Origin: an uncultured Candidatus Binatia bacterium
GTDB taxonomy: Bacteria; Desulfobacterota; Binatia; HRBIN30; CADEER01
Direction of reading: 5' to 3'
Assembly: GCA_965216585.1 (NCBI GenBank)
Contig: CBDCGC010000003.1
Coordinates: forward strand, 2,337,219-2,401,218
Length of the DNA stretch: 64,000 nucleotides
The translations under genes were made by a program, and so were the position numbers. Every line of letters starts with the position of its first letter. The first letter of the stretch is position 1. Of the stretch, positions 1-64,000 are shown piece after piece. The notes beneath the pieces are model-generated. The model made no database searches, had not been told where the DNA came from, and saw nothing but the letters and a program-made list of their open reading frames with translations.

Positions 1-1203
1 GGACTCGAGGCGATCGGCGGGGGCGAAGACATACAGACGCCACAGGGCTGCATAGCGCTCGGTCAATGCCTCAATTTCGTATGACCCGGCGACATCGACC
101 TCGTTCATCGGCACCACACCCCAGGGCGTATAGGCCCATGCCGCCGCTTCCTTCATCGCCGTCGACGCTGGGCAATAGATGATGACCTGGTGATCGTCTA
201 TGCCGGCGGCGGCAGCCAGCTCGCGTTCCGCAGCGGCCCTGTCGCGACTCGACGAGTGGTAGGTATTCACCAATTCGAGCCGCTCGTCGGCGGTGATCGA
301 TTCGCCGGACAGAACGTACGCGCGTTTCAACAGATCGCGCGTTTCAATCTGACGGGCGAGGACGCAGATGGGAGGCTGAGCCGATGCGCGCAGGTGCGCG
401 AGCAACGACCAGTCGCTGTGCTCGAGCAGCGAAGCCTCCTCCAGCTCGCCGGCGTCGCAGGCGAGCTCGACCGCCTTCGAGATCATCGCCCCGGCGACGA
501 CCTTGGTGTGGTGGTAGTAGACGCGTTCGGTGAGAAAATAGCGCAGCCGCAACAACTGAACGACCTCGGACCACGCATCGAGACGAGTCATGCCGTGCTT
601 GTTCATGTCGAGCACGAGACGGCCATCGACGACGGTGAAGTAGCGAAAGACGCGATCGTCGAACGTCTGGGCGAGTCCGGTGTACAAGGAGTCGCGGCGC
701 AGGTAGTCGAGAAGATCGGCATCGATCGTGCTCGACACGATCTCACCCGCCCACGACGGCGCGGCGCCGTCGCGCGGCGACAGCAGCGCCGACACCGAAC
801 GACGCAGGCCGAGCTCATCCAGGGTGTCGCCGAGCGCGCCGTCCATCAACCGCTCGTAGCGGCCACCCTTGTCGTGGCGCGGGAAGAGGCGGCGTTCGTC
901 TTCCAAGGTGTGGCCAAAAGGCACGTGAGGCACGTCGTGAATCAGCGCTGCAACCCCGATCGCAGCTTCGCTCTCGGCATCGACGGCGATTCCCGAGCGC
1001 CGCACCGAATCGACAATGCGGTGTGCTATCGCACAGGTGCCGAGCGAGTGCTCAAAGCGGGTGTGCAGGGCGCCGGGGTACACCAGGTAGGCAGTGCCCA
1101 ACTGCTTGATGCCGCGCAGCCGTTGCACGGCTGGGGAGTCGAGCACGCGCACCTCGGCAGGCGAAAGCTCGATGTCCCCGTGCAGGGTGTCGCGAACCAG
1201 CAC
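1..1203 (-). CDS. HD-domain metal-dependent phosphohydrolase (dGTPase/SAMHD1-like), partial: C-terminus lies beyond window start
   Basis: Minus-strand translation from GTG at 1203 reads VLVRDTLHGDIELSPAEVRVLDSPAVQRLRGIKQLGTAYLVYPGALHTRFEHSLGTCAIAH, which is the classic HD-domain signature (H...HD). The plus-strand ORF 190..1305 is its antisense. Confidence 0.75.
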   Translation of the reverse strand, partial: MLVRDTLHGDIELSPAEVRVLDSPAVQRLRGIKQLGTAYLVYPGALHTRFEHSLGTCAIAHRIVDSVRRSGIAVDAESEAAIGVAALIHDVPHVPFGHTLEDERRLFPRHDKGGRYERLMDGALGDTLDELGLRRSVSALLSPRDGAAPSWAGEIVSSTIDADLLDYLRRDSLYTGLAQTFDDRVFRYFTVVDGRLVLDMNKHGMTRLDAWSEVVQLLRLRYFLTERVYYHHTKVVAGAMISKAVELACDAGELEEASLLEHSDWSLLAHLRASAQPPICVLARQIETRDLLKRAYVLSGESITADERLELVNTYHSSSRDRAAAERELAAAAGIDDHQVIIYCPASTAMKEAAAWAYTPWGVVPMNEVDVAGSYEIEALTERYAALWRLYVFAPADRLES

Positions 1204-1210
1204 CGAGCGC

Positions 1211-1861
1211 CTACCCTTTCATGCCGACGGCGGCCGCCGCCGGGTGGAGGCTGCCATCCGCCGAAGGGCGAGCGCCTACGCGGGCAAACCAAGCCTGCAG
1301 GTTGACGAGGTCTTCGGGGATCGCCTGGCCGATGGCGCTGCCGAAGTCGGCAAAGGCGTAGAGCAACACGTCGGCCATGGTGAAGCGGTCGCCGCACAGA
1401 TAGTCGTTGCCCGCCATCAGACCGTCGAGCCACTTCATGTTCTCGCGAGCGACTCGCTTCAAGCCATCGGACGCCTCGGGCACGGTGGGAATCCGGTCTT
1501 GGAAGATTGCCAACCCCTCGCCATAGCGAAACCCATTGGCCATCGGCTCGATGATGTTGAGATCGACGCGACGTGCCCACATACGCGTCTCCGCCTTTTC
1601 GACGGTGTTGCTGCCAATCAGCGGCGGCTCGGGAACGGTATCTTCGATGTACTCGCAGATGGCGGTCACTTCCGAGAGAAACGTCCCGTCGTCGAGCTGT
1701 AGACAGGGGAGCTGACCGGCGGGGTTTCTCTTCTTGTATTCATCCTTGCGGTTCTCCGCACCCATCAGATCGACCTCGACGAGCTCGAGATCGACTCCTT
1801 TTTCGGCAGCGAACATACGGACCATGCGGGGGTTGGGTCCGAGACTGTTGTAGAGCTTCAT
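1211..1861 (-). CDS. glutathione S-transferase family protein
   Basis: 216-aa ORF with GST N-terminal thioredoxin-like and C-terminal helical domain features (MKLYNSLGPNPRMVRMFAAEKGVDLELVEVDL...). Sits directly upstream of the HD gene. Confidence 0.75.
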   Translation of the reverse strand: MKLYNSLGPNPRMVRMFAAEKGVDLELVEVDLMGAENRKDEYKKRNPAGQLPCLQLDDGTFLSEVTAICEYIEDTVPEPPLIGSNTVEKAETRMWARRVDLNIIEPMANGFRYGEGLAIFQDRIPTVPEASDGLKRVARENMKWLDGLMAGNDYLCGDRFTMADVLLYAFADFGSAIGQAIPEDLVNLQAWFARVGARPSADGSLHPAAAAVGMKG

Positions 1862-1897
1862 CGATTTCTCCTCTCAATCGCCACTCGAGAGCGGCGG

Positions 1898-3136
1898 CTA
1901 GGCCGGGCGAATGCTCACCGGCAGCTCCGTCAGCCGGCGCACGAACAGACTGGGTAGGTGGCGCGGGTCGGGTTCGGCCAGCTCGATCGCGCTGCTGCGC
2001 TCGAGCAGTCGCGTCAACGCGACACGCGCTTCCATGCGCGCCAGCTCAGCGCCGATGCACAGATGGACGCCGTGGCCGAAACCGAAGTGGCCGCGCGGAT
2101 TCGGCCGCTGTAGATCGATCTCATCCGGACGAGCAAACTCGCTTTCGTCGCGGTTGGCCGACGCCCAAAGCACCATCAGGCGCGTGCCAGCCGCGACCAG
2201 TTGACCATCGATCTCGGCATCGCGCACGGCCTGGCGGAAATGTCCGTAGAACGGCGACTCGAGGCGCACCGTCTCCTCGATGAACGCGGCCACCAGGCTG
2301 GGGTCGCTGCGCAGCTTCTCTTGCACGTCGCGATGTCGGGCCAGCAAGAGAATCGCACTGCCGATCAGTCCGCCGGTCGTTTCCTGCCCGGCCGTGATGA
2401 GCTGGACGAGAATGGCAACGGCTTCGTCTTCGGACAAAGCGCCACCGTCGCTCGAGACAGAGCGAGCCAGGGTGCCGAGGACGTTCTCCCGCGGCTCCTC
2501 GTAAACTTCGCGCAGACGCGTGCGCAAGTACTGGCCGAGCAAACCGGCCGAGCGCGCGTACTGCATGACCTGCTCACTGGTGTTGATGCCGTCGACCAGG
2601 CTGATGGCGTCGTCGGATAGGGATTGCAGCGTTTCGCGGTGGTCGAGCGGCAGGCCGAGCAGTCGGCAGATGATCGTCATCGGCAGCGGAACCGCATAGC
2701 GTGCCATGGCGTCGACGCTGCCACCTTCGTCGTCGAACAGGCGGTCGAGCAGATCGTCGACCAGCGACTCGACGTCTCCTTGCAGCGCCGCAACACGGCG
2801 CGGGGCAAAGGCCTGATTGACCAGTTTGCGCTGGCGCGTGTGATCGGGAGGATCGGCGATCGCCAATACGTTGGTACCGGCACCGTCGGGAAGCGGCAAC
2901 AAGCTCGGAGCCTCGCCCTGATCGCCGATCATCACGCCGATCATGCGCGAGGAGAAGCTGTCCGTGTCGAGGACGACGCGCCGGCAATCCTCAAAACGGC
3001 TCACCAGCCAGTAGGCGCGGTTGGGCAACTCGTAGAGCGGAGCCTCGCGGCGCAGCGTCGCGAAAAAGGGAAACGGATTTTCGATCGTCGCAGCGTCGAA
3101 CGGATCGATGTCGGCGAGGGCGGGCGCTTCGATCAT
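1898..3136 (-). CDS. cytochrome P450
   Basis: 412 aa; haem-binding loop FGFGHGVHLCIG; ETLR-type EXXR motif and AGQETT oxygen-binding helix. Confidence 0.9.
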   Translation of the reverse strand: MIEAPALADIDPFDAATIENPFPFFATLRREAPLYELPNRAYWLVSRFEDCRRVVLDTDSFSSRMIGVMIGDQGEAPSLLPLPDGAGTNVLAIADPPDHTRQRKLVNQAFAPRRVAALQGDVESLVDDLLDRLFDDEGGSVDAMARYAVPLPMTIICRLLGLPLDHRETLQSLSDDAISLVDGINTSEQVMQYARSAGLLGQYLRTRLREVYEEPRENVLGTLARSVSSDGGALSEDEAVAILVQLITAGQETTGGLIGSAILLLARHRDVQEKLRSDPSLVAAFIEETVRLESPFYGHFRQAVRDAEIDGQLVAAGTRLMVLWASANRDESEFARPDEIDLQRPNPRGHFGFGHGVHLCIGAELARMEARVALTRLLERSSAIELAEPDPRHLPSLFVRRLTELPVSIRPA

Positions 3137-4359
3137 CAGGCGTCGTCGAAGCGAATCGCCAATGATCCGGGCACGCGAAACAGCGACGGTCCCCAGTCGA
3201 CGGTGTCGTTTTCGAGCTCGAAGTTGCGAAAACGCGTCATCAAACCACCGATCGCCAACTCGCCTTCGAGATGAGCCAGGTGAGCACCGAGACAGAAGTG
3301 AGCACCGCCGCCGAAGGCGACATGCTCGTTGTCGGGACGGCGAATGTCAAAGACGTCAGGGTTCGCAAAGCGAGCCGGGTCGCGATTGGCCGCCGACAGC
3401 ATCCCCCATACGACGCTGTTCTTTGCAATCTTCGTCTCACCAAATACGAAGTCGTCGTGGAGAACCCGTGGCGTCAGCGGAATCGGCGAGTCATAGCGCA
3501 GGCACTCATCGACGGCGCCGCCGATGAGACTCGGCTGCTCGCGCAACAACTCGATCTGCTCGGGATGCCGGACCAGAGCTCGGGTTCCGTTGGCGATCAA
3601 ACCAATCGTCGTTTCGAAGCCGGCGATCAACAACCCGATGGACTGCGAGATGAGCTCCTCGGGCGACAGACTGTCTTCGGCATCTTCGGCGCGGATCAAG
3701 TTGGAAAGAATGTCATCGCCCAGATTGGCCCGCCGCTTTTCGATCAGGTCGACGAAATAGGCCGCTAGCGACTCACCGGCAAGGAAGGCTCGTTCGATCA
3801 CCTCGGGCGGAGCGATGCCCGCCGCCAGGCCGTGCGTCGCCTCCGCCGTCCACTGGGTAAAGCGCTCGCGATCACTCAGCGGCACACCCATCATCTCGCA
3901 GATCAAGGTCGACGGCACCGGCAGCGCCAGGTCGGCAACGACGTCCATGCCGCCTTTGCCGGCAACGCTGGCGAGACAAGTGTCGACCACTTCGGCAATC
4001 TTGGGCCGCAGCCGCTCGACCGCGCGCGGTGTGAAGCCGCGGCTCACCAGCTTGCGCAATCGCGTATGGTTGGGGGGGTCCTGCTGCAGCATGAATCGCC
4101 CGGGCCGACCGTCCTGATCCGCCACGAAGGGCAGGGCGCCATCAGTCGTCCGCACGCCCGCCGGCGCCTCGCGCAGCAGACGCACGACGTCGTCGTAGCG
4201 CGTCAGCCGCCACACACCGATGGGCGTGAGATTGACTGGATCGAGCTCGCGCAGCCGGCGCAAAGCCGGATAGGGATTGTCGCGAAAGCTCTGATCGAGC
4301 GGGTTGCAACCCTTCCAGGGATCGTCTTGCAGGATATCCGCTTTTGCTGTCATCGTCAC
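3136..4359 (-). CDS. cytochrome P450
   Basis: 407 aa; haem loop FGGGAHFCLGAHLA; AGFETT I-helix motif. Tandem with the preceding P450, with a 1-nt stop/start overlap. Confidence 0.9.
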   Translation of the reverse strand: MTMTAKADILQDDPWKGCNPLDQSFRDNPYPALRRLRELDPVNLTPIGVWRLTRYDDVVRLLREAPAGVRTTDGALPFVADQDGRPGRFMLQQDPPNHTRLRKLVSRGFTPRAVERLRPKIAEVVDTCLASVAGKGGMDVVADLALPVPSTLICEMMGVPLSDRERFTQWTAEATHGLAAGIAPPEVIERAFLAGESLAAYFVDLIEKRRANLGDDILSNLIRAEDAEDSLSPEELISQSIGLLIAGFETTIGLIANGTRALVRHPEQIELLREQPSLIGGAVDECLRYDSPIPLTPRVLHDDFVFGETKIAKNSVVWGMLSAANRDPARFANPDVFDIRRPDNEHVAFGGGAHFCLGAHLAHLEGELAIGGLMTRFRNFELENDTVDWGPSLFRVPGSLAIRFDDA

Positions 4360-4444
4360 CCTCGGCAGCTTCGACCAAACAACTGTAACGCGGCTTCGTC
4401 AAGCGACGCCCGCTGGGGCGCCGGCGGGTGCGAAAGGGAGTGAA

Positions 4445-5356
4445 ATGAAGATTGGATTGGCAATGGGTGGCGGCGACAACGAAACTCTGGAGGGATTGGT
4501 CGAGCGAATCGTCCAGGCAGAGAAGGCCGGTTTCCCCTCGGTCTGGCTGGCCAACATCTTCAGCCTCGACGCGCTGACCGTGCTGGCGCTGGCCGGCGGT
4601 CGCACCGAGCGCGTCGAGCTCGGCACCGCCGTCGTACCCACCTACCCGCGCCACCCGCACGCCCTGGCCCAGCAGGCCGCGACCGTCAACGTCGCCTGCG
4701 GCGGCCGCCTCGCCCTCGGCTTGGGGCGTTCACACCAAGCCGTGATCGAGCACATGTTCGGCATCCCCTACGACAAGCCGATCTCCCACATGCGCGAATA
4801 CCTCACCATCGTCCGCGACCTGACTCGCGACGGCACCTGCTCGGTCGACGGCAAGGCGTACAAGGTCAACGCAACCTTGAACGTCAAGGGGTCGTCTCCG
4901 TTTCCGGTGTTGGTCGGCGCTCTCATGCCAAAGATGCTCGAGCTCTGCGGCGAGCTCTGCGAGGGCACACTGACCTGGATGTCGGGCCCCAAGCACGTCG
5001 CCAACAACATCGTCCCAACCCTCGAAGCGGCGGCCAGGAAGGTCGGCCGGGAAACGCCGCGCGTCATCTGCTCCCTGCCGATCTGCGTTACCTCCAAAGT
5101 CGAGGAGGCGAGAGCCTTCGCGGCCAAGGCGTTCGAGATCTACGGCGTGCTACCGGTGTACCGCGCATGCCTGGATGAAGAGGGGGTGGCGGGTCCTGCC
5201 GACATCGCCCTGATTGGCGACGAGACGACCGTCCGCGCCGGTCTCGATCGCCTCGCCGACGCCGGTGCCACCGATTTCTACGGCGCGATGTTCCCGGCCC
5301 CCGATGACGCCGCGTCGATCGGGCGAACGACCGACTTTCTCTCAACCTTGACCTGA
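4445..5356 (+). CDS. LLM-class (luciferase-like monooxygenase fold) flavin/F420-dependent oxidoreductase
   Basis: ATG at 4445 preceded by a GGGAG Shine-Dalgarno. The protein MKIGLAMGGGDNETLEGLVERIVQAEKAGFPSVWLANIF... is typical of the TIM-barrel LLM family, F420-dependent subgroup-like. Confidence 0.75.
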   Translation: MKIGLAMGGGDNETLEGLVERIVQAEKAGFPSVWLANIFSLDALTVLALAGGRTERVELGTAVVPTYPRHPHALAQQAATVNVACGGRLALGLGRSHQAVIEHMFGIPYDKPISHMREYLTIVRDLTRDGTCSVDGKAYKVNATLNVKGSSPFPVLVGALMPKMLELCGELCEGTLTWMSGPKHVANNIVPTLEAAARKVGRETPRVICSLPICVTSKVEEARAFAAKAFEIYGVLPVYRACLDEEGVAGPADIALIGDETTVRAGLDRLADAGATDFYGAMFPAPDDAASIGRTTDFLSTLT

Positions 5357-5374
5357 ACGCAGGGCACCGCGAAC

Positions 5375-5875
5375 ATGCCGTCGACCTTGCACCTGATCTC
5401 CGGCTTGCCGGCAGCGGGGAAGTCGACCTACGCGCGGCAACTACGGTCACAGCGAGGCGCCGTCTTGCTCGTGCTCGACCACTGGTTGATCACCGCCTAC
5501 GGAAAGTATCCCGTCGGCATCGACGGACACGACGAGCACCTGCGCCGCGTCCACGCCTGCCGCGATCTCATTTGGGAAGTCGCAGCGGAGTTTCTCCACC
5601 GCGGTTTCGACGTCATCCTCGACGACGGGTTCTTCTTGCGCGACGATCGGATGCACCACATCGAACGTGCGAGTGCGATCGGAGTCCCGACATCGATCCA
5701 CTACATCAATGTCGACGACGACGAGCTGCGCGCGCGAGTCGAGGCTCGCAACCGCCAGCCCGGCGATAAGCACTTCGAAATCACAGCCAAAGCACTGGAC
5801 GTGTACATCGCCTTTTTCCAACCCCCGAGCACAGACGAGGGGGCGGAGCTCGTCGTCGTCACCGATCGCGATTGA
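5375..5875 (+). CDS. P-loop NTPase / predicted kinase (AAA_33 / zeta-toxin-like fold)
   Basis: Walker A motif GLPAAGKST near the N-terminus; 166 aa; 18-nt spacing after the LLM gene. Confidence 0.55.
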   Translation: MPSTLHLISGLPAAGKSTYARQLRSQRGAVLLVLDHWLITAYGKYPVGIDGHDEHLRRVHACRDLIWEVAAEFLHRGFDVILDDGFFLRDDRMHHIERASAIGVPTSIHYINVDDDELRARVEARNRQPGDKHFEITAKALDVYIAFFQPPSTDEGAELVVVTDRD

Positions 5876-5898
5876 GGGCCGAAGCGCCGGCGCCGGTC

Positions 5899-7023
5899 TC
5901 AGGTTTCGTCCGGGTGCTTGGCACCGTCGAAGACTTTGACCTTGCCCCGGCTATCGGCGCCAGCGTAGGAGCCACCCTGGTAGTCCGAAAACACGTGCAA
6001 GGGGGTCGTCGACTTGGGGTTGAACTTTCCCGGGAAGGTGTTGCTGCCGACGCGCTTACCGTCAACCCACAAGGTCGTCACCCCTTCGTCCCACGTTGCC
6101 AGGACCTTGTGAGGCTCTCCCTGCTGCCAATCACCGATCTTGAAGCTGATATCCGCTTCGTGGCCACCGTCGTCGCGGACGATGAAACGAAGGAACTCGC
6201 CGTTCTTGACCAGTTGCATGGCGTTGCTCCACTCGTGTGGCTCACGCATTTGCAACAGCGAGTTGTTGGTCGGATCCGATCCGTTCCAATTGGGAATGAT
6301 GTCGAGTGCGACCGAACCCGACTCGATGTTGGCGTTGCCGAGGTTGGGAAAGGTGAGCTCGGCCTCTTCGCCAACCTCCAACCACTCGCCGTCATCGCTG
6401 TTTTCCACACCGTCGATGACGTTGGCCTTGCGATCGGCATCGTCCTGAGTCGTGACTTCGAGCAACACATCGTCGGTCGGATCGTCGTCGAGCTCGGTGC
6501 CATCATAAAATGGGTCGATGGTCGCTTCCTTGTTGCTCAGTAGCTCGACGCGGTCGCTGTTCGAGCGGCTTGGCGCGCCGGCGCTGCCCGTACGCTTCTT
6601 GCTGCTGATCCCGGGCGCCGTCGAAACCGAGCCACCGGAGGTGCGCCCCCTGCCGCTGCGGCTACCGCCGCCGATGACGCGGCCGCGCCGTGAGCCACGG
6701 CTTCCCGCCGTCACCGTATCGGCCCGTCCACCCTGCTTGCCGGCACCGCGCGCGGTGCCGAAACGAGAGCCGCGACCACCTTCGGCGCGCGCCGAGCGGC
6801 GCATCGAACGATTGCCGGCGCGACTGCTTTGCCGCCCGCCCGACCACTCTTCGCCGTCGAAGGAACCACCGCTGGCGCGGTCGCGCATCGCCATCTCGGT
6901 CCCATCCAAATCGTAGCCGGAGACAGAATCGAACTCACCGGTGTCGTCAGCCGAGAATCGCAGGGCGAAAAACCCAATCGCAATGGCGAGTATTCCGATC
7001 AGAAGAACGTGTGGCTTATCCAT
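5899..7023 (-). CDS. secreted/membrane-anchored protein with Arg/Gly-rich low-complexity region and C-terminal concanavalin/LamG-like jelly-roll domain
   Basis: N-terminal hydrophobic segment (LLIGILAIAIGFFAL), a long RG-rich stretch, and a C-terminal WVDGKRVGSNTFPGKF-type LamG-like region. Divergent from luxE. Confidence 0.5.
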   Translation of the reverse strand: MDKPHVLLIGILAIAIGFFALRFSADDTGEFDSVSGYDLDGTEMAMRDRASGGSFDGEEWSGGRQSSRAGNRSMRRSARAEGGRGSRFGTARGAGKQGGRADTVTAGSRGSRRGRVIGGGSRSGRGRTSGGSVSTAPGISSKKRTGSAGAPSRSNSDRVELLSNKEATIDPFYDGTELDDDPTDDVLLEVTTQDDADRKANVIDGVENSDDGEWLEVGEEAELTFPNLGNANIESGSVALDIIPNWNGSDPTNNSLLQMREPHEWSNAMQLVKNGEFLRFIVRDDGGHEADISFKIGDWQQGEPHKVLATWDEGVTTLWVDGKRVGSNTFPGKFNPKSTTPLHVFSDYQGGSYAGADSRGKVKVFDGAKHPDET

Positions 7024-7194
7024 GGATTGATGATGCCTCCAACCAAAATATGCTGTCCCCAGCGACGAGCCAAGTCAAGCGCGGATCTGCTCCACCGTCA
7101 TGGTCAACACGATATCAAGGGTTTGGACGCTCCTCCGGGCCCCGCGAGGGCACGGCCGTTTGGACGATCGCAGATCGCAGATTATTCTTCCCGG

Positions 7195-8283
7195 ATGCCG
7201 GGAATCTACGATCAGGTGCTCGCGTACATCGACCAGCCGGATGCGAGCGATTTCGACGACCTGGCACTGGCCGTCTTCGCTCACCAATACGCCGCCAATC
7301 GCCCCTACCGAGCGTTCTGTGAGAGCCGCGGCGCCGCGCCGAGCTCGCTGTCGAGTTGGCGCCAGATCCCAGCCGTGCCGATCCAGGCCTTCAAAGAGGT
7401 CGACCTCTGCTGCGGCGAAGCCGAACGCGTGTTCCTCTCGACCGGAACGACGGCGGGCGCAGACAAGCGATCGCGGCACTGCATGCCCGATTTGCGCCTC
7501 TATCGCCGCTCGGCAGTCGCCGGCCTGCGTCGTTTCCTGTTCCCCGACGTCGAGCGGATGAAGATGGTTTCCCTGATTCCACCCGTCACGGCGTGGCCCG
7601 ATTCATCTCTCGCCCAGATGGTGGCATGGGCGGGCGAAGACTTTTCCAGCGACGGCATCACCTACGCAACCGACGGAGAGGCGCCGCGTGTCGAAATGGT
7701 CGTCGATTGTCTGCGCGACAGCGAGCGCAGCGCCGAACCGCTGGCGATCTTCGCGACGACCGCAGCGCTCATTCAATTCCTCGACTACGCGCGCCAGGAG
7801 GGGCTCACCTTCCGCTTGCCGCACGACAGCCGCTTGATGGACACCGGCGGCGGCAAGGGAGCACCGCGACCGATGTCGCGCAAAGGCATTCTTCACGCAG
7901 TGTGGAATGCCTTCGCCATTCCGGGCTACTTCGCCGTCAACGAATACGGCATGGCCGAGATGTCGAGCCAATACTACGACTCGGTGATCTGCGATCGGTA
8001 CCGCGGCATCTTCGCGGCGCGCCGCCTGTTGGCACCCGAGTGGCTGCGCACCTGCGTGCTCGATCCAGTCGACCTCGAGCCGGTCGCCGACGGCGAAGCG
8101 GGACTGCTGTGTCACTACGATCTCGCCAATGCCGGCTCGGTGATGGCAATCCTCTCCGAGGATATGGGGAGAATCACCGGCGGCGGCTTGCAACACCTGG
8201 GACGTGCCCCGCAGGCGGAGGCTCGCGGTTGCTCACTGGCGGCCGGCGAGTGGAAGAGTGCGGCGCCAGCAGCGAGCGCCTGA
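7195..8283 (+). CDS. luxE: acyl-protein synthetase, LuxE family
   Basis: Clear similarity to LuxE: IPAVPIQAFKEV..FLSTGTTAG (compare IPVFPTSVFKF..FTSSGTNG) and MDTGGGKG (compare ITGGGWK). The ORF track starts at 6829 but overlaps the divergent gene, so ATG 7195 is chosen; start uncertain (ATG 7030/7033 also possible). Confidence 0.75.
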   Translation: MPGIYDQVLAYIDQPDASDFDDLALAVFAHQYAANRPYRAFCESRGAAPSSLSSWRQIPAVPIQAFKEVDLCCGEAERVFLSTGTTAGADKRSRHCMPDLRLYRRSAVAGLRRFLFPDVERMKMVSLIPPVTAWPDSSLAQMVAWAGEDFSSDGITYATDGEAPRVEMVVDCLRDSERSAEPLAIFATTAALIQFLDYARQEGLTFRLPHDSRLMDTGGGKGAPRPMSRKGILHAVWNAFAIPGYFAVNEYGMAEMSSQYYDSVICDRYRGIFAARRLLAPEWLRTCVLDPVDLEPVADGEAGLLCHYDLANAGSVMAILSEDMGRITGGGLQHLGRAPQAEARGCSLAAGEWKSAAPAASA

Positions 8284-8305
8284 TCAAACAGCCGTCAGCG
8301 CCATC

Positions 8306-9499
8306 ATGTCGGCGCTGCGCGCGGCGAATGCGCAGGCGGCAGCGTTGTCGCCACGCCAGCGGGCGGCAATCGTCGGCGAGTTGGCTGAGGCGTGGTTGCA
8401 GCCGGCATCACCGTGGTTGGCGCGCGCGGTAGACGCACTCACCGCCGCCGGGCCGTTCTCTCGGCCCATGCTCGAGCACGCTCTGCCGAGGATGATCGAA
8501 CCGCTGCGCGGCGATGCCATCGAACGCCTGGTGCGACGGGAGCTGGGCGACTGGCCCGAGCCAGCCGCAGCCAGTCTGGTAGTGCACATCCTGCCGAGCA
8601 ACCTGGCCGGGCACGCCGCGATTCCAGGCGCCCTGTCGCTCGTCGTCGGCGGCGCCTGCCTGCTCAAGTCCGGCCGTCGCGATCAGGACTTTGGCCGCCT
8701 GTGGGTCGAGTCGCTGCGCGCCACCAACGCCACGCTCGGAGCCTGCATCGAAAACCTGTACTGGCGCGGCGGCGATCGGCAGATTGAAGATTCAGTGTTC
8801 GGCGGTGCGGATGTGGTGATCGCGGCGGGCAGCGATCGCGCCATCGCCGACATCGGGGATCGCTGTCGAGGTCGATTCGCCGGCTACGGGCACCGCCTCA
8901 GCTTTGCCGTCGTCAGCGCCGGCGCCGACGTGCGCGCGGCGGCGAGCTGCTTGGCCGACGACATCGCGATCTGGGACCAACTGGGATGCTTGTCGCCACA
9001 GTCGTGCTTCGTCCAGGGCCCTCGCCAGCGCAGTGTCGAGCTGGCGGAACACCTCGCCGGCGAGCTGGCCGAGCGCGCACGGCGCTGGCCACCAGCCAGG
9101 CTGGAGGTCGGTGAGTTGCTGGCGATACGCCGCTTCCGCGACGCCGCGGCCTGGCGCGGCTTCGCGACAGGTGAGCCGTGTCTGTTTGCCGCCTCTGACG
9201 ATCTGGCCGCCGGCAACGTCGTCATCGACGAGGCCGGCAACTTCGCAGCGACGCCGCTCCACCGCTGCCTGCGCCTACTACCGTTTGCATCGCCAGACGA
9301 GGTGCGCGATGTCGTCGCAACGCAGCGCGGGCTTCTCGAAGGGGCGGCCGTCGCCGCACCGCCAGAGCAATGGGAGTCGTGGTGTGCGATCTTGCACGAG
9401 GCCGGTGTCCCGCAGGTGGTCGGCGCCGGAGAGCTCCAACGACCGACACTCGAGTGGCGGCAGAGCGGACGCGATCGGCTCGCCGGAGTCTATCTCTGA
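8306..9499 (+). CDS. luxC: acyl-CoA reductase, LuxC family (fatty aldehyde-forming)
   Basis: Similarity to LuxC: HILPSNLAGHAAIPGALSLVVGGACLLKSG, GADVVIAAGSDRAI, IWDQLGCLSPQSCFV (compare FYDQQACFSTQNIYY). Starts 23 nt after luxE. Confidence 0.75.
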   Translation: MSALRAANAQAAALSPRQRAAIVGELAEAWLQPASPWLARAVDALTAAGPFSRPMLEHALPRMIEPLRGDAIERLVRRELGDWPEPAAASLVVHILPSNLAGHAAIPGALSLVVGGACLLKSGRRDQDFGRLWVESLRATNATLGACIENLYWRGGDRQIEDSVFGGADVVIAAGSDRAIADIGDRCRGRFAGYGHRLSFAVVSAGADVRAAASCLADDIAIWDQLGCLSPQSCFVQGPRQRSVELAEHLAGELAERARRWPPARLEVGELLAIRRFRDAAAWRGFATGEPCLFAASDDLAAGNVVIDEAGNFAATPLHRCLRLLPFASPDEVRDVVATQRGLLEGAAVAAPPEQWESWCAILHEAGVPQVVGAGELQRPTLEWRQSGRDRLAGVYL

Positions 9500-9552
9500 C
9501 GACGGAAAGAAAAAGAGCGACGACCTTGAACAGCCACGGAATCGAGGAAGCA

Positions 9553-10773
9553 ATGAGCGCACGCAACGATCTGGTGAAACTCTTTCGCAGCCACGTCTGC
9601 CAGACGTCTGCCGAGCCGCTATCGATCGTCGTCGAACGCGCCAGTGGCGCCAAGATCTGGGATGTCGACGGACGCGAGTACCTCGACCTCTTGTCCGGCA
9701 TCGGAGTCACCGGCATCGGCCACTGCAACACCGAAGTCGTTGCTGCGATCGCAGAGCAAGCGCCGCGCTATCTACACGCGATGGTCTACGGCGAAGCGGT
9801 CGAGCGGCCGCAGGTCGAGCTGGCGCGCAAGTTGGCGGAGTTGGCGCCCGGCGACCTCTCGACCTCCTACTTCACCAACAGCGGCACCGAAGCGGTCGAA
9901 GGTGCACTCAAGCTCGCCCGCAAGCGCACGGGTCGAACGCGCTTCATCGCCTTCGAAGGCGGCTACCACGGCGATACGACTGGATCGCTGTCGCTGTGCG
10001 ACAATCGCGTGTACCGCTCGCCGTTCGAGCCACTCGGTCTGGACGTCGACTTTCTTCCCTTCGGCGACGTTGCCACCCTCGGCCGTATCGATGAATCGAT
10101 CGCCGCCGTCATCGTCGAGCCGATCCAGGGCGAGGGCGGCGTCCGTATTCCCACCGACGAGTTTCACCCCGCCCTGCGACATGCCTGCGACGAAGGCGGC
10201 TGCTTGTTGATCTACGACGAAGTGATGACCGGGCTCGGTCGCACCGGCCGATGGTTTGCCTGCCAGCACTGGGATGTCTGTCCGGACATCATGGTGCTGG
10301 CCAAAGCGCTGGGTGGCGGTCTACCGCTCGGGGCGTTCCTCGGATCCCCCGAGCTCATGGCCGAGCTCTCGCACGATCCACCGCTGTGCCACGTGACGAC
10401 CTTTGGCGGGCACCCACTGTCGTGCGCCGCCGGTTTGGCGGGCCTGGCGTATGCCGAAGGCGAAAATCTGCCGCAGCGCGCCGCTGAGCAAGGAAAGCAG
10501 TGGCTACTGAGGCTGTCGGCACTCATCGACGACCGCCTGCTCGACGTCCGCGGTCGCGGCATGTTGATCGCCCTCGAGTTTGCGACGCCGGAGCTGACGA
10601 GCGCGTTCTGCCGAACGGCCTTCGCCAATGGCTTGATCCTCAACTGGACCCTGCACCGCGACACCGTCGTTCGCCTGGCGCCGCCGCTCGTCATGACCGC
10701 CGAGGAAACCGAGAAGGCGTTCGAGCTGATCAGCGAATCGCTGTCGGCAGCCGGCGACGAGGCCGCCCCGTAG
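9553..10773 (+). CDS. class-III pyridoxal-phosphate aminotransferase (omega-transaminase / acetylornithine-aminotransferase family)
   Basis: Motifs FTNSGTEAVEGALKLAR, DEVMTGLGRTGRWFA and LAKALGGGLPLGAF; GAGGAAG Shine-Dalgarno before ATG 9553. Confidence 0.85.
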   Translation: MSARNDLVKLFRSHVCQTSAEPLSIVVERASGAKIWDVDGREYLDLLSGIGVTGIGHCNTEVVAAIAEQAPRYLHAMVYGEAVERPQVELARKLAELAPGDLSTSYFTNSGTEAVEGALKLARKRTGRTRFIAFEGGYHGDTTGSLSLCDNRVYRSPFEPLGLDVDFLPFGDVATLGRIDESIAAVIVEPIQGEGGVRIPTDEFHPALRHACDEGGCLLIYDEVMTGLGRTGRWFACQHWDVCPDIMVLAKALGGGLPLGAFLGSPELMAELSHDPPLCHVTTFGGHPLSCAAGLAGLAYAEGENLPQRAAEQGKQWLLRLSALIDDRLLDVRGRGMLIALEFATPELTSAFCRTAFANGLILNWTLHRDTVVRLAPPLVMTAEETEKAFELISESLSAAGDEAAP

Positions 10774-10810
10774 TCGGGTGTCGCAGCACCGAGCAGGACG
10801 GCGAATCACC

Positions 10811-12052
10811 ATGAAAGCTCTGTTGTACGAGAACAGCCTAGCGCGTCAGGTGGCTACGATGTTGCTTTCGCGTCTGAGCGCGCACGCCTTCGTCGGACCG
10901 CTGGCACCGGTGCAGTTGCGCGAGGTGGCGCAACCGGAGCTGCCAGCGGACGATTGGGTGATTCTGCGCACCCGCCTCTGCGGGTTGTGCGGCAGTGACT
11001 ACAAGCAAGTGTTCATGAATGGCAACTACGACAATCCGATGACCGCCGTCATCTCGTTTCCGCAGGTGCTCGGACACGAAGTGGTCGCCACCGTGGAAGA
11101 GGTGGGACCGGCGGTGACATCCCGCCGCCCCGGCGACCGCGTCGTTCTCAACCCGTGGCTGTCTTGTGCAACGCGCGGCGTCGAGCTCTGCGAGTGGTGC
11201 CGGCGCGGTGAGCTGGCGCAGTGTCGCAACTTCTGCCGCGGCACCATCGACCCCGGTATCCACACTGGCAACAGCAGGCACGCAACCGGCGGATTCGCAC
11301 CGTACTTACCGGCGCACGAGTCACAATGCATCGCCATTCCCGAGGGCATCAGCGACGAGGAGGCGGTTCTCGCCGATCCCTTCTCGGTCGCGCTGCACTC
11401 CGTCCTGCACTGGCCACCGCCGGCAGCGGCAAGCGCGCTCGTCTACGGCTGTGGAACCCTCGGACTGCTGACGATTGCGATCCTGCGCCTGCTCCACCCC
11501 CAGTGCCGGATCCTCGCCGTCGCGCGCTATCCCCACCAGTCCGCCTTGGCACGCCGCCTGGGCGCAGCCCTGGTGCTCGACCACCACCCGGCAGCGTCGA
11601 TCATTGAGGCAGTGGCGGACGACCTCGCAGTCGACGTACAGAGGCCGTGGCGCGGGCTGCCGATGCTCAACGGCGGCGTCGACGTCGTCTACGACACTGT
11701 TTCGGCGCCGCAGACACTCGAAGTGGGCGTACGCGTTGCGCGGCCGCGCGGCTCGATCGTCGTCACGGGCGTCGAGCCACCCAAGCGATTCGAATGGACA
11801 CCACTCTATTTCAAAGAGCTCTCGCTGATCGGCTCCAACGCCTTCGCCATCGAAGAGCACCAGGGGCGACGCATGCACGCGATGGAGTGGTACTTCGAGC
11901 TCATCCGCAGCCATGCGTTCGACGCGACAGCCATCATCACGCACCGCTACGCACTGGAAGACTACAAGCAGGCGTTCATGACTTGCTACGACCAGGGCAC
12001 GAGCAAGGCGGTGAAGGTTCTCTTCGACTATGGCGGCGAAGAGGCGCTCTGA
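10811..12052 (+). CDS. zinc-dependent alcohol dehydrogenase (MDR superfamily)
   Basis: CGLCGSDYKQ and GHEVVATVEEVG catalytic-Zn motifs, structural-Zn Cys cluster (CEWCRRGELAQCRNFC), Rossmann-fold VYGCGTLGL. Last gene of the luxE operon. Confidence 0.8.
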   Translation: MKALLYENSLARQVATMLLSRLSAHAFVGPLAPVQLREVAQPELPADDWVILRTRLCGLCGSDYKQVFMNGNYDNPMTAVISFPQVLGHEVVATVEEVGPAVTSRRPGDRVVLNPWLSCATRGVELCEWCRRGELAQCRNFCRGTIDPGIHTGNSRHATGGFAPYLPAHESQCIAIPEGISDEEAVLADPFSVALHSVLHWPPPAAASALVYGCGTLGLLTIAILRLLHPQCRILAVARYPHQSALARRLGAALVLDHHPAASIIEAVADDLAVDVQRPWRGLPMLNGGVDVVYDTVSAPQTLEVGVRVARPRGSIVVTGVEPPKRFEWTPLYFKELSLIGSNAFAIEEHQGRRMHAMEWYFELIRSHAFDATAIITHRYALEDYKQAFMTCYDQGTSKAVKVLFDYGGEEAL

Positions 12053-12064
12053 TCAGCACGCTCT

Positions 12065-13051
12065 TCAGTAGAGACTCTTCTCGCCCGGAGGTCTGGTTCG
12101 CCACCGCTTGTGAAACCAAATCCAGTGGTCGGGGTGCTTTCGCAGAATCTCCTCGATGGCGCCGTTGCACCGCTCGGTCGTGCGCTGGATGTCGGCTGCA
12201 CGATCGCCAGTGTCGGCGACCTCGATGTCGGGCAAGAAGACGACGCGGTGGCGCTCGCTCTCGCCTTCGCGGACGATGAAGATCGGAACGATCGGTGCTC
12301 CGGTGTGGTGGGCCATCCATGCCGGCCCGGTCGTCGTGCAGGCGGGAATACCAAAGAAATCGGCAAAGACACCGGCGTTGGCGGTTTGGTTCTGATCGGC
12401 GAGCAGGGCAATCATCTTCTTGTCGCGCAGGGCCCGCAACAGCGCGCGCGCGGCGCTCTTCTTGGGCACGGAAACCGAACCGGCGCCGGCCCGGAGATCG
12501 AGGATGAGACGATCGACGAGAGGGTTGCGCATGGTTCGGTGGGCGAGGGTAACCGGATAGCCGAGCAGGCCGTGCGCATGCGCCAGTAGCTCGAAGTTGC
12601 CGAAGTGGGCGGTCAGCATGATTCTGCCCTGACGATCTACGTCTTCGACGACCGACGTCCAGCGCTCGCGATCATCGATGGTGATGTAGCGATCGATGTC
12701 GCCGGCCGTGAGCGAGCGGAAATGGCACACCTCCGCCAACATCCGACCGAGGTTGCGACATGAGCGGCGCAGTACGGTTTCGTTCTCACCCAGCGAACGC
12801 TCGGGAAACGCGCGCGCCAGGTTGGCGAGGGCGACCCGCCGTTTGCTTTGGTCGACATAGTAAAACGCTTCGCCGATCTTGGCTCCGATGGCCAAGGCGC
12901 GGCGACGCGGCATCGAGCCCAGGAGCGCCAGGGCGGCTCGAACGGCACCGTATTCGAGCCGGTCGCGCGCGGTGATCGACGGCGCCGGCGTGCTACAACC
13001 TCGCGGCGAAGGCTTCTGCCTCGCGTGTTTGAAATCCGCTGTAGACCTCAC
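12065..13051 (-). CDS. LpxL/HtrB-family lipid A late acyltransferase (lysophospholipid acyltransferase superfamily)
   Basis: HFGNFE motif (the HX4(D/E)-type LpxL box) and N-terminal ...NLARAFPERS region typical of Kdo2-lipid IVA lauroyl/myristoyl transferases. Start at 13051 overlaps the upstream gene by 58 nt; the alternative ATG at 12913 is less consistent with the family N-terminus. Confidence 0.7.
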   Translation of the reverse strand: MRSTADFKHARQKPSPRGCSTPAPSITARDRLEYGAVRAALALLGSMPRRRALAIGAKIGEAFYYVDQSKRRVALANLARAFPERSLGENETVLRRSCRNLGRMLAEVCHFRSLTAGDIDRYITIDDRERWTSVVEDVDRQGRIMLTAHFGNFELLAHAHGLLGYPVTLAHRTMRNPLVDRLILDLRAGAGSVSVPKKSAARALLRALRDKKMIALLADQNQTANAGVFADFFGIPACTTTGPAWMAHHTGAPIVPIFIVREGESERHRVVFLPDIEVADTGDRAADIQRTTERCNGAIEEILRKHPDHWIWFHKRWRTRPPGEKSLY

Positions 13052-13562
13052 GGTCGATCTCGCGGTACTTCTCCAGCATGTCCGTCGCCCGCTGGGTGGC
13101 CTCTTGCTCGGCGGCGAGATCGTCCAGCTTTCGCTGGATCCACGAGATGTGCCACTTCTCGTCTTTCGTCACCTGATCGAGGATGCGCATCGTCTCGGGG
13201 TCGACATCCGGCCGCCGCGAGTGCTCCTGATAGCGCGCGTACGATCTCTCTTCGACGACCACCGTCAACGCCAGCAGATCGATCAGGCTCCTCGGGATGG
13301 TCCGCCGGCCGATCTGCTTCTGGTAGCCGTCACTCACCGGCAGCGGCTTCGCTCCCAGCTTGGAAATGCGCTCGGTCCACAACCAAGCGTGGTGAGTTTC
13401 TTCGGCAACGTGCAACGTCAACTTGACTTGCGCTTCCCGGTCATCGCGCAACCACTTGGTCAAACGCAAGAGCAAGCCTGCACCGTGCAACTCGGCATCG
13501 CGATAGTACGAGAAGATCTCCACCAAACGCGGATCCGTGCTCATCACACCCCCACCTCCCAT
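12993..13562 (-). CDS. ferritin-like di-iron carboxylate protein (putative oxygenase/hydroxylase)
   Basis: 189 aa with paired E...EXXH motifs (HVAEETHH, EERSYARYQEH, DEKWH) characteristic of the ferritin-like di-iron superfamily (MiaE/COQ7/rubrerythrin-like). Embedded between two LpxL-like genes. Confidence 0.55.
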   Translation of the reverse strand: MGGGGVMSTDPRLVEIFSYYRDAELHGAGLLLRLTKWLRDDREAQVKLTLHVAEETHHAWLWTERISKLGAKPLPVSDGYQKQIGRRTIPRSLIDLLALTVVVEERSYARYQEHSRRPDVDPETMRILDQVTKDEKWHISWIQRKLDDLAAEQEATQRATDMLEKYREIDREVYSGFQTREAEAFAARL

Positions 13563-13586
13563 CAGCCACTCGTGTCTCCTACTCGA

Positions 13587-14594
13587 CTACAAAACGCCGG
13601 CATCCGGATCAAGGTCTGGCTGCGGTCGGCGACGCCAACGCCGGTGCCACCACGCCCATTGACTGGGGTTTCTGCGGATGGCGTCGCCAAGCAAAACGTT
13701 CATGCGAACCGTCAGATCCCGAATGATGGCCGCCTCGTCCGGTCCCTGTGCCGGAAACAGGGGCTTTTCCAGCACCAGCTCGATTCCACCGGCCGGTTTG
13801 TGCAGCGAGTAGCCGACGACGATGGGCAGGTTGCGGCGCACCGCCAGCGTCGCCGGTGCCACCGGCGTCCGCGCATCGAGCCCGAGGAACGGAACGGTAA
13901 TCGAGGGCACGCGCGTGTCCTGGTCGACCAACATCGCCAAGACACCGCCATCCTTCAGTGTGCGCAGCAACTGTCGTCCAGCCCGCGGGCTGCCGCGCAG
14001 GATCGTATCGACGCCATTGGAAGCGCGGAAGTCGACGAGGATCCGGTTGAGCCGTGTTTCGTTCAGCTCGCGCGCCACCGCGGCGACGGGCAGCTTCACC
14101 ACCTGGGAAAAATAGGCGGCCAGCAGCTCCCAATTGCCGAGATGCCCGGAGCAGGCGATCGCACCGCGGTCGGCGTGGGGTCGGACCTCCTCCCAGCCCG
14201 ACACCGTCACGTACTCCTCGAGACGCGGCCGGAGCTCTTCGATCTTCGCCACTTCGAAGAAAGAAAGGGCGAAGCCACGAAGCGACTCGCGCACGATGTC
14301 CCGGCGCTCGCCTTCGCTCAACTCGTCGCCAAATACCATCGACAGATGTTGCATCGACAAGCGTCGCGTCTCGCCAAGGGCGTTGAAGGCCAGATCGCCG
14401 AGGCGGTCGGCGGCGCCTTTCGCCTGTTCGAACGAAACGTGCGAGGCCACTCCCAAGACGGCGCGCACGAGCTGGTAGAGGGCGGCGTCCTTGGCACCGT
14501 TGGCCACCGCGCGCATCCTCGGCGACCTCTTGTAGAGCTTTTTCACCATGGAACGGGCAAACGCTACATGAAACGCTGGAAACCGCGCTGACAA
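13587..14594 (-). CDS. LpxL/HtrB-family lipid A late acyltransferase (second copy)
   Basis: HLGNWE motif and an LpxL-like N-terminal region. Start may instead be the internal Met (MVKKLY..., about 14549). Confidence 0.7.
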   Translation of the reverse strand: MSARFPAFHVAFARSMVKKLYKRSPRMRAVANGAKDAALYQLVRAVLGVASHVSFEQAKGAADRLGDLAFNALGETRRLSMQHLSMVFGDELSEGERRDIVRESLRGFALSFFEVAKIEELRPRLEEYVTVSGWEEVRPHADRGAIACSGHLGNWELLAAYFSQVVKLPVAAVARELNETRLNRILVDFRASNGVDTILRGSPRAGRQLLRTLKDGGVLAMLVDQDTRVPSITVPFLGLDARTPVAPATLAVRRNLPIVVGYSLHKPAGGIELVLEKPLFPAQGPDEAAIIRDLTVRMNVLLGDAIRRNPSQWAWWHRRWRRRPQPDLDPDAGVL

Positions 14595-14618
14595 ATCAAC
14601 GACGGCCGTCGCCCAGTA

Positions 14619-15623
14619 CTACGTGACACCGGCTTTCAGCAGATCGTGTAGATGGACCACACCGACCGGCCGTTGCGATCTCGTCTCGACGATGAACAGG
14701 GATGTGATGCTGCGCTGCTGCATGATGGCGATGGCCTCGGCCGCCAGCGCGCCGGCGTCGACCGTCTTGGGACCGCGCGTCATCACCTCGGCAGCCGTCG
14801 TCCCGCGCACGTCGACGCGGCGCTCCATACTGCGGCGCAGATCGCCGTCGGTGATGACGCCAACCAGCTTGCCGCGCTCATCGACGACGGCCGTTACTCC
14901 CAGACGCTTGCCCGTCATCTCGACGATGGCATCACTCAGGGAGGTCGACGTTTGAACCACCGGCAACTCGCCGTCGCCGTGCATGATCTCTTCGACCCGG
15001 AGAAGCTTGCGTCCCAAGCTGCCCGCCGGATGGAGGATTGCGAAATCGCTTTCGGAAAAACCGCGGCGCTCGAGAAGAGCGACGGCCAGCGCATCGCCGA
15101 GCGCGAGTGCCGCCGTCGTGCTGGCGGTCGGCGCCAGGCCGAGTGGACATGCCTCCTCGGGTACGGCGGCATCGAGGGCGACGTCGGCGGCGCGCGCCAG
15201 CGTCGACTCGCCATCGCCGGTAATCGCTATCAGCGGCAGGGCGTAGCGTTTGACCAGCGGCAGCAGGCGGATCATCTCCTCGGTCTCGCCGCTGTGCGAG
15301 AGCGCCAGGATCGCATCACTGGAACCAACGACGCCGAAGTCGCCATGCACGGCTTCGGCGGCGTGGAGAAACGACGCCGGCGTGCCTGTGCTGGCCAGCG
15401 TGGCTGCGATTTTCCGGCAGATCAGACCCGACTTGCCCATGCCGACGACGACCACCTTGCCCTTACAGTCGGCGAGTATCTCGACCGCGCGTTCCATTCG
15501 ATCGTCGAGTGCCGCGCTGATCGCATCGATGGCAGCGCGCTCGATGGCGAGAACCCGCCGGGCGCTGGCCAGAGCTGACGTGGTCTCAGGCGGACGCGCG
15601 GCTGTTTTCTTTGCGGACGTCAT
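14619..15623 (-). CDS. kdsD: arabinose-5-phosphate isomerase, KpsF/GutQ family (SIS + tandem CBS domains)
   Basis: VVVVGMGKSGLICRKIAATLASTGTPASFLHAAEAVHGDFG SIS domain and a C-terminal CBS pair. In operon with kdsA/kdsB. Confidence 0.85.
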   Translation of the reverse strand: MTSAKKTAARPPETTSALASARRVLAIERAAIDAISAALDDRMERAVEILADCKGKVVVVGMGKSGLICRKIAATLASTGTPASFLHAAEAVHGDFGVVGSSDAILALSHSGETEEMIRLLPLVKRYALPLIAITGDGESTLARAADVALDAAVPEEACPLGLAPTASTTAALALGDALAVALLERRGFSESDFAILHPAGSLGRKLLRVEEIMHGDGELPVVQTSTSLSDAIVEMTGKRLGVTAVVDERGKLVGVITDGDLRRSMERRVDVRGTTAAEVMTRGPKTVDAGALAAEAIAIMQQRSITSLFIVETRSQRPVGVVHLHDLLKAGVT

Positions 15624-16425
15624 CGATCTGCTTGAGCTCTTTCAACAACTCCGGAAGCGCTGCCAGGCGTAGAGAGTTGGGTCCGTCACTGAGCGCTCTC
15701 TCGGGGTCTTCATGGGTCTCGACGAACAGGGCGTCTACGCCAACCGCCAATGCCGCTCGAGCCAACGGCGCGATGAGGTCGCGCTGCCCACCCGATGCAC
15801 CGCCCTGGCCGCCCGGCAACTGGGCGCTGTGCCCGGCGTCGAAGACGACAGGGTAGCCGAGGCCCGCCATGAAGGCGAGGCCACGCATGTCGGCAACCAG
15901 ATTGTTGTAGCCGAAGGTCGTGCCGCGCTCGGTGATCATGATCTGATGGTTGCCACCACTGGTCACCTTCTCGATGATCGGCGCGACATCCCAGGGAGCC
16001 AGGAATTGCCCCTTCTTGATGTTGACCGCCTTGCCGGTGGCGGCGGCGGCGAGCAACAGATCGGTCTGGCGACAGAGAAAGGCGGGGATCTGCAGCAGGT
16101 CGGCGACTGCTGCAACCGCCGGAATCTGCGCAGCCTCGTGCACGTCGGTGACCACCGGTACGCCGACTTCTTTCTTGACGTCGGCGAGAATGGCCAGCCC
16201 GTCCTCGAGACCCGGACCGCGCGGTGAGTCGAGGGACGTGCGATTGGCTTTGTCGAAGGACGACTTGTAGACGAACGGAATCGACAGCGATGCGGTGATC
16301 TCGCGCATCGCCTCGGCGTGGCGCAGCGCGCTGTCGCGGCTTTCGATCGTACAGGTGCCACCGATGAAGACGAAAGGTCGGCCGGCGCCGATGCGCACCG
16401 TGCCGACGGCGACCTCACGGTTCAT
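15586..16425 (-). CDS. kdsA: 3-deoxy-8-phosphooctulonate synthase (Kdo8P synthase)
   Basis: 279 aa; FVFIGGTCTIESRD...PFVYKSSFDKANRTS...GYPVVFDAGHS KdsA signature. 38-nt overlap with kdsD. Confidence 0.9.
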   Translation of the reverse strand: MNREVAVGTVRIGAGRPFVFIGGTCTIESRDSALRHAEAMREITASLSIPFVYKSSFDKANRTSLDSPRGPGLEDGLAILADVKKEVGVPVVTDVHEAAQIPAVAAVADLLQIPAFLCRQTDLLLAAAATGKAVNIKKGQFLAPWDVAPIIEKVTSGGNHQIMITERGTTFGYNNLVADMRGLAFMAGLGYPVVFDAGHSAQLPGGQGGASGGQRDLIAPLARAALAVGVDALFVETHEDPERALSDGPNSLRLAALPELLKELKQIDDVRKENSRASA

Positions 16426-16429
16426 GCGC

Positions 16430-18867
<2,438 letters not shown>

Positions 18868-18984
18868 CGGTCGTTGACGCTATCACCCGCAGCGTTGTAT
18901 TGAAACGACAAAATCGGCGCCAAACAACTTTTGTTGCAGCAAGTGGGCGGCGACGTGCATCTCATCGATTGGGAGGGACATCGA

Positions 18985-19965
18985 ATGGCCAATGCAATCG
19001 CCGGAATTCTCTTCGGAATTCTCCTGCTTGCGCAGCCCGGTACTGCCGCCGCCCAGTGCGCCTGTGACTGCGACGCCGACGGCCGGGTCAGCGTCGCCGA
19101 GTTGGTGCGGGCCGTCGCCATCGCCCTAGGAAGGGCGGACCTTTCGGGGTGCGCCAACGGTTTGAACGCTGGCGAACCGGTGACCATCGACATCCTCATC
19201 GGCTGCGTGCGCAACGCCCTCGATGGCTGTCAGGGGCCGCGGCCAACGACACCCACACCGACGCCTTTCGTCTGCCCCATCACCCCGACGCAATGTCCAT
19301 CACCGCAGGTCATGCACTTTCCGGACAACGCGTGCCCGATCTGCGCGACGCCAACACCGACGCCTTTCGTCTGCCAGGTAACGCCGACGCCGTGCCCGTC
19401 GCCGTTGGTAATGTTCTACCCACCCGAATCGTGTCCGATCTGCGCCACCCCGGTGCCGCCAGCCTGCACGCCGCCGCCTTGTGCAGACGGTGAGGTCTTC
19501 TACTGCGGCAACTGCCCGGATCCGTGCCCCCAAGGCTGCGGCACGATCTGCGCCACGCCGACGGTCACCTGCACGCTGCCGGTGTGTAGGGACGACGAAG
19601 TTCTGCACGGTCGACCCTGCGGCGGTGGATGTCCGATCTGTGCGACACCCACACCGACGCCCTCGCCGACCTCCACATTCACCACCACTCCAACTCCGTT
19701 CGTCTGCCAAGTCACACCAACTCTGTGCCCGTCGCCCCAGGTCATGGTCTTTCCGCCCAAATCCTGCCCGATCTGCGCAACGCCAACGCCGATCCCGGCC
19801 ACACCGACACAGACCTTCACACCCTTTGGTGGTCCGCTGCCGACAGAGTGTCGCACGCCATTGGTATGTCCGACCTCACAACACCCCGTGCGCACCCCCG
19901 GCCGCTGTCCAATTTGCGCCACCATCACCAAGGCGCCGTCGACGCCGACCCATACCCCGACCTGA
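18985..19965 (+). CDS. secreted Cys-rich tandem-repeat protein with N-terminal dockerin-like Ca-binding motif and Pro/Thr linkers
   Basis: Signal peptide MANAIAGILFGILLLAQPGTAAAQ and a GGGAGGG Shine-Dalgarno. Dockerin/EF-hand-like CDCDADGRVSVAELVRAV. At least 3 near-identical 34-aa units TPTPFVCx(V/I)TPTxCPSPxVMxFPxxxCPICATP plus 3 degenerate units. Confidence 0.6.
   Translation: MANAIAGILFGILLLAQPGTAAAQCACDCDADGRVSVAELVRAVAIALGRADLSGCANGLNAGEPVTIDILIGCVRNALDGCQGPRPTTPTPTPFVCPITPTQCPSPQVMHFPDNACPICATPTPTPFVCQVTPTPCPSPLVMFYPPESCPICATPVPPACTPPPCADGEVFYCGNCPDPCPQGCGTICATPTVTCTLPVCRDDEVLHGRPCGGGCPICATPTPTPSPTSTFTTTPTPFVCQVTPTLCPSPQVMVFPPKSCPICATPTPIPATPTQTFTPFGGPLPTECRTPLVCPTSQHPVRTPGRCPICATITKAPSTPTHTPT
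19252..19800 (+). repeat. in-frame tandem coding repeat: 102-nt unit (2 adjacent copies at about 19255-19458, third copy about 19690-19795) encoding the 34-aa 4-Cys module
   Basis: The nucleotide string acaccgacgcctttcgtctgcc... recurs at about 19255 and 19357 and, diverged, near 19690. Copies are separated by PTPTP linker codons. Confidence 0.6.
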
Positions 19966-20140
19966 TCCGCTGATAGGGGCTGATCGGGGAACAAGCCATC
20001 GGCATTCTCAACCAAAAACCCCGACCACCCATCTGCGGCCATCGGCGGATCGTTTCAACCGACTACCTGACTCCCCGAACAATCCATCTGCGGACACCCG
20101 CAGTTTGACGCGGCCGCCCAACTTCGATCAGCATGGGTGA

Positions 20141-21520
20141 ATGGCGATCTCGAAGACTCTCGGCGCGACGTTGGTGGTGCTGGTTGCGTTAGCGGTTTCC
20201 AACGGCCTACTCACCGCAACGTCTCAGGCCGGCGATCCACCTTGTGCCGGGGATTGCAATGGCGACGGGGCCGTTCGCGTCAATGAGCTGATCGCCATGG
20301 TGCGCGTCGCGCTCGGCAACGGCGCAGTTGACGACTGTTCCGCCGGTGATGCCAACGGCGACGGTTCGATCCGGATTGACGACCTGATCGCCGCCGTGCG
20401 CAGCGGGCTCAGAGGTTGCGGCACTTCGGCGTTTGACGGCTTCGACCGGCGCGACGTCGAGCGACTCGCCGATGACGAGCTCGACGGCCGCGACAACGGC
20501 ACACCGGGGTCGCGGTTGGCGCAGGAGTACATCCTCGACCAGATTCGCGAATTCACCGTCGGCCTCGACACCTCGCGCAGCGGCGACGAGGCGTATCGAC
20601 AAACGTTCGACGGCGGCACCAACATCCTCGCTCTCATGCCGGGCGGCGAGCTGGCCGATGAATACGTTTTCATCGGCGGACACTACGACCACTTCGCCGG
20701 CTGCGCTGGCGTGTGCAACGGCGCCACCGACAACGCCGCCGGTAGCGCGATCGTGCTCGCCATCGCCCGCGGTCTCGCCGCCCAGGCCGGGCCGCCGCGC
20801 CGCTCGGTGGTCTTCGCCTTTTGGGATCGCGAGGAAGATGGCTTGCTCGGCTCGGCGCACTACACCAGCAATCCGCTCGTGCCGCTGGCCGATACGGTGG
20901 CCTATCTCAACTTCGACATCCAGGGCGCCAACCTTCTGCCCAGCTTGCGCAACATCTCCTTCGCCGTCGGCGCCGAGACCGGCGGAACGTCGTTCCAGGG
21001 ACAGGTGAGCGACGCCGTGGCGAGCACCGGGCTCGACGTCCGCCTGTTGTCTTCGATCTTCGGCCAGGCACGCAGCGACTACATCCACTTCATCAACGCC
21101 CAGGTGCCGACCGTTTTCTTCAGCGATTCGACAGGCCCCTGCTATCACACCGCCGGGGACGACGTGGAGATCGTCGACTTCGACAAGCTGGAGGCACAGA
21201 GCGGCATCGGTTTCGAGCTGGCGCAAACCGTCATCGGCAGCGACGCGCGGCCGGAGTTCGTCGCCATGACGCCGCTGGCGGTGTTCCAGGACGCGGTCGA
21301 GGTGCGCGACGTCATCGACCGGGCCATCGCCACCGATCTGGATCGTTTTCCCGGCGACAGCCGGGCGACCATTCTGCAGTTGCAGAGCGACCTCGCGGCG
21401 GCGGTGAGCGAGGGAGAGGACAACTTCGACAACGACGACATCGGCACCTTGCTGGTCGGCGTCGTCGCGGTCATCGATCTCCTCACCGAGCTTCCCTGCG
21501 ACGGATTTCTGACTCAATGA
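20141..21520 (+). CDS. secreted M28-family zinc peptidase with N-terminal double dockerin-like repeats
   Basis: Signal peptide; two DxNGDG(x)(V/I)xxx(E/D)L repeats (GDCNGDGAVRVNELIAMV, DANGDGSIRIDDLIAAV); M28 metal ligands HYDH, DNAAGSA, EED. Confidence 0.75.
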   Translation: MAISKTLGATLVVLVALAVSNGLLTATSQAGDPPCAGDCNGDGAVRVNELIAMVRVALGNGAVDDCSAGDANGDGSIRIDDLIAAVRSGLRGCGTSAFDGFDRRDVERLADDELDGRDNGTPGSRLAQEYILDQIREFTVGLDTSRSGDEAYRQTFDGGTNILALMPGGELADEYVFIGGHYDHFAGCAGVCNGATDNAAGSAIVLAIARGLAAQAGPPRRSVVFAFWDREEDGLLGSAHYTSNPLVPLADTVAYLNFDIQGANLLPSLRNISFAVGAETGGTSFQGQVSDAVASTGLDVRLLSSIFGQARSDYIHFINAQVPTVFFSDSTGPCYHTAGDDVEIVDFDKLEAQSGIGFELAQTVIGSDARPEFVAMTPLAVFQDAVEVRDVIDRAIATDLDRFPGDSRATILQLQSDLAAAVSEGEDNFDNDDIGTLLVGVVAVIDLLTELPCDGFLTQ

Positions 21521-21585
21521 ACGTATAATCGCGCCGGCGGCAGTCCTCTGGCTCCGCTAGAGCGATCCGGCTACTCTACGCAGCC

Positions 21586-23304
21586 GTGCGCTACTCTCGA
21601 TCACTCATTCCGACCCTCAAAGAGGATCCTTCCGACGCCGAAGTCGTCAGTCACAAGCTGATGGTGCGAGCTGGGATGATCCGCCAGGTAGCGCGCGGCA
21701 TCTACGACTTTCTCCCACTCGGCCTGCGCGTCGTGCGCAAGGTCGAGCGCATCGTGCGCGAAGAGATGGACCGCGCTGGCGCCCAGGAGATCCTCATGCC
21801 CGCGGTGTGCCCCGCCGAGCTGTGGCAGGAGTCCGGGCGCTGGGACCTCTACGGCCGCGAGTTGCTGCGCCTGAAAGACCGGCACGACCGCGACTTCTGC
21901 ATCGGCCCGACCCACGAGGAAGTGGTGACCGACATCGTGCGCCGCGAGATCCGTTCCTACCGCGACCTGCCGGCCAACCTCTACCAGATCCAGTCGAAGT
22001 TTCGCGACGAGATCCGCCCCCGTTTCGGCCTGATGCGCGGCCGCGAGTTCGTCATGAAAGACGCGTACTCGTTCCACACCGACTACGAGGACTGCAAGCG
22101 CGAGTACCAACACATGTTCGACACCTACACGCGCATCTTCGAGCGCTGTGGTCTCACCTTCCGCCCGGTCGAAGCGGCCACCGGCGCCATCGGCGGTTCG
22201 CTGTCACACGAGTTTCACGTGCTCGCCGAGTCGGGTGAAGACGCCCTGGTCTCCTGCCCGAACTGTACCTACGCCGCCAATGTCGAGAAGGCGGAGATCC
22301 GCGCACGCGCTGCCGGCGGCGGCGAATCCAGTGGCGCATCGGAGATCGTCGAGACACCCGGCAAGAAGACCGTCGAGGAGGTATCTCAGCTCCTCGACAT
22401 CGCGCCCCAACGCTTCATCAAAACGCTGCTCTTCAAGACCGAGAGCGCCGAGGTGATCGCCGCACTGGTACGCGGCGATCACGATCTCAGCGAAGACAAG
22501 CTGGTTTCCGCGCTGGGCTGCGAGCGCGTGGAGTTGGCCGAGGTCGCCGAAGTCGAGAAGCACACCGGCGCAGCTGTCGGCTTTGCCGGGCCAATCGGTT
22601 TGCAGATCCGCACCCTCGCCGACCATGCCATCGACGGCCTGAGCGGCGCCGTCACCGGAGCCAACCAAACCGACCACCACCGCAAGGGTGTCGATCAGCG
22701 GCGCGACTTCCCCGATGTCGCCTTTGCCGATCTGCGCACAGCGGCGCCGGGCGACCCCTGCGCCCGCTGCGACGACGGTGTATATGAAGGCCACCGCGGC
22801 ATCGAAGTCGGGCAGGTGTTCTACCTCGGCACCAAGTACAGCGAGTCGATGGACGCCTCCTACCTGGCCGAGAGCGGCGAGAAGCAGGTCATCGAGATGG
22901 GCTGCTACGGCATTGGCGTGACCCGCACGGTTGCGGCGGCGATCGAGCAAAACCACGACGACGGCGGGATCGTCTGGCCCCTGGCACTGGCGCCGGCACA
23001 CATCCATCTCGTCAACGTCAAGGCCAAGGATGCCGACCTTTGCGCCGCTGCCGACAAGCTCTACGACGATTTGCTCGCCGCCGGGTTGGAAGTTCTCTAC
23101 GACGACCGCGATGAACGAGCCGGCGTGAAGTTCAAGGACGCCGATCTCATCGGCATCCCCCATCGCCTGACACTCGGCCCAAGGGGAATGGCCAACGGCG
23201 TCGTCGAGCTCAAGCGGCGCAACGAGAGCGACGCGCGGGAGATCGCCCTCGCCAATGCGGCACCGGAACTGTCGGCGATGATCGACGCCGAGCTGAACGA
23301 GTGA
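21586..23304 (+). CDS. proS: proline--tRNA ligase (bacterial type with INS editing domain)
   Basis: GTG start; MRYSRSLIPTLKEDPSDAEVVSHKLMVRAGMIRQ..., class II aaRS motifs, 572 aa. Confidence 0.95.
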   Translation: MRYSRSLIPTLKEDPSDAEVVSHKLMVRAGMIRQVARGIYDFLPLGLRVVRKVERIVREEMDRAGAQEILMPAVCPAELWQESGRWDLYGRELLRLKDRHDRDFCIGPTHEEVVTDIVRREIRSYRDLPANLYQIQSKFRDEIRPRFGLMRGREFVMKDAYSFHTDYEDCKREYQHMFDTYTRIFERCGLTFRPVEAATGAIGGSLSHEFHVLAESGEDALVSCPNCTYAANVEKAEIRARAAGGGESSGASEIVETPGKKTVEEVSQLLDIAPQRFIKTLLFKTESAEVIAALVRGDHDLSEDKLVSALGCERVELAEVAEVEKHTGAAVGFAGPIGLQIRTLADHAIDGLSGAVTGANQTDHHRKGVDQRRDFPDVAFADLRTAAPGDPCARCDDGVYEGHRGIEVGQVFYLGTKYSESMDASYLAESGEKQVIEMGCYGIGVTRTVAAAIEQNHDDGGIVWPLALAPAHIHLVNVKAKDADLCAAADKLYDDLLAAGLEVLYDDRDERAGVKFKDADLIGIPHRLTLGPRGMANGVVELKRRNESDAREIALANAAPELSAMIDAELNE

Positions 23305-23348
23305 ACCGCACCGTCGCCCTTCGCGGCGCGAGCCGCTCACAAGCTGCC

Positions 23349-24080
23349 ATGCGCAAGCGGTTGATCTTCGCTCTCGACGTTCCAACGAAGCGCGAAGCGC
23401 TGTCCCTGGTCGACCTGCTCAAGGACGAAGTCGGGTTGTTCAAAGTCGGCAAGCAGCTCTTCGTCAACGCCGGGCCGGAGATCGTTCGCCAGCTTCGCAA
23501 ACGATCTTGCGACGTCTTCCTCGACCTCAAGTTTCACGACATCCCGCGCACCGTCGCCCGCGCCGCCGCCGAGGCGACTCTGCTCGACGTTGCGATGCTC
23601 GACGTGCACGCCACCGGCAGCGTCGAGATGATGCGCCAAACCGTCCACGAGGTCGCCCAAGCGGCGCGGCAGGCGCGGCTGCGCCGCCCCAAGCTGCTGG
23701 CCATCACCGTCCTGACCAGCTTGGGCAGGGAGGATCTCGCCCAGGTGGGCGTGCGCTCGAGCGTCGAGAACCAGGTCGCGCGGCTGGCCAAGCTGGCGCG
23801 CTTCTGCGGAATGGACGGCGTCGTCGGATCGCCGCACGAAGTTGCCCGCATCCGCCACGAATGCGGACCGCGCTTTCTCATCGTCACACCGGGGGTCCGA
23901 CCAACCAGCGCCGACGTCGAAGATCAGAAGCGAGTGATGACGCCAGAGGAGGCCATCCGCGCCGGCGCCAAGTACCTCGTCGTCGGCAGCCCCATCCGCA
24001 ACGCCACCGATCCCGTGCAGGCCGCGCGCGACATCGTCAACGAGATGCGCAAAGGCACTCGCCTGCCGCGCAAGAGCTGA
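23349..24080 (+). CDS. pyrF: orotidine-5'-phosphate decarboxylase
   Basis: LIFALDVP...DLKFHDIPRTV...VVGSPI motifs. ATG 23349 is preferred over the GTG 23301 that overlaps the proS stop. Confidence 0.85.
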   Translation: MRKRLIFALDVPTKREALSLVDLLKDEVGLFKVGKQLFVNAGPEIVRQLRKRSCDVFLDLKFHDIPRTVARAAAEATLLDVAMLDVHATGSVEMMRQTVHEVAQAARQARLRRPKLLAITVLTSLGREDLAQVGVRSSVENQVARLAKLARFCGMDGVVGSPHEVARIRHECGPRFLIVTPGVRPTSADVEDQKRVMTPEEAIRAGAKYLVVGSPIRNATDPVQAARDIVNEMRKGTRLPRKS

Positions 24081-24203
24081 CTCTCACGTCGGAGGATCTC
24101 GAGCTAGGTTGAAACTCGCTGCGCTCGTAGGCTCAGGCTTAGGCAAAGGCAAAGGTTGGTGTCGCTGCGCGAGGCAAATCGAGAGTTTCTCTATATGAAT
24201 TTT

Positions 24204-24226
24204 CCGGCGCCGCGCCGGGGGCTCGG

Positions 24227-24236
<10 letters not shown>
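24204..24236. terminator. two adjacent GC-rich hairpins (ccggcgc-c-gcgccgg; gctcggc-ta-gccgagc) between convergent pyrF and nuoN
   Basis: Perfect 7-bp stems seen directly. No canonical U-tract on either strand, so intrinsic-terminator function is uncertain. Confidence 0.3.
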
Positions 24237-25672
<1,436 letters not shown>

Positions 25673-25691
25673 CGCACGGCTCGTTGCGCAG

Positions 25692-25994
25692 CTACCAGCG
25701 CAACATCCTCACTTCGTCGGCGTTCAGAGTCTCGCGGTGGCGAAACAAGGCGATGATGATCGCCAAGCCAACGGCGACTTCGGCGGCCGCGACGGTCATG
25801 ACGAAGAACACGATGACCTGCCCGTCGAGACTCGCGTGCTGGCGCGAGAACGTGACGAAGGCGAGGTTGGCTGCGTTGAGCATCAACTCGATCGACATGA
25901 ACATCACGATCAGGTTGCGCCGAATCAAAAATCCGACGGCGCCGATGACGAAGAGAACGATGCTCAACAAGATGTAGTAGGTCGCCGGAACCAT
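25692..25994 (-). CDS. nuoK: NADH-quinone oxidoreductase subunit K
   Basis: 100 aa; [26 protein letters not shown]...[17 protein letters not shown], compare E. coli NuoK. Confidence 0.9.
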
Positions 25995-25997
25995 GGC

Positions 25998-26507
25998 TCA
26001 CACCAACTTCTTTTTGGCGAGGACGACGGCGCCGAGAACGGCAACGAGCAGCAGTACCGACGTGATCTCAAAGGGCAGGACAAAGTGGGTGAACAAGCGC
26101 TCGCCGATCGCCTCCGACGTGCCAAACCCGCCCGGCGCCGCAACGCCCATACCGGGCCCGGGCAGCGCACCAGAGCCTCGAAACAGCGACAGTGAGGCGA
26201 TCACAGAAAAGAGTGCGCCGCCGACCACTGCCGCAACGGTAAAGCTCTGCCTTCGTTTGAGCGGTAGATCCGCTTCGAGGTTGAGCAACATGATGACGAA
26301 GAGAAAGAGGACGAGAATCGCGCCGGCGTAGACGATGATCTGCAACGCAGCAACCAGATGCGCCTCGAGAAAAACGAAAACGATGGCCAACAGGAAAAGC
26401 GTCACCGCCAGACAGAGAGCGCTGCGAATCGGGTGCCGGTTGAGAATGACACCGAGCGCGAAGACGACGATCAGCGCGGCGAGCGGGAAAAACGTCCACG
26501 GAGTCAT
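25998..26507 (-). CDS. nuoJ: NADH-quinone oxidoreductase subunit J
   Basis: ALQIIVYAGAILVLFLFVIMLLNLE signature of NuoJ (ND6). Confidence 0.85.
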   Translation of the reverse strand: MTPWTFFPLAALIVVFALGVILNRHPIRSALCLAVTLFLLAIVFVFLEAHLVAALQIIVYAGAILVLFLFVIMLLNLEADLPLKRRQSFTVAAVVGGALFSVIASLSLFRGSGALPGPGMGVAAPGGFGTSEAIGERLFTHFVLPFEITSVLLLVAVLGAVVLAKKKLV

Positions 26508-26511
26508 GCGC

Positions 26512-27606
26512 TCACGCCGCTTCGGTCAGCAACACCGCAAACGCCGTAGCGACGATGTTGACGAAGCCGATGGGCAACAACCCCAGCCACCCGAGCTTCA
26601 TGAGTTGATCGTAGCGAAAACGCGGTATCGTCCAGCGAATCATGATTTGTAGCCAGCAGAAGAAAACGACCTTGAGCAAAAACGCAGCGACTTGCAGGAG
26701 CACCACGGCGAGGTGGGGCAGAGCGATCGAGCCGCCGCCGGGAAATGCGAACCCATCGGCGCCGAGATAAGGGACCTGCCAACCACCAAAGAAGAGTGTG
26801 GCGACCATGCCGGAGACGACGATGACTTCGACGAAGTCAGTCATGAAAAACATCAGGTGTTTGACCCCGGAGTACTCGGTGAAGTACCCGCTGATCAGCT
26901 CCGATTCGCTCTCCGGTAGATCGAAGGGAATGCGCTTGCTCTCGGCGATGCCGGCGCAGAGGAAGATCAAGAACGCCACCGGCTGGTAGAAGATCCCCCA
27001 GGCCGGTAGCCAACCCCAGAGGAGATCGCCCTGGGCGCGCACCATCTCCTGTAGACTGAGCGTGCCGTAGGTGAGGATCATGGCGACGATGGCCAGGCCC
27101 ATCGGCAGCTCGTAGGAGATCATCTGGGCCGAGCCGCGAATGCCACCGAGTAGAGACCAGCGGTTGTTCGAAGCCCAGCCCCCGAGCACGACGCCGTAGA
27201 CTCCCAACGACATCATCGCCAACAAGTACATCACTCCGATGTCGAGCGGCGCTACTTGCAGGTTGATCTCGCGCTCGCCGACGATGAGCACGTTGCCAAA
27301 AGGTAGCACCGCGAACGCCGCGAGTACCGGCAGCAGATTGATGCACGGAGCCAGCGTGTGCAGAAGGCGGTCCGCGCCGCGCGGAATGACGTCTTCTTTG
27401 GTAATGAATTTCAACGGATCGGCAGCGAGGGTGTTGACCAGACCAGCGCCGGTGAATCCGAAAATGCTGGCGCGGTTGGCGCCGATGCGATCGTGGATCA
27501 GAGCGCTGCCCTTGCGCTCGATCCAGCCCAGTGTTCCCGCCAGCGGCAAGACGATACCGAGGACCGCGAGAACCTTTGCTGCAATGATGCCGATCTCGAG
27601 AATCAT
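26512..27606 (-). CDS. nuoH: NADH-quinone oxidoreductase subunit H
   Basis: 364 aa; GWIERKGSALIHDRIGANRA...YELPMGLAIVAMIL...PFDLPESESELISGY NuoH (ND1) signature. Confidence 0.9.
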   Translation of the reverse strand: MILEIGIIAAKVLAVLGIVLPLAGTLGWIERKGSALIHDRIGANRASIFGFTGAGLVNTLAADPLKFITKEDVIPRGADRLLHTLAPCINLLPVLAAFAVLPFGNVLIVGEREINLQVAPLDIGVMYLLAMMSLGVYGVVLGGWASNNRWSLLGGIRGSAQMISYELPMGLAIVAMILTYGTLSLQEMVRAQGDLLWGWLPAWGIFYQPVAFLIFLCAGIAESKRIPFDLPESESELISGYFTEYSGVKHLMFFMTDFVEVIVVSGMVATLFFGGWQVPYLGADGFAFPGGGSIALPHLAVVLLQVAAFLLKVVFFCWLQIMIRWTIPRFRYDQLMKLGWLGLLPIGFVNIVATAFAVLLTEAA

Positions 27607-27621
27607 GACGGCCAGATCGCC

Positions 27622-28101
27622 CTACACGTTGGCCAATCGGTCGATGATGGCCAGCGTTTCGGCGGTGGTCAGATTCTCCCAGTAGTCATCGTTGATCTGC
27701 ATCATCGGTCCCGTGCCGCACGACGCCAGACACTCCACCTCGTCGAGGGAAAACATTCCGTCTTCGGTGGTTTCACCAAAGCCGATGCCGAGCTTCTTCT
27801 TGAGACAGTCGGCGATCGTCGCCGATCCGACGAGAGAGCAAGACAGATTCGTGCACACCTGCACGTGGAACCTGCCCATCGGCTTCTTGTAGTACATCGT
27901 GTAGAATGACGCGACGGAAGCGACGAAGGTCGGCGGTAGATCGAGGAGCTCGGCAACGTGTGCGAGGGCGTCCGTGCTCAGATAGCCGAGCTCTTTCTGC
28001 GCCAACCACAGCGTCGGCATCAGCGCCGCGCGCTTCTCCGGGTAGCGCGAGAGGATCTCGGCGAAGTGTTTCTTTCCCTCTGGTGAAAGCTCGACCGCCA
28101 T
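27622..28101 (-). CDS. nuoE: NADH-quinone oxidoreductase subunit E (24-kDa, 2Fe-2S)
   Basis: Internal Met start chosen (MAVELSPEG...); CTNLSCSLVG and CLASCGTGPMMQIND Cys motifs of NuoE. Confidence 0.85.
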   Translation of the reverse strand: MAVELSPEGKKHFAEILSRYPEKRAALMPTLWLAQKELGYLSTDALAHVAELLDLPPTFVASVASFYTMYYKKPMGRFHVQVCTNLSCSLVGSATIADCLKKKLGIGFGETTEDGMFSLDEVECLASCGTGPMMQINDDYWENLTTAETLAIIDRLANV

Positions 28102-28112
28102 CTTCAACCCGC

Positions 28113-29306
28113 TCAGCGGTCGCACTCGCCACCGATCATGTTGATCATGCCAAAGGTTGGAATGATGTCGGCAACCATGTGACCGCGGATCATTGCGGCA
28201 AAGGCCGACATGCCGAGAAAGCACGGTGGCCGCACCCGACAGCGATAGGGCCGGCCACTACCGTCACTGACGACGTAGAACCCGACCTCGCCATTCGCAC
28301 CCTCGACCGCCTGGTAGACCTCACCGGCCGGCACCTTGGCGCCCTCCATGATCAGTTTGAAGTGGTTCATCAGACCTTCGATCGTGTTGTAGACTTCGTG
28401 CTTCTCCGGTAGCACGTAGCGCGCATCGTCGATGCGCACCGGGCCGTCGGGAAGGTTCTGCATCGCCTGGTCGATGATCTTCAGGCTCTCGCCGATCTCG
28501 TTGAAACGCACGAGAAAGCGGTCGTAGTTGTCGCCCTGTTCGCCGAGCGGGACGTCGAAGTCGAAGTTCTCATAGCCGCAGTAGGGAGACGCCTTGCGCA
28601 CGTCGTAGTCGACGCCGCTGGCCCGCAGCAGCGGTCCGGTGAGACCGTAGGAGATCGCATCGTCTTGCGAGAGAACACCGATCCCCGACATGCGGTCGTA
28701 GAAGATGCGATTGCGCGTGAGCAACTTGTCGCAGTCGTCGAGGATCGCGTGCAGGTGCTTGAAGGCATCACCGATGCGCTGCTCGAAGTCGGGCGGCAAA
28801 TCGTTGGTGACACCGCCAATACGCGTATAGGAAACCGTAACGCGCGCGCCGGTCACCGCTTCGACGATGTCCCACAACAACTCGCGAGCTTCGTTGAGCA
28901 GAAAACCGACCGTCATCGCGCCCATCTCTCCGGCCGCCATACCGAGGCAAGTGAGGTGGTCGGTAACGCGCGACACCTCACTCATGATGACGCGAATGAA
29001 GCGACAACGCGGCGGCACCTCGACACCACACAAACGTTCGACCGCAATCGCGAAACCAACGTTGTTGATCAGCGGCGAAACGTAGTTGAGGCGATCGGTG
29101 TAGGGAATCGCCTGCGTCCACGTTCCCTGCTCGATCATCTTCTCGAATCCCCGGTGCAGGTAGCCGACCTCGGTGTCGCAACCGACCACCTCTTCGCCGT
29201 CGAGCTCGAGGTTGAACTTGATCGTACCGTGCGTCGCCGGATGGGAAGGACCCATCTGGATGCGCATGATCTCTTCGGTCGGGTCGCGGTGTGCCGGCTC
29301 GGCCAT
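28113..29306 (-). CDS. nuoD: NADH-quinone oxidoreductase subunit D (49-kDa)
   Basis: Start at MAEPAHRD (ATG 29306, single-base overlap with the nuoC stop); MGPSHPATHGTIKFNLELDGEEVV signature. Confidence 0.9.
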   Translation of the reverse strand: MAEPAHRDPTEEIMRIQMGPSHPATHGTIKFNLELDGEEVVGCDTEVGYLHRGFEKMIEQGTWTQAIPYTDRLNYVSPLINNVGFAIAVERLCGVEVPPRCRFIRVIMSEVSRVTDHLTCLGMAAGEMGAMTVGFLLNEARELLWDIVEAVTGARVTVSYTRIGGVTNDLPPDFEQRIGDAFKHLHAILDDCDKLLTRNRIFYDRMSGIGVLSQDDAISYGLTGPLLRASGVDYDVRKASPYCGYENFDFDVPLGEQGDNYDRFLVRFNEIGESLKIIDQAMQNLPDGPVRIDDARYVLPEKHEVYNTIEGLMNHFKLIMEGAKVPAGEVYQAVEGANGEVGFYVVSDGSGRPYRCRVRPPCFLGMSAFAAMIRGHMVADIIPTFGMINMIGGECDR

Positions 29307-29812
29307 CAGAACTTCCAATCCTGCACGATCGGGTCGCGTTCTTCGGTCAGCGGTTGCCGCTTGTCGACCGGATAGTCTTTGCGCAGCGGGTGACCCTCGA
29401 ACTCCTCGTACATGAGGATGCGCCGCAGGTCGGGGTGGCCGTCGAAGTGGATGCCCAGCATGTCCCACGCTTCGCGCTCCAGCCAATTCGCCGACTTCCA
29501 GATTTCACACAAGGAGTGGACGCGCGCGTCATTCTCAGGAACCCGGATCTTGACGCGCAGGAAGTGATTCCGCGCCAGTGATCGCAGATGGTAGACCACC
29601 TCGAAGCGCGGCTCGCGGCCGAGGTAGTCGACTGCCGTCACATCGGTCAGACAAGAGAAGTCGAGATCCGGGTCGGCGCTCAACTTGCGAAAGAACCCCA
29701 ACGCCCCCTCGCGCTCGATGACGACCGCTGCCTCGGCGAAAGCCTCGCTCGCTTCGACGAGCAGCGCGCCGGCCAGTGGCCGCACCGCTTCGATCAGATC
29801 GGCCGGGCTCAT
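29306..29812 (-). CDS. nuoC: NADH-quinone oxidoreductase subunit C (30-kDa)
   Basis: Start MSPADLIEAV (ATG 29812, ATGA overlap with the nuoA stop); WKSANWLEREAWDMLGIHFDGHPDLRRIL signature. Confidence 0.8.
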   Translation of the reverse strand: MSPADLIEAVRPLAGALLVEASEAFAEAAVVIEREGALGFFRKLSADPDLDFSCLTDVTAVDYLGREPRFEVVYHLRSLARNHFLRVKIRVPENDARVHSLCEIWKSANWLEREAWDMLGIHFDGHPDLRRILMYEEFEGHPLRKDYPVDKRQPLTEERDPIVQDWKF

Positions 29813-30165
29813 TCCCACTCCAGTGCGCCTTTGCGCCATTCGTAGAGCAATCCGAGACTGAGCACGGCGATGAAGATGCCCATCGAGCCCATGCCGAACC
29901 AGCCCAAGCGGCGGAAGACGAGTGCCCAGGGGTACATGAAGACCACTTCGACGTCGAAGACGATGAAGAGGATCGCGGTGAGGTAGAACTTGACCGAGAA
30001 ACGACCCCAGGCAGAGCCGCTCGACTCGTTGCCACACTCGAAGGCATCGAGCTTCGATTCAGTCTGGTTGCGCGGGCCCAGCAGACGACCGGCGTTGACC
30101 ATCAGCGTTACCACCGCTCCGGCGATCAGCAACATGATCACCACCGGAAGGTATTCGTTTGCCAT
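29809..30165 (-). CDS. nuoA: NADH-quinone oxidoreductase subunit A
   Basis: 118 aa; FYLTAILFIVFDVEVVFMYPWA NuoA (ND3) signature. Confidence 0.85.
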   Translation of the reverse strand: MANEYLPVVIMLLIAGAVVTLMVNAGRLLGPRNQTESKLDAFECGNESSGSAWGRFSVKFYLTAILFIVFDVEVVFMYPWALVFRRLGWFGMGSMGIFIAVLSLGLLYEWRKGALEWE

Positions 30166-30344
30166 CGTCGATTTGTGGATGATTTTCGAAGGTTTGTAGT
30201 TGTCGCGAAGGACGCTGAGGGACTTTCCCGGCTATGTGAAGGCCGTTTCGAAGTCAAGGTAACGAGGGTTCCCGCGCCACCCGACGCACTCCACCGCCGC
30301 ACTCCACCGTTGCACTGAGTCACCCGGCCGGGCTAGCTGAGCGC

Positions 30345-31439
30345 GTGGCCGAGAATCTCCTGACAATCCACCCCGATCTGGACGAGATGATGCGCGTCCG
30401 TTTTGGTGGCTGCGTCACCATCTCCCGGCGCGAGCCAATCGCCGGCGACGCCTCCTCTCTGCGCTCGTACGTCCGCCTGTGGCTCGACGGCCAGGACGCA
30501 CCGGCAACGGCGGTCGCCATGGTGATGCAGGGACTCGAGGCGGCGAAAACTTCGGAGGAGGGGGGCGAAGAGGTCGAAAGCGACGAGATTCCCTTCGTCA
30601 ACGTCTACCATTTTCTCGTCGCCAACGAGGTGTCGGTACCGGAGATCTACGTCGACGCCGCTGAGGATGGCGTGTTGATCCTCGAAGACGTCGGCGACGT
30701 CGCGCTGTGGGACGCGGTGGAAAACGCACCGGCAAACGAGACCCGCCGTCTCTTCGGTCTCGCCATCGAGCAGCTCTTGCGCATCCAGATCGACGGCACC
30801 GCGTCGCGCGACGAAGCGTGCATCGGCTTCTCGCGCCAATTCGACGAGGATCTCTACATGTGGGAGCTCGAGCACTTTCTCGAGTGGGGTTTCAGCGGTA
30901 TCGACGGTCCTCCTGCCGCCGCCGAGCTACGCGAGTTGCGGCGCTGCTTTGCCAAGCTCGCCGCCGATCTGGGCAACCAACCGCGCGTCCTCAACCACCG
31001 CGACTATCACGCCTGGAATCTCTACCTGCACGACGGCCGTATCCGCGTCATCGACTTCCAGGATCTACTCCTCGCGGCGGCGCCGTACGATCTGGCAACA
31101 CTGCTCGGCGATCGCATCACACCGAGCGCCATCGATGCCGAGCTCGAGCGAGCTCTGGTAGCCGACTACGGAAACGCCTGGGCACAGCATCCGGCGGCGC
31201 CGTGGCGTTTTGACGATGAAGAGCTCTGGCGCGTGTACCGCGATTGCGCCCTTCAGAAGGCCTTCAAGGTCGTGGGAAGGTTTCACTACCTCGACCGCGT
31301 CAAGCAGAAGTCGTCTCACCTGCGCTTCATTCCGCCAACCCTCGAACGCATCCAGACATTGTTGACCGAGCGAGACGACCCCGAGATGCGCGTCGTACAC
31401 GAAATCCTGCAGCCGTATTTTGCGGAGCTGCGGGCGTGA
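30345..31439 (+). CDS. aminoglycoside-phosphotransferase/choline-kinase-fold kinase, AmgK-like (anomeric MurNAc/GlcNAc kinase candidate)
   Basis: Brenner motif HRDYHAWNL and DFQD. Adjacent to an NTP-transferase, as in the AmgK-MurU peptidoglycan-recycling pair. Start uncertain (GTG 30345 or ATG about 30387). Confidence 0.65.
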   Translation: MAENLLTIHPDLDEMMRVRFGGCVTISRREPIAGDASSLRSYVRLWLDGQDAPATAVAMVMQGLEAAKTSEEGGEEVESDEIPFVNVYHFLVANEVSVPEIYVDAAEDGVLILEDVGDVALWDAVENAPANETRRLFGLAIEQLLRIQIDGTASRDEACIGFSRQFDEDLYMWELEHFLEWGFSGIDGPPAAAELRELRRCFAKLAADLGNQPRVLNHRDYHAWNLYLHDGRIRVIDFQDLLLAAAPYDLATLLGDRITPSAIDAELERALVADYGNAWAQHPAAPWRFDDEELWRVYRDCALQKAFKVVGRFHYLDRVKQKSSHLRFIPPTLERIQTLLTERDDPEMRVVHEILQPYFAELRA

Positions 31440-31444
31440 AGGCG

Positions 31445-32182
31445 ATGATCCTGGCGGCCGGCTTCGGCAGCCGGCTGCGCCCGATCACCGATGAGATTCC
31501 CAAACCGCTGATCGACGTCGGCGGCCACCCGATGATCGCCTATCCGCTGGCGATCCTGCGCGAGGCAGGGATCGAAAAGGTCATCATCAATCTCCACCAC
31601 CACGGCGAACGACTGCGCGACGCCCTCGGCGACGGCTCGCGCTACGGCGTGTCTCTCACCTACTCAGACGAAAACCCAATCCTCGACACCGGCGGCGGCA
31701 TCAAGAAGGCGGAGTGGTTCTTGCAAGACGACACCTTCGTCGTCCTCAACGGCGACACCATCATGGATCTCGACCTGCGGGCGGCCGTCGACTTCCACCG
31801 CGACAACGAGTCGGTGGCGACCATGGTCCTGCGCACCGCAGACCCGACCGCTGGCTACGGTGTCATCGAGGTCGACGCCGACCACCGTATCCGCCGCTTC
31901 CTCGGAAAACCGGCCGAGGTCAGCGCCGAGCTGGCGCCGATGATGTTTACCGGTGTCCACATCTTCGAGCCCCGCGTCTTCGACTTCATGGGTGAAGGCC
32001 GCTTCGGCATCAACAGCGAAACCTACCCAGCCATGTTGGCAGCCGGCGAAGCCCTCTACGGCTACCCGTTTGCCGGCTTTTGGAGCGTTCTCGACACCCA
32101 CCCGCTGCTGGCAGCCGGACGCGCCGCGGTCGCCTCCGGCAAGGCTTTGGCAGCGAGCCGAATGCCAAAAAACGCGTCTTGA
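31445..32182 (+). CDS. sugar-1-phosphate nucleotidyltransferase, MurU-like
   Basis: MILAAGFGSRLRPITDEIPKPLIDVGG nucleotidyltransferase signature (G-x-G-t-R-L). Overlaps/abuts the kinase gene (GTG 31436 is the alternative start). Confidence 0.7.
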   Translation: MILAAGFGSRLRPITDEIPKPLIDVGGHPMIAYPLAILREAGIEKVIINLHHHGERLRDALGDGSRYGVSLTYSDENPILDTGGGIKKAEWFLQDDTFVVLNGDTIMDLDLRAAVDFHRDNESVATMVLRTADPTAGYGVIEVDADHRIRRFLGKPAEVSAELAPMMFTGVHIFEPRVFDFMGEGRFGINSETYPAMLAAGEALYGYPFAGFWSVLDTHPLLAAGRAAVASGKALAASRMPKNAS

Positions 32183-32319
32183 CAAGGTGCGTCATGCGCG
32201 AGACACTTCTCAGGTGTAAAGAGTCTGTCCGAGTTTGGGGTTGACCGTGGGGGCGGCTTTTCCGGCTGGGACGGATATCGGGGGTTCTCCGAGACGATTC
32301 GAGGGGGAAGGTCAGCCAA

Positions 32320-33657
32320 ATGGGAATCACGATCGTTGAGAAAAGCGAGTCGAAGCGGCGCAAGAAAAAGGCGAAAATCGCACTGGTTCTAGCCGGTGGC
32401 GCGGTGTCCGGGGGGGCATTCAAGCTGGGTGGGATCAAGGCCCTGGACGACTTCCTCGTCAATCGCAAGACCACCGATTTCGACACCTACGTCGGCTTAT
32501 CGGCCGGTGCGGTCTTGGCCGTGCCGCTGTCGGCGGGAATCTCGCCGGCGGAGATGCTGAAGAGCCTCGAGGGCAAATCATCGCTCGTCGACCGCTTTCA
32601 AGCACTCGACTTCTACAGCCCCAACTTTCGCGAGCTCCTCAGCCGGCCGCTCGAGTATATGTTCACCGCGGCACTCTACTTTCCCAGCGCCGTCGTCGAC
32701 CTGCTGCGCTCCTCGCCGAAGCTGGCCGGCGACATCGAAAAGGCGGGTCGCCGATACTTGAAGAAGCCGACGCGCAGCAACTTCTCCCGCGTCGCCGGCC
32801 CGCTGGCGGAGTGGTACTGGAACCGGCCCAACTTCCCCTCGGTGATGGCTCACTTTCCCTCGGGGTTGTTCGACAACGCCAGCATCGAGCGATACATCCG
32901 CCGCAACCTGGAGAAGGCCGGTCTGCCGAACGACTTCAAGGACCTCTACCAGACGCGCAAGCGCGAGCTCTACATCGCGGCGATGAATCTCGACACAGCC
33001 GAGCGCGCGATCTTCGGCCACGACAGAGAGTCCACACTCACCGTCTCGGAAGCCGTCCAGGCATCGACCGCCTTGCCCGGGTTCTACCGGCCGGCGCGCT
33101 TGAACGGCGACGACTACGTCGACGGCGGCGTGCGGCGTACCGCCAATCTCGACGTCGCCGTCGAGCACGGCGCTGACTTGATCATCTGCTACAACCCTTT
33201 CCGGCCGTTTTCCAATCGGCCGAAGAAGACGGCAAGAGGCTTCGAGCTCAACGGCCAACGCATGGCCGACGCCGGTCTGTTGACGATTCTCAACCAGGTC
33301 TTCCGCACCATGCTCCACTCGCGCCTGCAGTACGGCTTGCGCCAACTGCGCAACGATCCAAAGTTCAAGGGCGACATCATCGTCGTCGAACCCAAGGAGT
33401 CCGACGCGCACTTCTTCGAGCTCAACGCCCTGGCCTATTGGGAACGCATGCGCGCCGCACAACTCGGCTACCAATCTGTGACCGATTCGATCCGCCGCAA
33501 CTACGATCGCATGCGTGACATCCTCAGCCGCCACGGCCTGACGATGACCAAGGTCAACGTCGAAAGAAACCTGCGGCGTATGAAACGCGACTCGTCGACC
33601 GCCGTCGACTCTCTGACCCGAGAATTCCCAGCCCGCCGACTGCGCATCGCGTCGTAG
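32320..33657 (+). CDS. patatin-like phospholipase
   Basis: Oxyanion GGAVSGG, nucleophile elbow GLSAG, catalytic Asp in YVDGGV. Confidence 0.8.
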   Translation: MGITIVEKSESKRRKKKAKIALVLAGGAVSGGAFKLGGIKALDDFLVNRKTTDFDTYVGLSAGAVLAVPLSAGISPAEMLKSLEGKSSLVDRFQALDFYSPNFRELLSRPLEYMFTAALYFPSAVVDLLRSSPKLAGDIEKAGRRYLKKPTRSNFSRVAGPLAEWYWNRPNFPSVMAHFPSGLFDNASIERYIRRNLEKAGLPNDFKDLYQTRKRELYIAAMNLDTAERAIFGHDRESTLTVSEAVQASTALPGFYRPARLNGDDYVDGGVRRTANLDVAVEHGADLIICYNPFRPFSNRPKKTARGFELNGQRMADAGLLTILNQVFRTMLHSRLQYGLRQLRNDPKFKGDIIVVEPKESDAHFFELNALAYWERMRAAQLGYQSVTDSIRRNYDRMRDILSRHGLTMTKVNVERNLRRMKRDSSTAVDSLTREFPARRLRIAS

Positions 33658-33837
33658 CGCCGTTCCCACCTGCGAGCCTCTGGCGCGACGGCCATGGGCG
33701 GGTCGACCTAGATCCCGTGAACGCCGTTCTATTCATTTGAGCGGCGGGCCTCATTGTCGACCCGGGGCTGTGGTGCTAGGTCTACCGGCTTTCGATCCGT
33801 TCGGTACGTTTTGTCACCGATCGAAAGGGGGAATGCA

Positions 33838-36213
33838 ATGTCGACAAAATCGAGAGCGTGGCGGCGTCTCATTACTGCGCTCGCCCTTCTGGGCATCGCG
33901 GCGGCTTGCGGGGACGACGACTCCGCCGGCGAAATCACTGAACCGGCGGCCTTCACGGTGAGCCCGGGGGTGCGGCTGGTGACCGTCAGCGGCGCCGAGG
34001 CCAAGCAGCCGCTGACTCTGCGCGACGCCTCGGGGCGGCGCTTGATCACGCTCATCGCCGACGACAACGGCAACGCCGCCTTCTCGCCGATTACCGAGGA
34101 GCACACGGTCTATGAAACCGGCACCGGCGAAGCGCCACCGAGCGGGCGCGGGTTCACCCTGCGCGCCGGTGATGGCTACGTCATTCGCGACGAGTCGACC
34201 GACCCGATCCAGACCTCCGAACCGTTCCGCGTCCTGGCGCGCGACGACCTTCCCGACGAATCTCTCTACGACGAACAGGTGGTGAACGGTGTGCCCTGGG
34301 AGATCACCGGCGGCGCCGCCCTCGAAGAGCACGACGTCGAAGAGGGCGTCAACTATCTCGAGATGCGCGACGGCACGCTGCTCTCCGCCATGGTCCGCCT
34401 TCCCGATCCGCGCTTCTACGGCGATCCACCTTATCCAACCGTCATCGAGCTGTCCGGCTACGATCCGTCCAACCCGAGCAGTCCCGAGCCCGGCTCGCTG
34501 ATCGCAGGCGCCTTGGGCTACGCGACGGTCGGCGTCAACCTGCGCGGCACTGGCTGCTCGGGCGGAGTGTTCGACGTCTTCTCGCCGGCCGAACAAGCCG
34601 ACGGCTACGACCTGGTCGAGATCATCGCCCGCCAGCCGTGGGTGCTCCACAACCACGTCGGCATGGTCGGTTTGAGCTACTCCGGCATCACCCAGCTCTT
34701 CACCGCATCGACACAGCCGCCCAGCTTGGCCGCCATTGCACCGCTGTCGGTCATCGAGGACTCGTGGCAGATGGCATGGCCCGGCGGAATCTACAACGCC
34801 GGTTTCACCAAACAGTGGGTCGCCGAGCGCGAGCGCCAGTCGTCCGGCCAGCAGGGTTGGACGCGACGCCGCATCGAAGCTGGCGATACGGTCTGCGAAG
34901 CCAACCAGGCGTTGCGCGATCAGAGCGTCGGCTTCGAGGCCTTCGTGCGCTCACTGCAAACGCGCCCCGACGATGCAGACGAACGCGACCTCGCCAGGCT
35001 GGCTCCGTCGATCAACCGGCCGGTCTTTCTCACCGGCGCCTGGCAGGACGAGCAGACCGGTCCGCGTTTTGCCACCATGCTCGATAACTTCACCGGTGCC
35101 GGCAACAAGAGCTTCGTCCTCTTCAACGGCCACCACCCCGATGGCTACAGCGCCCACAACCTGAGCCGCTGGTACGAGTTCCTCGACCTCTACGTCGCTC
35201 GACGCGTGCCGCGTTTGCTCGATCTGGTGCGCGCGGTATTGCCGGACGAGCTCGAGAACAACTTCGGCGCGCCGCTCGCTCTCGACCCCGACCGCTTTGC
35301 CGACCTCGACGACTCGCAATACGACGAGGCACTCGCCCGCTGGGAATCGGATCCCACCATCACGATCGACTTCGAGGTCGGCATGGGCGACGTCGACAAC
35401 GCCCTCGGCGCGCCGGTGCCGCGCTTTACGGCGCAATTCGATCACTTCCCACCGGCCGACGCGGAAGCGTGGCGCCTCTACCTGGACGCCGGCGGACGCC
35501 TCGTAGATGCCGCACCGGCGGAAGAGGGCGCCGACCGCTTCACCTTCGATGCCGACATCGGCTTGGTCGGCTACGCCAACGAAGGCGGTTTCGACTTCAT
35601 CATGCCGAGTTTCGATCTCGACTTCGACTGGCAACCGACGCCGGACGGAAAGGGCCTTTCCTACCTGACCGAGCCAATCGACGAAGACGTCGTCATCGCC
35701 GGCTCCGGCCACGCCGATTTGTGGTTGCGCAGTGAAAGCAGCGAAGCCGCGATCGAGCTGGTTCTCTCAGAAGTCACACCCGACGGCGACGAAGTTCGTA
35801 TCCAGAACGGAGTCCTGCGCGCCGGATTTCCGGTCGACGAAGAACGCTCGGACGATTTCACGATTCAAATTCTATACCACCCGGACTCCTACCAACCGCT
35901 ACCGGTCGGCGAGCTCGTCCTCGTGCGCGTACCGATCTTCCCGGTTGCCCACCCGCTGCGCGCCGGCTCGCAACTGCGCCTTCAGATCAACACCCCGGGC
36001 GGCGACCTGCCGTTGTGGTTCTTCGAAAACCGCGACCCCGGCGGCGAGGACATCGGCTACAACATCGGCCGCGGCGGCTCCGCCGCGTCGTCGATCGTCC
36101 TGCCCGTGCTGCCGGCCGGCGCGATCGATATCCCCGCCGAAAGGCCGATCTGCGGCGCCTTGCGCGGCCAGCCATGCCGAGCCTACGTCCCGCTGGAGAA
36201 CGAGCCCTCCTGA
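33838..36213 (+). CDS. secreted CocE/NonD-family (S15 X-Pro dipeptidyl-peptidase-like) alpha/beta hydrolase, probable lipoprotein
   Basis: AAGGGGG Shine-Dalgarno; signal peptide ending ...LLGIAAAC; GLSYSG nucleophile motif; about 790 aa. Confidence 0.65.
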   Translation: MSTKSRAWRRLITALALLGIAAACGDDDSAGEITEPAAFTVSPGVRLVTVSGAEAKQPLTLRDASGRRLITLIADDNGNAAFSPITEEHTVYETGTGEAPPSGRGFTLRAGDGYVIRDESTDPIQTSEPFRVLARDDLPDESLYDEQVVNGVPWEITGGAALEEHDVEEGVNYLEMRDGTLLSAMVRLPDPRFYGDPPYPTVIELSGYDPSNPSSPEPGSLIAGALGYATVGVNLRGTGCSGGVFDVFSPAEQADGYDLVEIIARQPWVLHNHVGMVGLSYSGITQLFTASTQPPSLAAIAPLSVIEDSWQMAWPGGIYNAGFTKQWVAERERQSSGQQGWTRRRIEAGDTVCEANQALRDQSVGFEAFVRSLQTRPDDADERDLARLAPSINRPVFLTGAWQDEQTGPRFATMLDNFTGAGNKSFVLFNGHHPDGYSAHNLSRWYEFLDLYVARRVPRLLDLVRAVLPDELENNFGAPLALDPDRFADLDDSQYDEALARWESDPTITIDFEVGMGDVDNALGAPVPRFTAQFDHFPPADAEAWRLYLDAGGRLVDAAPAEEGADRFTFDADIGLVGYANEGGFDFIMPSFDLDFDWQPTPDGKGLSYLTEPIDEDVVIAGSGHADLWLRSESSEAAIELVLSEVTPDGDEVRIQNGVLRAGFPVDEERSDDFTIQILYHPDSYQPLPVGELVLVRVPIFPVAHPLRAGSQLRLQINTPGGDLPLWFFENRDPGGEDIGYNIGRGGSAASSIVLPVLPAGAIDIPAERPICGALRGQPCRAYVPLENEPS

Positions 36214-36360
36214 CCCCAATCGAATCGCGAAGCTCTACTCACCGCCACGGAAAGATCCATTGTCGCTGCTGCCGCGGCTCTTCCTTGACTCGGATCGCAC
36301 GGAACGACTAAGACTGAACCTTGCGATTGAGGACATTCCAGAAGGTAGAATGGAGAATCC

Positions 36361-37503
36361 ATGAAGTCTGTTCGCGCACTGACCTTTGCCCCGCTGTTTC
36401 TGCTTCTGCCGATCGCCTTCGCTCCGACGTTGGCAACGGCGGCTCGCCACACGGTTCACCCCGGCGAATCGATTCAGGCGGCGATCGACGCCGCGGCCCC
36501 CGGCGATACGGTCAAGGTGATGCCCGGTGACTACATCGAGCCCGGCCCGGGTCCCGCCGCAGTGAGAATCACCAAGCGGCTCAAATTGATCGCCAAGAGC
36601 AAGTTGCCGGATGTGAAGGTTCGCATCCTGCCCGGCGCGGGGCAGACCGACGGCATCGTCGTCGAGCCCGAAAACCCGGGCGACCCGGACGTCGAAAAGG
36701 TCCTCATCAAGGGTTTCACCGTCGAGGGTTTCCCCAACAACGGCATCTGGCTGCGCCACGTCAACAAGTTCAAGATCAAGAACAACGAGTCGATCGACAA
36801 TCTCGAGAACGGAATCTGGCCAACGCTTTCCGCCAACGGCCTGGTGAAGAACAACGTTTCGTACGGTTCGCTGGACGCCGCCTTGTGGATCGAGGCCGCA
36901 GAGAACGTACGCGTCATCAAGAACGATCTCCATCACAGTCCGACCGGCCTCGAAATCACGGTGTCGCGGAACATCATCGCCAAGAAGAACGACATCCACC
37001 ACAACACCGTTGGCGTCGGCCTCTACCATCCCAACGGGGCGGGACTGCCGCCGCTCGGCAACGACGGTGACTGGTACATCATCAACAACCACATCCACGA
37101 CAACAACGAGATGAATACCGCGCCACCGGGGTCGTTGTCGGCAGAGCTACCGCCTGGGGGTGGAATCCTGTTGATCGGCGTCGACCGGGTTACGGTCAAG
37201 AACAACCTGATCGAAAACAACAACTTCTTCGGACTCGCGGTGGTGGACTGGTGTTTGGGCTTCGACTGCGATGTCAGCCCGCCGATCGTCGCCGATCAGT
37301 TTCCAGACGAGAACAGGGTCATCAAGAACAACCTCATCGACAACGGACTCAGCCCCATTCCGTTTGGTGGCTTGGAAATCTTCGCCAACGACATCATCTA
37401 CCTCTTGCTAGAACCCGGCCACGAAAACTGCTTCGCGAAAAACACCGGTACGTTCGGGGGGCTTGGAACACCCATACACGCCAACTCCTGCCCGCGATTC
37501 TGA
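36361..37503 (+). CDS. secreted right-handed parallel beta-helix repeat protein (pectate-lyase fold)
   Basis: Signal peptide; repeated NNxIxxN / IKNN turns (IKNNESIDN, VKNNVSYG, IKNDLHHS, KKNDIHHN, INNHIHDN, VKNNLIENN, IKNNLIDN). Asn/Lys-rich and visibly lower GC than its neighbours. Confidence 0.6.
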   Translation: MKSVRALTFAPLFLLLPIAFAPTLATAARHTVHPGESIQAAIDAAAPGDTVKVMPGDYIEPGPGPAAVRITKRLKLIAKSKLPDVKVRILPGAGQTDGIVVEPENPGDPDVEKVLIKGFTVEGFPNNGIWLRHVNKFKIKNNESIDNLENGIWPTLSANGLVKNNVSYGSLDAALWIEAAENVRVIKNDLHHSPTGLEITVSRNIIAKKNDIHHNTVGVGLYHPNGAGLPPLGNDGDWYIINNHIHDNNEMNTAPPGSLSAELPPGGGILLIGVDRVTVKNNLIENNNFFGLAVVDWCLGFDCDVSPPIVADQFPDENRVIKNNLIDNGLSPIPFGGLEIFANDIIYLLLEPGHENCFAKNTGTFGGLGTPIHANSCPRF

Positions 37504-37611
37504 CACCGGAATCGTTTCCACGGCCTGATCGGCGCGGGTTGGTGAAGGTGCGTCCCCCTTTGTCCAACCCAGCTGCCCGAATGGCGTAGGGTGCCACGTG
37601 TTTGTCGTTCC

Positions 37612-39966
37612 ATGACCGCCCGCGCCGCCTTTTGGGTCGTTCTCGCGATCGGTTTCCTCGCTGCCGGCCCCGGAGACCTCGCCTTCGCGCGCGAGACGAA
37701 GGGCACCGACCCTGTCAAACCCTCCGAAGGGCTCCTGAAAATCACCTACCCTCAGGAGGGAACGCTGTTCCCCCCTGAAATCGTCGCCCCCACTTTCCTG
37801 TGGGAAGAGGGCACCGCCAACGTCGAAGTCTGGAATGTCGTCGTTCGCGACGACAGTGGTGGCGAGTTGCTCAAAGCCACGGTTGATGCACCGCAGTGGC
37901 GCCCCTCCGAGGAAACGTGGAACCAGATCAAGCTGCAGAGCTCGGAGCGCGACGCTGCAGTGACCGTCGAAGGAGTAGACCGCGACGACGGCGCGGCGGT
38001 CCTGTCGTCGGCAAGTGTCCACATTCGCACTTCGAAAGACCCGGTTGGCGACTCTCTGTTCTATCGCGAGGTGCCGCTGCCTTTTTTGACGGCTGTACAG
38101 GACCCGTCACTCATTCGCTGGCGCTACGGAACCATCGACTCGCAGTCGGGCCCGCCGATCGTACTGCAGAACTTGCCGGTGTGTGGCAACTGCCACTCCT
38201 TTGCCGACAACGGCAGCGTACTCGGTCTCGACGTCGACTACGGCAACGACAAGGGCGCCTACGCGATCATGACCGTTTCTTCTCACATGGTGATGGACGA
38301 CGAGAAGATCATCACCTGGGCGGACTACAAGCGTCAGGACGGAGAGATCACCTTTGGCTTACTGTCGCGTGTTTCGCCCAGCGGCCGGTACGTGATCAGC
38401 ACCGTCAAAGACCGCTCGGTGTTCGTCGCCATCCCGGACATCATGATCTCGCAGCTCTTCTTTCCGATCAAAGGCATTCTCGTCGTCTACGATCGGGAGA
38501 ACGAGACCTACAAGGCGTTGCCCGGTGCTGACGACCCGCGCTACGTGCAGAGCAACGCGGTCTGGAGTCCGGATGGCAAAGAGATCGTCTTCGCCCGGGC
38601 AAAGGCCTACCACGCGCAAAGTCTCGATCAGCAAAACAGCGCCATCGTCGACGAGAAAGACGTCCCAGAGTTCATCGTCGACAAGAAGCCCTTTCGCTAC
38701 GACCTGTACCGAATTCCGTTCAACGACGGCCAAGGCGGGACGGCAGTACCGCTCGAAGGCGCCTCGAGCAACGGGATGAGCAACTTCTTTCCGAAATACT
38801 CACCCGACGGCAAGTGGATCATCTTCTGCAAAGCAGAGAACTACATGTTGCTTCAGCCCGACGCCGAGCTCTACATCATCCCCGCCAAAGGTGGCAGGGC
38901 GCGCCGCCTGCGCTACAACACCGCGCGCATGAATTCCTGGCACAGTTGGTCTTCCAACAGCCGGTGGCTGGTCTTCTCTTCCAAGGTCAACACGGCCTAC
39001 ACGCAGCTCTTTCTCACTCACATCGACGCCGACGGAAACGATAGCCCGCCCGTCCTCCTCGAGCGCTTCACCTCTCCCGACCGCGCGGCGAACATTCCTG
39101 AGTTCGTCAATTTGCCGGGCGACGCCATCGCCGCCATCCGCGAGAATTTCCTCGACGCCTACTCGTTCTTACGGGCCGGTATGGCCAACGAACGCACCGG
39201 CGACCACAAGGGCGCCGAACGCGCCTTCCGGCGGGGGCTGGGGCTCTCCCCACAAGACGCCGAACTGCGCAACGCATTGGGTTGGACGTTGTTTCAGAGC
39301 GGCAGGACCGACGAGGCGTTGGCAGAATACCGGCGAGCCCTGGCGGTGGATCCGCAACACGTCAAGTCGCACAACAACATGGCTCTTGCCCTGGTCGAGC
39401 TCGGTAGGTTGGAGGATGCGGCCGCACACTTCGAAAAGTCCCTCCAAATCGAACCGAAGGCCGAAATCTACAGCGATCTCGGTTTCATCAAGGCCCGTCT
39501 GGGCAAGTCAGACGAGGCCCTCGCCGACTATCGCAAAGCGCTGGAGCTGGATCCAAAGTGTGCATCGGCACACGTGAACCTCGCCGTCGCGTTCATCCAA
39601 GCAGGCGCGCTCTCCAAAGCCGAGTCCCACTACCGCCAGGCTCTGGAAGAAAAGCCCGCCGCCGCTACCCACAACGGCCTGGGTTTCGCGCTGGCGCGAC
39701 AGGGCCGCGTGGACGAGGCGCTCGCCGAGTACGGCAAGGCGGTCGAAGTCGACCCAAACTTCACCCCAGCCTACAACAACCTCGCGGCTTCGTTGGCAAA
39801 GCAAGGCAAGCTCGAAGATGCGGAGCGCTACTACCGACGTTCGCTAGAGCTCAAGCCGAGCGCCTCCGTACACAACGCATTGGGAATTCTGTTGGGCCGA
39901 CTCGGCAGATCCGAGGAGGCCGCAGATCACTTCCGCCAGTCGAAAGCTTTGGAATCGGCAAGGTGA
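37612..39966 (+). CDS. secreted protein with CxxCH haem-binding motif, TolB-like PD40 beta-propeller repeats and C-terminal TPR repeat array
   Basis: Signal peptide MTARAAFWVVLAIGFLAAG; CGNCH; WSPDGKEIVF and YSPDGKWIIF PD40 motifs; about 10 TPR units in the last 330 aa. Confidence 0.65.
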   Translation: MTARAAFWVVLAIGFLAAGPGDLAFARETKGTDPVKPSEGLLKITYPQEGTLFPPEIVAPTFLWEEGTANVEVWNVVVRDDSGGELLKATVDAPQWRPSEETWNQIKLQSSERDAAVTVEGVDRDDGAAVLSSASVHIRTSKDPVGDSLFYREVPLPFLTAVQDPSLIRWRYGTIDSQSGPPIVLQNLPVCGNCHSFADNGSVLGLDVDYGNDKGAYAIMTVSSHMVMDDEKIITWADYKRQDGEITFGLLSRVSPSGRYVISTVKDRSVFVAIPDIMISQLFFPIKGILVVYDRENETYKALPGADDPRYVQSNAVWSPDGKEIVFARAKAYHAQSLDQQNSAIVDEKDVPEFIVDKKPFRYDLYRIPFNDGQGGTAVPLEGASSNGMSNFFPKYSPDGKWIIFCKAENYMLLQPDAELYIIPAKGGRARRLRYNTARMNSWHSWSSNSRWLVFSSKVNTAYTQLFLTHIDADGNDSPPVLLERFTSPDRAANIPEFVNLPGDAIAAIRENFLDAYSFLRAGMANERTGDHKGAERAFRRGLGLSPQDAELRNALGWTLFQSGRTDEALAEYRRALAVDPQHVKSHNNMALALVELGRLEDAAAHFEKSLQIEPKAEIYSDLGFIKARLGKSDEALADYRKALELDPKCASAHVNLAVAFIQAGALSKAESHYRQALEEKPAAATHNGLGFALARQGRVDEALAEYGKAVEVDPNFTPAYNNLAASLAKQGKLEDAERYYRRSLELKPSASVHNALGILLGRLGRSEEAADHFRQSKALESAR

Positions 39967-40164
39967 GCCGGAACTATCACCTGCCGCACGGCAACCCAGA
40001 CCATGTCGCGCTCCGGCCCGATCATATTCCTTGACAATCGATAAGTCTTCTTGGGATTGTACACGTTGGCGTCGTAGGCGTTGTCGACAGACAGGAGCGT
40101 TGAACGACATATCGGTCGAGCAAACCCTCTGAACAGCGAACAGCCGTATGAACGTGGGAGCAAG

Positions 40165-41391
40165 ATGATTCGATTTCGACTGAGGCAGGAAGCCATGACA
40201 ACCATTGCAACGCGGATCGGCGCTGCCGTCACCCTCGCAGCGACCGTCATGATACAGACTTCGCACGCCTACCCGACCTACAACGACGGTATGGGTAACG
40301 GCTGCGTGCAGTGTCACAACGGCTTCAACGGAGGCACCGGTGCTTTGCACACCAATCACCGGGATCAGTTGGGGGTTCAGACCTGCAACCTGTGTCACCC
40401 CAACGGCGGCGGCACGACTCCGGTGTCGACATACACCAGCGGTACGGGTGGCGCCCTCGGCTGCGCCGGGTGTCACGGTCAGGATTACGGCGAGACGTCA
40501 CCCAACAGCGGCCAGCCAAAGGCGACCGCCTACGGCTTGCGCCAACACCACGTCAACAACGGCATCAGCTCGTGCGGAACCGGAGGCTGCCACGCGCCAG
40601 GGTCCCTCGGACACCCCAATCCCTTCCCGCCGCTATTTGGTGAGGATGAGGTGCCGCCCTACTACGATCCTATTTTCAGCGGTCTGACCGATCCGTGCTC
40701 GAGCTCGGACGAAGACATGCCTTTCGATATGGACTCTCTCGGCCTCGACAACGACGGCGACGGCGACATCGACGGAGCCGATCTGGATTGCGCCGTGTCG
40801 GGAACACCGACGGCGACACCCAGCCCGACATCGACTCCCGCGCCGACCACGGCATTGAGTTGTGGGAGTGGGCCTGTAGCCGGTTGCATCGCCCCTGCAA
40901 AAGGGGTGCTGGTCGTCAAAGAAAAAGCCGCCGGCAAGGAGAAGATCAAAGTCGCGCTCAAGAAGCTGCAGCCTGCACTCGTCCCGAATGACTTCGGCGA
41001 CCCGGTTACCGGAGCGACGGCGTACAAGATCTGTATCTACGATTCCACCGACCAGCCGGTGGGAGAGTACACCGTCGACCAAGCCGGAGCCTTGTGCAAC
41101 GGCGTGTCCTGTTGGTCGTCGATCACCAAGGGCTACAAGTACCGCGACAAGGGCACCTCGACGGACGGAATCTTGAAGATCAATCTGTTCGGCGGCGACG
41201 CCGGCAAGGGCAAGGTGATCGTCGTCGGCAAGAACAAGACCGGAAATTTGCCGACCGGGGTAGCGTCGGCAATGCAAGGCGAAACCAGCGCAACGGTTCA
41301 GGTCTTGTCGAGCGATGCCTCTTGCGTCGGCATGAATCTGCCGCAAGTCAAGAAGGCCGACGGCCTGATCTTCAAAGCTACCGGGCCCTGA
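40165..41391 (+). CDS. secreted multihaem c-type cytochrome (cytochrome-c3-like motif set) with Asp-rich dockerin-like segment, PT linker and novel C-terminal domain
   Basis: CVQCH, CNLCH, CAGCH plus CGTGGCH (CX4CH as in class III cytochromes); DNDGDGDIDGADLD; TPTATPSPTSTPAPTT linker. Start 40165 or 40195. Confidence 0.65.
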   Translation: MIRFRLRQEAMTTIATRIGAAVTLAATVMIQTSHAYPTYNDGMGNGCVQCHNGFNGGTGALHTNHRDQLGVQTCNLCHPNGGGTTPVSTYTSGTGGALGCAGCHGQDYGETSPNSGQPKATAYGLRQHHVNNGISSCGTGGCHAPGSLGHPNPFPPLFGEDEVPPYYDPIFSGLTDPCSSSDEDMPFDMDSLGLDNDGDGDIDGADLDCAVSGTPTATPSPTSTPAPTTALSCGSGPVAGCIAPAKGVLVVKEKAAGKEKIKVALKKLQPALVPNDFGDPVTGATAYKICIYDSTDQPVGEYTVDQAGALCNGVSCWSSITKGYKYRDKGTSTDGILKINLFGGDAGKGKVIVVGKNKTGNLPTGVASAMQGETSATVQVLSSDASCVGMNLPQVKKADGLIFKATGP

Positions 41392-41497
41392 GCCGAGCCA
41401 TCCAAGCAGACGGCGACCCGTACGGTCTGGGGCGGCCAGCCGTGGCGTGCAAGGCGCGGCTGGCGCTCATTCGACCATTTCGGGATCATGAGGGTCG

Positions 41498-42094
41498 ATG
41501 ACCCACCCGATGGCCATGGCGCTGCCCATCCTCGCCACCGCAGCGCTTTGCAGCGCTCGCGCCGACACGCCACCGGTCGTGGGTGAGGCGCTGATCGGCG
41601 CGGCGATGGAACGAACGACCAGGGCCGTGCGCTACGACGGCAGCTACCGGCGGCTCGCCTACCCAATGGGAGACGTCGACGACGACGTCGGCGTATGCAC
41701 CGACCTCATCATTCGCGCCTATCGCAAGGTCGGTATCGATCTGCAGCAACTCGTCCACGAAGACATGACGGCCGCCTTCGGCGAATATCCGCCGCGCTGG
41801 GGCCTGAAGAGACCCGACGCCAACATCGACCATCGCCGTGTTCCCAACCTGCAGGCCTTCTTTCGCCGGCATGGCCGTGTGCTACCAAAAGGCCGCAACC
41901 CCAACCGCTACTTTCCGGGCGAGCTGGTGACCTAGGTGTTGCCCGGCAACCTGCCGCACATCGGCATCGTCGCCGCTCGGCGTTCACCCGGTGGCCAACG
42001 TCCACTCATCATCCACAACATCGGCGCCGGACCAGTCGTCGAGGACATCCTCTTCAAATTTCCGATCGACGGGCACTACCAGTATCCGCGATAG
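41498..42094 (+). pseudogene. DUF1287-family secreted protein gene interrupted by an in-frame amber codon (TAG at 41933-41935, replacing a conserved Trp codon)
   Basis: The reading frame continues unbroken after the stop: ...YFPGELVT*VLPGNLPHIGIVAARR...IIHNIGAGPVVEDILF... Family members have W at this position (PGDIVAW...HIGIV), so TGG->TAG. Confidence 0.65.
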
Positions 42095-42114
42095 AAGATC
42101 AGCAAGGAAATCCA

Positions 42115-42216
42115 ATGAGCTTCGACACGCTGCTGATAGCCACTCGGGGCGAAGTTGCCATTCGCGTCATCCGCACCTGCGCCAACCTCGGCTGCGAGAG
42201 TGTCGCCACCTGGTGA
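42115..42216 (+). pseudogene. remnant of biotin carboxylase (accC / ATP-grasp biotin-dependent carboxylase) N-terminus, 33 codons then stop
   Basis: MSFDTLLIATRGEVAIRVIRTCANLGCESVATW* matches the conserved N-terminus (KILIANRGEIA(V/L)R(V/I)IRAC.ELGI.TVAV) and then terminates; nothing further downstream. Confidence 0.5.
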
Positions 42217-42251
42217 TCGTCGGTCGCAAACCCGTCGGTGAACCGGCTCCC

Positions 42252-43007
42252 CTACGGATCGCGATCCGCCCAGGCCTCTTCGTAGAACGCGAGAAGATCT
42301 TCGCCGAGGTTCTTGATCAACCAGCGGTGAACGAGCCCGGCGCGCGCTTCCCAACCGTCGTCGACGTGCAGCGCATGGGCACCGGCCACAGCTTCAAAAT
42401 CGCCGTGCAACGCCGCGGCGAGAGCCTGAACCTCGCCGGCCGGAGCGACTTCGTCCTCCTCGCCGGCAACCACCAGGGTGCCAAGAAACTTGGCGGTCCC
42501 ACCGGTGGGCACCGAGTCGATGAGCCGGGGGGAGGCTACCAGCTCGTCGATCAGCCCGTCCGGCTCGCGGACATCACCGTCCGGGTACGAACCCGCGAGA
42601 CCCTTGCCCGGTTGCCGGTCGGCGCGGCGCAACCTCTGCAACCATGTGCCCGAATCGCGCAGCGCCGCGGCACTGACCAAGGGCGCAAGAGCGACGACGG
42701 CGCGCACGCTGTCCCGCAGGTTCAAGGCGAGCGATGCGCCGAGATCTTGCCCGATCAGCACCGGCACCGCATCGAGATCGGCAATCGCTTCACGCAACGA
42801 ATCGTGCCTCGAGCGCAGCGACCTGCCTTGCTGCCTGTCCCAACCGAGCGAAATACAGCGCCAGCCGCGGTGAGAAAGGAAGCTCGTCATGCGTCGCCAC
42901 GAGTGGCGCGCGTCCCACAGACCGTGAGCGAAGACCAGCGGCGCGGTGAACTTCGCACTCTCCGCCTCGCTGTATTCCGCATGCAGTGGGCCGAGAGTTT
43001 GCGCCAT
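42252..43007 (-). CDS. alpha/beta-hydrolase fold protein (Asp-nucleophile type, epoxide-hydrolase/dehalogenase-like)
   Basis: LVFAHGLWDARHSW (HG oxyanion region) and IGQDLGASLAL elbow with Asp in the nucleophile position. Start at ATG 43007 (alternative 43085). Confidence 0.55.
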   Translation of the reverse strand: MAQTLGPLHAEYSEAESAKFTAPLVFAHGLWDARHSWRRMTSFLSHRGWRCISLGWDRQQGRSLRSRHDSLREAIADLDAVPVLIGQDLGASLALNLRDSVRAVVALAPLVSAAALRDSGTWLQRLRRADRQPGKGLAGSYPDGDVREPDGLIDELVASPRLIDSVPTGGTAKFLGTLVVAGEEDEVAPAGEVQALAAALHGDFEAVAGAHALHVDDGWEARAGLVHRWLIKNLGEDLLAFYEEAWADRDP

Positions 43008-43183
43008 CCACCCATTTCTAGAGAAAGCGCAGGCGAGCGCAAGGCAAGTCGATACGACGGAACCACGCCTTCGATGTACCCACAATGCGAAAAGGCTCTC
43101 CGCTTGGAGAGCCTTTCCGTGAGCCTGGTGTCTGCTTGAGAGAGAGAGAAATCTGGCCGAGTGTATGGCCCTACGTGTGCTGC

Positions 43184-43369
43184 CTACTTCTTCTTCTTGG
43201 CTGCCGAACGGGTCTTCTTCCGTGCCGGAGCTTTCTTCTTGGCACGCGACGTGCGCTTCTTCGTGGTCTTCTTGCGCGTCGCCTTCTTGCGAGTGGTCTT
43301 CTTTCTCGCCGTGCGCTTCTTCGTGGTCTTCTTACGCGTCGTCTTTCTCTTTTTCCTTGCTACTGGCAT
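43184..43369 (-). CDS. small histone-H1-like Lys/Arg-rich DNA-binding protein (repeats of RKKTTKKRTA)
   Basis: Perfect AAGGAGG Shine-Dalgarno 7 nt upstream of ATG 43369; 61 aa, more than 55% K/R: MPVARKKRKTTRKKTTKKRTARKKTTRKKATRKKTTKKRTSRAKKKAPARKKTRSAAKKKK. Confidence 0.6.
   Translation of the reverse strand: MPVARKKRKTTRKKTTKKRTARKKTTRKKATRKKTTKKRTSRAKKKAPARKKTRSAAKKKK
43215..43360. repeat. tandem 60-nt (30-nt sub-periodic) duplication inside the histone-like gene
   Basis: gtgcgcttcttcgtggtcttcttgcgcgtcg... (43251-43310) is repeated from 43311 with a single mismatch over more than 30 nt. Confidence 0.6.
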
Positions 43370-43751
43370 AACAGCCTCCTTGATGAAGCGTTCTGTGATT
43401 TCGTGACCTCTCTCATCACAGACACTCTCCTCAACAGCCACACCTCACCAGAACTTGCCGGATTATAGGGTCCACTTTGGGGTTGGTCAAGCCAGAATGC
43501 CATTTTGGAAATGATTTTTTAAAACCAATTTCTTCCATTCTTTAGCGGAAGTCTGTGCACACAGTCGTTGCAGTGCATGCGCGCAGCTTCTCCATTCACG
43601 GATCACTCGAAGACCCCAGTGAAACGCATCGGACTTATTCCACCGCCAATACATACCACAAAAATCTTGACCGTTGGTCGCTGCGGTGCCACGCACCGCC
43701 CAAGCACAACGCCGCTACGTCGTGTGCCGCAAGGGGTTGCCGCGTCGGCGC

Positions 43752-45450
<1,699 letters not shown>

Positions 45451-45485
45451 TCGATCCGGCTGGATTCTTTCAGCCTCGTCCCAGC

Positions 45486-45941
45486 CTAGCCCTCCTCCTC
45501 GGCGACGAGATCTTCGTATTCATCGGTCGAGAGCATTTCGTCGAGCTCACCGGCATCGTCCAGGTTGACCTCGAGCAACCAGCCTTCGTAATAAGGATCC
45601 TCGTTGGCCAGGCTGGGCTGTTCCTCCAGCTCGGGATTGCTGGCGGCGACGCTGCCGGTAACGGGAGAGCGGATTTCCTGCACCGTCCGCGAAGTCTCGA
45701 GCTCGCCGCAGACTTCACCGCGCTCGATTCGCTCGCCGACCTCGGGAAGCTCGATGGCAAGGATTTCACCGGTCTTCAGTTGGCCGATCTCCGAGATTCC
45801 GAGCTGCGCAATGTCGTCCTCGACGCGGACCCAGAAATGGTCGCGTGTAAACCTCAACACCGGCTCGGATGCACGGTCGTCGATCTTCGCCTTCTTCTTG
45901 CGCGGCGCCACGGCGCGGTAGTTACAAAGGTGCGCCGGCAT
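45486..45941 (-). CDS. gcvH: glycine cleavage system H protein (lipoyl carrier)
   Basis: HFWVRVEDDIAQLGISE...LPEVGERIERGEVCGELETSRTVQEIRSPVTGSV with the lipoyl-Lys context (ETSKT-like) and EPY..GWL. N-terminal extension suggests the true start may be internal. Confidence 0.75.
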   Translation of the reverse strand: MPAHLCNYRAVAPRKKKAKIDDRASEPVLRFTRDHFWVRVEDDIAQLGISEIGQLKTGEILAIELPEVGERIERGEVCGELETSRTVQEIRSPVTGSVAASNPELEEQPSLANEDPYYEGWLLEVNLDDAGELDEMLSTDEYEDLVAEEEG

Positions 45942-46145
45942 GTCAAGACCTGGATTTCACCCGGATTTTGTGGCTCCCCGGCTCTGTGGTCGCCAACGAG
46001 AACCTGCCGCGGCGCAGCGCCGTGAATCCAATCGCGCCGGCCACTCGTAACGTCATCGAAGGTCGGCAAGAAAGTTTCGAGTTCACTCATCCCCTCGGAT
46101 GCGTCGAAGCGATTCCACGTGTTTCGTCCCAATGAAGGTGTTCCC

Positions 46146-46652
46146 ATGCGTCCCCGCAAACCTCACCCCGCTTCGCTCGACGAAGTCGTGATCCGCCGCG
46201 CCGGCCACGAGGCCGTGATCGACTTTCGCGAGCCCGGATTCGCGACGACCCACCTCCAGCTCGGAGCAGACGCCGACGCGATGTCAGACGGTGAGATTCT
46301 TCACTGCTTCAACGAGACGTTACGGACGCAGCTCGCAGCCGTCGAGGCGTACGAAAACGTCGCCGTCGAGATCCCGCCCGGGCAACCTCAGATCCGCTTT
46401 TTCGAAGCGGGAGAACAGTGGACGCCTCGCGGTTCGGTGCTGCGCTGCCTGGTCGACGACGGCGGGCCGCAGGGAGAGGCGATCATCCACGTCGACGATG
46501 TCGAGCTTTCTCTAGCGGAGTTTGGCCGCCTCCTGTGCACCTACGCCGGCTGGGGAATGCGCATATGCTTCGTTCCCGAGGAGCGCTTGGAGGAATCGCC
46601 TGAAATCGAAATCGGCACACCGGAGGACGAGCCCGGTGCAATCGACACGTGA
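46146..46652 (+). CDS. hypothetical protein
   Basis: ORF with a plausible Shine-Dalgarno; no recognisable family. Immediately upstream of the molybdoenzyme gene. Confidence 0.35.
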   Translation: MRPRKPHPASLDEVVIRRAGHEAVIDFREPGFATTHLQLGADADAMSDGEILHCFNETLRTQLAAVEAYENVAVEIPPGQPQIRFFEAGEQWTPRGSVLRCLVDDGGPQGEAIIHVDDVELSLAEFGRLLCTYAGWGMRICFVPEERLEESPEIEIGTPEDEPGAIDT

Positions 46653-46746
46653 GGCGACGAGCGGATCCTATCCGGCGATCCGAAGCGGCTCTTCTCTCCT
46701 GTTGGCCTCTGGGCTACGACTTGCTCGGGTGATCGAGGAGACGAAG

Positions 46747-48918
46747 ATGGAGAGCGCGAGCACCAAGACGGTCTACCGAACCTGCCCGCTGTGCGAAGCC
46801 TGTTGCGGCCTGGCCATCGAGGTCGAGAACGACCGAGTCGTACAGGTACGACCCGACGCCGAGGACGTGTTCTCAAGGGGTTTCATCTGCCCCAAGGGCG
46901 TCGCTGTCGCCGAGATCCACAACGACCCCGACCGGATCCGCTCGCCGCTGCGGCGCACCGCCGGCGGCGACTTCGAGGAAATCTCGTGGTCGAGCGCGCT
47001 CGATCTCGCTGCCGAGAAGTTGGCAGCGACACGCGACCGCCACGGTGCCAACGCGGTCGGCATCTACTACGGCAACCCGATCATCCACAACCACGGCGCC
47101 CTGATGCTGCGCAAGGCGCTGCTCGCCGCCGTCGGCACCCGCAATGTCTTCAGTGCCGGCTCGCAGGACACCGCACCGCGCTTCGCAACCTCCTACTACC
47201 TCTTCGGCAGCTCGCTGGTCACGCCGGTTCCCGACGTCGATCGCTGCGACTACTTCCTCTGCATCGGAGCCAACCCCGTCGTTTCCAACGGCAGCGCCAT
47301 GACGGCGCCCAACATGCGCGCGCGCCTGCGCGCGATCCGCGAACGCGGCGGCAAGATCGTCGTCGCCGACCCGCGCCGCACGGAAACCGCTCAGGTGGCG
47401 GACGAGCACATTGCCATCCGACCGGGTGGCGACGCCGCATTTCTGCTGGCGCTGGTGCGAGTTCTCATCGACGGTGGCCACGTCGACAATTCCTTCGTCG
47501 CAGACCACACGGTCGGTTGGCACGATGTCGCCGAGAAGCTGGCCAAGCTCGACCTCCGCCAGGCAGCGGAATGCTGCGCCATCGACCTCGTGACGATCGA
47601 GCGCGTCGCTCACGAGCTCGTGGATGCAACGGCTGGCGTCGCCTACTCGCGCGTCGGCACCTGCAACAACCGCTACGGCACGCTCGCCACGTGGGCGACG
47701 GATCTGCTGAACATCGCCGCCGGTCGGCTCGGTCGCGAGGGCGGATGGATGTTTTCGACACCTGCCTTCGACAGTACGTTGGTGACGCGCCTACCAGGCG
47801 GCGACGGCCATGCGCGCTGGCACAGCCGCGTGCGCGGCCTACCGGAAACGCTGGGCGACCTACCGGCAGCCTGTCTGGCCGAGGAGATCGAGGCGCCGGG
47901 CGACGGCCAGATCCGCGCGCTGATGACCTTTGCCGGCAATCCGGTCCTCTCCACACCCAACGGCCGCCGCCTCGCCAGCGCTCTCGGCGAACTCGACTTC
48001 ATGGTGTCGATCGATCTCTACGTCAACGAGACGACGCGGCACGCCGACCTGATTCTGCCTTCGGCCTGGGCGCTGGCAGAAGATCACGTCGACATGTTGG
48101 TGTCGGGATTCGCCGTGCGCAACTTCGCGCGCTGGTCGCCACCGGTGGTGCGGGCGTCTGAGAACGAGCGAGCCGATTGGGAAATCCTGCTCGCCATCAT
48201 CCGCCGCTTGGGTGGCGGGCCGACCGGCGACCGCATCCCCGACACCCTCCTTTCGGCATGCGAGAAGCTCGGTTACCGCTGGCATCCAACCAAGATGGCG
48301 AACCTGCTGCTCCGCGTCGGCCCACACGGCGACCGCTTCCTGCCGTGGCGAGATGGCTTGAACATGAAAAAGCTGCAGGCGGCGCCACACGGTATCGATC
48401 TCGGTGCCCTGCAACCGGGTTTGCAGCGCGTCCAGCACGGCGATGGCCGGGTCCATCTCGCCGCCGAACCGATCCTGCGCGCCTTCGATGCGTTGCTCGA
48501 CGACCTGCGCACCAAGCCTGCACCGGATCAGGTTCTCTTGATCGGCCGGCGCGAGGTGCGCACGTGCAACTCGTGGATCCACAACGCGCCATCGATGGTC
48601 AATGGCCGTGAACGATGCGTTCTCTACGTCCATCCGGACGATGCAGCGAGCGCCAACCTCAGCGACGGTGGCATCGCCCGCATCGAGAGTCGAGTCCACA
48701 GCGGCGATGTCCGGGTGCACGTTACCAAAGACGTCCGCCCCGGTGTCGTCAGCCTACCGCACGGCTGGGGCCATGCCGACGCCGCTCGCTGGCAAGAAGT
48801 CGCGGGTGCCCGCCCGGGAGTATCCGCCAACGACTGGACGGACGACCAGGACGTCGAGCTCGTCGTCGGGCAATCGATCCTCAACGGCGTCCCCGTGCGC
48901 CTGAGCGCCGCCGCTTGA
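46747..48918 (+). CDS. molybdopterin-dependent oxidoreductase, MopB superfamily (NasA/NarB- or formate-dehydrogenase-like catalytic subunit with N-terminal 4Fe-4S)
   Basis: GAGGAG Shine-Dalgarno; CPLCEACCGL...FICPKG Fe-S motif; 723 aa; molybdopterin-binding and C-terminal MopB-barrel-like segments. Confidence 0.8.
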   Translation: MESASTKTVYRTCPLCEACCGLAIEVENDRVVQVRPDAEDVFSRGFICPKGVAVAEIHNDPDRIRSPLRRTAGGDFEEISWSSALDLAAEKLAATRDRHGANAVGIYYGNPIIHNHGALMLRKALLAAVGTRNVFSAGSQDTAPRFATSYYLFGSSLVTPVPDVDRCDYFLCIGANPVVSNGSAMTAPNMRARLRAIRERGGKIVVADPRRTETAQVADEHIAIRPGGDAAFLLALVRVLIDGGHVDNSFVADHTVGWHDVAEKLAKLDLRQAAECCAIDLVTIERVAHELVDATAGVAYSRVGTCNNRYGTLATWATDLLNIAAGRLGREGGWMFSTPAFDSTLVTRLPGGDGHARWHSRVRGLPETLGDLPAACLAEEIEAPGDGQIRALMTFAGNPVLSTPNGRRLASALGELDFMVSIDLYVNETTRHADLILPSAWALAEDHVDMLVSGFAVRNFARWSPPVVRASENERADWEILLAIIRRLGGGPTGDRIPDTLLSACEKLGYRWHPTKMANLLLRVGPHGDRFLPWRDGLNMKKLQAAPHGIDLGALQPGLQRVQHGDGRVHLAAEPILRAFDALLDDLRTKPAPDQVLLIGRREVRTCNSWIHNAPSMVNGRERCVLYVHPDDAASANLSDGGIARIESRVHSGDVRVHVTKDVRPGVVSLPHGWGHADAARWQEVAGARPGVSANDWTDDQDVELVVGQSILNGVPVRLSAAA

Positions 48919-48963
48919 TCGGCGCCGGTTGGTCGGCGCCTACCGGCCCGGTACATTGACCGA

Positions 48964-50112
48964 GTGAGCCTGGAGGTATCTCTCGAGCAGCGCATTGCCG
49001 ACATCGATCGCGCCGCATGGGATGGTTTGGTCGGCTCCGAGCAGTCACCGTTCCTCGAATGGGACTGGCTGCAGGCGCTGGAAGAGTCGGGGTGCGTCGC
49101 CGCCGCCACCGGCTGGCGAGCGCATCACCTGACGGTCCGACAAGACGGAGCGCTGGTCGCCGCGGCGCCCGCCTATCTCAAGGCACACAGCCAGGGGGAA
49201 TTCGTCTTCGACCACGGTTGGGCCGACGCTGCCGATCGCGCCGGCATACGATACTATCCCAAGCTGCTGCTTGGCATCCCGTTCACGCCGGCGAGTGGAC
49301 GGCGAATCCTCACCCATGCCGAACACGACCGGGGCGCTCTGGTGGGCATGGTCGGCAAAGCGTTGCGGCAGATCTGCGAGGGCAACGACATCTCATCGGC
49401 GCACGTCAACTTCTGCCAAGACGACGAGGTCGCGGCCTTGTCCGCCGTCGGTTTCCTCCACCGGCAGGGCGTGCAGTACCACTGGCAAAACCGAAACTAC
49501 GCCGTCTTTGACGATTACCTCGACGCCTTGAAGAGCAAGCGGCGCAATCAGATCCGGCGCGAACGGCGCGAGCTGCAGAAGAGTGGAGTCGCACTCGAGG
49601 TTCTCGAAGGCGAGGCAATCCCCGACGACATCTTCGAGCCGATGTTTCGCATCTACCTCTCGACGATCGAGAAGCTCTACTGGGGGCAGCAGTACCTGAA
49701 CCGCGAGCTCTTCGAGTTGCTGCGTGGTCCGTGGCGCAAAAACCTCTGTTTCGTCGTCGCTCGCCGAGACGGCAAGCTCGTCGCCGGCGCCATCAACGTG
49801 CAAAAGGCTGGCATTCTATACGGCCGTTACTGGGGCTGTTTCGAGAACATTCGCAACCTGCATTTCGAAGTCTGCTACTACCAGGGCATCGAACACTGCA
49901 TCCGCCGCGGCTGGCGCTCCTTCGAACCCGGCGCCGGCGGTGACTTCAAGTATCTACGCGGCTTCGAGCCAACGGCGACACACAGCATGCACTACGTCGC
50001 CCACCCTGCGTTTGCCCGCGCCGTTGATGAGTTCCTCGCCAGCGAGCGCAGCCACGTCGACGACGCGATCCAACACATGAAGACGCGCGGCCCCGTCAAA
50101 GTGGCGCGCTGA
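48964..50112 (+). CDS. GNAT-fold acyltransferase of the FemAB-like family (PF04339/DUF482-type)
   Basis: 382 aa with the architecture and motifs of DUF482/FemAB-like proteins (...NFCQDDEV...YWGQQYLNRELFELL...FEPGAGGDFKYLRGFEP). Confidence 0.55.
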   Translation: MSLEVSLEQRIADIDRAAWDGLVGSEQSPFLEWDWLQALEESGCVAAATGWRAHHLTVRQDGALVAAAPAYLKAHSQGEFVFDHGWADAADRAGIRYYPKLLLGIPFTPASGRRILTHAEHDRGALVGMVGKALRQICEGNDISSAHVNFCQDDEVAALSAVGFLHRQGVQYHWQNRNYAVFDDYLDALKSKRRNQIRRERRELQKSGVALEVLEGEAIPDDIFEPMFRIYLSTIEKLYWGQQYLNRELFELLRGPWRKNLCFVVARRDGKLVAGAINVQKAGILYGRYWGCFENIRNLHFEVCYYQGIEHCIRRGWRSFEPGAGGDFKYLRGFEPTATHSMHYVAHPAFARAVDEFLASERSHVDDAIQHMKTRGPVKVAR

Positions 50113-50118
50113 CGCCGC

Positions 50119-51309
50119 TCAGGCACAGCGAACCGGCATCTCTTCAATGCCGACGATGAAGTTCGACGGCCGCATCGGCAACGCCTCGCTGGTGGCCAGC
50201 TCGAGGTTGTTTAGCTCTCGGCAGATCTCGTCAAACATCGCCGTCAGCTCGAGGCGAGCCAGGCTGGCGCCAAGACAGAAGTGGGCGCCATACCCGCCAA
50301 AGGCAACGTGCGGATTCGGGTGGCGTTCGATATCGAAGGTAAACGGATCGTCGAACACGCTCTCGTCGCGATTGCCCGAGGGGTAGAGCAACATCAGCTT
50401 GTCGCCTTCTCTGATCTGCTCACCGTGCAGCTCGACGTCGCGTGTCGCGGTGCGCGACATGTTCTGAATAGGAGTGACCCAACGCAGCATCTCCTCGATC
50501 GCCAGCGGAATCTTCTGCCGATCGTCAACCAGCGCCGCATACTGCCCGCGGTGCATCAAGAGCTGGTACATCCCACCGGAGAGCACGTGTCGAGTCGTCT
50601 CGTCACCGCCAATCAGGATGAGCAAAGACTCCTGCAAGAGCGCCTCGTCGTCGAGCTTCTCACCGTCGATCTCGGCGTGCACCAGGATGCTCATGAGATC
50701 GTCGGCCGGTCCATTGGCTCGTCGGTCGGCGACGACCTCGCGATTGTAGGCGCTGTATTCCTCGAACGCCTGCATCGCCGCCGCGGCCGCTTCGGGTGTT
50801 GCCGTGGCCGACGTCCCGATGATCAAGTCGTCCGACCAGCGCAGCAAACGGTCGCGGTCCTCCGGTGCCACTCCGAGAAGATCGCCAATCACGATCATCG
50901 GCAGCGGTGCCGCGACATCGCGGACGAAATCAAAACTGCCCTTTGCTTTCGCTTCGCTCACCAGAGTGCGGCAGATGCCGCGGATTTTCGGTCCGTGATC
51001 TGTGACCCGGCGCGGCGTAAAACCGCTGCTGACCAACCGGCGCCGCTGCACGTGCTCGGGATCGTCCATGTTGATCATCGAGGGAATTGCCGGCTGGTCG
51101 GGGCGCATTCCCTGGCTGTTGCAAAAAACCGCAGGGGTCTTCGAGACGTGCATGATGTCGGCGTGCGTCGAGACGCCCCAGACCCGGCATCCTTCGTCCC
51201 AAAAGACCGGGGCATTGGCGCGCATCCAGCGAAACGACGGGTGTGGATCGGCGGCGTAGAAATGGCCGTCCAGCAAGTTGATGGCGGGGTTTGGTAGGTG
51301 GTTCGGCAT
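50119..51309 (-). CDS. cytochrome P450
   Basis: Haem loop FGGYGAHFCLGASLA; GGDETT I-helix; EEMLRW EXXR motif. Confidence 0.9.
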   Translation of the reverse strand: MPNHLPNPAINLLDGHFYAADPHPSFRWMRANAPVFWDEGCRVWGVSTHADIMHVSKTPAVFCNSQGMRPDQPAIPSMINMDDPEHVQRRRLVSSGFTPRRVTDHGPKIRGICRTLVSEAKAKGSFDFVRDVAAPLPMIVIGDLLGVAPEDRDRLLRWSDDLIIGTSATATPEAAAAAMQAFEEYSAYNREVVADRRANGPADDLMSILVHAEIDGEKLDDEALLQESLLILIGGDETTRHVLSGGMYQLLMHRGQYAALVDDRQKIPLAIEEMLRWVTPIQNMSRTATRDVELHGEQIREGDKLMLLYPSGNRDESVFDDPFTFDIERHPNPHVAFGGYGAHFCLGASLARLELTAMFDEICRELNNLELATSEALPMRPSNFIVGIEEMPVRCA

Positions 51310-51368
51310 GCGCCCATCCCTCGTCTACTACAAGCAGCAGGGCACTGAAACGCCGCCCATTCGTTTGC

Positions 51369-51397
51369 CATGTCGTGCCATTTTTTGGCACGACATG
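51369..51397. promoter_or_regulatory. perfect 12-bp inverted repeat catgtcgtgcca-ttttt-tggcacgacatg in the divergent P450 / membrane-protein intergenic region (candidate operator)
   Basis: Seen directly. Followed by TTGACA at 51400-51405. Confidence 0.4.
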
Positions 51398-51507
51398 ACT
51401 TGACAGAACGCAATTCGGCCGGGTCGCCTCGCAACTCGTAATGGTCAATGAAAAATTCAGTCGTGGCGACGTTCTTGCTACTACCTGCATGAACGGGAGG
51501 TAACTCG

Positions 51508-52227
51508 ATGAGCGACGTCGAAAAAACCAACGATGCCGCGGTGCCAAGCAAGGACAGCGACCGCTATACGACGCTCTTGCACATTCAATGGGCATTCGCT
51601 TTGTCCTGTGCGTATCTCGTCCTCTTCAACGAGCAGGCCGAGTGGTCCCTGGCCGGCGCCCTGTTGATCGTCGCCCTCTTCGCCCTCAACCTGGTTCTCG
51701 GCCGCCTCGGCCCGAGCGTCTTGTCGAAGAGCGGCTTCGTCTTCTTTCTCGCCGGCATCGACATCGCGCTGGTTACAGCTTGCCTGTTCGTCGCCGACCA
51801 GCTTTCGATTCAAATCGTTCTGCTGTGCCTCGGCGTCCTCGTACTGTCGATCGCCGGACTCCGCATCGGGACGATCGCCGTCAGCACTCTGGTCATGATG
51901 GCTCTGTACCTGCTCTCGGTATGGCTGACCAGCAGCGAGTCTTTCCTGCGCTCGAGCGTCCTGTTGCGCGTTCCTCTTCTCTTCACCTCGGCCTTCGTCT
52001 TCGCCTGGCTGGTAGAGGCCGGCTCGAGCAGCTCGCAACGCATGACCAGTGACATTGCCGCGCCCTCGGCGGAGATCGAAGAGAAGCTGAACGCGCAGTT
52101 GGCGGCCATCGAGCGCTGCAGATCGGCTGCGAGTGAGGGCGCAACCGACGAGATCGCCACCGCACTCGATGAAATCGGAGAGCAGAACCGCACCATCCAC
52201 GCCCGCATGCGGGCGCTACTCGGTTGA
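51508..52227 (+). CDS. integral membrane protein (about 5 TM helices) with C-terminal coiled-coil
   Basis: Hydrophobic segments and a C-terminal EIEEKLNAQLAAIERCRSAASEG coiled coil; no recognisable family. Confidence 0.45.
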   Translation: MSDVEKTNDAAVPSKDSDRYTTLLHIQWAFALSCAYLVLFNEQAEWSLAGALLIVALFALNLVLGRLGPSVLSKSGFVFFLAGIDIALVTACLFVADQLSIQIVLLCLGVLVLSIAGLRIGTIAVSTLVMMALYLLSVWLTSSESFLRSSVLLRVPLLFTSAFVFAWLVEAGSSSSQRMTSDIAAPSAEIEEKLNAQLAAIERCRSAASEGATDEIATALDEIGEQNRTIHARMRALLG

Positions 52228-52785
52228 GAGCTCGCCGTCCGTCTTGGTCGACACAGCCGGTTCGGTCGCGAGGATGACGACGGGGATGTGACGGTCGGTG
52301 TTGGCTCGGTGGCGAGCGTAGAAGAAGTTCTCGGCGTGCAAGATCGGCCAGATCTCTTGCTCTTCCCGAGCATCGGCAGCGCGAGCCGACACGCGCAGGG
52401 TCGCTCCCTCGATTTGCACCGAAGCCTTCGGATTCGCTTGCAGATTCAGCCACCATATCGGATCCCGGTCAGCACCGCCGTTCGACGCAACGACGACGAT
52501 GTCGTCTCGGTGACGAACGTACGAGAGTGGAACGGTCCGCGGCTCGCCCGAACGGCGGCCGGTCGTCGTCAACAAGAGGTTGGTAATCCTGCCCGACGAA
52601 TGACCGACGAGTCCGCGGGTCAGCTTGTACACAGCGGCGTGCACACGACCCCACCGACTCCACAGCCGCCGCTCGGCGATCCACTTCAAGATTCGAAGCT
52701 CGATGTTGGTCACCTCACCTTGGTGGCAGGCACCGGCAGCCGGTGCAAGATCTCTCGCGCTAGCAACAGGCGCTAGACACGGCAT
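52216..52785 (-). CDS. nitroreductase-fold deazaflavin(F420H2)-dependent reductase, DUF385/PNPOx-like family
   Basis: LLTTTGRRSGEPRTVPLSYV...VVVASNGGADRDPIWWLNLQANP signature. The start is uncertain: ORF begins at 52896, Met at 52785 used. Confidence 0.6.
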   Translation of the reverse strand: MPCLAPVASARDLAPAAGACHQGEVTNIELRILKWIAERRLWSRWGRVHAAVYKLTRGLVGHSSGRITNLLLTTTGRRSGEPRTVPLSYVRHRDDIVVVASNGGADRDPIWWLNLQANPKASVQIEGATLRVSARAADAREEQEIWPILHAENFFYARHRANTDRHIPVVILATEPAVSTKTDGELSTE

Positions 52786-52856
52786 CTCACCGTCACCAAC
52801 GCAGTTCGCCCGCAGCGCAGATACGTGCTTGGCTAGCAGCGTGAGGGCTGCTCCCG

Positions 52857-55800
52857 GTGATTCCCAGGCTACCGCCAGAGGACGCGATCGAACCACTGTA
52901 CCGCGAGTTTCTCGACGAGCTCGGCGCAGGGCCCTTCAGCGGCGACATCCGCACCGACTTCGCCTCGCGCATCGTCCTCGCGACCGACAATAGCGTCCAC
53001 CAGATCGTACCTCAGGCCATCCTCTTCCCGCGCACGCGCAGCGACGTGCAGGCGGTCGGACGTCTCGCCAATCAACACCGATTTCACCGCATCCGTTTCG
53101 CTCCTCGCGGTGGAGGCACAGGAACCAACGGCGGCTCGCTCGGCACGGGAGTGTGTGTCGATCTATCGCGCTACATGAACCGCATTCTCGACCTCGACGT
53201 CGAGGCCAAACGGTTGCGCGTCGAGCCGGGTGTGACACTCGATCAAGTCAACCACTTCCTGGCAGCGCACGGGTTGTTCTTCGCGCCTCACGTCGCCCCG
53301 TCGGATCGCGCCACCTTGGGCGGCATGGTCAGTACCGACGCCAGCGGTATCGGTTCGCGCGTCTATGGCCGCACCAGCAATCACGTCGAGTCGATCGGAG
53401 TGGTTCTCGCCGACGGATCGTACTGGCGCTCGCAGCCCCTGCGGAGCGATGACGCAACGACTGAGTTGCCCGAGCGAATCGCCGCAGCAGCGGCTCTCGT
53501 CGCCAAAATCACACGCACACATGCCGGCGAAATCCAAACCCGTTTCCCGACCCACGACCGCTTCCTCACCGGCTACGACCTCGCCCACGCAGCGCGAGAC
53601 GACGAGATCAATCTGACCGCCATTCTCTGCGGTTCGGAAGGGACTCTCGGCTTCGTCGTCGACGTCGAGCTGCAGTTGACGGCGCGGCCGGCATGCACCG
53701 AGTTGACGGCTCTCTTCTACGCCTCCTTCGACGACGCGCTGGCCGATGCCCAGGCGTTGGTGGATCTCGACCCGACGGCGATCGAGACGATCGACGAGAC
53801 GATTCTCTCGTTGGCGCGCCAGGATCCGGTTTGGCGGCGAGTGGCATCCTGCGTCGAGTCCGCCGGCGCCGGACAAGCGAGGGCGATGAACCTGGTCGAA
53901 GTCAGCGGCAACGACGCCGGCGAGGTCAGCCGGCGGATGACGGAAGTCGACGCGATGGCGGCGCGGGGAGTCGCACTCGGATCCCATCGCGCCGCCCGTC
54001 GCGACGACGCCGAGGCCCTGTGGGAGCTGCGCAAGAAGGGCGTCGGGTTGCTCGGTGCGATGGCGGGCCGACGCCAACCCGTCGCCTTCGTCGAGGACTG
54101 CGCGCTACCACCGTCGGAGCTGCCGGCTTTCGTTCGCGAGATGCGCGAGATCTTGGCAAGCGAGAACCTCGACTACGGAATGTACGGACATGTCGACGTC
54201 GGCTGTCTACACGTCCGGCCGGCCCTCGACCTGCGCGACCCGGCCGACGAGCGGCGCCTGCGCGACATCTCCGACAGAGTCTTCGAGCTCGTACGGGCGC
54301 ACGGCGGTGTGTTCTGGGGCGAGCACGGAAAGGGGTTGCGATCGCACTACAACCCGCAGGTCTTCGGCCCCGTCCTCTACGAGGACTTGTGCCGGATCAA
54401 ACGGGCATTCGATCCGCACGACCAAATGAATCCGGGCAAGGTGGCCACCGCGTCACCGAATGCCAGCCTGGCACCAATCGGTGGGGACTTGCGCGGCACA
54501 CGCGATCGCGACATCGCCGCATCAGTAGAGCGACGGATCGCAGCCACCGTTGCCTGCAACGGCAACGGCGCATGTTTCTCTCTTTCGACGGGGCAGACGA
54601 TGTGCCCATCGATGAAGGAGCGCGGCGACCGCGTTCACTCACCCAAGGGCCGCGCCGCCCTCCTGCGAGAGTGGGCACGCGGTTTGTCGCGGCTCGGCTG
54701 GGACGGCACCGAGCCCTACGCCGCCGCTCGCCTTCGCAACGCCATCGATCCGCAGCGCTGGTCGCGCTTCTTCGCCGGCGCACCGGATTTCTCCCACCAG
54801 GTGTACGACGCCCTCGACGGATGCCTCGCTTGCAAGGCCTGTGTCGGTCAGTGCCCCATCCACGTCGACATACCATCGTACAAAGCCGAGTTCCTCTACG
54901 AGTACCACCAGCGCTACCCGCGTTCCGCCGAAGACGTTCTCATCGCGCGACTGGAATCGGCGCTACCGCACCTTGCGCCGCACGCCGGCGCACTCAACTT
55001 CCTCTTGCAATCGCGGTTCGCCGAATGGTTGTCCGGCAAGGTTTTCGGACTGACCTCCTTGCCACGTCTCGCGTCTCGCCCAGCGGATGCGATCCTGCGC
55101 GAACGCGGCGCGTTGATCCTCGACGGCAACGACTTCGGCGAAGGCGAGGCAGAGGTGGCTCTGTTGCTCGACGCCTTTTCCAACTTCCTGGCGCCGCAGG
55201 TCGCGCTCAGCGCCTACGAAACGATGCGCCAAACCGGCAGAACAGTCGCGGTGTTACCGTACCGCCCGAGCGGCAAATCCTTTCACGTCAAGGGCTACCT
55301 CGCCGAGGCACGCCGATTGGCGGAGGACAACTCGCGGGCCCTGGCGCCGCTCGCCGCCAGCGGTGTGGAAGTTTTTTGCGTCGATCCGGCGATCGCCTTG
55401 TTGTTTCGCCAGGAGTATCCCGCCCTACTCGGAAAGACCGCGGCGGCGCGCGTCTTTCTGCCACAAGAGATTTTGGCGGCGAGTCCAGATCGCCTACCAC
55501 CTGCCGGCGGCAGCGGTAGCTACGTTCTCCTCGCGCACTGCACCGAATCGACGACCCTGGCGAGCGCCGGAGACGATTGGAAGCGCGTTTTCGCTGCAGC
55601 CGGGTTGCGGCTCGAGACGAGGCGAGTTGGTTGTTGTGGCATGGCCGGCGCCTACGGACACCAAGCGCGACACCAAGAGGCGTCACGCCGCATCTTCAAT
55701 CTCTCCTGGGCTCAGCCGATCAAAGATCTGAGCCCATCGAGAATCCTCGTTACCGGCCACTCGTGCCGCACCCAGGTCGAACGCCTGGCCGGCTTTTCTC

Positions 55801-55871
55801 CGCGCCACCCGCTGCAGGTTCTGGAGGAAAGATGGGCATCATCAGCGCCCGATCCGGTTGAGACGCTGTAG
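52857..55871 (+). CDS. FAD-linked oxidase fused to (Fe-S)/CCG-domain module, YdiJ-like (D-2-hydroxyacid dehydrogenase-type)
   Basis: 1004 aa; N-terminal FAD-binding PCMH domain (RGGGTGTNGGS), central 4Fe-4S motif (CLACKACVGQCP), C-terminal Cys-rich CCG domains (CCGMAGAYG...HSCRTQ). Same size and architecture as E. coli YdiJ. Confidence 0.8.
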   Translation: MIPRLPPEDAIEPLYREFLDELGAGPFSGDIRTDFASRIVLATDNSVHQIVPQAILFPRTRSDVQAVGRLANQHRFHRIRFAPRGGGTGTNGGSLGTGVCVDLSRYMNRILDLDVEAKRLRVEPGVTLDQVNHFLAAHGLFFAPHVAPSDRATLGGMVSTDASGIGSRVYGRTSNHVESIGVVLADGSYWRSQPLRSDDATTELPERIAAAAALVAKITRTHAGEIQTRFPTHDRFLTGYDLAHAARDDEINLTAILCGSEGTLGFVVDVELQLTARPACTELTALFYASFDDALADAQALVDLDPTAIETIDETILSLARQDPVWRRVASCVESAGAGQARAMNLVEVSGNDAGEVSRRMTEVDAMAARGVALGSHRAARRDDAEALWELRKKGVGLLGAMAGRRQPVAFVEDCALPPSELPAFVREMREILASENLDYGMYGHVDVGCLHVRPALDLRDPADERRLRDISDRVFELVRAHGGVFWGEHGKGLRSHYNPQVFGPVLYEDLCRIKRAFDPHDQMNPGKVATASPNASLAPIGGDLRGTRDRDIAASVERRIAATVACNGNGACFSLSTGQTMCPSMKERGDRVHSPKGRAALLREWARGLSRLGWDGTEPYAAARLRNAIDPQRWSRFFAGAPDFSHQVYDALDGCLACKACVGQCPIHVDIPSYKAEFLYEYHQRYPRSAEDVLIARLESALPHLAPHAGALNFLLQSRFAEWLSGKVFGLTSLPRLASRPADAILRERGALILDGNDFGEGEAEVALLLDAFSNFLAPQVALSAYETMRQTGRTVAVLPYRPSGKSFHVKGYLAEARRLAEDNSRALAPLAASGVEVFCVDPAIALLFRQEYPALLGKTAAARVFLPQEILAASPDRLPPAGGSGSYVLLAHCTESTTLASAGDDWKRVFAAAGLRLETRRVGCCGMAGAYGHQARHQEASRRIFNLSWAQPIKDLSPSRILVTGHSCRTQVERLAGFSPRHPLQVLEERWASSAPDPVETL

Positions 55872-56251
55872 TTCCACACGATCTTCACGGCGGCTTGGGG
55901 GTCGTTAGGATCGATGTCCGGAAAAGGCCATCCGTAGACGTAGTTCGGTACGTTGCCGCTGCTGCGTTCGATGACCGTGCCGTCCGGAGGCAAAGCGTAG
56001 CGGCCGCGGTTGCGTTCGAGCGCTGCCTGAAAGATCGGATCGTCACCGATCTCTTCGACGTCGAAGTCGCGAACCTCGTGGCGCAAATCGCCACGCCGAT
56101 AGGCCTCCAGAAACTCCGCCGGCAGCAAGCCCCGAGCCTGCTGCCAACTCTCGGTGCCGAGGACGACACCCGGCTCAACGCCGCGCGCGGCCGGCGTACA
56201 GAGCAGGCAAACCAGCAGCTGTGCTAGTATCCTGAAGCGGACTTTCGACAC
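55872..56251 (-). CDS. small secreted protein, probably a truncated remnant
   Basis: Signal peptide MSKVRFRILAQLLVCLLCTPAARG. The 55712..56251 ORF runs 160 nt into the 3' end of the ydiJ-like gene, suggesting truncation. Confidence 0.3.
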
Positions 56252-56275
56252 CCGCTCACAGCGCCGCGAACGAAA

Positions 56276-56575
56276 CTACCAGCAGAGAATCGCGGCCGTA
56301 CCGTCCGGCTTGCGGCATTCCAGACCGACGTGGAGGCGGCGCTCGTCCCGGAGGTCGGCTCCGGCATCATCGACCGGCTCGTGGAGAAAGAGTTGGCTCT
56401 CGTCACGAGTAAAGTAGGTCGCCACGAGCACGACGAGGATCGCCGCGCCGGTGCCAACGGCGCTCCAAAGCAGGATTTCGTCCGTGTCCAAAGCATCCGC
56501 CGGGTGCGGGTTGGTCGCGGCAATCGCAAACAACGCCACTACCGCCATCAGCACAGCTCTCATCCACTTTCTCAT
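56276..56575 (-). CDS. small membrane protein (two hydrophobic helices), hypothetical
   Basis: MRKWMRAVLMAVVALFAIAA...GAAILVVLVATYF. Confidence 0.35.
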   Translation of the reverse strand: MRKWMRAVLMAVVALFAIAATNPHPADALDTDEILLWSAVGTGAAILVVLVATYFTRDESQLFLHEPVDDAGADLRDERRLHVGLECRKPDGTAAILCW

Positions 56576-56929
56576 CTCAAGCCTCCGTCAGCTCTCTTGC
56601 GAACGACGGCGACTGATCCGTGATCCGCGTTGCGAGCGATGCATCGATCGTAGTGCGCAGCGTATGACGCATCCCAAAGCAAGTCCACACAGAAAAACCT
56701 CCCACTGGGCCGGCCGCCTATCCAACCCCGCGGAAAATATGCATAACAACATACAAGCCCAAAAACAGAGAGCCTCCCAGGGCGAGCGATCTCTTGTCAA
56801 ACGATCGTTTGCTGCGAATGAATTTGAGACAAACGGTATTGCAAGAAGTCCGACGCGAGGAAGACTCAGTGTGCCCAAAGATCGACAGGCCCCGACCGGA
56901 CGAATCCTGCCGAGGCCTGTGAGTCTCCG

Positions 56930-56988
56930 CTACTCTGGTGAGAGTAGGTGCGGAGCGTGAAACGGATTCTGTCAGACCTACTCTCACC
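56930..56988. promoter_or_regulatory. operator-like inverted repeat: ctactct-GGTGAGAGTAGG ... 29 nt ... CCTACTCTCACC downstream of the XRE repressor gene; same 13-mer recurs at 57393-57405
   Basis: tGGTGAGAGTAGG at 56936-56948, its reverse complement at 56977-56988, and catGGTGAGAGTAGG at 57391-57405 in the divergent promoter region. Confidence 0.35.
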
Positions 56989-57023
56989 ATGTCCAGTATC
57001 GTGCCACAGGCTCCCCGCTCCAG

Positions 57024-57275
57024 TCAATCACAGTCCACAAAGAAACGGCCGACCGGTATGCCGAATGCGCGTGAGATCGCCTCCAAACTGCGGGCATTAG
57101 GCACCCTCTCGCCCGACTCCCAGCGCCGGACGGTCATCCCTCGCAACTTCGGCGCCTCCAGGCCCTGAGCCTCCAGTGAGCGACAAATAGTATCCGCGAA
57201 GCGCTCGGGGCTCATGTCCATCCCCTCGCGCAGTGTACGGATCTCCCCGGGCTCAAACCTCTGACCTAGTCCCAT
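57024..57275 (-). CDS. XRE-family helix-turn-helix transcriptional repressor (phage Cro/CI-like)
   Basis: MSPERFADTICRSL...GMTVRRWESGERVPNARSLEAISRAFGIP HTH_3 signature. True start is probably the internal Met (about 57221). Confidence 0.7.
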   Translation of the reverse strand: MGLGQRFEPGEIRTLREGMDMSPERFADTICRSLEAQGLEAPKLRGMTVRRWESGERVPNARSLEAISRAFGIPVGRFFVDCD

Positions 57276-57345
57276 ATCGGGGGTTGCACTACCACACTCC
57301 TTCAGGCTATGTCAAATCGATGTTCTCTTTTCGGTTGAAACATAC

Positions 57346-57385
57346 TCCTCATTTCGGTTGACATTTGGGCGCGGGGATGCGACTA
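57346..57385 (+). promoter_or_regulatory. putative rightward early promoter: TTGACA, then about 18-20 nt, then TATAAG; preceded by direct repeat tttcggttga x2
   Basis: cggTTGACAtttgggcgcggggatgcgacTATAAGg immediately upstream of the 57392 ORF. Confidence 0.3.
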
Positions 57386-57391
57386 TAAGGC

Positions 57392-57793
57392 ATGGTGAGA
57401 GTAGGAACAGAGGCAAGAACCCCCGCCGAAACCAGCAGATTTTCAGCGGATTGCCCATATTGCGGGCGCATCGACTGCGGTTGCTACGACGGCCGCGTTG
57501 TCGCCGGCGGCCTGGTGGCAGTGATCGCTGGCTACGAGGGGGCGGGCGTCGACTGGCCGGTATATCCGACCACCGGAGTGGAGCACTCGACCAATCGGGA
57601 GATCCCCGGCGAGGCGATCGACACCGGCCACCTGGCCGACTGGCTCGGTCTGCCGGCGGGCGAGATTGAGCGACTGACGGCGATCGCCAACGAGGGTGAC
57701 CTCAGGCGCGCGCTTGCCGCGATGATCGAATGTCCGGATTGCGCCGAGTTCCCGAGCTGGTGCGAGTGTGCGGCCAGCGAGGTGGCGGCATGA
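57392..57793 (+). CDS. hypothetical Cys-rich protein (CPYCGRIDCGC ... CPDCAEFPSWCEC)
   Basis: 133-aa ORF whose first codons overlap the operator-like 13-mer. Translationally coupled (ATGA) to the next ORF. Confidence 0.4.
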   Translation: MVRVGTEARTPAETSRFSADCPYCGRIDCGCYDGRVVAGGLVAVIAGYEGAGVDWPVYPTTGVEHSTNREIPGEAIDTGHLADWLGLPAGEIERLTAIANEGDLRRALAAMIECPDCAEFPSWCECAASEVAA

Positions 57794-58011
57794 TCGAGGA
57801 TCGGTGGCTGACGCAGTCGCGGGCGATCTATAGGCGCCTGCTGGACGGCACCGCAACCGCGCGCGATCGACTCGACATCGCGATCATGGTGCATGAGATG
57901 CGCGAGGCGCACCTGCCGGTACCGGCCGAGATCGTGGCGGCTGCCGGCGCGCCGCCGGCTTGGTACCTCGCTGGCGACCCGATGCCGGCGGCAGAGCGGA
58001 GGAGGGTTTAG
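57790..58011 (+). CDS. hypothetical protein
   Basis: MIEDRWLTQSRAIYRRLLDG...; ATGA overlap with the upstream ORF. Confidence 0.3.
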   Translation: MIEDRWLTQSRAIYRRLLDGTATARDRLDIAIMVHEMREAHLPVPAEIVAAAGAPPAWYLAGDPMPAAERRRV

Positions 58012-58013
58012 GG

Positions 58014-59894
58014 ATGAGGATCTCCCGGGACGCAGAGCGCTGGGTGGCCGAGAGCACCTACGAGGAGCGGGCCATTCCGAAACGCGCCGGCTGGCGTTGG
58101 GACCCGAAGGACAAGTGCTGGTGGACGGACGACATCGAGAAGGCGGCGCGACTAGCGGAGTACGCCGACGAGGGTTGCGCCGATGAACTGCGGCCGATCC
58201 TCGATGAGCAGCAGGCCGCACTGGCGGCGTCGCGCGCTGTAGATTCCGACATCGACGTCCCCGCGCCGGACGGCCTGGCGTACCTCCCGTACCAACGCGG
58301 AGGCATTGCCTTCGCCGCCGCGCGCGAAGCCTGCCTGATCGGCGACGAGATGGGGCTTGGCAAGACGATTCAGGCCCTCGGCGTGATCAACCTCGACGAA
58401 TCGATCCGCCGCGTCCTGGTTGTCTGTCCCGCGTCACTCAAGGCCAACTGGGCCATCGAGGCGCGCAAGTGGCTGGTCCGCGACATGTCGGTGGGCATCG
58501 CGGCAGGTAGGCGCCTGCCCGACGCCGATGTCGTGATCGTCAACTACGCAATCCTCACCAAGCTGCCGCTCGATTCCGTGGAGTGGGACCTGCTCATCGC
58601 CGACGAGTGCCACTACGCGAAGAATCCCAAAGCCAAGCGCACGAAAGCGCTCTTTGCGGTCAAGGCGGCGCGCAGGATTCTTCTCACCGGAACCCCGATC
58701 GTCAACCGGCCCGTCGAGCTCTGGCCGCTGATCAAGTACCTCGACCCGAAGCGCTGGAAGAACAAGATGAGGTTCGGCTGGCGCTACTGCGGCGCGCATC
58801 AGAACGCCTACGGGTACTGGGACTTCTCGGGCGCCACGAATCTCGACGAGCTGCAGGAGATTCTCCGTAGCACGATCATGGTTCGCCGGTTGAAGGTCGA
58901 CGTTCTTACTGACCTTCCGCCCAAGGTCCGCCAGGTTGTCGAGTTGCCGTCGGATGGCATGGACTGGGCGCACGAATCGGACGCCAGCGACGCCTACGAC
59001 GACCTGCAAGCTGCGGAGGAAGAGGTCGACGCCCTCGACGAGTCCGCGCCCGGGTACGAGGCCGCGGTCGGCCGACTCAAGCAGGCCAGGCGGTTTTTCT
59101 TCGACGAAATCAGCCGGGTGCGGCACGAGACGGCGCTCGCGAAAGTGCCGCACGCAATCGAGCACCTGCACAACGCGCTCGAGGACGGCCGCAAGATCGT
59201 GTGCTTCGCGCACCACCATGACGTCATCGAGGCGCTGGCCTCCGAGTTTGGTGACTCGGCGGTAGTGATCTACGGCGAAACGAATGTGGACGACCGGCAG
59301 GGCGCCGTCGACCGCTTCCAGTCCGATCCGGATTGCCGCCTCTTCGTTGGCAGCATCGGCGCCGCCGGAGTCGGGCTAACGCTCACCGCGGCGGCGCACG
59401 TTGTCTTTGTCGAGCTCGACTGGGTGCCGGGCAATGTCAGCCAGGCAGAGGATCGCTGCCACCGCATCGGACAGCGCGATAGCGTGCTGGTGCAACACCT
59501 GGTCTTCAACGGATCAATCGACGCCCGTATCGCGCGCACGATCATCGCCAAGCAGCGGGTGATTGACGATGCACTCGATACGCAGCACCTGCCCGCCGAA
59601 CCCGCACAACCGAAGCCGGTCGCACACGACCCGGAGCTACCGGCCGCGCAGGTGGAAGCGATCCACAATGGGTTGCGGATGTTGGCCGCATTCTGCGACG
59701 GAGCTCGCGAGGTCGATGGGGCCGGATTCAACAAACTCGATACCGACTTTGGGAAATCCCTTGCAGGTGCCCAGTCGCTGAGCCCTAAGCAGGCCAGGGC
59801 TGGTCGCAAGCTCGTGAGGAAGTACCGGCGACAGTTACCAGATGACCTGGTCGCAGTAGCCGTCGACGGCCCGCAAGCCGAGGTAACGGCATGA
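58014..59894 (+). CDS. SNF2/RAD54-family DEAD/DEAH-box helicase (phage-type)
   Basis: GGAGG Shine-Dalgarno; motifs GDEMGLGKT (I), DECH (II), LLTGTPIVN (III), C-terminal helicase domain (GSIGAAGVGLTLTAA, QAEDRCHRIGQ). Confidence 0.85.
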   Translation: MRISRDAERWVAESTYEERAIPKRAGWRWDPKDKCWWTDDIEKAARLAEYADEGCADELRPILDEQQAALAASRAVDSDIDVPAPDGLAYLPYQRGGIAFAAAREACLIGDEMGLGKTIQALGVINLDESIRRVLVVCPASLKANWAIEARKWLVRDMSVGIAAGRRLPDADVVIVNYAILTKLPLDSVEWDLLIADECHYAKNPKAKRTKALFAVKAARRILLTGTPIVNRPVELWPLIKYLDPKRWKNKMRFGWRYCGAHQNAYGYWDFSGATNLDELQEILRSTIMVRRLKVDVLTDLPPKVRQVVELPSDGMDWAHESDASDAYDDLQAAEEEVDALDESAPGYEAAVGRLKQARRFFFDEISRVRHETALAKVPHAIEHLHNALEDGRKIVCFAHHHDVIEALASEFGDSAVVIYGETNVDDRQGAVDRFQSDPDCRLFVGSIGAAGVGLTLTAAAHVVFVELDWVPGNVSQAEDRCHRIGQRDSVLVQHLVFNGSIDARIARTIIAKQRVIDDALDTQHLPAEPAQPKPVAHDPELPAAQVEAIHNGLRMLAAFCDGAREVDGAGFNKLDTDFGKSLAGAQSLSPKQARAGRKLVRKYRRQLPDDLVAVAVDGPQAEVTA

Positions 59895-60181
59895 CCGGCC
59901 GCTATTGCCCGAAGTGCCGCGCCATCTGGTGTCACCCCTCGGCGTACTGCGAGCACCTGCGAGTCGACGGCTACGCGCAGGATATGCGGCTCTACGTCGA
60001 CGCGGTGCGCCGGGAGGCCGAGGCGATCGCGCAGGCGGTGGAGGGCATCGACCGCACCGCACTGTCGAGCCCGGAGCTCGCGGCGATCGCGGATCGGATG
60101 GAGCAGCGCAGCAGCGAGCTGCTCGACATCACGGACACGGCCGCGACGACGATTGAGCGGCTACAGCGGGGGCTGTCGTGA
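59891..60181 (+). CDS. hypothetical zinc-ribbon-like protein
   Basis: CPKCRAIWCHPSAYCEH N-terminus; overlaps the helicase stop. Confidence 0.35.
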   Translation: MTGRYCPKCRAIWCHPSAYCEHLRVDGYAQDMRLYVDAVRREAEAIAQAVEGIDRTALSSPELAAIADRMEQRSSELLDITDTAATTIERLQRGLS

Positions 60182-60450
60182 TGGTTGGGGCCGCATTCGG
60201 GATTATTGCCGGAATCGAACTGGGAAAGGTCTTTCGGCTCGAGATCTTGCGGCGGGTGCAGACCCTAACCGGCCCGGATCGGCTTCACATCTGGGCGTAC
60301 TGGCTGGCGGACTATCACCCCGGGCACCCAGACGGAGAACACCGAATCGCCGAACGCGGCCAGTTCTTTGTCGTGTACGAAGACGAAGCCGATCGGCGCT
60401 GGCCCGACGCCGTCAGTGTGGACACGGACATTGGCCGGGAGGCGGCGTGA
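60178..60450 (+). CDS. hypothetical protein
   Basis: 90-aa ORF in the translationally coupled phage-like array. Confidence 0.3.
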   Translation: MMVGAAFGIIAGIELGKVFRLEILRRVQTLTGPDRLHIWAYWLADYHPGHPDGEHRIAERGQFFVVYEDEADRRWPDAVSVDTDIGREAA

Positions 60451-60890
60451 TGGCCGCCAGGGTTTCCGTTGCCGAAGCTCGATCGCGACGAGATGCGGAC
60501 TTTGCCGCCGGCGCTGATGCGCGCCGCAAGCAGATCGCCCGCGAGCTGCGATCCATTGCACGTCAGGTTGAGTGCGGCGACTCCGACGAAACGGTGCTCG
60601 CCGCCGCCGGGCGACTGATCCAGCACAACCAAGCCAGCCGCGAACGGTGCGCGGCCTTCTACTCAATCCACGAAGCGGCCGCCGGCACCGGGTCGAGCGT
60701 GTCCTACCGCGTCGACGCGCACGTTGAGAGCGAGACGGTCCCTGCCGGGTCGTTTCCGGCCTTCGACGAGGCGCTCGACTACTGCCGCGACGTCTTCGCG
60801 CGCCGCGGGGCCAGGTTCGGAATCGATCGAGTCTGCGACGGGCACTGGGTGACCGCGTCGCTACAGATCACGGGAGGTACAACGACATGA
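60450..60890 (+). CDS. hypothetical protein
   Basis: ATG 60450 overlaps the upstream stop; 146 aa. Confidence 0.35.
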   Translation: MAARVSVAEARSRRDADFAAGADARRKQIARELRSIARQVECGDSDETVLAAAGRLIQHNQASRERCAAFYSIHEAAAGTGSSVSYRVDAHVESETVPAGSFPAFDEALDYCRDVFARRGARFGIDRVCDGHWVTASLQITGGTTT

Positions 60891-61810
60891 TCACAGAAGA
60901 GCAACGACAGCGACGCAAGGGCTTTCTCGGGTCGTCCGATGCGGCGGCGGTATTCGATCTCGACCCCTTCCGAGACAAGACCTCAGTCTACTGGGACAAG
61001 GTCGCGGACATGCCCGACGATGGGCCAACCGCATCAATGCGCGCGGGCAACCTGCTCGAGGGCGCCATCCTCGACTACGCAGCGCAGGAGCTCGGCGTTG
61101 AGATCGAGCGAGATATCGAAATTGCGCCGCCGGCAGATCTGCCGTACATGGGCGCCAATCTCGACGGGCGCGTCGACGGCAAGACTCACGAGGGCGTCGA
61201 GGCTAAGTACGACACCTTCACGGTCGACCAGTGGGGCGACGAAGGGACGGACCAGGTACCCGAGCGCGTCATCGTGCAGGTGCACCACCAGATGGCGGTG
61301 GCGGCGCTCGACCGAGTGTGGGTTCCGGTGCTCAAGCCGCGCGGCTTCGGCTTGTACGTGGTCGACCGATCCGAGGAGTTGATATCCCAGGTCATCGAGG
61401 GCGAGCGGAAGTTCTGGGACGAGCATGTGTTGGCAGAGTTGCCGCCGTCGGGCGACCCGACCCCGCCGCTGGCGTACCTCAAGGCGCGCAACCGTGAACC
61501 GGAGTCGATCGTAGATCTCGACGAGGCGGCCCTTGAAGCCTGGCGCGAGCTCGAAGAGAGGCGCGCAACCGCTAAGGCCGCGAAAGAGGATGTCGACGCG
61601 GCGCAGGCGCGCGTGATTGATCTACTCGGGGACGCCGAGGGTGGACGTCTGCCCTCCGGTGACCTGATCACTTTCCTCGAGCAGAAGTCGGCGCCGTCGT
61701 GCGACAGCAAGCGGCTGCGCGCGTTGCATCCGGACGTGTACCGCGAGTTCTTCCGCCAAGGTACGCACCGGCGACTCAGGCTCAAGGCAGCGAAGAGGGC
61801 GGCGGCGTGA
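60887..61810 (+). CDS. YqaJ-like viral recombinase-domain exonuclease (PD-(D/E)XK, lambda-Exo-like)
   Basis: RRKGFLGSSDAAAVFDLDPFRDKTSVYWDK...MRAGNLLEGAILDYAAQELG...ANLDGRVDG...EAKYD pattern typical of YqaJ; paired with RecT. Confidence 0.7.
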   Translation: MITEEQRQRRKGFLGSSDAAAVFDLDPFRDKTSVYWDKVADMPDDGPTASMRAGNLLEGAILDYAAQELGVEIERDIEIAPPADLPYMGANLDGRVDGKTHEGVEAKYDTFTVDQWGDEGTDQVPERVIVQVHHQMAVAALDRVWVPVLKPRGFGLYVVDRSEELISQVIEGERKFWDEHVLAELPPSGDPTPPLAYLKARNREPESIVDLDEAALEAWRELEERRATAKAAKEDVDAAQARVIDLLGDAEGGRLPSGDLITFLEQKSAPSCDSKRLRALHPDVYREFFRQGTHRRLRLKAAKRAAA

Positions 61811-62013
61811 CGAACCACCCGTCAGCGCCGAGCGGCTCCGTGCTTCCCCTAGGGGCACGGGGAGTCTCGAAGGGGGCTCGTGCGCAGTTTCCTTGTTGTA
61901 TCGGCGCAAGCGCACCGCGTGCCGTCCGCTGCGCTGCTCATCGGCTGGCCCTCCGGGAGCAATAGACGGCAAGGGCCGATTTTCATCGACGAAAATCCAG
62001 AAAGGAGATTGTG

Positions 62014-62844
62014 ATGGCAAACGCAGTGGCAAAGGTCTCAACCCTGCGCGAGATGCTCGAGAAGAGTAAGGCGCAGATCCAACAAGCACTCCCCCGCCAC
62101 ATGGACGCCGACAAGATGGCGCGCGTGGCGATGACCAGCATCCAGAACACACCGGCACTGCTCGAGTGCGATCCCAAGACGGTGCTCGGCGCGGTGATGG
62201 AAGCAGCGCAACTCGGACTCGAGCCCGACGGCGTACTCGGGCATGCATACCTCGTGCCGTACAAGCGCAAGTGCACTCTGATCGTCGGCTACAAGGGGAT
62301 GATCGCGCTCGCGTACCGCAGCGGGCAGGTGCTCTCGCTCAAGGGCAACGTGGTCTACGAGACCGACGAATTCGAGGTCGCCTTCGGCATCGACGAGAAG
62401 TTGAAACACGTACCGGATTACGAGTCGAAGAAGCGAGGCAATCGAGTCTGCACCTACGCAATCGCGCACATGAAAGACGGAGGGCACGCCTTCGTAGTGC
62501 TCTCGATGCACGAGGTCGAGGCGCACCGGAAGAAATCAGCGTCGGCCAACTCGCCGGCATGGAAGGATCACTACGACGCGATGGCGATCAAGACCGCGGT
62601 GCGCGTCTTGGCGCGGTGGATTCCGCAGTGTCCCGAGCTCCAGCAGGCGGGCGCGAGAGAGGATTCCATGGAGGGCGGTGCGGATCCCGATGGGTTGGTG
62701 ATCGACATCACCGAGGATCAGGACGACAACCGCACCGACCAGGTGGCGCGCAAGATCAAGGGGGATGCGGACAAGCCCAAGGCCGAGGATAAGCCCAAGG
62801 CTGACAAAGCCCCTGACCCCGACGACGACGGTGAGGCGGTCTGA
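62014..62844 (+). CDS. recT: RecT-family single-strand annealing recombinase
   Basis: AAAGGAG Shine-Dalgarno; ...SIQNTPALLECDPKTVLGAVMEAAQLGLEPDGVLGHAYLVPYKRKCTLIVGYKGMIALAYRSGQV... RecT signature; acidic C-terminal tail. Confidence 0.8.
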   Translation: MANAVAKVSTLREMLEKSKAQIQQALPRHMDADKMARVAMTSIQNTPALLECDPKTVLGAVMEAAQLGLEPDGVLGHAYLVPYKRKCTLIVGYKGMIALAYRSGQVLSLKGNVVYETDEFEVAFGIDEKLKHVPDYESKKRGNRVCTYAIAHMKDGGHAFVVLSMHEVEAHRKKSASANSPAWKDHYDAMAIKTAVRVLARWIPQCPELQQAGAREDSMEGGADPDGLVIDITEDQDDNRTDQVARKIKGDADKPKAEDKPKADKAPDPDDDGEAV

Positions 62845-64000
62845 TGCGGATCAGGACCGAGGGGCTAGGGGAGTACGACCACGACGTCAGGCTCGGCAAG
62901 CTGGCGCTGGTGGTCGGTGCTAACGGTAGCGGCAAGACCAAGCTGGCTGAGGCGGTGCGCCTGGTCGCACTCGGCTACTCCCCAGCGTTCGGCAAGCGGC
63001 CGGCTGACACCGCCGACCTGATGCACGGATCGAAGATGTCGGTGTTGGTCGAGCCGTTCGACGACGGCCGCACCGCAGAGTTTCGGCTCAAGTCCCACGG
63101 CAAGGGCTACCGGACCGAGCGGCGCGCAAGCTGGCTCGAGGAAAAGGCCACGTCGCCCGAGCACGCAGCGGCGGCGATGGCGCTTTTCGGGCGCGAGGAG
63201 TCCGAGATCGCCGAGCTGATGCACATCGAGTCGCTCACGCACGCCACGCCGAACCAGCGCGACGCCCGCATACAAGAGCTGATCGAGTCCGCGGTCGACC
63301 CAGAGCGCACGGTGCGCGCCTTCGGGCGCTACGCACTGGCGCGCCTGGCCGGGCGCGAGGACGACATCCCCGCCAACTACAAAGCGCTGCGCTCATCAAT
63401 CCCCGGTTACAGCGAGGACGGCGATCACGAGGGGCAGTACGCCCTCCTGCGCGAGGTGGCGGCGCGCGTAAAGCAGGCGCTACGCCAGGGCATTGCCGAC
63501 GCGATCAACCTCTGCAACGTCGAGAAGCGCAAGGCGGCGGGCGACATGCGCGAGCTGAAGGCGGCGCGCCGCGAATTCGAGGCGCGCATGAAAGAGCTGG
63601 GCGAGGTCTCAGACGACGAGATCGCCAAGCTGACCAAGCGCTCGCAGGAGCTCCAGCGGCGTATCGGCGGCGTCGAGGAGCGACTACTCGACGTGCGGCG
63701 CGCCGCGAAGCGTATTCGCGAGGCCGAAGCGCTCGTCGCGCGCAAGGAGGATGCGTTGGCCGAGGCCGAGCGGGAGCGGGGATTCTTCGAAGAGGACGAC
63801 GACCGAGAGACTCAGCTTGACCGCATCGACCTTTGTGACTCTGAGATTGCAAAGATCAAAGAGGGCGCCGAACCGGCAACACCCGATGTCGCCGAGCTGG
63901 AGACTGACCTTGCCGCCCTCGACGAAGAGATTTCGTCGACGAAAGTCCCAGACGTTCCGGAGCCCAGCGTGGCGCTCGAGCTGGAGCTACGCGAAGCGCG
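62844..64000 (+). CDS. AAA/SMC-like ATPase with long coiled-coil (phage recombination/repair associated), partial: continues beyond window
   Basis: Walker A GANGSGKT near the N-terminus; extended coiled-coil (KELGEVSDDEIAKLTKRSQELQRRIGGVEERLLD...); TGATG overlap with recT. Confidence 0.55.
   Translation, partial: MRIRTEGLGEYDHDVRLGKLALVVGANGSGKTKLAEAVRLVALGYSPAFGKRPADTADLMHGSKMSVLVEPFDDGRTAEFRLKSHGKGYRTERRASWLEEKATSPEHAAAAMALFGREESEIAELMHIESLTHATPNQRDARIQELIESAVDPERTVRAFGRYALARLAGREDDIPANYKALRSSIPGYSEDGDHEGQYALLREVAARVKQALRQGIADAINLCNVEKRKAAGDMRELKAARREFEARMKELGEVSDDEIAKLTKRSQELQRRIGGVEERLLDVRRAAKRIREAEALVARKEDALAEAERERGFFEEDDDRETQLDRIDLCDSEIAKIKEGAEPATPDVAELETDLAALDEEISSTKVPDVPEPSVALELELREA

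Follow-up and report, generated by a model that had tools for sequence, protein, structure and literature searches.

LuxE-LuxC-aminotransferase gene sets in Candidatus Binatia as a candidate module for converting carboxylic acids to primary amines

Gene content of the locus

The gene cluster studied lies at positions 7195-12052 of the window, the 64,000-nt stretch of DNA analyzed here from an uncultured soil/sediment bacterium of Candidatus Binatia. Gene calling and Pfam searches identified four plus-strand genes encoding a LuxE-family synthetase, a LuxC-family reductase, a class-III aminotransferase (AT), and a Zn-dependent MDR dehydrogenase (ADH) (Table 1), and the profile searches bore out the four family assignments made in an earlier, sequence-only reading of the same DNA. 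The closely spaced arrangement described there was also found, with all genes on one strand and gaps of 22, 53, and 37 bp. The convergent LpxL-like gene (12065-13051) ends 12 bp away from the ADH stop codon (12050-12052). A scan of the upstream intergenic region found no site matching the sigma-70 consensus, which is uninformative for the phylum to which Binatia belong.

Profile searches of selected long ORFs of the window, mostly of at least 200 aa, returned no luxAB or luxD, as had been stated previously. The sole luciferase-like protein (4304-5356, plus strand) was rejected as LuxA or LuxB; it was identified as a TIGR03564 F420-dependent oxidoreductase, scoring 317.8 bits where the cut-off is 234.

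Table 1 Features of the cluster and its surroundings (positions in the window).
Feature	Position	Strand	Profile or remark
Membrane-anchored LamG-domain protein, divergent from luxE (context only)	5899..7023	-	Laminin_G_3
Upstream region, 171-bp divergent intergenic between the LamG-domain gene (minus) and the luxE-like gene	7024..7194		Presumed promoter region
LuxE-family acyl-protein synthetase, 362 aa	7195..8283	+	Pfam LuxE PF04443
LuxC-family acyl-thioester reductase, 397 aa	8306..9499	+	Pfam LuxC PF05893
Class-III (omega) aminotransferase, 406 aa	9553..10773	+	Aminotran_3
Zn-dependent MDR dehydrogenase, 413 aa, facultative fourth gene	10811..12052	+	ADH_N + ADH_zinc_N
LpxL-like / ferritin-like / LpxL-like / KdsD / KdsA / PyrG / KdsB block, convergent (context only)	12065..18867	-	Pfam + NCBIfam

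Catalytic residues and predicted substrates

The LuxE-like protein scored 42.2 bits against its Pfam model (cut-off 24.9), and its sole significant match among PDB sequences (E ≤ 0.001) was the Photobacterium enzyme, PpLuxE (7XC6_E, E = 9e-12). Its C-terminal motif GR-x6-E-x-RGCSL, kept in 62 of 64 homologues, has as its counterpart Arg355 and 358-TRxxKGCxLS-367 of PpLuxE (PMC9157457). The active-site Lys, part of a TGGxK motif, was present in all 64 homologues checked and sits one residue off the TGGGWK238 of PpLuxE in the pairwise alignment. The protein is predicted to adenylate a carboxylic acid and to acylate itself on the cysteine of a C-terminal swinging arm.

The LuxC-like protein reached 153.7 bits (cut-off 21), and a profile of 25 homologues matched PpLuxC (7XC6_A) with E = 4e-32, aligning DQLGC228LSPQ with DQQAC296FSTQ and thereby placing Cys228 at the position of the catalytic Cys296. 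The same chain was the top PDB fold match (TM 0.83, E = 3e-19) of its AlphaFold model (pLDDT 94). The catalytic Cys of this protein would receive the acyl group, which would then be reduced to the aldehyde. The Binatia pair belongs to the same two families, with the same adjacency, as LuxC-LuxE of Photobacterium phosphoreum (PDB 7XC6), and both proteins retain the mechanistic residues of those enzymes; yet they are not lux orthologues. Identity is only about 18%, and NCBIfam equivalog scores are far under the cut-offs (39.8 against 550 for LuxE and 38 against 750 for LuxC). Moreover, the Binatia LuxC is about 90 residues shorter, and the profile alignment showed no counterpart of PpLuxC residues from about 457 to 488, including the P460-P488 element that closes the long 40-angstrom hydrophobic cleft (PMC9157457). 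A fatty substrate had been assumed in the earlier reading; since LuxC here apparently lacks this C-terminal cap, a long-chain substrate is not assured, and family membership suggests more broadly that the acid is probably lipophilic, fatty or similar.

The aminotransferase scored 350.8 bits against Aminotran_3, and its best solved relatives were Thermus LysJ/acetylornithine AT and E. coli putrescine AT (PatA). It fell under the cut-off of all NCBIfam equivalogs (e.g., ArgD, 359.9 against 457). In its YHG-D141-T motif, Asp141 was kept in 119 of 120 homologues; PatA carries Lys at this position, BioA also Asp, and acetylornithine ATs carry Arg (four of the four solved structures aligned). In ArgD, OAT, and GabT, this Arg binds the substrate carboxylate. 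Because it is missing here, the protein was rejected as ArgD. The Arg of the 'R-x-x-PPL' motif, common to LysJ and PatA, is kept and presumably binds the α-carboxylate of glutamate/2-oxoglutarate. The predicted reaction is the conversion of an aldehyde and an amino donor, probably glutamate, to a primary amine and a 2-oxo acid, and Asp141 would favor a cationic substrate over a purely aliphatic one.

It was considered whether the substrate could be a polar amino or dicarboxylic acid, processed either in a bypass resembling ProB/ProA/ArgD or in a diamine/polyamine route from acid through amino-aldehyde to diamine. LysJ/acetylornithine AT and putrescine AT, the nearest solved relatives of the AT, act on polar substrates, and Asp in place of Arg recalls BioA, in whose substrate the amino group adjoins the carbonyl. 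LuxC proteins of this clade are short and apparently without the hydrophobic-cleft cap, and plasmid-borne LuxE-LuxC pairs followed by an SDR lie beside solute transporters. LuxC is also akin to γ-glutamyl-phosphate reductase, with only the catalytic Cys retained (PMC12041015). However, the missing Arg excludes the substrates of acetylornithine ATs, the only characterized LuxE/LuxC enzymes take long-chain fatty acids (PMC9157457), and a Leu at the Asp141 position in the AT of Myxococcota suits a hydrophobic substrate. A polar substrate is thus regarded as unlikely.

Conservation and gene neighborhoods

The comparison set comprised 22 Candidatus Binatia loci, 19 of them with sequence downstream of LuxC and 18 scored for ADH and for lipid A/Kdo neighbors. 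Within the clade, synteny extends over the entire region and so inflates the counts of adjacency. LuxE and LuxC were paired in all 22 loci, and the AT followed LuxC in 18/19. The order LuxE, LuxC, AT, recurring at LuxC identities down to 31%, is not a product of chance. Stop/start overlaps between LuxE and LuxC and between LuxC and AT were observed among loci L004, L005, L091, and L092, those of LuxC/AT being found in L004, L005, and L092. The route proposed earlier, from a LuxE/LuxC-derived aldehyde through the class-III AT to a primary amine, is backed by a strongly co-conserved and often translationally coupled triad, whereas the four-gene set as a whole did not prove to be the conserved entity, ADH adjoining the AT in only 9 of the 18 loci. 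In GCA_030430165.1, about 14 kb separates LuxE-LuxC, located beside LamG/GroEL, from an AT-ADH pair that overlaps by 4 bp and is joined to LpxL-ferritin-LpxL-KdsD-KdsA-PyrG-KdsB, so strict co-transcription is not required. The LamG gene upstream of LuxE was co-conserved in the shallow Binatia clade only.

Outside Binatia, two Myxococcota loci showed the order AT-LuxE-LuxC with a different class-III AT (39-42% identity, Leu for Asp in the YHGx motif), which has been joined to LuxE-LuxC independently. Verrucomicrobiota with LuxE-LuxC had no AT within 10 kb, indicating that these two genes serve at least one further purpose. On plasmids of Azospirillum, Pantoea, and Lactiplantibacillus, the pair (LuxC identity 25-30%) is followed by an SDR; these trios, known from annotation only, resemble the Binatia locus in placing a possible aldehyde consumer after a non-luminous pair and differ in that this consumer is an SDR oxidoreductase rather than an aminotransferase. 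By analogy, a LuxE-LuxC pair followed by an aldehyde-consuming type of enzyme, AT in Binatia and SDR on the plasmids, may represent a family-wide logic.

ADH is a facultative accessory. On the AT tree, its adjacency was found in basal and shallow Binatia clades, and it is ancestral and has been repeatedly lost from the cluster; in unrelated contexts, copies with 70-72% identity occur without LuxE-LuxC. Although the earlier reading had assigned the MDR family correctly, its proposal of a fatty-alcohol-forming enzyme was weakened: the protein belongs to the polyol/threonine-dehydrogenase branch and to no known fatty-aldehyde reductase family. The families closest to it were the threonine, sorbitol, galactitol-1-P, and butanediol dehydrogenases, each with a score well short of the equivalog cut-off. 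The threonine/polyol dehydrogenase models gave 123 bits against 52 bits for the aldehyde reductase Ahr, and a fold search was non-discriminating within MDR. ADH is predicted to act at an alcohol/carbonyl node, either interconverting aldehyde and alcohol or oxidizing a secondary hydroxyl group of that molecule. A pathway making mainly an alcohol, or else a precursor of waxes or ether lipids, with the AT in a side or scavenging role, would be consistent with the recurrent LuxE-LuxC-dehydrogenase (SDR) order in cultured bacteria and with the ancestral adjacency of ADH; its presence in half of the scored loci against a near-universal AT, its copies away from LuxE-LuxC, and its profile scores make this quite improbable.

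The locus could also hold two unrelated pairs, a housekeeping-like LuxE-LuxC as in Verrucomicrobiota and an AT-ADH pair making an LPS amino sugar. In Shewanella, alcohol oxidation and transamination are paired beside Kdo genes, KdnA being the aminotransferase that follows KdnB on the way from Kdo to 8-amino-Kdo; KdnA is not known to be a class-III AT. KdnB, the Kdo 8-oxidase that starts Kdo8N synthesis, is of the Fe-ADH family (PMC5125639) and is set apart by this assignment from the Zn-MDR enzyme here. Judged by these family assignments, the likeness is confined to the logic. The split in GCA_030430165.1, where AT-ADH stays with the LpxL/Kds/PyrG block, and the polyol-dehydrogenase affinity of ADH would fit such pairs. 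Against them, the Binatia AT is tied to LuxE-LuxC and not to Kdo genes, including in deep clades without LpxL/Kds and in six shallow-clade loci that lack ADH, and LuxC/AT overlaps were found as described above. We therefore judge this explanation to be rather unlikely.

The sequence-only reading further proposed that the amine or alcohol is passed to the LpxL-like acyltransferases and into lipid A or another envelope lipid. In 8 of the 18 loci, the LpxL-ferritin-LpxL-Kds block does come next to the cluster, even with an altered upstream flank (L092) or without ADH (L011, L091, L092), and homologues of luxC and luxE in Aeromonas flagellin-glycosylation islands (PMC7874193) provide a surface-glycoconjugate precedent. 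However, the AT tree confines this co-occurrence to one Binatia sub-clade, the genes are convergent, and the spacing is variable (about 5 to 239 bp), L005 carrying a MazEF toxin-antitoxin insertion. In deep clades, the neighbors of LuxE-LuxC-AT(-ADH) are unrelated genes, among them DUF4079, a MacB-type ABC transporter, and an ABC1 kinase, with no LpxL/Kds nearby, and an LpxL pair with kdsABD has the look of an ordinary LPS core locus. A link to lipid A is accordingly not supported and is regarded as very unlikely.

Proposed pathway and related systems

With the AT near-universal after LuxC and ADH in half of the loci, the conserved unit is LuxE-LuxC-AT, with ADH as an accessory. Its most likely role, to which we give about an even chance, is that of an ATP/NADPH-driven module leading from acid through aldehyde to amine. 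LuxE would use ATP to adenylate a free carboxylic acid, and the acyl group would be held as a thioester by the Cys in the flexible C-terminal arm of LuxE (GR...RGCSL). This arm would hand the acyl group to Cys228 of LuxC. LuxC would then reduce the thioester to the aldehyde with NAD(P)H, and the AT would transaminate the aldehyde, probably with glutamate, to the primary amine. Whereas the family memberships, the conserved catalytic residues, and the co-conservation and coupling of the genes are observations, we infer the direction of flux, the amino donor, the substrate class, and the physiological role of LuxE-LuxC-AT.

The sequence-only reading knew of no characterized system with this composition, a view that is not supported, as the chemistry has precedents. 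In Pseudoalteromonas tambjamine biosynthesis, TamA and TamH activate a fatty acid with ATP, reduce the thioester to the aldehyde, and form a primary fatty amine by omega-transamination (PMC9594044, PMC5939613), and TabE and TabA of the Streptomyces tambjamine pathway perform the same acid-to-amine chemistry, TabE having been placed by its authors in the same sequence-similarity cluster as LuxC (bioRxiv 10.1101/2025.08.11.669332). The likeness to the Binatia module lies in the chemistry of these three steps. Unlike in Binatia, the acid is loaded on ACP or CoA by Tam and Tab, and both are without a self-acylating synthetase of the LuxE type; TamH joins TA and TR in one fusion, its reductase being SDR-type, in place of a separate LuxC and AT; and both systems belong to secondary-metabolite clusters, whereas the Binatia module is a clade-wide, core-like locus. 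PigE of prodigiosin biosynthesis (PDB 4PPM) likewise couples thioester reduction to class-III transamination (PMC8341465), and the AT matched its aminotransferase domain (NCBIfam PigE model, 294 bits, cut-off 850; PDB 4PPM, E = 4e-58); however, PigE is one fused protein of 850 aa whose substrate is a specific keto-thioester, and LuxE and LuxC are absent. A LuxE-type partner is used in none of these systems. Compared with the lux system, no luxD, luxA, or luxB was present among the selected long ORFs of the window, and the aldehyde of the Binatia locus is predicted to pass to an aminotransferase instead of a luciferase; the module would borrow from the bacterial light-organ machinery the half that reduces acids and leave out the part that emits light.

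Organization of the cluster and of the surrounding window

Four closely spaced plus-strand open reading frames, separated by gaps of 22, 53, and 37 bp in a window with a G+C content of about 64%, encode a LuxE-like protein, a LuxC-like protein, a class-III aminotransferase (AT), and a Zn-dependent MDR dehydrogenase (ADH). The ADH stop codon lies 12 bp from the stop codon of a convergent LpxL-like gene, beyond which a small ferritin-like gene, a second LpxL-like gene, kdsD, kdsA, pyrG, and kdsB follow on the minus strand. Pfam searches of selected long ORFs, mostly of at least 200 aa, detected neither luxA, luxB, nor luxD in the window (Acyl_transf_2 was absent), and the only Bac_luciferase member among the scanned ORFs was a TIGR03564 F420-dependent oxidoreductase. 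The luxE-luxC-AT-ADH arrangement described in the sequence-only reading was therefore confirmed as written, and its statement that luxAB and luxD are missing was borne out in the same ORFs. The TIGR03564 oxidoreductase, which is 31% identical to LLM near the Myxococcota cluster, was considered as a hidden luxAB and rejected. Promoter and terminator consensus scans over positions 6800-13700 returned fewer sites than were found in shuffled sequence.

Positions of the cluster genes and of other features observed in the window
Feature	Position	Strand	Match or remark
Two cytochrome P450 genes (-) and TIGR03564 oxidoreductase (+)	1898-5356	-/+	
TIGR03564 F420-dependent oxidoreductase	4304-5356	+	Bac_luciferase
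Membrane-anchored LamG protein	5899-7023	-	divergent from luxE
LuxE-like	7195-8283	+	Pfam PF04443, 42.2 bits vs cut-off 24.9, residues 20-349
LuxC-like	8306-9499	+	Pfam PF05893, 153.7 bits vs cut-off 21, residues 40-379
Class-III aminotransferase AT	9553-10773	+	Pfam Aminotran_3, 350.8 bits
Zn-MDR dehydrogenase ADH	10811-12052	+	Pfam ADH_N + ADH_zinc_N, 78.1 and 59.9 bits
LpxL-like, annotated ORF	12065-13051	-	convergent to ADH
Ferritin-like di-iron protein	12993-13562	-	189 aa
nuo membrane-subunit genes (NADH dehydrogenase)	24000-28000	-	AT skew up to ~+0.2
APH-family kinase, then overlapping sugar-phosphate nucleotidyltransferase	30345-32182		
Patatin-like phospholipase	32320-33657		follows the kinase/nucleotidyltransferase pair
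Third cytochrome P450	50119-51309		
F420H2-dependent quinone reductase	52216-52896		
SNF2-family helicase, YqaJ-type exonuclease, RecT recombinase in a row	57960-62844		phage-type recombination module

Elsewhere in the window, the two P450 genes and the TIGR03564 gene stand at the site of groES/groEL in syntenic relatives, which suggests a local insertion or replacement. The phage-type recombination module may mark the border of a prophage or integrated element. The kinase and nucleotidyltransferase pair resembles, in our estimation, the AmgK/MurU pair of MurNAc recycling, and the skew over the nuo genes is probably a codon or amino-acid composition effect of the hydrophobic proteins.

Family assignment and active-site residues of the encoded proteins

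The LuxE-like protein belongs to the PF04443 acyl-protein synthetases and the LuxC-like protein to the PF05893/cd07080 acyl-thioester reductases, both scoring above the curated threshold. The only significant solved relatives of the two proteins by sequence were two chains of 7XC6, the structure containing the Photobacterium phosphoreum enzymes PpLuxC and PpLuxE: 7XC6_E was the sole significant PDB match (E<=0.001) of the LuxE-like protein (E=9e-12), and a profile from 25 LuxC homologues matched PpLuxC with E=4e-32. The AlphaFold model of the LuxC-like protein (pLDDT 94) had 7XC6_A as its top PDB fold match (TM 0.83, E=3e-19), with generic ALDHs next (E ~1e-13). Scores against the NCBIfam equivalogs fell below the cut-offs for both LuxE (NF052244, 39.8 bits vs 550) and LuxC (NF052251, 38.1 bits vs 750), and both proteins are thus family members but, as judged by these scores, not lux orthologues.

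Cys228 of the LuxC-like protein (DQLGCLSPQ) aligned with the catalytic Cys296 of PpLuxC (DQQAC(296)FSTQ) and was invariant in the 25 homologues. PpLuxE has a short C-terminal arm (358-TRxxKGCxLS-367) whose Cys364 hands the acyl group to LuxC, and Arg355 is essential (PMC9157457). The arm was also found in the LuxE-like protein, with the motif GRAPQAEARGCSLA located 16 residues from the C-terminus and, in the stretch GRAPQAEARGCSLAAGEW, an Arg nine positions ahead of the Cys (-9); 62 of 64 Binatia and Verrucomicrobiota homologues carried this Arg/Cys motif. The Lys of TGGGK221 was offset by one residue from PpLuxE Lys238 (TGGGWK) in the pairwise alignment, and a TGGxK Lys was present in all 64 LuxE homologues checked. 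LuxE-type enzymes self-acylate without an ACP or CoA carrier (PMC9157457). Taken together, family membership, Cys228, and the Arg/Cys motif of the arm make it very probable that the pair has retained a self-acylating, carrier-free acid reductase mechanism.

The LuxC-like protein is shorter than PpLuxC (397 aa vs 488). Residues P460-P488 of PpLuxC form a C-terminal oligomerization element that, from the neighboring subunit, closes a 40-angstrom hydrophobic L-shaped cleft (PMC9157457); by alignment end-points, no counterpart was seen in the LuxC-like protein, the profile ending at about PpLuxC residue 456. This difference, as read from the alignment, would matter for the label "fatty" given to the substrate.

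AT showed the profile, the PLP-lysine motif, and the Arg before PPL of class-III (fold-type I) omega-aminotransferases, and its VLAK-ALGGG and VVR-LAPPL motifs aligned with those of LysJ and PatA. Its best solved relatives were the Thermus LysJ/acetylornithine aminotransferase and the E. coli putrescine aminotransferase, and it missed all NCBIfam equivalogs, including ArgD NF002874 (359.9 bits vs 457) and TIGR00707 (338.4 vs 410). The Arg before PPL presumably binds the alpha-carboxylate of glutamate/2-oxoglutarate. At the (F/Y)(H/S)G-x-T motif, AT reads YHG-D-T (Asp141), a position occupied by Arg in the acetylornithine aminotransferases 3NX3, 1VEF, 7NN1, and 8HT2, by Lys in PatA, and by Asp in BioA among the solved structures compared. 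We take the Arg of the acetylornithine aminotransferases to bind the substrate carboxylate (cf. OAT Arg180, GabT Arg141), and the presence of Asp141 in its place argues that AT is neither ArgD, GabT, nor OAT. Asp141 was kept in 119 of 120 AT homologues, and one possibility is that it recognizes a cationic group near the carbonyl. It nevertheless seems unlikely that the substrate of the whole module is a polar amino acid or that the module forms a diamine route.

ADH was assigned to the Zn-dependent MDR proteins; its Zn and NAD motifs are intact, with C-G-S-D, G-H-E, and GCGTLG invariant in 32 homologues, and the MDR fold was confirmed by fold search. Conservation in the family was unusually high (mean column identity of 77% among 32 sequences). 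Its highest scores were against models of threonine and polyol dehydrogenases, but every named NCBIfam enzyme stayed far below its cut-off (Tdh, 123 bits vs 458; Ahr, 52.5 vs 470). Structure prediction and fold search gave matches across all MDR types and did not tell primary-alcohol, secondary-alcohol, and polyol types apart. Three insertions were modeled at low AlphaFold confidence (residues 70-85, 144-157, and 326-341). ADHs 70-72% identical to that of the window were found without LuxE, LuxC, or AT in two loci (L087, 2869-4113; L089, 7963-9186), where SDR, thiolase/ChsH2-type, fatty-acid hydroxylase, and AMP-ligase genes gave a neighborhood resembling lipid catabolism.

Conservation of the module and of its neighborhood

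An exact-sequence look-up of the window LuxC returned no match, and gene context was taken from homologues. The closest LuxC homologues (45-53% identity), together with a genome scan, assign the window to Candidatus Binatia. Comparison by tblastn of 93 fetched loci with the proteins of the window included 22 distinct loci of the Binatia type. In all 22, LuxE and LuxC were neighbors. AT came directly after LuxC in 18 of the 19 loci with sequence at that point, even where LuxC identity had dropped to 31%; overlaps between called genes were seen at LuxE/LuxC and LuxC/AT in several of them (L004, L005, L091, and L092). ADH followed AT in 9/18 loci, and in a neighbor-joining tree of AT its adjacency was distributed over basal and shallow branches; this adjacency is probably ancestral and was lost at least twice. 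The conserved unit is therefore LuxE-LuxC-AT, with ADH as a facultative fourth gene, and an alcohol as the main product appears quite improbable. Where ADH was missing, a large repeat protein was encoded after AT in three loci (L009, 12376-14865; L012, 6598-9789; L092, 10291-12096); those of L012 and L092 had weak Dicty_CTDC, DUF4215, or Ice_binding matches, and that of L009 had no Pfam match.

In the single exception to the LuxC-AT linkage, AT-ADH lay elsewhere on the contig, at a distance of about 14 kb. This split locus speaks for two independent pairs, of which AT-ADH would serve an LPS amino sugar in the manner of KdnB/KdnA; against the linkage seen in all the other loci with sequence there, however, we regard such an arrangement as rather unlikely.

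Outside Binatia, two Myxococcota loci had the order AT-LuxE-LuxC with an AT that was only 39-42% identical and differed in a specificity motif; we interpret this as the same type of enzyme having been recruited independently. In about 60 Verrucomicrobiota loci (L023-L084, around position 10000), LuxE-LuxC stood among metG, ftsA/Z, mutY, and queD with no AT nearby, and these housekeeping neighbors gave no functional clue to the pair. A QueD/PTPS-family gene lay directly downstream of LuxC in 42 Verrucomicrobiota loci, and an MFS transporter was placed between LuxE and LuxC in 12. The neighbors of deep-clade Binatia and Myxococcota loci (DUF4079, MacB-type ABC, ABC1 kinase, SufBCD, and PAPS reductase) included no recurrent partner besides AT and ADH. 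On plasmids, an SDR oxidoreductase was found directly or closely after the pair in Azospirillum lipoferum 4B AZO_p2 (L094), Pantoea dispersa (L095), and Lactiplantibacillus plantarum (L096), the LuxE-like protein being annotated as a long-chain fatty acid-CoA ligase or acyl-CoA synthetase and the LuxC-like one being an acyl-CoA reductase; these recurrent trios of cultured bacteria adjoin solute transporters, have the appearance of an acid-to-alcohol system, and could be studied in tractable organisms.

The sequence-only reading had proposed that the product may feed the adjacent lipid A acyltransferases. The LpxL-ferritin-LpxL-Kds block followed the cluster in 8/18 loci, each of them from the shallow Binatia clade, and was kept where ADH was absent (L011, L091, and L092) and where the upstream flank differed (L092), so it represents old synteny. 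The block was always convergent to the cluster, at distances varying between a few bp and 239 bp, and a MazE/PemK (MazEF) toxin-antitoxin pair between ADH and the LpxL-like gene of L005 (14087-14634) indicates that this junction tolerates insertions. In deeper clades, LuxE-LuxC-AT(-ADH) lay beside unrelated genes, and the two LpxL paralogues with kdsABD look like an ordinary LPS core locus. We found no evidence of a functional hand-over and consider it highly improbable that the product is fed to lipid A.

The ferritin-like di-iron protein has the invariant residues E24, E55xxH58, E104/E105, and E135xxH138, and its gene was kept between the LpxL-like genes in the window and in L001, L005, L008, L011, L086, and L092. 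This ORF and the first LpxL-like ORF, as annotated, overlap by 59 bp at the start of the latter, whose true start therefore probably lies further downstream. The best PDB profile matches were bacterioferritin/Dps, weak at E=1e-5, compared with E=1 for aldehyde decarbonylase, and a role as an aldehyde-deformylating oxygenase consuming the LuxEC aldehyde was rejected as unsupported; that the protein might act as an oxygenase on the acyl chains of lipid A is a speculation. On the other side of the cluster, the LamG-domain gene, whose product combines a long low-complexity region rich in Gly, Ser, and Arg with a LamG domain at the C-terminus, was kept throughout the shallow Binatia clade and was absent in deep clades.

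A putative acid-to-amine route and its precedents

We considered that the LuxE-like protein would activate a free acid with ATP and then acylate itself, that the LuxC-like protein would reduce the thioester to the aldehyde, and that AT would convert the aldehyde into a primary amine, while ADH, where present, would act at the same carbonyl/alcohol node. This was the best-supported reading, and we give it about an even chance of being correct. It builds on the observed family membership, catalytic residues, and co-conservation, from which we infer the direction of flux, the amino donor, and the substrate class. The interpretation offered in the sequence-only reading stood in part: the acid-to-aldehyde-to-amine module was retained, whereas the idea of an amine lipid of the envelope that is passed to LpxL has found no support so far.

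Joint encoding of acid activation, a thioester reductase, and an omega-transaminase, here seen at the family level and in co-conservation, is also found for TamA/TamH and TabE/TabA. TamA/TamH turn fatty acids into amines (PMC9594044); TabE, placed by its authors in a LuxC similarity cluster, forms dodecylamine with the omega-transaminase TabA (bioRxiv 10.1101/2025.08.11.669332), and PigE combines thioester reduction with transamination (PMC8341465). The Tam and Tab pathways use an ACP or CoA thioester and belong to a pyrrole-alkaloid cluster; Pfam searches of selected long ORFs detected no ACP, PKS/NRPS, or pyrrole genes in the 64-kb window. None of TamA/TamH, TabE/TabA, and PigE includes a LuxE-type self-acylating synthetase, and all are located in pigment gene clusters, in contrast to the clade-wide locus described here. 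Flagellin glycosylation islands of Aeromonas also carry homologues of luxC and luxE (PMC7874193). No study of the module emerged from literature searches that combined LuxC/LuxE with aminotransferase or Binatia with LuxC, and among LuxC/LuxE pairs only that of lux had a role assigned to it in the literature searched.

The module is a lux fatty-acid-reductase pair re-wired to an aminotransferase, clade-wide in an uncultured phylum, with chemistry that has precedents; its acid-to-aldehyde-to-amine logic would not surprise a specialist. The LuxC profile matched 5,631 clusters at 50% identity (E<=1e-3), and LuxE-LuxC-AT points to a specific function, open to testing, for one large clade of the non-luminous LuxC family. 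In biocatalysis, acid-to-amine conversion is built from CAR enzymes and transaminases; if the reading is true, the module would do the same in nature with three enzymes and no carrier, starting from the free acid and ending at the primary amine. Binatia, an uncultured phylum of wide distribution, would also gain a defined metabolic trait. A small polar amine as product would mean a new variant of amino-acid/polyamine metabolism, and an envelope constituent would mean new lipid biology. A further-reaching view, which we hold to be a long shot, is that in Binatia a carrier-free LuxE/LuxC reductase and a dedicated omega-aminotransferase make a primary amine (fatty amine, amino-alcohol, or diamine) as a constitutive, clade-wide constituent, possibly an envelope- or LPS-associated lipid; if true, this would define a bacterial amine lipid of a new class and be the first physiological role assigned among thousands of non-luminous LuxC/LuxE pairs.

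Follow-up and report, generated by a model that had tools for sequence, protein, structure and literature searches.

Two putatively exported proteins of a probably Binatia-like bacterium share a cysteine-framed, dockerin-like domain, and one of them carries modules of a wider cysteine-rich family

The window (the whole 64 kb stretch of DNA that was analysed) contains two adjacent genes, A and B, on the same strand and 175 nt apart; their predicted products are secreted and carry homologous domains next to their signal peptides (Table 1). Two neighbouring secreted proteins sharing such a domain had been predicted, and the pair can now be placed against its surroundings: a six-frame scan of the whole window with a profile of the domain detects genes A and B only, the next best match having E>3, which makes them its sole carriers in the 64 kb. 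For gene A, the proposal of a gene at 18985 with a signal peptide holds. The ORF runs from that ATG to its stop at 19965; the ATG is preferred to the ORF-opening TTG at 18931, a choice supported by the GGAGG sequence; and a putative Sec signal can be read, with a hydrophobic core (IAGILFGILLLA) followed by AAA/Q. A lipobox is absent from both proteins, and lipoprotein assignments were rejected for both.

Table 1. Features of genes A and B; positions are counted from the first nucleotide of the window
Feature	Position	Strand	Description	Basis
Shine-Dalgarno-like GGAGG	18972..18976	+	8 nt 5' of gene A ATG	from sequence
Gene A	18985..19965	+	predicted secreted non-catalytic modular protein, 326 aa	ORF call; domain and module profiles both match
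Gene A signal peptide (putative, Sec type)	18985..19053	+	residues 1-23, AAA/Q cleavage probable	from sequence
Gene A Cys-framed dockerin/EF-hand-like domain	19057..19230	+	residues 25-82, 58 aa	domain profile, 84.8 bits, E 1.4e-25
Gene A intact 12-residue Ca-binding loop	19066..19101	+	DCDADGRVSVAE: D1, D3, D5, G6, V8, E12	alignment with gene B and relatives
M1, reduced 4-Cys	19264..19356	+	PFVCPITPTQCPSPQVMHFPDNACPICATPT	module profile, i-E 7e-9
M2, reduced 4-Cys	19363..19455	+		module profile, i-E 6e-8
M3, near-canonical 6-Cys plus one extra Cys, 7 in total	19456..19563	+	PPACTPPPCADGEVFYCGNCPDPCPQGCGTICATPT	
M4, 5-Cys	19564..19653	+	4-Cys core plus Cys aligned with the extra Cys of M3	i-E 6e-10, alignment A1
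M5, reduced 4-Cys	19696..19788	+		module profile, i-E 2e-9
M6, divergent 4-Cys	19840..19929	+	C-x5-C-x12-C-x2-C	module profile, i-E 1e-7
Gene B	20141..21520	+	predicted secreted M28 aminopeptidase, 459 aa, dockerin-like domain N-terminal	ORF call, Pfam
Gene B signal peptide (putative)	20141..20230	+	~residues 1-30, SQA/G	from sequence
Gene B Cys-framed dockerin-like domain	20243..20419	+	residues 35-93	domain profile, 89.1 bits
Gene B Ca loop 1, intact	20252..20287	+	DCNGDGAVRVNE	from sequence
Gene B Ca loop 2, intact	20348..20383	+	DANGDGSIRIDD	from sequence
Gene B M28 catalytic domain	20621..21193	+	residues 161-351	Pfam PF04389, 1cp7 alignment

No enzyme domain is present in gene A, whose body consists of six modules of 30-36 amino acids and Pro/Thr linkers, and whose mature part contains 34 cysteines (11% Cys, 21% Pro and 15% Thr). 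The closest homologue, P0001, has the same architecture and 55% identity across the matched part; a scan of JGI metagenomes gave 128 pattern matches, of which 0 were confirmed as close relatives. Two other accounts of this ORF were rejected: 1) a low-complexity artefact, in view of the homologues, the signal peptide and two domain types supported by profiles; 2) a RiPP or lanthipeptide precursor, in view of the signal peptide, the folded domain and neighbouring genes that, where examined, encode no modification enzymes.

Gene B matches Pfam Peptidase_M28 (PF04389) at 128.4 bits (cutoff 21.3; E = 3.6e-37), and its residues 115-351 align with the aminopeptidase of S. griseus (1cp7) and the Vibrio leucyl aminopeptidase (1amp). 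The H/D, DN, EE and NFD motifs are kept in these alignments; the putative metal and catalytic residues are HYD 179-184, TDN 195-201, EE 231-232, NFD 257-259 and YH 335-336. The Pfam match and the 1cp7 alignment support the prediction that gene B encodes an active M28 peptidase, which differs from the 1cp7 and 1amp enzymes in its added N-terminal dockerin-like domain. Orthologues with 55-64% identity are found in Binatia-like MAGs (64% is the best among GTDB representatives). The added domain is confined to these Binatia-like orthologues; those of Acidimicrobiia and Thermoleophilia match from ~residue 100.

What kind of domain do the two proteins share? Across 37 relatives (alignment A2) six of its positions, C5, D8, C9, V15, C36 and C62, are invariant. 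In gene A the family-invariant cysteines are residues 25, 29, 56 and 82, to which an extra pair, 27 and 74, is added. Both Ca-binding loops are intact in gene B. Gene A has an intact first loop, and the dockerin- or EF-hand-like segment originally predicted for this protein is borne out by its EF-hand-type loop, CDCDADGRVSVAE; the second (residues ~58-70) has lost its acidic ligands, as judged by alignment with gene B and the relatives, and it is with this degenerate loop that the extra cysteine pair co-occurs. A homologous Ca-loop domain, matched by one profile, thus stands behind the dockerin-like Ca-binding repeats that had been claimed for both proteins. The AF2 model of the gene A domain (pLDDT 86.9, pTM 0.73) places helices at 17-27, 33-36 and 48-60, that is, in the order loop-helix-short helix-loop-helix, with no helix preceding the first loop. 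This arrangement, with both loops live in gene B and only the first in gene A, is that of a duplicated "F-hand".

Type I dockerins (PF00404; 6kgf_D, 5nrm_B, 4dh2_D) offer one comparison: they too have ~60 residues, two 12-residue Ca loops in tandem with a helix after each, a short middle helix and Pro/Thr linkers to their cargo, and they provide the nearest solved folds, with TM up to 0.66. (The best 24 matches in a Foldseek search of the PDB with the gene A model are all dockerins, type I and related, with TM of 0.44-0.66, at E-values of 0.5-5 that are non-significant, none reaching E<=0.001.) There are differences too. The domain of genes A and B is framed by four invariant cysteines; to our knowledge, classical dockerins lack such framing. 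The second loop of gene A is dead. The similarity of the domain profile to PDB sequences is non-significant, being limited to weak EF-hand matches at E>=0.03, and the match of gene B to Pfam Dockerin_1 (16.3 bits, E = 0.011) falls below the cutoff of 22.9, while gene A has no match to that model at E<=1. An M28 aminopeptidase gene with two canonical dockerin-type repeats had been predicted; enzyme and loops stand, but the word "canonical" does not survive these scores. Cellulosomal dockerins differ further in their setting: the host here is a diderm that has LPS genes (within the window are kdsB and a lipid A acyltransferase), not a cellulolytic, Gram-positive anaerobe; where they carry a glycoside hydrolase, the cargo here is a peptidase or a stalk; and a cohesin partner was not found. 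Dockerin-like modules outside cellulosomes have already been described (Peer et al. 2009, as cited in PMC10066038).

With EF-hand pairs (EF-hand_1, EF-hand_6, EF-hand_7) the domain shares the loop consensus DxDxDGxVxxxE, and 18-19 of the 37 members match such models at E<=0.01 (EF-hand_6 matches 19/37 at this threshold, Dockerin_1 4/37). Gene B scores 23.1 bits (5e-5) against EF-hand_6, whose cutoff is 25, and gene A matches none of EF-hand_1/6/7. Both proteins are thus below the gathering cutoffs, and the domain differs from EF-hand pairs in being extracytoplasmic and Cys-framed and, in the model, in lacking the entering helix before loop 1.

The domain is not peculiar to this locus. At E<=1e-5 its carriers amount to at least 579 clusters, the few named ones including Candidatus Binatia and Candidatus Acidoferrales, and it sits at the N-terminus, internally or at the C-terminus of unrelated passenger proteins. 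Such freedom of placement speaks more for a binding module than for a sorting signal at one terminus. The original prediction had gone further, to tethering on a cohesin-like surface scaffold, and that step is unsupported: no cohesin was found in a Pfam scan of 20 window proteins, in a phmmer search that covered the window plus 1.3 Mb of related loci (with the cohesin of the related metagenomic protein P0016 as a single-sequence query of low power), or in the neighbourhoods of two other domain carriers on long contigs; the cohesin part of P0016 gave no matches as a database query, and the literature search returned no paper joining "dockerin" with "Binatia". P0016 is itself the sole related protein in which a Pfam cohesin (28.1 bits; cutoff 24.1) occurs together with this domain.

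It is possible, if rather doubtful, that no cohesin-like partner exists and that the domain is an extracytoplasmic EF-hand pair, which stabilises or regulates the attached protein by way of Ca2+ or is recognised in export. That no cohesin was found in the window or near other carriers is what this would lead one to expect, the EF-hand models are matched more often than Dockerin_1, and the genes that carry the domain are scattered amid housekeeping genes. Yet the model has no entering helices, as a true EF-hand would, and among solved folds dockerins come nearest to it; flexible Pro/Thr linkage to proteins that are unrelated, whether in a terminal or an internal position, would be unusual for a regulatory domain or a terminal export signal; and P0016 does combine the domain with a cohesin.

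Are the two proteins made for one another? A functional pair or operon, in which the stalk protein A would present or anchor peptidase B, is suggested by same-strand neighbours that are the only domain carriers in 64 kb and by a 175-nt gap with no terminator-like site on the + strand. It is nevertheless highly improbable. L002 and L005, the two syntenic relatives that were recovered, keep the order pyrG-kdsB-slot-M28-proS-pyrF, with unrelated genes and no module gene in the slot; the A/B adjacency is not conserved in these two relatives. P0001, moreover, has other neighbours, none of them an M28 gene, and A and B bear the same type of tag rather than a tag and its receptor.

The remainder of gene A belongs to a wider family. 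Its un-named 6-Cys module, defined by profiles A1 and A3, has the canonical form C-x4-C-x7-C-x3-C-x3-C-x3-C, with the consensus CTPPxCxxGEVxxCPxxCPGGCGxxCATPT. The profile was seeded with 19 sequences, gene A modules among them; against a library of 1.84 billion proteins it matches 230 representatives at E<=1e-3 (40 of them at E<=1e-10), for a family of at least 230 clusters. These matches, with the 13 seeds that come from other proteins, support the family independently of the gene A seeds. The 4-7-3-3-3 spacing is kept in 156/242 module instances and a looser pattern in 230/242. C1, C2, C4 and C6 are invariant, and C3 and C5 are jointly missing from 6/6 of the 4-Cys instances. A pair of aromatic positions follows E-V (Y 49%, L 22%, F 17% at the first; Y 40%, H 14%, F 13% at the next), and linkers between modules have a median length of 8 residues (Pro 29%, Thr 23%). 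Of the members, 120/154 have a segment of strong hydrophobicity at the N-terminus, and the partner domains are very diverse, none occurring in more than 5/114 members. A look-up of taxa for the clusters of module proteins yielded no organism names.

Within the window the module profile matches gene A alone (162 bits over six stretches, i-E 1e-7 to 2e-15). None of these six has the exact canonical spacing (0/6); judged by their sequences, those with 4 Cys are reduced, and those with 5 or 7 Cys intermediate, forms of the wider family. M1, M2, M5 and M6 retain only the canonical C1, C2, C4 and C6, and the adjacent 7-Cys and 5-Cys pair, M3-M4, recurs in P0001. All six modules share an end of the type C[PT]ICAT, which is CPIC in five; M3 ends in CGTIC. 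Its AF2 model (pLDDT 81.5) is a small fold with two strands.

The picture first drawn of this array, at least three near-identical modules followed by three degenerate ones and a 102-nt repeat betraying recent duplication, requires revision on most counts. Six modules with Pro/Thr linkers there are, but the third of the similar copies is M5, which comes after M3 and M4, and M3, far from being a degenerate copy, is the gene A module closest to the canonical 6-Cys form. The similar copies M1, M2 and M5 are only 68-81% identical in amino acids and 68-76% in nucleotides; M1 and M2 start 99 nt apart; and the cysteine spacing of all three is C-x6-C-x12-C-x2-C rather than C-x7-C-x16-C-x2-C. At third codon positions their identity is 48-55%, near saturation (~50%), so the duplication is old rather than recent, and Tandem Repeats Finder reports nothing in the module region.

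That the module matches no curated family does stand; its novelty as a stand-alone 4-Cys unit gives way to its place as a reduced variant in the 6-Cys family. No model in Pfam or NCBIfam matches it, EGF-like and keratin-associated families being absent even at E<=1; nor do the VWC, metallothionein and zinc-ribbon families of Pfam. A structure search found no match among solved structures, and a literature search with the motif CPGGCG nothing relevant. Against PDB sequences the module profile has a sole match, residues 114-143 of the thaumatin-like protein Jun a 3 (7p20_A; 18.6 bits), with which it has C-T-A-P-A-C-x7-C-P...GGC in common. In thaumatins the matching stretch is part of a 200-residue fold and its cysteines pair with distant residues, in contrast to a self-contained unit; the E-value, 0.014, is marginal, and the likeness was set aside as chance or convergence.

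What do so many cysteines do? The analysis leans toward disulfides over metal binding. The joint absence of C3 and C5 from the 4-Cys forms suggests that they pair with each other, and the extra cysteines of M3 and M4, which stand at the same aligned position, suggest a disulfide between modules. Modules that bind metal, as metallothionein-like clusters or zinc-knuckle-like units, would make of gene A an extracytoplasmic metal buffer or carrier, and with 11% Cys in the mature protein, 4-7 Cys per ~31-residue module, CPIC ends in 5/6 modules, the canonical C-x3-C-x3-C-x3-C and odd cysteine counts in M3 and M4, the density of cysteines is compatible with such a role. It is very unlikely all the same. 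The protein is predicted to be exported, and exported proteins of diderms with standard thiol oxidation are expected to be oxidised; the canonical form has an even count, six, and the joint disappearance of C3 and C5 also argues for pairs; the odd counts of M3 and M4 sum to an even one, in a pair that recurs in P0001; conserved Pro, Gly and aromatic residues, together with a small beta fold predicted with confidence, are what disulfide-rich structural modules typically show; and metallothionein and zinc-finger families give no match.

Alternatively, the modules may be small domains that bind a polymer or a surface. CBM1-type modules resemble those of gene A in size, cysteine content, small beta structure and Pro/Thr linkers (30-36 residues, 4-6 Cys and conserved aromatics, a functional analogy with the fungal CBM1), and gene A would then be a multivalent adhesin docked through its N-terminal domain onto a larger complex. 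The conserved aromatic pair after E-V and the tandem copies, up to six, would suit a ligand-binding role. This is unlikely, however: the modules match no Pfam CBM, show no sequence or structural match to CBM1 and space their cysteines differently; their tandem arrays are attached to non-CAZy domains, such as kinases, WD40, PD40 and LysM, with no enrichment in carbohydrate-active enzymes; and their usual place, between a membrane or signal segment and a globular domain, is that of a spacer.

The preferred reading, a lineage-typical, Ca-dependent docking tag on A and B together with a disulfide-stabilised stalk protein A, is given about an even chance (roughly 0.5). Genes A and B would have been inherited independently, each encoding a Sec-exported protein of a diderm, probably Binatia-like host; each mature N-terminus carries the same lineage-typical, ~58-residue duplicated loop-helix module for binding Ca. 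Most likely the domain would serve as a docking or address tag that binds exported proteins, otherwise unlike one another, to one shared partner, either periplasmic or on the cell surface. Gene B would deliver its M28 aminopeptidase, and the modules of gene A would most probably be disulfide-bonded beads that form, together with the linkers, an extended, protease-resistant stalk or spacer.

One can carry the argument a step further and think of the domain as the address tag of an undescribed extracytoplasmic assembly system of Binatia-like diderms, which directs hundreds of exported proteins to a common receptor (cohesin-like or not), with a Ca site exchanged for a disulfide in some members, and of gene A as an adaptor or stalk of that system, without catalytic function, whose disulfide mini-domains would be of a new class. 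So broad a scheme must be counted improbable.

The present result has its value at the level of annotation, without mechanistic surprise: two recurrent and apparently uncurated modules, the Cys-framed domain (at least 579 clusters) and the 6-Cys mini-module (at least 230 clusters), have been delimited, and family models built from both could help to annotate the proteins that Binatia-like and other uncultured bacteria export. Should the domain indeed dock, assembly of the cohesin-dockerin type would reach into a lineage that is diderm and non-cellulolytic and has a peptidase as cargo.

Flanked by kdsB (minus strand, 18097-18867) on one side and proS (21586-23304) on the other are two plus-strand open reading frames, A and B. 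The original prediction had both of them as secreted proteins, and both stand, signal peptides included, on reading of the frames and their sequence; the identification of the second as an M28 aminopeptidase also stands (Peptidase_M28 at residues 161-351, Pfam 3.6e-37), the H/D, DN, EE and NFD motifs of Streptomyces griseus aminopeptidase 1cp7 aligning with gene B.

Features of genes A and B (positions in the window, or residues where stated)
Feature	Position	Strand	Description
Gene A	ATG 18985 to stop 19965	+	326 aa
GGAGG	8 nt upstream of gene A ATG	+
Gene A Sec signal	residues 1-23		typical as read from sequence: hydrophobic core, AAA/Q, without lipobox
Gene A Cys-framed domain	residues 25-82 (19057-19230)		holds loop DCDADGRVSVAE
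Gene A linker	between Cys-framed domain and six Cys modules		Pro/Thr
Module M1	19264-19356	+	short Cys module, gene A
Module M2	19363-19455	+	short Cys module, gene A
Module M3	19456-19563	+	short Cys module, gene A
Module M4	19564-19653	+	short Cys module, gene A
Module M5	19696-19788	+	short Cys module, gene A
Module M6	19840-19929	+	short Cys module, gene A
Gene B	20141-21520	+	459 aa; signal peptide, dockerin-like domain, Peptidase_M28

What the two genes have in common is a Ca-loop domain: when all six frames of the 64-kb window are scanned with a profile built from both plus 13 database relatives, only A and B match (84.8 and 89.1 bits). C5, D8, C9, V15, C36 and C62 are invariant in a 37-domain alignment. 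Gene B has both loops intact, DCNGDGAVRVNE and DANGDGSIRIDD; the predicted Ca-loop segment of gene A is likewise present. Is the domain a dockerin? In Pfam, gene B falls below the cutoffs of Dockerin_1 (16.3 bits; cutoff 22.9) and EF-hand_6 (23.1; cutoff 25), the gene A domain matches neither Dockerin_1 nor EF-hand, and the NCBIfam scan gave nothing relevant; at E<=0.01, 19 of 37 family members match EF-hand_6 and 4 of 37 Dockerin_1. Among PDB sequences the profile finds weak EF-hand matches only (best E 0.032) and one dockerin (E 1.1). AlphaFold2 models the gene A domain with confidence (pLDDT 86.9, pTM 0.73): a loop comes first, then helix 17-27 and a short helix at 33-36, then a second loop and helix 48-60; since no helix enters its first loop, the predicted arrangement is that of a dockerin rather than of an EF-hand. 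The best 24 Foldseek matches of this model in the PDB are all dockerin chains (TM 0.44-0.66), at E values (0.5-5) that are not significant for a domain so small. We place it in the EF-hand superfamily as a Cys-framed, dockerin-like domain, short of a demonstrated dockerin.

At least 579 clusters carry this domain at E<=1e-5 in a word-indexed search that scored only 1,994 candidates; fragments are numerous, and MAGs of Candidatus Binatia and of Candidatus Acidoferrales are among the sources of the few named clusters. It lies at the N-terminus, internally or at the C-terminus of unrelated proteins, usually adjoined by a Pro/Thr linker. A 74-aa "stand-alone" example, P0179, lies at the end of a longer open frame (460 codons; locus L083, 8843-10222), so that many very short matches are probably fragments or miscalled genes. 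In gene A, its closest homologue P0001, and P0002, the acidic ligands of the second loop are gone and a further pair of cysteines is seen (gene A: C27 and C74); other relatives place a Cys pair inside the second loop. This suggests that a disulfide may stand in for the lost Ca site. Carriers with a degenerate second loop and the extra pair are gene A, P0001, P0002, P0006/7, P0086, P0105 and P0153.

Dockerin-like modules outside cellulosomes are, on the citation of Peer et al. 2009 in PMC10066038, an already known phenomenon. No cohesin was found among the window proteins scanned, near two other domain carriers, or by a single-sequence search of low power; in one metagenomic relative, P0016, the dockerin-like domain stands alongside a Pfam cohesin (28.1 bits, cutoff 24.1). 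That the domain merely stabilises its protein or senses Ca, with no partner at all, is a possible reading, to be held tentatively.

Cysteine makes up 11% of the mature gene A protein (34 residues altogether), Pro 21% and Thr 15%. The predicted PT-linked modules with CPICAT ends are there, and they do fit no recognised family: no Pfam or NCBIfam model covers them. Other details need revision: 1) M1, M2 and M5, thought near-identical, are 68-81% identical in amino acids and 68-76% in nucleotides. 2) Their duplication, thought recent, is old, given third codon positions only 48-55% identical and no tandem repeat reported in the module region by Tandem Repeats Finder; on sequence grounds their likeness is preserved at the protein level. 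3) The supposed 102-nt repeat is an M1-M2 spacing of 99 nt, the third copy (M5) lying 333 nt further, past M3 and M4. 4) The Cys spacing is C-x6-C-x12-C-x2-C, not C-x7-C-x16-C-x2-C. 5) M3, classed as degenerate, is the module nearest the family norm.

That norm has six cysteines. Aligning the gene A modules with those of the first homologues gave four invariant Cys (consensus xxCTPPxCxxxEVxxxCPxxCPxGCGxICATPT); the resulting 33-position profile, run against 1.84 billion representatives, matched at least 230 proteins at E<=1e-3, of which 40 reach E<=1e-10 and 5 reach E<=1e-30. Of 242 instances surveyed (154 proteins), six Cys (C1-C6) are present in 227, the exact C-x4-C-x7-C-x3-C-x3-C-x3-C spacing in 156 and a loose version in 230; 4-Cys forms are confined to gene A (M1, M2, M5, M6) and P0001. 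In MAFFT alignments these retain C1, C2, C4 and C6, C3 and C5 being missing together, the pattern expected if one disulfide had been lost. M3 carries an inserted Cys beyond the canonical six, and the adjoining M4, otherwise a 4-Cys core, has a fifth Cys at the aligned position; because these odd Cys align and the 7+5 pair recurs in P0001, an M3-M4 disulfide is suggested.

Proteins of the family carry 1-6 copies, often preceded by an N-terminal hydrophobic segment and joined by linkers (median 8 aa) in which Pro accounts for 29% and Thr for 23%. The modules accompany widely differing domains (PD40, CarboxypepD_reg, LysM, WD40, protein kinase, peptidases), none exceeding 5 of 114 module-bearing members; 24 of the 154 carriers also have the dockerin-like domain. 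For M3, AF2 with an alignment of 96 modules gives two short strands at fair confidence (pLDDT 81.5). The profile's sole PDB sequence match, a thaumatin-like segment, is marginal (E 0.014) and is regarded as chance or convergence. It is unlikely that the modules bind a ligand in the manner of CBM1, and distinctly improbable that they bind metal. Several carriers (P0026, P0033, P0047, P0012, P0034) have in common a conserved C-terminal domain of ~150 aa (with motifs such as EAWGWF, QDFERG, GMPE.DP, RGFG.VW) in which no named family was seen.

Are A and B a functional pair? The order pyrG-kdsB-[slot]-M28-proS-pyrF is retained in two relatives (pyrG 88-93% identical), where the slot is filled by unrelated genes, none of them a module gene, and P0001 lies elsewhere, with no M28 neighbour; the A/B adjacency is therefore not conserved, and a functional pair is highly improbable. 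The best gene B orthologues (55-64% identical) come from MAGs labelled Candidatus Binatia, 'Thermodesulfobacteriota' or unclassified; among orthologues found, the dockerin-like domain is present only in these and on one contig labelled Terriglobales, the orthologues of Acidimicrobiia and Thermoleophilia aligning to the catalytic part only. In a close relative (locus L002, 7993-9828) the orthologue has 611 aa, and ~190 extra N-terminal residues, a further domain, make the dockerin-like module internal. Between A and B, upstream of the M28 gene, lies a 28-nt direct repeat (20019-20046 and 20074-20101; 75% identical). The window has exactly two copies of its core CCATCTGCGG, 55 nt apart, and a regulator may bind there. 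The first copy of the repeat is overlapped by a hairpin resembling a minus-strand terminator.

The window also carries LPS-pathway genes (kdsB, lipid A acyltransferase), by which the host is judged a diderm, nuo-like membrane subunits and other housekeeping genes; it has no tRNA genes. At 33754-39966 (+) run three large proteins, at least two with a signal-like start: an S15 X-Pro dipeptidyl peptidase of 819 aa, a 380-aa right-handed beta-helix/NosD-like protein and a 791-aa PD40 plus multi-TPR protein, none bearing the dockerin-like domain. An exported protein at 40081-41391 (+; 436 aa, no match in the Pfam scan) has three CxxCH haem-c motifs (CVQCH, CNLCH, CAGCH) and one GGCH, after which come the acidic loop DNDGDGDIDGADLDC, a Pro/Thr linker and, C-terminally, a ~190-aa domain that belongs to no known family; a multihaem cytochrome with an unfamiliar extension is one possibility. 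Consecutive SNF2-family helicase, YqaJ-like exonuclease and RecT recombinase genes (57960-62844, +) form a phage-type recombination module, a sign that the 3' end of the window may hold a prophage or integrated element.

The reading we prefer, at a probability of roughly 0.5, is that the dockerin-like domain would be a lineage-typical module for Ca-dependent docking or addressing, gene B a tagged, predicted-active aminopeptidase, and gene A a tagged, non-catalytic stalk of disulfide-bonded mini-modules and Pro/Thr linkers. The four alternatives concern different parts of this model and are not mutually exclusive. What is new here is the invariant Cys frame of the dockerin-like domain, and an uncurated family of 6-Cys modules together with its reduced variants.

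Follow-up and report, generated by a model that had tools for sequence, protein, structure and literature searches.

What do four consecutive genes on the + strand of this Binatia DNA encode: one secreted assembly, or more than one thing? A sequence-only reading of the window (the whole 64,000-nucleotide stretch that was analysed) proposed a single redox and scaffold assembly, and it was right that the four genes share a strand and begin with signal-peptide-like N-termini, which we called by eye from the sequence. We slightly favour the view that the interval holds two unrelated things, namely a hydrolase gene (g1) and a conserved cluster (g2-g3-g4) with intergenic gaps of 87 and 198 bp. The features are as follows.

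33838-41391, +: g1, g2, g3 and g4, all with signal-peptide-like N-termini
33838..36213, +: g1, CocE/NonD (S15) family hydrolase, predicted lipoprotein (profile matches)
36361..37503, +: g2, predicted exported right-handed beta-helix protein (NosD-like), 380 aa, conserved cluster member
37591..39966, +: g3, predicted exported protein, 791 aa (784 aa from the ATG at 37612)
37729-38040, +: g3 Ig-like N-domain
38041-38364, +: g3 conserved region with the single CGNCH
38182..38196, +: g3 CGNCH, putative single haem c site, invariant in homologues
38365-39120, +: g3 TolB-like PD40 propeller, three PD40 stretches
39151-39963, +: g3 TPRs, about 8, in a region of 272 aa
40165-41391, +: g4, whole gene
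40165..40269, +: g4 signal peptide, aa 1-35, predicted cleavage between SHA and YP (read from the sequence)
40270..40689, +: g4 tetrahaem-type domain, four motifs
40303-40317, +: g4 CVQCH, aa 47
40384-40398, +: g4 CNLCH, aa 74
40462-40476, +: g4 CAGCH, aa 100
40573-40593, +: g4 CGTGGCH, aa 137
40690..40800, +: g4 acidic Cys-flanked loop (DPCSS...LDNDGDGDIDGADLDC), pI 4.05
40801..40851, +: g4 Pro/Thr-rich (PT) linker, read directly
40852..41391, +: g4 C-terminal domain (CTD), basic beta-sandwich, 179 aa, six conserved Cys, then the stop

Gene order, fusions and the place of the hydrolase

The first gene belongs to a familiar hydrolase family, as g1 matches Peptidase_S15 (1.8e-33) and PepX_C (2.5e-18) in Pfam, scores 146 bits against the NCBIfam model CocE_NonD (TIGR00976; cut-off 66), begins like a lipoprotein (LLGIAAAC), and bears a serine motif, the nucleophile elbow GLSYSG, at aa 278. 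Using tblastn, no g1 homologue was found in any related locus tested (up to 10 kb from g4), so that g1 to g4 are not a four-gene unit, and g1 is a mere upstream neighbour that lies outside the conserved cluster.

The remaining three genes travel together. The related loci are labelled as MAGs of Candidatus Binatia or of unclassified ‘Deltaproteobacteria’. In all 17 distinct loci g2 lies next to g3 (g2 orthologues sharing 49-66% identity), and g4 comes next in 16 of these (L001 (=L011), L002, L004-L010, L012-L016, L018, L019 and L022), with g4 identity down to about 42-47% and flanking genes that differ. The exception, L020, retains g2-gX-g3 without g4, from which it follows that g4 is dispensable. 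The gene gX encodes a cytoplasmic tandem RidA/chorismatase-like protein; it adjoins g2, separating it from g3 in 16 of the 17 related loci, and is not present in the window. A cytoplasmic product of this kind is ill-suited to an envelope module. The block conserved across loci comprises only the beta-helix, RidA-like, propeller/TPR and tetrahaem-CTD genes.

Natural gene fusions point the same way. A metagenomic protein, P0157, consists of a signal peptide, a tetrahaem domain, an acidic loop, an ST linker and a beta-helix; its tetrahaem part is 47% identical to g4 and its C-terminal beta-helix 55% identical to the whole mature g2, which makes this fusion the best evidence that g2 and g4 work together. 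Three other proteins (P0011, P0012 and P0053) join g4 to a dihaem class-I cytochrome c. Judged by synteny and fusion, g2-g3-g4 is a gene set conserved across Binatia that encodes functionally linked, predicted exported proteins of redox character, and to this extent the assembly proposed earlier survives.

The larger version of that proposal, which unites all four genes, the CocE/NonD hydrolase included, in one secreted assembly and has the beta-helix gene arrive by horizontal transfer, could draw on the shared strand, the short gaps and the signal-peptide-like N-termini throughout, as well as on the total GC of g2, which at 0.594 is indeed 4 points under the window mean of 0.638. When GC was resolved by codon position, however, the GC3 of g2 was 0.82, within one SD of the 54 window ORFs (0.793±0.040), and the deficit sits in GC1 and GC2 (0.57 and 0.39); the low GC is therefore due to amino-acid composition rather than horizontal transfer. 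The hint of horizontal acquisition fails on this normal GC3 together with the synteny of g2 with g3 in every related locus. Contradicted already by synteny, in which g1 has no part, and by codon-position GC, the four-gene reading has hardly any credibility left.

The tetrahaem-type protein and its appended domains

Because its N-terminus is conserved in homologues, we let g4 start at the ATG at 40165, which is preceded by GGGAG, and not at 40081 or 40195. The four haem motifs listed in the sequence-only reading are all present and span 97 residues. In an alignment of 107 homologues (56-68% identity), all eight motif Cys/His positions, and also H62, H65 and H129, show no variation or reach 99% conservation, and the motifs are not due to chance; the fourth is CX4CH in 85 sequences, CX5 in 13, CX2 in seven, CX3 in one and CX1 in one. 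Seven His are invariant (51, 78, 104, 143, 62, 65 and 129) and H150 is variable, whereas bis-His ligation of all four haems would call for eight conserved His. Only three of the invariant His are available as distal ligands for four haems, with K119, Y39 and Y123, likewise invariant among the 107 homologues, as alternatives. Among the 54 window ORFs, convincing CXXCH-type motifs occur only in g3 and g4; one ORF of 96 aa has a CX4CH match.

Is g4 ‘c3-like’, as it had been called? At the level of motifs the resemblance to class III c3 and c7 cytochromes is considerable: about 25 residues per haem, mixed CX2CH/CX4CH motifs, and four haem motifs within the span of about 100-130 residues expected of c3. 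The spacing of the H-x2-H-x8-CxxCH segment is identical to that in a segment of Desulfovibrio c3, and the CGTGGCH of g4 has the form CGTxGCH, like the CGTAGCH of Desulfovibrio c3. Like c3/c7, g4 is rich in His, and its haems may be mostly bis-His ligated. The profiles do not follow: g4 scores 11.6 bits (E=0.38) against Cytochrom_CIII (PF02085), under the gathering threshold of 22.9, and 16.9 bits against Cytochrome_C7 (PF14522), under the cut-off of 24.8, and an hhalign comparison with Desulfovibrio c3 was not significant (E=0.027, probability 1.8%). A 65%-identical relative, P0012, does pass Cytochrom_CIII (23.8 bits vs 22.9). Apart from lacking significant homology, g4 differs from c3/c7 in the order of motifs and distal His and in continuing into an acidic loop, a PT linker and the 179-aa CTD, and from c3 in having seven rather than eight invariant His; its haem domain is modelled with low confidence. 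As far as such comparisons can tell, ‘c3-like’ holds for g4 at the motif level only, and g4 appears to represent a small multihaem cytochrome family that current profile libraries do not recognize.

The Asp-rich segment, PT linker and Lys-rich C-terminal domain described earlier do follow the haem domain. The acidic loop, DNDGDGDIDGADLD, is flanked by two invariant Cys, and among homologues C178, C209 and the pattern LDNDG-G--D--D are invariant. The label ‘dockerin-like’ has to be abandoned, as type I dockerin (PF00404) gave no match even at E<=10 and there is one D-rich loop with no duplicated F-hand. Pfam matches to dockerin or TSP_3 (PF02412) were likewise absent, and similarity was weak to both NCBIfam acid_disulf_rpt (NF033662; 18 bits, cut-off 41) and a teneurin-4 segment in the PDB (E=0.55). 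The segment shares a Cys-bounded DxDxDGxxDxxD-type loop with TSP type-3, teneurin and acidic double-disulfide loops, but it is single and falls below every family threshold; by its residue pattern it is best described as a single thrombospondin-type-3/teneurin-like loop, which probably binds Ca2+. The linker behind it varies in length and composition among homologues and has a pLDDT<50.

The CTD itself is basic (20 Lys, 1 Arg, pI 9.1) and confidently modelled as a beta-sandwich, and we found no relative of it in Pfam, NCBIfam or the PDB, so that the earlier description of it as of ‘unknown type’ still applies. The g4 query retrieves 2947 representative clusters at E<=1e-3; among the best 150 matches the CTD is present in 139, where it nearly always ends the protein and is preceded by PT/ST linkers or DUF4215 repeats. 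Its partner regions match 69 Pfam families, including phytase, astacin, reprolysin, NHL, FG-GAP and disintegrin, with DUF4215 Cys-rich repeats in 20 of 89 CTD proteins. On this distribution the CTD is an apparently undescribed, widely shared C-terminal module and, since it ends so many unrelated secreted proteins, probably a localization module. In this it resembles the T9SS CTD, also a beta-sandwich that ends many unrelated signal-peptide proteins, usually behind a flexible linker; it is not, however, recognized by profile or fold as a CTD of the T9SS Por_Secre_tail type (~80-100 aa). In three relatives the CTD is internal and followed by a cytochrome c domain, which counts against a strictly terminal sorting signal, and no secretion or sorting gene was found conserved beside CTD genes.

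The beta-helix and propeller/TPR partners

The second gene has a predicted cleavage site between TLATA and A, and matches Pfam Beta_helix (2.6e-20) and NosD (32 bits, above the cut-off of 23.6). NosD is the periplasmic beta-helix of N2O reductase maturation, and the Pfam NosD domain is a generic beta-helix signature. Like NosD (PF05048, TIGR04247), g2 is a predicted exported right-handed beta-helix that passes the Pfam threshold; unlike it, g2 scores only 39.6 bits against the family model TIGR04247 (cut-off 300), and its partners are cytochromes, in one protein elsewhere by fusion, and not an ABC transporter. It also falls short of TIGR03805 (80 bits, cut-off 141).

The third gene does combine a single CGNCH with PD40 repeats, as had been read from its sequence, but the number of TPRs had been overestimated: a region of 272 aa fits about 8 repeats, not 10. 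The CGNCH is invariant across 46 aligned homologues, where it lies inside LPVCGNCHSFAD...DYGNDKG, and 30 residues downstream M233 is invariant and H232 nearly so; these two residues are possible axial ligands, in a region for which the structure model is of low confidence. Compared with TolB/PD40 propellers and TPR lipoproteins, g3 additionally has the Ig-like N-domain and some 100 residues of invariant CGNCH region. Its score against TIGR02800, the TolB equivalog, is 30 bits (cut-off 343), and by equivalog score and Tol-Pal gene context g3 does not qualify as TolB.

A candidate envelope redox module

On balance we lean towards the view that g2-g3-g4 is the local copy of a Binatia cluster for an exported envelope redox module. 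Once g4 has been exported by Sec and has received its haems, its tetrahaem domain would be a short wire that carries electrons to or from the NosD-like g2, which may be a substrate- or metal-handling partner. The predicted lipoprotein g3, with one probable haem, could provide a scaffold by way of its TolB-like propeller and its TPR array. In g4, the PT linker and the acidic Ca-type loop would tether the haem domain flexibly, and the basic CTD would hold that domain at a defined site, for instance in the outer membrane, on the cell surface or in the matrix, as it may with other CTD carriers.

Could the g4 motifs bind no haem and instead form structural disulfides or hold a metal in a Cys-rich secreted protein? 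Many CTD proteins do carry Cys-rich repeats (DUF4215, disintegrin), the fourth motif ranges in spacing from 1 to 5 residues, g4 itself reaches no cytochrome family threshold, and cytochrome c maturation genes are absent among the 20 largest other window ORFs scanned. Against this, a His directly follows the second Cys in 4/4 motifs of 107/107 sequences and three more His are invariant, the only profile matches are to cytochrome families, and relatives carry genuine class-I cytochrome c domains as in-frame fusions, so that we regard a non-haem protein as highly improbable. If the haems are real, the cluster might serve dedicated extracellular electron transfer of the Mtr, Pcc or OmcS kind, with g4 at the surface reducing or oxidizing insoluble minerals or humics. 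Such a role would suit a protein whose small multihaem domain sits on a flexible PT linker, and a CTD common to evidently secreted enzymes and the further cytochrome domains added in some g4 relatives would fit it too. In Geobacter, the extracellular cytochrome PgcA likewise has linkers rich in Pro and Thr, and PgcA-type cytochromes resemble g4 in carrying an exported c-type haem domain on such a linker; PgcA differs in that its monohaem domains are split by PT repeats and it is not known to have a CTD. However, four haems are too few for the width of the outer membrane, L020 keeps g2-g3 without g4, and the called-gene tables of nine cluster loci contain no genes for an outer-membrane porin, a periplasmic decahaem cytochrome or a nanowire-type cytochrome. 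An Mtr/Pcc conduit clusters a porin with periplasmic and surface multihaem cytochromes, and there is no porin within the conserved block; we consider this role unlikely.

We likewise give little weight to the idea that g2 works in NosD-like metal-centre maturation or metal handling, binding or delivering copper or another metal that the cytochromes would reduce, for example Cu(II) to Cu(I). The envelope location fits, g2 exceeds the Pfam NosD threshold, and in P0157 a cytochrome is fused to a g2-type beta-helix. Yet the Pfam match is to a generic domain, the TIGR04247 score is far below its cut-off, and no nosZ, nosF, nosY or nosL-like genes occur among the scanned window ORFs or among the genes tabulated for the same nine cluster loci.

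The Binatia, a phylum of uncultured bacteria, are abundant in soil and sediment, and very little is known of their envelope biology. No paradigm is overturned here; what is gained is that ‘hypothetical proteins’ now make up a defined system. The beta-helix, propeller/TPR and tetrahaem set, tied together by synteny and natural fusion, is a testable candidate for an envelope redox enzyme system. The CTD marks a large set of secreted proteins, which should be of immediate use in annotating Binatia secretomes and in finding the machinery or surface ligand that recognizes it. A broader reading, tentative and on present evidence rather doubtful, is that the CTD, as a disulfide-bonded beta-sandwich, is a new localization domain (for sorting, anchoring or matrix attachment) of Binatia and related uncultured bacteria, and g4 the surface tetrahaem partner of a NosD-like beta-helix enzyme. 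If this is true, the CTD would put dozens of exported proteins, among them proteases, phytases, propellers and g4, on the cell surface, and Binatia would gain a previously unrecognized extracellular redox capability.

The conserved block and its setting

The sequence-only reading described four plus-strand open reading frames within 33838–41391, and all four are present with the properties ascribed to them, their signal peptides having been read from the sequences by eye:

33838–36213, + strand: g1, 791-aa CocE/NonD (S15) hydrolase
36361–37503, + strand: g2, 380-aa signal-peptide-bearing right-handed beta-helix protein
37591 or 37612 to 39966, + strand: g3, protein with PD40 repeats, a TPR array and a single CGNCH (residue 198)
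40165–41391, + strand: g4, 408-aa protein with a signal peptide ending SHA/YP and the motifs CVQCH, CNLCH, CAGCH and CGTGGCH at residues 47, 74, 100 and 137

A scan of the genome collection with g4 returned 14 loci, mostly titled Candidatus Binatia, the others carrying older or unclassified MAG labels (e.g. "Deltaproteobacteria bacterium", "uncultured delta proteobacterium"). A 4.77-Mb contig holds the database copies of g3 and g4. The window proteins were compared by tblastn with loci gathered via g4; three more loci were looked up via g3 homologues and one via a fragment from the C-terminal end of a g4 orthologue. Counting L001 and L011 once, as they are one contig, the distinct related loci number 17. 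Orthologues of g2 and g3 are adjacent in all 17, and g4 follows g3 in 16. Outside this g2–g3–g4 block the genes vary from locus to locus, and the block is still intact where g4 identity falls to 42–47% (L013–L015), which points to more than residual synteny. In the exception, L020, g2 and g3 are present and g4 was not found within 6 kb, so that g4 may be dispensable or encoded elsewhere; an opposite-strand AhpC/TSA-type thioredoxin-fold gene there follows a preserved g2–gX–g3 order in place of g4 (L020:8329–14328). At L022:7525–8759 (GCA_046327945.1) the g4 orthologue is split in the annotation into two overlapping genes (171 and 252 aa), suggesting a frameshift or assembly error; the 252-aa product had resembled a protein consisting only of the g4 C-terminal domain (CTD).

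The related loci share one further gene, here called gX, which is found in 17 of 17:

L001:6076–7263 and equivalent positions in the other loci: gX, tandem RidA/YjgF-like protein of ~390 aa without a signal peptide

It is weakly similar to FkbO/Hyg5 chorismatases and usually lies between g2 and g3, once upstream of g2. No gX homologue occurs anywhere in the 64-kb window, where the gap between g2 and g3 (37504–37590) is 87 bp long and lacks it. A promoter and terminator scan was uninformative.

The hydrolase g1 matches Peptidase_S15 (1.8e-33) and PepX_C (2.5e-18) in a Pfam profile search, and scores 146 bits against TIGR00976 (cut-off 66); its N-terminus is of lipoprotein type, and GLSYSG forms the nucleophile motif. 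A tblastn search with g1 found no homologue in any related locus tested, which makes it an apparent chance neighbour lying outside the block. The same search rules out a four-gene unit that includes the CocE/NonD protein, and with it the proposal that the hydrolase belongs to one assembly with g2–g4.

The beta-helix protein g2 matches Pfam Beta_helix (2.6e-20) and the NosD domain (32 bits vs 23.6), falls under the cut-offs of TIGR03805 (80 vs 141) and of the NosD family model TIGR04247 (40 vs 300), and has no solved relative detectable by single-sequence search. Its lower GC, previously taken as a hint of horizontal acquisition, is real as a total (59.4% vs 63.8% for the window), but the acquisition is ruled out by codon-position GC and by synteny with g3 in every relative examined. 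GC3 is normal at 0.82 (54 window ORFs: 0.793±0.040), and the shortfall sits in codon positions 1 and 2 (0.57 and 0.39) because the beta-helix composition is rich in Asn, Ile and Lys. There is no sign that g2 was acquired horizontally.

The remaining window holds housekeeping genes (complex I subunits, CTP synthase, prolyl-tRNA synthetase, lipid A acyltransferases, enolase) and oxygenases; no cytochrome c maturation or secretion-system genes were seen among the 20 largest other window ORFs. The following genes suggest a capacity for hydrocarbon or fatty-aldehyde oxidation:

1898–3136, 3136–4359 and 50119–51309: three cytochrome P450 genes
4304–5356: luciferase-like monooxygenase
6829–8283: LuxE-like acyl-protein synthetase

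A molybdopterin oxidoreductase with an Fe4S4 domain (46522–48918) lies 5 kb downstream of g4, beyond DUF1287, alpha/beta hydrolase and enolase genes, and no link between it and the cluster was seen in the related loci. The lowest-GC stretch near the cluster is a trough at 43000–43750 (0.53–0.55) around an 85-aa histone-H1-like ORF of extreme Lys/Arg/Thr content (43184–43441, - strand; KKRKTTRKKTTKKRTARKK...), opposite which lies a mirror ORF on the + strand; both are candidates only.

Haem-motif proteins and their fusions

All four Cys–His motifs reported for g4 are present, followed by an acidic loop (DNDGDGDIDGADLD), a PT linker and the 179-residue CTD. A start at the ATG at 40165 is supported by an N-terminus that is conserved in homologues, more than 300 of which are 55–68% identical over their full length, all of them unannotated and none with a Pfam domain. 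Across an alignment of 107 sequences no Cys or His of motifs one to three varies, nor do C142 and H143 of the fourth, whose C137 is 99% conserved and whose spacing varies (CX4CH in 85, CX5 in 13, CX2 in 7, CX3 and CX1 in 1 each). Also invariant are H62, H65 and H129, together with K119, Y39 and Y123. Since this makes seven conserved His in all, the sixth ligand of one of the four haems may differ or be missing.

How g4 relates to known cytochromes is less clear-cut. Its Pfam scores are sub-threshold (Cytochrome_C7 16.9 bits vs 24.8; Cytochrom_CIII 11.6 vs 22.9), a relative (P0012) reaches 23.8 bits for Cytochrom_CIII, and the family profile yielded only motif-level noise against all PDB sequences (E of at least 0.55). 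Using hhalign, Desulfovibrio vulgaris c3 aligns only over LHTNHRDQLGVQTCNLCH with YHVMHDKNTKFKSCVGCH, and the two share an identical H-x2-H-x8-CxxCH spacing at a non-significant score (E=0.027, probability 1.8%). The c3-like label first given to g4 therefore holds at the level of motifs: the protein looks like a compact multihaem cytochrome of c3/c7-like haem density, with class III membership not established. AlphaFold models the haem part at a pLDDT of 40–70; such low values are expected for a domain that folds around cofactors AlphaFold cannot see, and the model is evidence neither for nor against.

The acidic loop is bounded by the invariant C178 and C209 and holds an invariant LDNDG-G--D--D. 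It had been called dockerin-like, an identity ruled out by the lack of any dockerin profile match in g4; nor does TSP_3 match. Sub-threshold similarities to the NCBIfam "acidic double-disulfide repeat" (18 bits vs 41) and to a teneurin-4 segment in the PDB (E=0.55) were found, and the segment is best described as a putative single thrombospondin-type-3/teneurin-like loop that probably binds Ca.

The best conserved protein of the block is g3, whose N-terminal 520 residues are 71–84% identical across loci. The single CGNCH, PD40 repeats and TPRs attributed to it were found, the TPR array of 272 residues holding about eight repeats and not ten. Its CGNCH lies within an invariant LPVCGNCHSFADNGSxLGLDVDYGNDKGAY, and 30 residues downstream H232 is nearly invariant and M233 invariant, making these two plausible candidate axial ligands; haem binding by g3 is likewise plausible. 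A lipobox, L(A/T)GC, opens the relatives of g3. In the window protein this region (37612–37695) reads LAAGPGDLAFA and has no Cys, so this copy has probably changed from a lipoprotein into a soluble exported one.

An exhaustive search of representatives recovered P0157, a 606-aa relative of g4 in which a signal peptide precedes a tetrahaem domain that shares 47% identity with g4 residues 22–185, followed by a g4-type acidic loop, an ST-rich linker and a beta-helix that matches mature g2 from end to end at 55% identity. It is a classical Rosetta-stone fusion and gives the strongest evidence for joint action of the g4 haem domain and the g2 beta-helix. In three other relatives (P0011, P0012, P0053) g4 continues after the CTD into a class-I cytochrome c of dihaem type (CKQCH and CAxCH; Pfam Cytochrom_C 6.7e-13), which supports an electron-transfer role. 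This extension, of ~270 aa with two class-I cytochrome c motifs, belongs to a metagenomic sub-lineage, and no homologue was found in the 404 kb of Binatia sequence formed by the window and L001–L017. In P0126, a different Cys/Lys/Ala-rich region replaces the CTD.

The C-terminal domain of g4

The Lys-rich C-terminal domain that the sequence-only reading could not place has 179 residues (20 Lys, 1 Arg, pI 9.1) and six conserved Cys (233, 241, 290, 311, 316, 387). It matches nothing in Pfam or NCBIfam even at E<=10, nor any PDB sequence, and appears to be the part of g4 without precedent. The AlphaFold check suggested for it gave a confident all-beta sandwich (pLDDT ~87–98), and a distant relationship to some known beta-sandwich family is possible.

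Full-length g4 retrieved 2947 representative clusters (built at 50% identity) at E<=1e-3, of which 1165 reach E<=1e-10. Among the best 150 of the 2947, whose domains were inspected, the CTD is present in 139, and in 127 of these it ends within 6 residues of the C-terminus. Its usual opening is C-x3-P-x2-G-C, behind a PT/ST linker or DUF4215 Cys-rich repeats. In 89 such proteins the preceding regions match 69 different Pfam families, including phytase, astacin, reprolysin, NHL, FG-GAP, YncE-type propellers, disintegrin, ThuA and spondin; no such family covers the CTD itself. By a crude test, 65 of 91 full-length CTD proteins have a signal-peptide-like N-terminus. A search with the CTD alone gave at least 30 matches and added little, and a cluster look-up for ten CTD proteins returned almost no names or taxonomy.

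Such a terminal position in many unrelated secreted proteins is expected of a localisation or anchoring module, which the CTD could be; an equally good fit is a domain that binds some ligand common to the envelope or matrix. Against a sorting signal that is strictly terminal and cleaved off stand the size and disulfide bonding of the domain, its internal position in the three cytochrome-extended proteins, and the lack of any shared machinery gene adjoining CTD genes. No shared secretion or sorting gene was found in the neighbourhoods of two stand-alone CTD proteins. For proteins of 170–178 aa that are little more than the CTD (L021:8001–8513, L023:8001–8537, L024:5847–6383), the gene neighbourhoods are unrelated and have no secretion or sorting gene in common. 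Within the 404 kb of Binatia sequence, no further CTD gene was found beyond the g4 orthologues and L017 ('bacterium Co_bin.149', an unclassified MAG), where a 664-codon stop-to-stop ORF without a haem domain ends in the CTD (L017:8108–10099); it is the only non-g4 CTD gene from the genome-collection scan.

A putative envelope redox module

We favour, with moderate confidence, an envelope redox module built from g2, g3 and g4, for which the observations are the g2–g3 block usually accompanied by g4, the invariant haem motifs, the haem/beta-helix fusion and the promiscuity of the CTD. The proteins would be exported through Sec and receive their haems in the periplasm. The tetrahaem domain would exchange electrons, in either direction, with the beta-helix protein; g3 would act as the scaffold of the assembly and contribute one haem, while the acidic loop and PT linker would provide reach and the CTD would fix position.

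We consider a true extracellular electron conduit unlikely: neither a porin nor a long cytochrome chain is present in the nine cluster loci whose gene tables were examined. Much the same doubt attaches to a NosD-like metal-handling system, since the NosD match of g2 is limited to the generic domain and no nos genes were found among the scanned window ORFs or in those gene tables. That the Cys motifs of g4 are non-haem seems rather improbable given their invariant His and the cytochrome fusions. The original picture of a four-gene unit with a horizontally acquired beta-helix gene is very improbable, on the g1 and GC results alike.

Multihaem cytochromes are a known kind of protein, as are beta-helix proteins and propeller/TPR lipoproteins. 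For the g2–g3–g4 combination, the natural fusion and, above all, the CTD, no description was found in the profile libraries or literature searched. Nothing in the cluster yet contradicts expectation, and with its function proposed from sequence it offers a solid lead that can be tested in this uncultured phylum.

Follow-up and report, generated by a model that had tools for sequence, protein, structure and literature searches.

Very basic, low-complexity bacterial proteins rich in Lys, Ala, Thr, and Arg are exemplified by the chlamydial proteins Hc1, which has a length of ∼125 aa, and Hc2. Hc1 is a small protein that condenses DNA and is repressed at the level of translation by an sRNA (PMC3469542, PMC8343073), and Hc2 varies in size from 165 to 237 aa via lysine-rich repeats (PMC2848022). 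In AlgP (AlgR3), Bordetella BpH1, PhaF-type KPAA/AAKP repeat tails, and the Lys-rich tails of mycobacterial HupB and HBHA, Ala/Pro/Lys repeats bind polyanions, namely, DNA, polyphosphate, or heparan sulfate. These repeats are tails or domains of proteins of >150 aa that have folded domains or long arrays. Linker-histone C-terminal domains and protamines are K/A/P/T or R rich, with presumed disorder and presumed charge neutralization, and protamines are similar in size to the proteins described here. The very small basic ribosomal proteins bS22, bL37, bTHX, and eukaryotic eL41 are 20 to 35 aa long and >50% basic and have strong expression signals. A lysine-rich H1-like repeat protein localizes to Pseudomonas polyphosphate granules and spaces them evenly (PMC9239181). 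At the RNA level, type I toxin mRNAs are characterized by long-range 5′-3′ interactions (PMC5416894, PMC6733600).

The locus examined here lies within a 64-kb stretch of DNA from an uncultured Binatia bacterium (the window) and is a genuine gene, with a strong predicted promoter, for an extremely basic, Lys-rich mini-protein (Table 1). It is a member of an unannotated gene family in uncultured Binatia soil bacteria. The original prediction of a gene for a very basic 61-aa protein, with an AAGGAGG Shine-Dalgarno (SD) sequence and no recognizable gene on the opposite strand, was borne out: the minus-strand ORF and SD sequence were both present, the product had a net charge of +35 (K24, T12, R11, and A8), and plus-strand ORFs obtained nothing from Pfam. 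The protein was entirely of low complexity and had no hydrophobic or transmembrane segment; its Lys content was 39%, compared with about half in most relatives. An upstream GTG start, giving an 85-aa form, was rejected, as the extension ran into stop codons in two relatives (L014 and L037) and coincided with a conserved RNA helix arm. The broken in-frame extension indicated that the stretch upstream of the ATG is UTR and not coding sequence.

Table 1. Features of the micro-protein locus and its flanks, in window coordinates
Feature	Position	Strand	Details
eno, enolase	43752..45032	(-)	Upstream synteny anchor, outside cassette; Pfam Enolase_N and Enolase_C
Intergenic region, eno to promoter	43491..43751	(-)	Most of AT-rich island; weak remnants of upstream boxes
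A-tract TTTTAAAAAA	43515..43524	(-)	Just upstream of invariant 11-mer; in 12/12 aligned cassettes
Invariant 11-mer TTTCCAAAATG	43501..43511	(-)	About -57 to -47
-35 hexamer TTGACC	43485..43490	(-)	Promoter scan; position kept in relatives
-10 hexamer TATAAT	43462..43467	(-)	Followed by GC-rich discriminator CCGGC
Purine-rich 5′UTR, ∼86 nt	43370..43456	(-)	Transcription start ∼43455, inferred from -10 position
G-rich motif GGTGAGGTGTGGCTG (relatives, GGTGGTGGGTGGCTG)	43435..43449	(-)	Near 5′ end; nearly invariant in groups A and B
Helix 5′ arm GTGTCTGTGATGAGAGAGG	43407..43425	(-)	Pairs with 43150-43128; -26.3 kcal/mol, 17 bp
Shine-Dalgarno sequence AAGGAGG	43375..43381	(-)	5 nt upstream of ATG
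ORF, 61-aa polybasic protein MPVARKKRKTT...AKKKAPARKKTRSAAKKKK	43184..43369	(-)	ATG at 43369, TAG at 43184
In-frame expansion, 30-nt/10-aa units of RKKTTKKRTA type	43251..43345	(-)	31-nt copies at 43251-43281 and 43311-43341
Family core motif KKKAPARKK (relatives, KKKAPAKKK)	43214..43240	(-)	Alignments A4 and A5
3′UTR hairpin GGCC-ATACACTC-GGCC	43155..43170	(-)	In RNAalifold consensus
Helix 3′ arm, pyrimidine tract ending CAGACAC	43128..43150	(-)	Minimum-free-energy fold, covariation
Intrinsic terminator GGCTCTCC-AAGC-GGAGAGCC, then TTTT	43090..43116	(-)	Read directly from sequence
Alpha/beta hydrolase	42252..43007	(-)	Downstream, frequent neighbor; Pfam Abhydrolase_6

It is very probable that the ORF is a genuine translated gene. 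Family comparisons, which rest on 10 to 15 sequences, detected 247, 255, and 518 differences at codon positions 1, 2, and 3, respectively, i.e., differences were twice as frequent at third positions as at either of the others, and length differences between aligned coding sequences were whole codons. Between two relatives (L088 and L115), there were eight synonymous and one nonsynonymous codon changes. The stop was in frame and the spacing of SD sequence and ATG was fixed in all members, with GGAGG located 4 to 5 nt ahead of the ATG in 12/12 cassettes. A second lineage (L201 to L205) kept the peptide, as MKNATKK..KKKAPAKKKK, behind TTGACA-17-TATATA and ahead of a terminator, with unrelated UTRs and without the 5′-3′ clamp described below. 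The third-position excess and the retention of the peptide with unrelated UTRs indicated that the peptide is the selected product.

The same self-contained cassette, consisting of a promoter, a purine-rich leader, an SD sequence, a K-rich micro-ORF (KKKAPAKKK...KKKK), a structured 3′UTR, and a terminator, was found in at least 15 other Binatia-type contigs. It was defined by an A-tract, TTTCCAAAATG, and TTGAC(A/C)-17/18-TATAAT; by a purine leader and GGAGG; by a KKKAP(A)xKK core and a C-terminal KKKK; and by a 5′-3′ UTR helix and a terminator, all of which were present in the window copy. Carriers included genome contigs L001, L014, and L037, as well as L207, L209, and L210, and nine high-GC metagenome contigs obtained from 120 pattern matches; all nine A-tract-bearing metagenome contigs also carried the K-rich ORF. 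The gene was single copy, conserved, vertically inherited, and syntenic, and the neighborhood gcvH, ftsB, eno, cassette, and hydrolase was often common to relatives. The best relative of the window enolase, with 75% identity, was from a Candidatus Binatia genome. No specific family assignment was found for the hydrolase, which is probably reached by terminator read-through; a homologue followed the cassette in the L037, L088, L115, L139, L156, L209, L210, and P0033 contigs. The product belongs to an undescribed family of Lys/Ala-rich, low-complexity, and presumably disordered micro-proteins of the form M-x(2-15)-K-[AST]-KKKAPAKKK-x(1-4)-KKKK. Two other readings of the locus were rejected: a link to a replication origin via DnaA-box-like repeats, as the neighboring genes are not of origin type, and a mobile element with terminal inverted repeats, which is contradicted by the single-copy, syntenic locus, by the position of both arms within the transcription unit, and by the G-U pairs of the helix.

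A low-GC island had been noted upstream of the ORF, and the GC content of 43440-43700 was indeed 49.8%, placing it in the lowest 0.3% of 261-nt segments and within the sole stretch of <50% GC in the 64 kb. The background had been put at ∼68% and was in fact 63.8%. The suggestion that this island holds a strong promoter agreed with our results: TTGACC-17-TATAAT gave 11/12 matches in a promoter scan, in which shuffles averaged 0.1, and this near-consensus site was kept in position and sequence across the family. We regard it with good confidence as a predicted sigma-70 promoter, and the cassette may be highly expressed. Upstream of the promoter, TTTCCAAAATG was identical in 12/12 cassettes, 8 of which had been retrieved by searching for TTTCCAAAATG; the window contained one occurrence, against a chance expectation of 0.02, and the motif overlapped a 9-nt palindrome, AATGGCATT (43504-43496). 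This 11-mer could be either an UP-like element or a regulator-binding site. The boxes TA[AG]AACGnnCTGCTA and AACnnCATTTTAG were found in 11/12 relatives and were degenerate in the window copy. A small RNA had also been suggested for the island and did not find support, with Rfam empty and no conserved second promoter; an antisense or divergent promoter was likewise rejected, as the cassette contained no conserved sigma-70-like site for it. At the gathering threshold, Rfam gave no match in the window or over the cassette in 16 related loci, and at E values up to 10, only chance-level matches were obtained.

These elements would form an autonomous single-gene transcription unit with an RNA of ∼365 nt, in which a ∼86-nt purine-rich leader would be followed by the SD sequence, the 61-codon ORF, a structured 3′UTR, and the intrinsic terminator. 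The 5′UTR sequence was conserved with L001, L139, and L207, and conservation of the UTRs equaled or exceeded that of the ORF. In the GGCC hairpin of the 3′UTR, two sequences carried a double-sided change of one stem pair, from CG to UA; the window copy had no GAGCC/GGCTC hairpin. The terminator helix was kept in relatives, with compensatory changes, and the distance from stop codon to terminator was 68 nt in the window and roughly 40 to 95 nt in relatives.

A long-range helix of 15 to 18 bp was detected between the purine tract of the 5′UTR and the pyrimidine tract of the 3′UTR, enclosing the ORF. The minimum-free-energy fold of the window transcript contained this helix, and 20 to 46 pairs between the 5′UTR and 3′UTR were present in such folds for 11/12 transcripts. 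Arm duplexes had energies of -22 to -31 kcal/mol across cassettes, and the mean for cognate arms was -28.0 kcal/mol versus -19.5 kcal/mol for noncognate arms, a difference matched by 0/20,000 permutations. The outer 9 bp had 86.7% of cells paired, compared with 75.1% in shuffles (0/500 reached this level). Four pairs changed on both sides, and slid registers were ≤47% paired, with a bias in the central pairs arising from anchoring of the covariation segments on the G[TC]CTG and [CT]AG[AG][CT] motifs. The anchored arms were utilized in place of a MAFFT and RNAalifold analysis of concatenated UTRs, which misaligned the two arms and predicted another long-range pairing. RNAduplex applied to whole UTRs gave no discrimination, since purine and pyrimidine tracts pair with each other indiscriminately. 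Comparison of sense and antisense duplex energies did not decide the strand; G-U pairs accounted for 17/165 pairs in the helix, in keeping with a constraint acting on the RNA. Overall, a covarying UTR helix is likely. It would close the ribosome-binding site and ORF into a loop, and we infer that its likeliest role would be mRNA stabilization and end definition. A conserved SD-sequestering hairpin was rejected, as predicted SD accessibility was inconsistent among members (unpaired probability, 0.00 to 0.78).

The length of the window protein was examined with respect to its repeats. Tandem Repeats Finder detected a period of 30 with 3.1 copies and 72% matches (43256-43345), and the decapeptide repeat of the original prediction was thus recovered as a 10-aa/30-nt periodicity. 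What had been described as a near-perfect 60-nt tandem duplication proved to be this ∼3-copy array, in which only a 31-nt stretch has a second copy, with a single mismatch, at a distance of 60 nt; the similarity extends to 39 nt at 92% identity, and the other 21 to 29 nt of each 60-nt unit are divergent. The expected variability in length by repeats was apparent among relatives, with proteins of 16, 20 to 30, 59, 61, and 141 aa. The closest relative (L207) encoded a 27-aa protein without the expansion, and in L022, the corresponding site after eno carried a 30-nt unit in 13.3 copies, for a protein of 141 aa. Judged from sequence, the 61-aa form is an expanded outlier in a family with a normal length of 16 to 30 aa. 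In the protein alignment, the window protein consisted of the family core plus an insertion, and the columns of the KKKAPAKKK core were invariant or nearly so (alignments A4 and A5). In-frame growth of the RKKTTKKRTA-type 10-aa unit would have added ∼34 residues on the N-terminal side.

Homology searches with the 61-aa protein found no family in Pfam or NCBIfam, no match in the PDB, and no relative with HMMER, using either word-indexed phmmer or an exhaustive phmmer search of 1.84 billion representatives; in single-sequence searches, any signal is probably masked by the correction for low complexity. Neither the 61-aa nor the 85-aa form had a record under exact look-up. An H1-like protein of the Hc1/AlgP type had been proposed, and the very basic composition was consistent with this idea, but homology to Hc1/Hc2, AlgP, or linker histones was not detected and "histone-like" therefore refers to composition only. 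The protein matched neither the Pfam HC2 model (PF07382) at E values up to 10 nor the Hc1/HctA model (which we take to be PF07432) nor Linker_histone, and it had no winged-helix globular domain. A 59-aa relative (L056) exhibited a subthreshold HC2 match (E = 0.024; 15.2 bits versus a cutoff of 40). A KPAA/AAKP array was sought in the 61-aa sequence, which contained none and had one APA.

The window family resembles Hc1 and Hc2 in being very basic, low in complexity, and rich in Lys, Ala, Thr, and Arg, and its range of 16 to 141 aa recalls the lysine-rich repeat-number polymorphism of Hc2, as an analogous property and not as homology. It differs from both in its far smaller proteins and in belonging to another phylum, and no developmental cycle is known for Binatia. 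Hc1 is controlled posttranscriptionally (PMC3469542), and the window mRNA is elaborately structured. The AKKAPAKKA-type strings of the AlgP, BpH1, PhaF, HupB, and HBHA group resemble the family core KKKAPAKKK (PMC9239181); in contrast to that group, the motif makes up the whole protein, there is a single APA, and homology was not detectable. The resemblance to linker-histone tails and protamines is one of analogy and not of ancestry, the family being bacterial and without a globular domain.

The best overall explanation, to which we assign a probability of ∼0.4, is that of a single-gene unit with a UTR helix and a product that coats nucleic acid as a polycation. The peptide would act as an abundant bulk polycation, binding nucleic acid nonspecifically and neutralizing charge, with nucleoid DNA as the likeliest target and a mode of action likened to that of H1 C-terminal tails, protamines, and chlamydial Hc1/Hc2. 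This functional assignment rests on composition and analogy, since no homology to characterized DNA-binding or histone-like families was detected. By analogy, it is rather more probable than otherwise that the peptide binds some polyanion, and a specific association with nucleoid DNA is suggested tentatively. Two points count against these roles: to our knowledge, no bacterial nucleoid protein is as short as a peptide of 16 to 25 aa, and the conserved APA-centered motif exceeds what pure charge would require.

The small size (16 to 30 aa) and extreme basicity would also fit a ribosome- or RNA-associated polycation that neutralizes rRNA or other RNA, in the manner of bS22, bL37, bTHX, and eukaryotic eL41. 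The very strong predicted promoter combines an A/T-rich upstream element with a GC-rich discriminator, an arrangement familiar from growth-rate-controlled genes, and is in keeping with such a role, as is a gene that is single copy, conserved, and vertically inherited. However, those proteins have a fixed length and are nonrepetitive, whereas the window family tolerates large repeat expansions, and a range of 16 to 141 aa is a poor fit for a defined structural slot. Since the gene is also unlinked to ribosomal or translation genes and matched no ribosomal family in NCBIfam or Pfam, we consider a ribosomal or RNA-associated role unlikely.

Enclosure of the ribosome-binding site and ORF by the covarying 5′-3′ interaction suggested a further possibility, a tightly controlled toxin-type or dual-function RNA in which the UTR clamp keeps the primary transcript inert, as in hok and aapA1 mRNAs, where a short ORF is likewise enclosed by long-range pairing of the kind that marks type I toxin mRNAs (PMC5416894, PMC6733600). 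An excess of the polycationic peptide would then be harmful and would be controlled by some other RNA; the UTRs match or surpass the ORF in conservation, and basic DNA condensers such as HctA are restrained by an sRNA (PMC3469542). Such a system is nevertheless improbable here, as the peptide is hydrophilic and polycationic, without the hydrophobic or transmembrane segment of a membrane peptide, and the gene is single copy and syntenic, being neither multicopy nor mobile. Moreover, a scan for sigma-70-like sites found no conserved antisense promoter in the cassette, SD occlusion was not conserved, and the second lineage has the peptide without the clamp.

Polycations readily bind polyphosphate, and the peptide could have another polyanion of this type as its target, e.g., polyphosphate granules, like the H1-like AlgP. 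The lysine-rich H1-like repeat protein on Pseudomonas granules provides a precedent (PMC9239181). Against this, KPAA repeats and nearby polyphosphate-metabolism genes were both absent and the data gave no specific pointer to polyphosphate, leaving this target with a small chance of being correct.

The arrangement of promoter, short ORF rich in one residue (40 to 60% lysine codons), terminator, and gene is also that of a regulatory leader peptide, with ribosome progress through the lysine codons setting read-through into the hydrolase. The cassette-hydrolase pair was present at at least nine loci, and the hydrolase had its first in-frame ATG only ∼5 to 30 nt past the T-tract in L115, L209, L156, L088, and L210, a gap that leaves no room for a separate hydrolase promoter. 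Yet the cassette stood alone, with a different or opposite-strand neighbor, in L001, L014, L103, L124, L153, L167, and L201 to L205; the hydrolase was generic or absent and unlinked to lysine metabolism; non-lysine residues (the APA motif) were conserved; and inspection of the folds revealed no alternative antiterminator overlapping the ORF. Attenuation of this kind is therefore very improbable. That the ORF reflects a chance reading frame within purine-rich noncoding RNA or low-complexity DNA is scarcely credible: several frames of the AAG-rich sequence are open, also on the opposite strand, and HMMER with a single sequence found no homologues, but all members have an SD sequence and ATG at fixed spacing and an in-frame stop, there is a third-position excess with whole-codon length differences, and the second lineage conserves the peptide with unrelated UTRs.

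Tiny low-complexity proteins evade gene callers and homology searches, and database entries for this family are either lacking or labeled "hypothetical," with starts wrongly placed too far upstream. It is possible, though somewhat doubtful, that the cassette represents an unrecognized gene class carried by a clade of the uncultured phylum Binatota, i.e., a very highly expressed, stand-alone polylysine micro-protein of 16 to 30 aa with the core KKKAPAKKK, a helix-closed mRNA, and a length tuned by growth of a 30-nt repeat. Should the peptide prove to be a major polycation (a bacterial "protamine" or a counter-ion for ribosomes or RNA), or the clamp a new control of translation or mRNA stability, then the family and RNA element would have no described counterpart. 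The system has the potential to serve as a minimal model for bacterial polycation-nucleic acid biology, as a natural, covariation-backed case of a bacterial mRNA closed by UTR-UTR pairing, and as a case of repeat expansion driving protein length evolution under constraint. The promoter-UTR-terminator unit could be used as a Binatia marker and a strong expression cassette. The conservation of the cassette, its strong expression signals, and its kept neighborhood suggest that it is an abundant cellular component of a globally distributed, uncultured soil phylum.

The K-rich ORF of the window is a conserved autonomous gene for a low-complexity polycation. Its existence on the minus strand, with an AAGGAGG Shine-Dalgarno (SD) sequence, was confirmed, and no recognisable gene was found opposite it, as the original prediction had stated. 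The 61-aa product (K24, T12, R11, and A8) has a net charge of +35. Tandem Repeats Finder detected a repeat with a period of 30 nt (3.1 copies, 72% matches). A near-perfect 60-nt tandem duplication had been claimed, which was an overstatement: the real match consists of 31-nt copies (43251-43281 and 43311-43341) offset by 60 nt with one mismatch. The match can be extended to 39 nt (92% identity); beyond it, each 60-nt unit has diverged. Alignment resolved the protein into a core, AKKKAPARKK..AAKKKK, and an insertion of ∼34 residues made of 10-aa units, and a relative at the same locus (L022) has a far larger array, with 13.3 copies of a 30-nt unit. The idea of length variation through repeats therefore holds at the family level.

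Features of the cassette (promoter, leader, SD, ORF, 3'UTR, and terminator) and its flanks in the window
Feature	Position	Strand	Remarks
Enolase gene (eno)	43752-45032	same as ORF	upstream flank
A-tract	43524-43515	minus	position conserved across cassettes
11-mer TTTCCAAAATG	43511-43501	minus	position conserved across cassettes
Palindrome AATG[G/C]CATT (9 nt)	43496-43504		centred at ∼-46; overlaps 3' end of 11-mer
Promoter TTGACC-17-TATAAT	43490-43462	same as ORF	11/12 matches (promoter scan)
Long-range helix	43425-43407 with 43150-43128	minus
SD AAGGAGG	43381-43375	minus	5 nt from ATG
K-rich ORF	43369-43184	minus	ATG to TAG; product MPVARKKRKTTRKKTTKKRTARKKTTRKKATRKKTTKKRTSRAKKKAPARKKTRSAAKKKK
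Intrinsic terminator	43116-43090	minus	GC-rich hairpin, then TTTT; 68 nt past stop
Alpha/beta hydrolase gene	42252-43007	same as ORF	downstream flank

All family members had GGAGG 4 to 5 nt ahead of the ATG, an in-frame stop, a K-[AST]-KKKAPAKKK core, and a C-terminal KKKK. Pairwise differences at codon positions 1, 2, and 3 numbered 247, 255, and 518, respectively, and loci L088 and L115 differed by eight synonymous changes and one nonsynonymous change. In a second lineage (L201 to L205; 59 to 64% GC), the 20-aa peptide MKNATKKAA(A)KKKAPAKKKK was encoded between UTRs unrelated to those of the main cassette, with a T-tract and a TTGACA-17-TATATA promoter before the ORF and a terminator after it. 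Retention of the peptide with unrelated UTRs therefore indicated that selection acts on the peptide. This lineage also has other neighbouring genes, which in one case encode an ECF sigma and anti-sigma factor pair and in the second case a SPOR-domain protein and a sigma-54 activator. As judged from these comparisons, the K-rich ORF is a protein-coding gene and its 61-aa form is an expanded variant.

Peptide-profile searches of protein databases returned more members, all named hypothetical and all with spurious N-terminal extensions. Public calls begin at an upstream in-frame GTG, ATG, or TTG, producing 38- to 66-aa "hypothetical proteins" whose N terminus is translated 5'UTR (database proteins P0001-P0011, P0027, P0031-P0033, P0037, and P0045); the NCBI annotation of the gene in L001, the closest genome (7803-7961), is a 52-aa hypothetical protein starting at the upstream GTG. 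An upstream GTG start in the window (85 aa) was rejected as UTR, since the extension contains stops in L014 and L037 and overlaps a conserved RNA helix arm. By sequence comparison, the SD-preceded ATGs are the true starts of the family genes.

The window enolase was nearest to those of Candidatus Binatia genomes (best match, 75% identity). Small K-rich ORFs with their own SD and terminator were present 3' of eno in Binatia-type loci, namely L014 (30 aa), L037 (16 aa), L056 (59 aa), and L022 (141 aa). The member closest to that of the window, L207, encodes a 27-aa product, MPVKKKATSKAKKKAPAKKKATAKKKK, in a full cassette, and L209 and L210 represent two additional subgroups. In L001, the cassette lies 2.4 kb further along; in L031 (5272-5290), the hydrolase directly follows eno and the cassette is absent. 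Genes for FtsB/DivIC and GcvH lie beyond enolase in the window, and the order in L210 is gcvH, ftsB, cassette, and hydrolase, with eno absent. On the gene orders of L031 and L210, the cassette locus is fluid. Elsewhere in the window, an ORF at 40081-41391 (plus strand) contains several CxxCH-like motifs (CVQCH, CNLCH, and CAGCH) with a Thr/Pro-rich linker after them, which suggests a secreted protein of the multihaem cytochrome type.

The AT-rich island is the promoter region of the polylysine gene. A low-GC tract had been reported against a 68%-GC background; the tract was borne out (49.8% GC for 43440-43700, inside the sole <50% region of the 64 kb), and the background figure was corrected to 63.8%. 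The promoter was the single site in 42900-43900 (0.1 expected from shuffles), and transcription from ∼43455 would give a leader of ∼86 nt. A strong promoter or a small RNA had been proposed for the island: the promoter was supported by positional conservation of the -35 and -10 hexamers across cassettes, and neither an Rfam RNA nor a conserved sigma-70-like second or antisense promoter was found around the cassette. Overall, the observation behind the original prediction was largely right, apart from the duplication and the GC figure, and its interpretation was partly supported.

The A-tract, the 11-mer, and the -35 hexamer were common to the window, L001, L014, and L037. A metagenome scan with the 11-mer plus TTGAC returned 120 rows, mostly low-GC chance matches; all nine high-GC contigs with the A-tract had a K-rich micro-ORF 100 to 136 nt downstream. 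The 11-mer occupies a position that corresponds to the distal part of an UP element. It differs from the UP consensus, and its invariance suggests a specific protein contact. The palindrome, perfect in most members, could be the site of a dimeric regulator. Two further boxes, TA[AG]AACGnnCTGCTA and AACnnCATTTTAG, ∼125 and ∼90 nt ahead of the -35 hexamer, were conserved in 11/12 members (L001, L014, L037, L088, L103, L115, L124, L139, L153, L156, and L167) and degenerate in the window (∼43560-43620). On the opposite strand, AACnnCATTTTAG resembles a -10 hexamer (TAAAAT), with no matching -35 conserved. Five loci (L088, L115, L153, L156, and L167) have direct repeats, CTGTGGACAA and TGTGGATAC, ∼21 nt apart and ∼150 to 190 nt upstream of the -35 hexamer, each an 8/9 match to the complement of the DnaA-box consensus TTATNCACA. 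These repeats could not be clearly recognised in the window, and the genes nearby are not of replication-origin type.

Conservation of the noncoding parts of the cassette equalled or exceeded that of the ORF. Minimum-free-energy folds of 11/12 full transcripts joined the 5'UTR to the 3'UTR by 20 to 46 pairs. Arms anchored on G[TC]CTG and [CT]AG[AG][CT] formed 15 to 18 bp per sequence (-22 to -31 kcal/mol), with a mean energy of -28.0 kcal/mol for cognate arms versus -19.5 kcal/mol for noncognate arms (0/20000 permutations as low). For the outer 9 bp, 86.7% of cells were paired versus 75.1% in shuffles (reached by 0/500), slid registers gave ≤47%, and four pairs changed on both sides (e.g., U-A to C-G within the core). 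Compensatory changes were also detected in the terminator and in a 3'UTR hairpin, and the helix was retained in L207, L209, and L210 with yet other flanking sequences. Transposon-type inverted repeats were disfavoured relative to an RNA helix because of G-U pairs (17/165) and single-copy synteny. Predicted SD accessibility varied from 0.00 to 0.78 across members and so gives no consistent sign of an effect of the helix on translation.

A G-rich motif in the 5' part (43435-43449), which reads GGTGGTGGGTGGC in relatives, matches the conserved GCCATTCAC in the first 3'UTR hairpin (43155-43170) by complementarity; in the window both sites are altered, by a G-to-U and a U-to-A change that partly compensate each other. 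This pairing would form a pseudoknot across the main helix. In addition, the G-rich motif is similar to a two-tier G-quadruplex sequence. In place of the helix, the second lineage has a local hairpin close to its 5' end, where L201 and L204 differ by compensatory changes. Stem-loops at the 5' end are associated with mRNA stabilisation, which would fit as a common theme of both lineages.

An alpha/beta hydrolase gene followed the cassette in at least nine loci. The first in-frame hydrolase ATG lies ∼5 to 30 nt past the terminator T-tract in L115, L209, L156, L088, and L210 (versus 82 nt in the window); the hydrolase is therefore probably transcribed by read-through from the cassette promoter. 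The window hydrolase has Asp in the Ser position of its nucleophile elbow (GQDLGA), and the L037 homologue has GHGVGG and no nucleophile. Most alpha/beta hydrolases have Ser at this position, and Asp occurs in dehalogenase or epoxide-hydrolase types.

The expression signals of the polylysine gene look strong. From the parallel with H1 tails, protamines, and Hc1/Hc2, we infer that the peptide would bind polyanions in bulk, with nucleoid DNA as the leading candidate target. Size variation of Hc2 comes from lysine-rich repeats (PMC2848022); Hc1, a small basic condensing protein, is controlled by an sRNA (PMC3469542 and PMC8343073). A role as a ribosome or RNA counter-ion is unlikely, though the foremost alternative. 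A toxin-type or dual-function RNA, whose clamp would resemble hok/aapA1 (PMC5416894 and PMC6733600), is improbable, and an AlgP-like polyphosphate binder (PMC9239181) is slightly more so. Least probable of these is a lysine-sensing leader peptide for the hydrolase, which the proximity of the hydrolase ATG would favour, but many cassettes are free-standing and the hydrolase is generic.

None of the defining sequence features of Hc1, Hc2, linker histone, AlgP-type, or small ribosomal proteins was found, and the likeness to these proteins lies in composition and likely mode of action. No account of a protein of this kind emerged from a full-text literature search with the core motif, and literature on lysine-rich small bacterial proteins yielded only known H1-like families. 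The Binatota are known from metagenome-assembled genomes only (PMC8262859). The family is solid and previously unannotated, with a clear RNA-structure feature and a function assigned inferentially, and the conserved mRNA architecture of its cassette is previously undescribed. By analogy, the family would belong with the bacterial lysine-rich H1-like polycations, among which its micro size is unusual.
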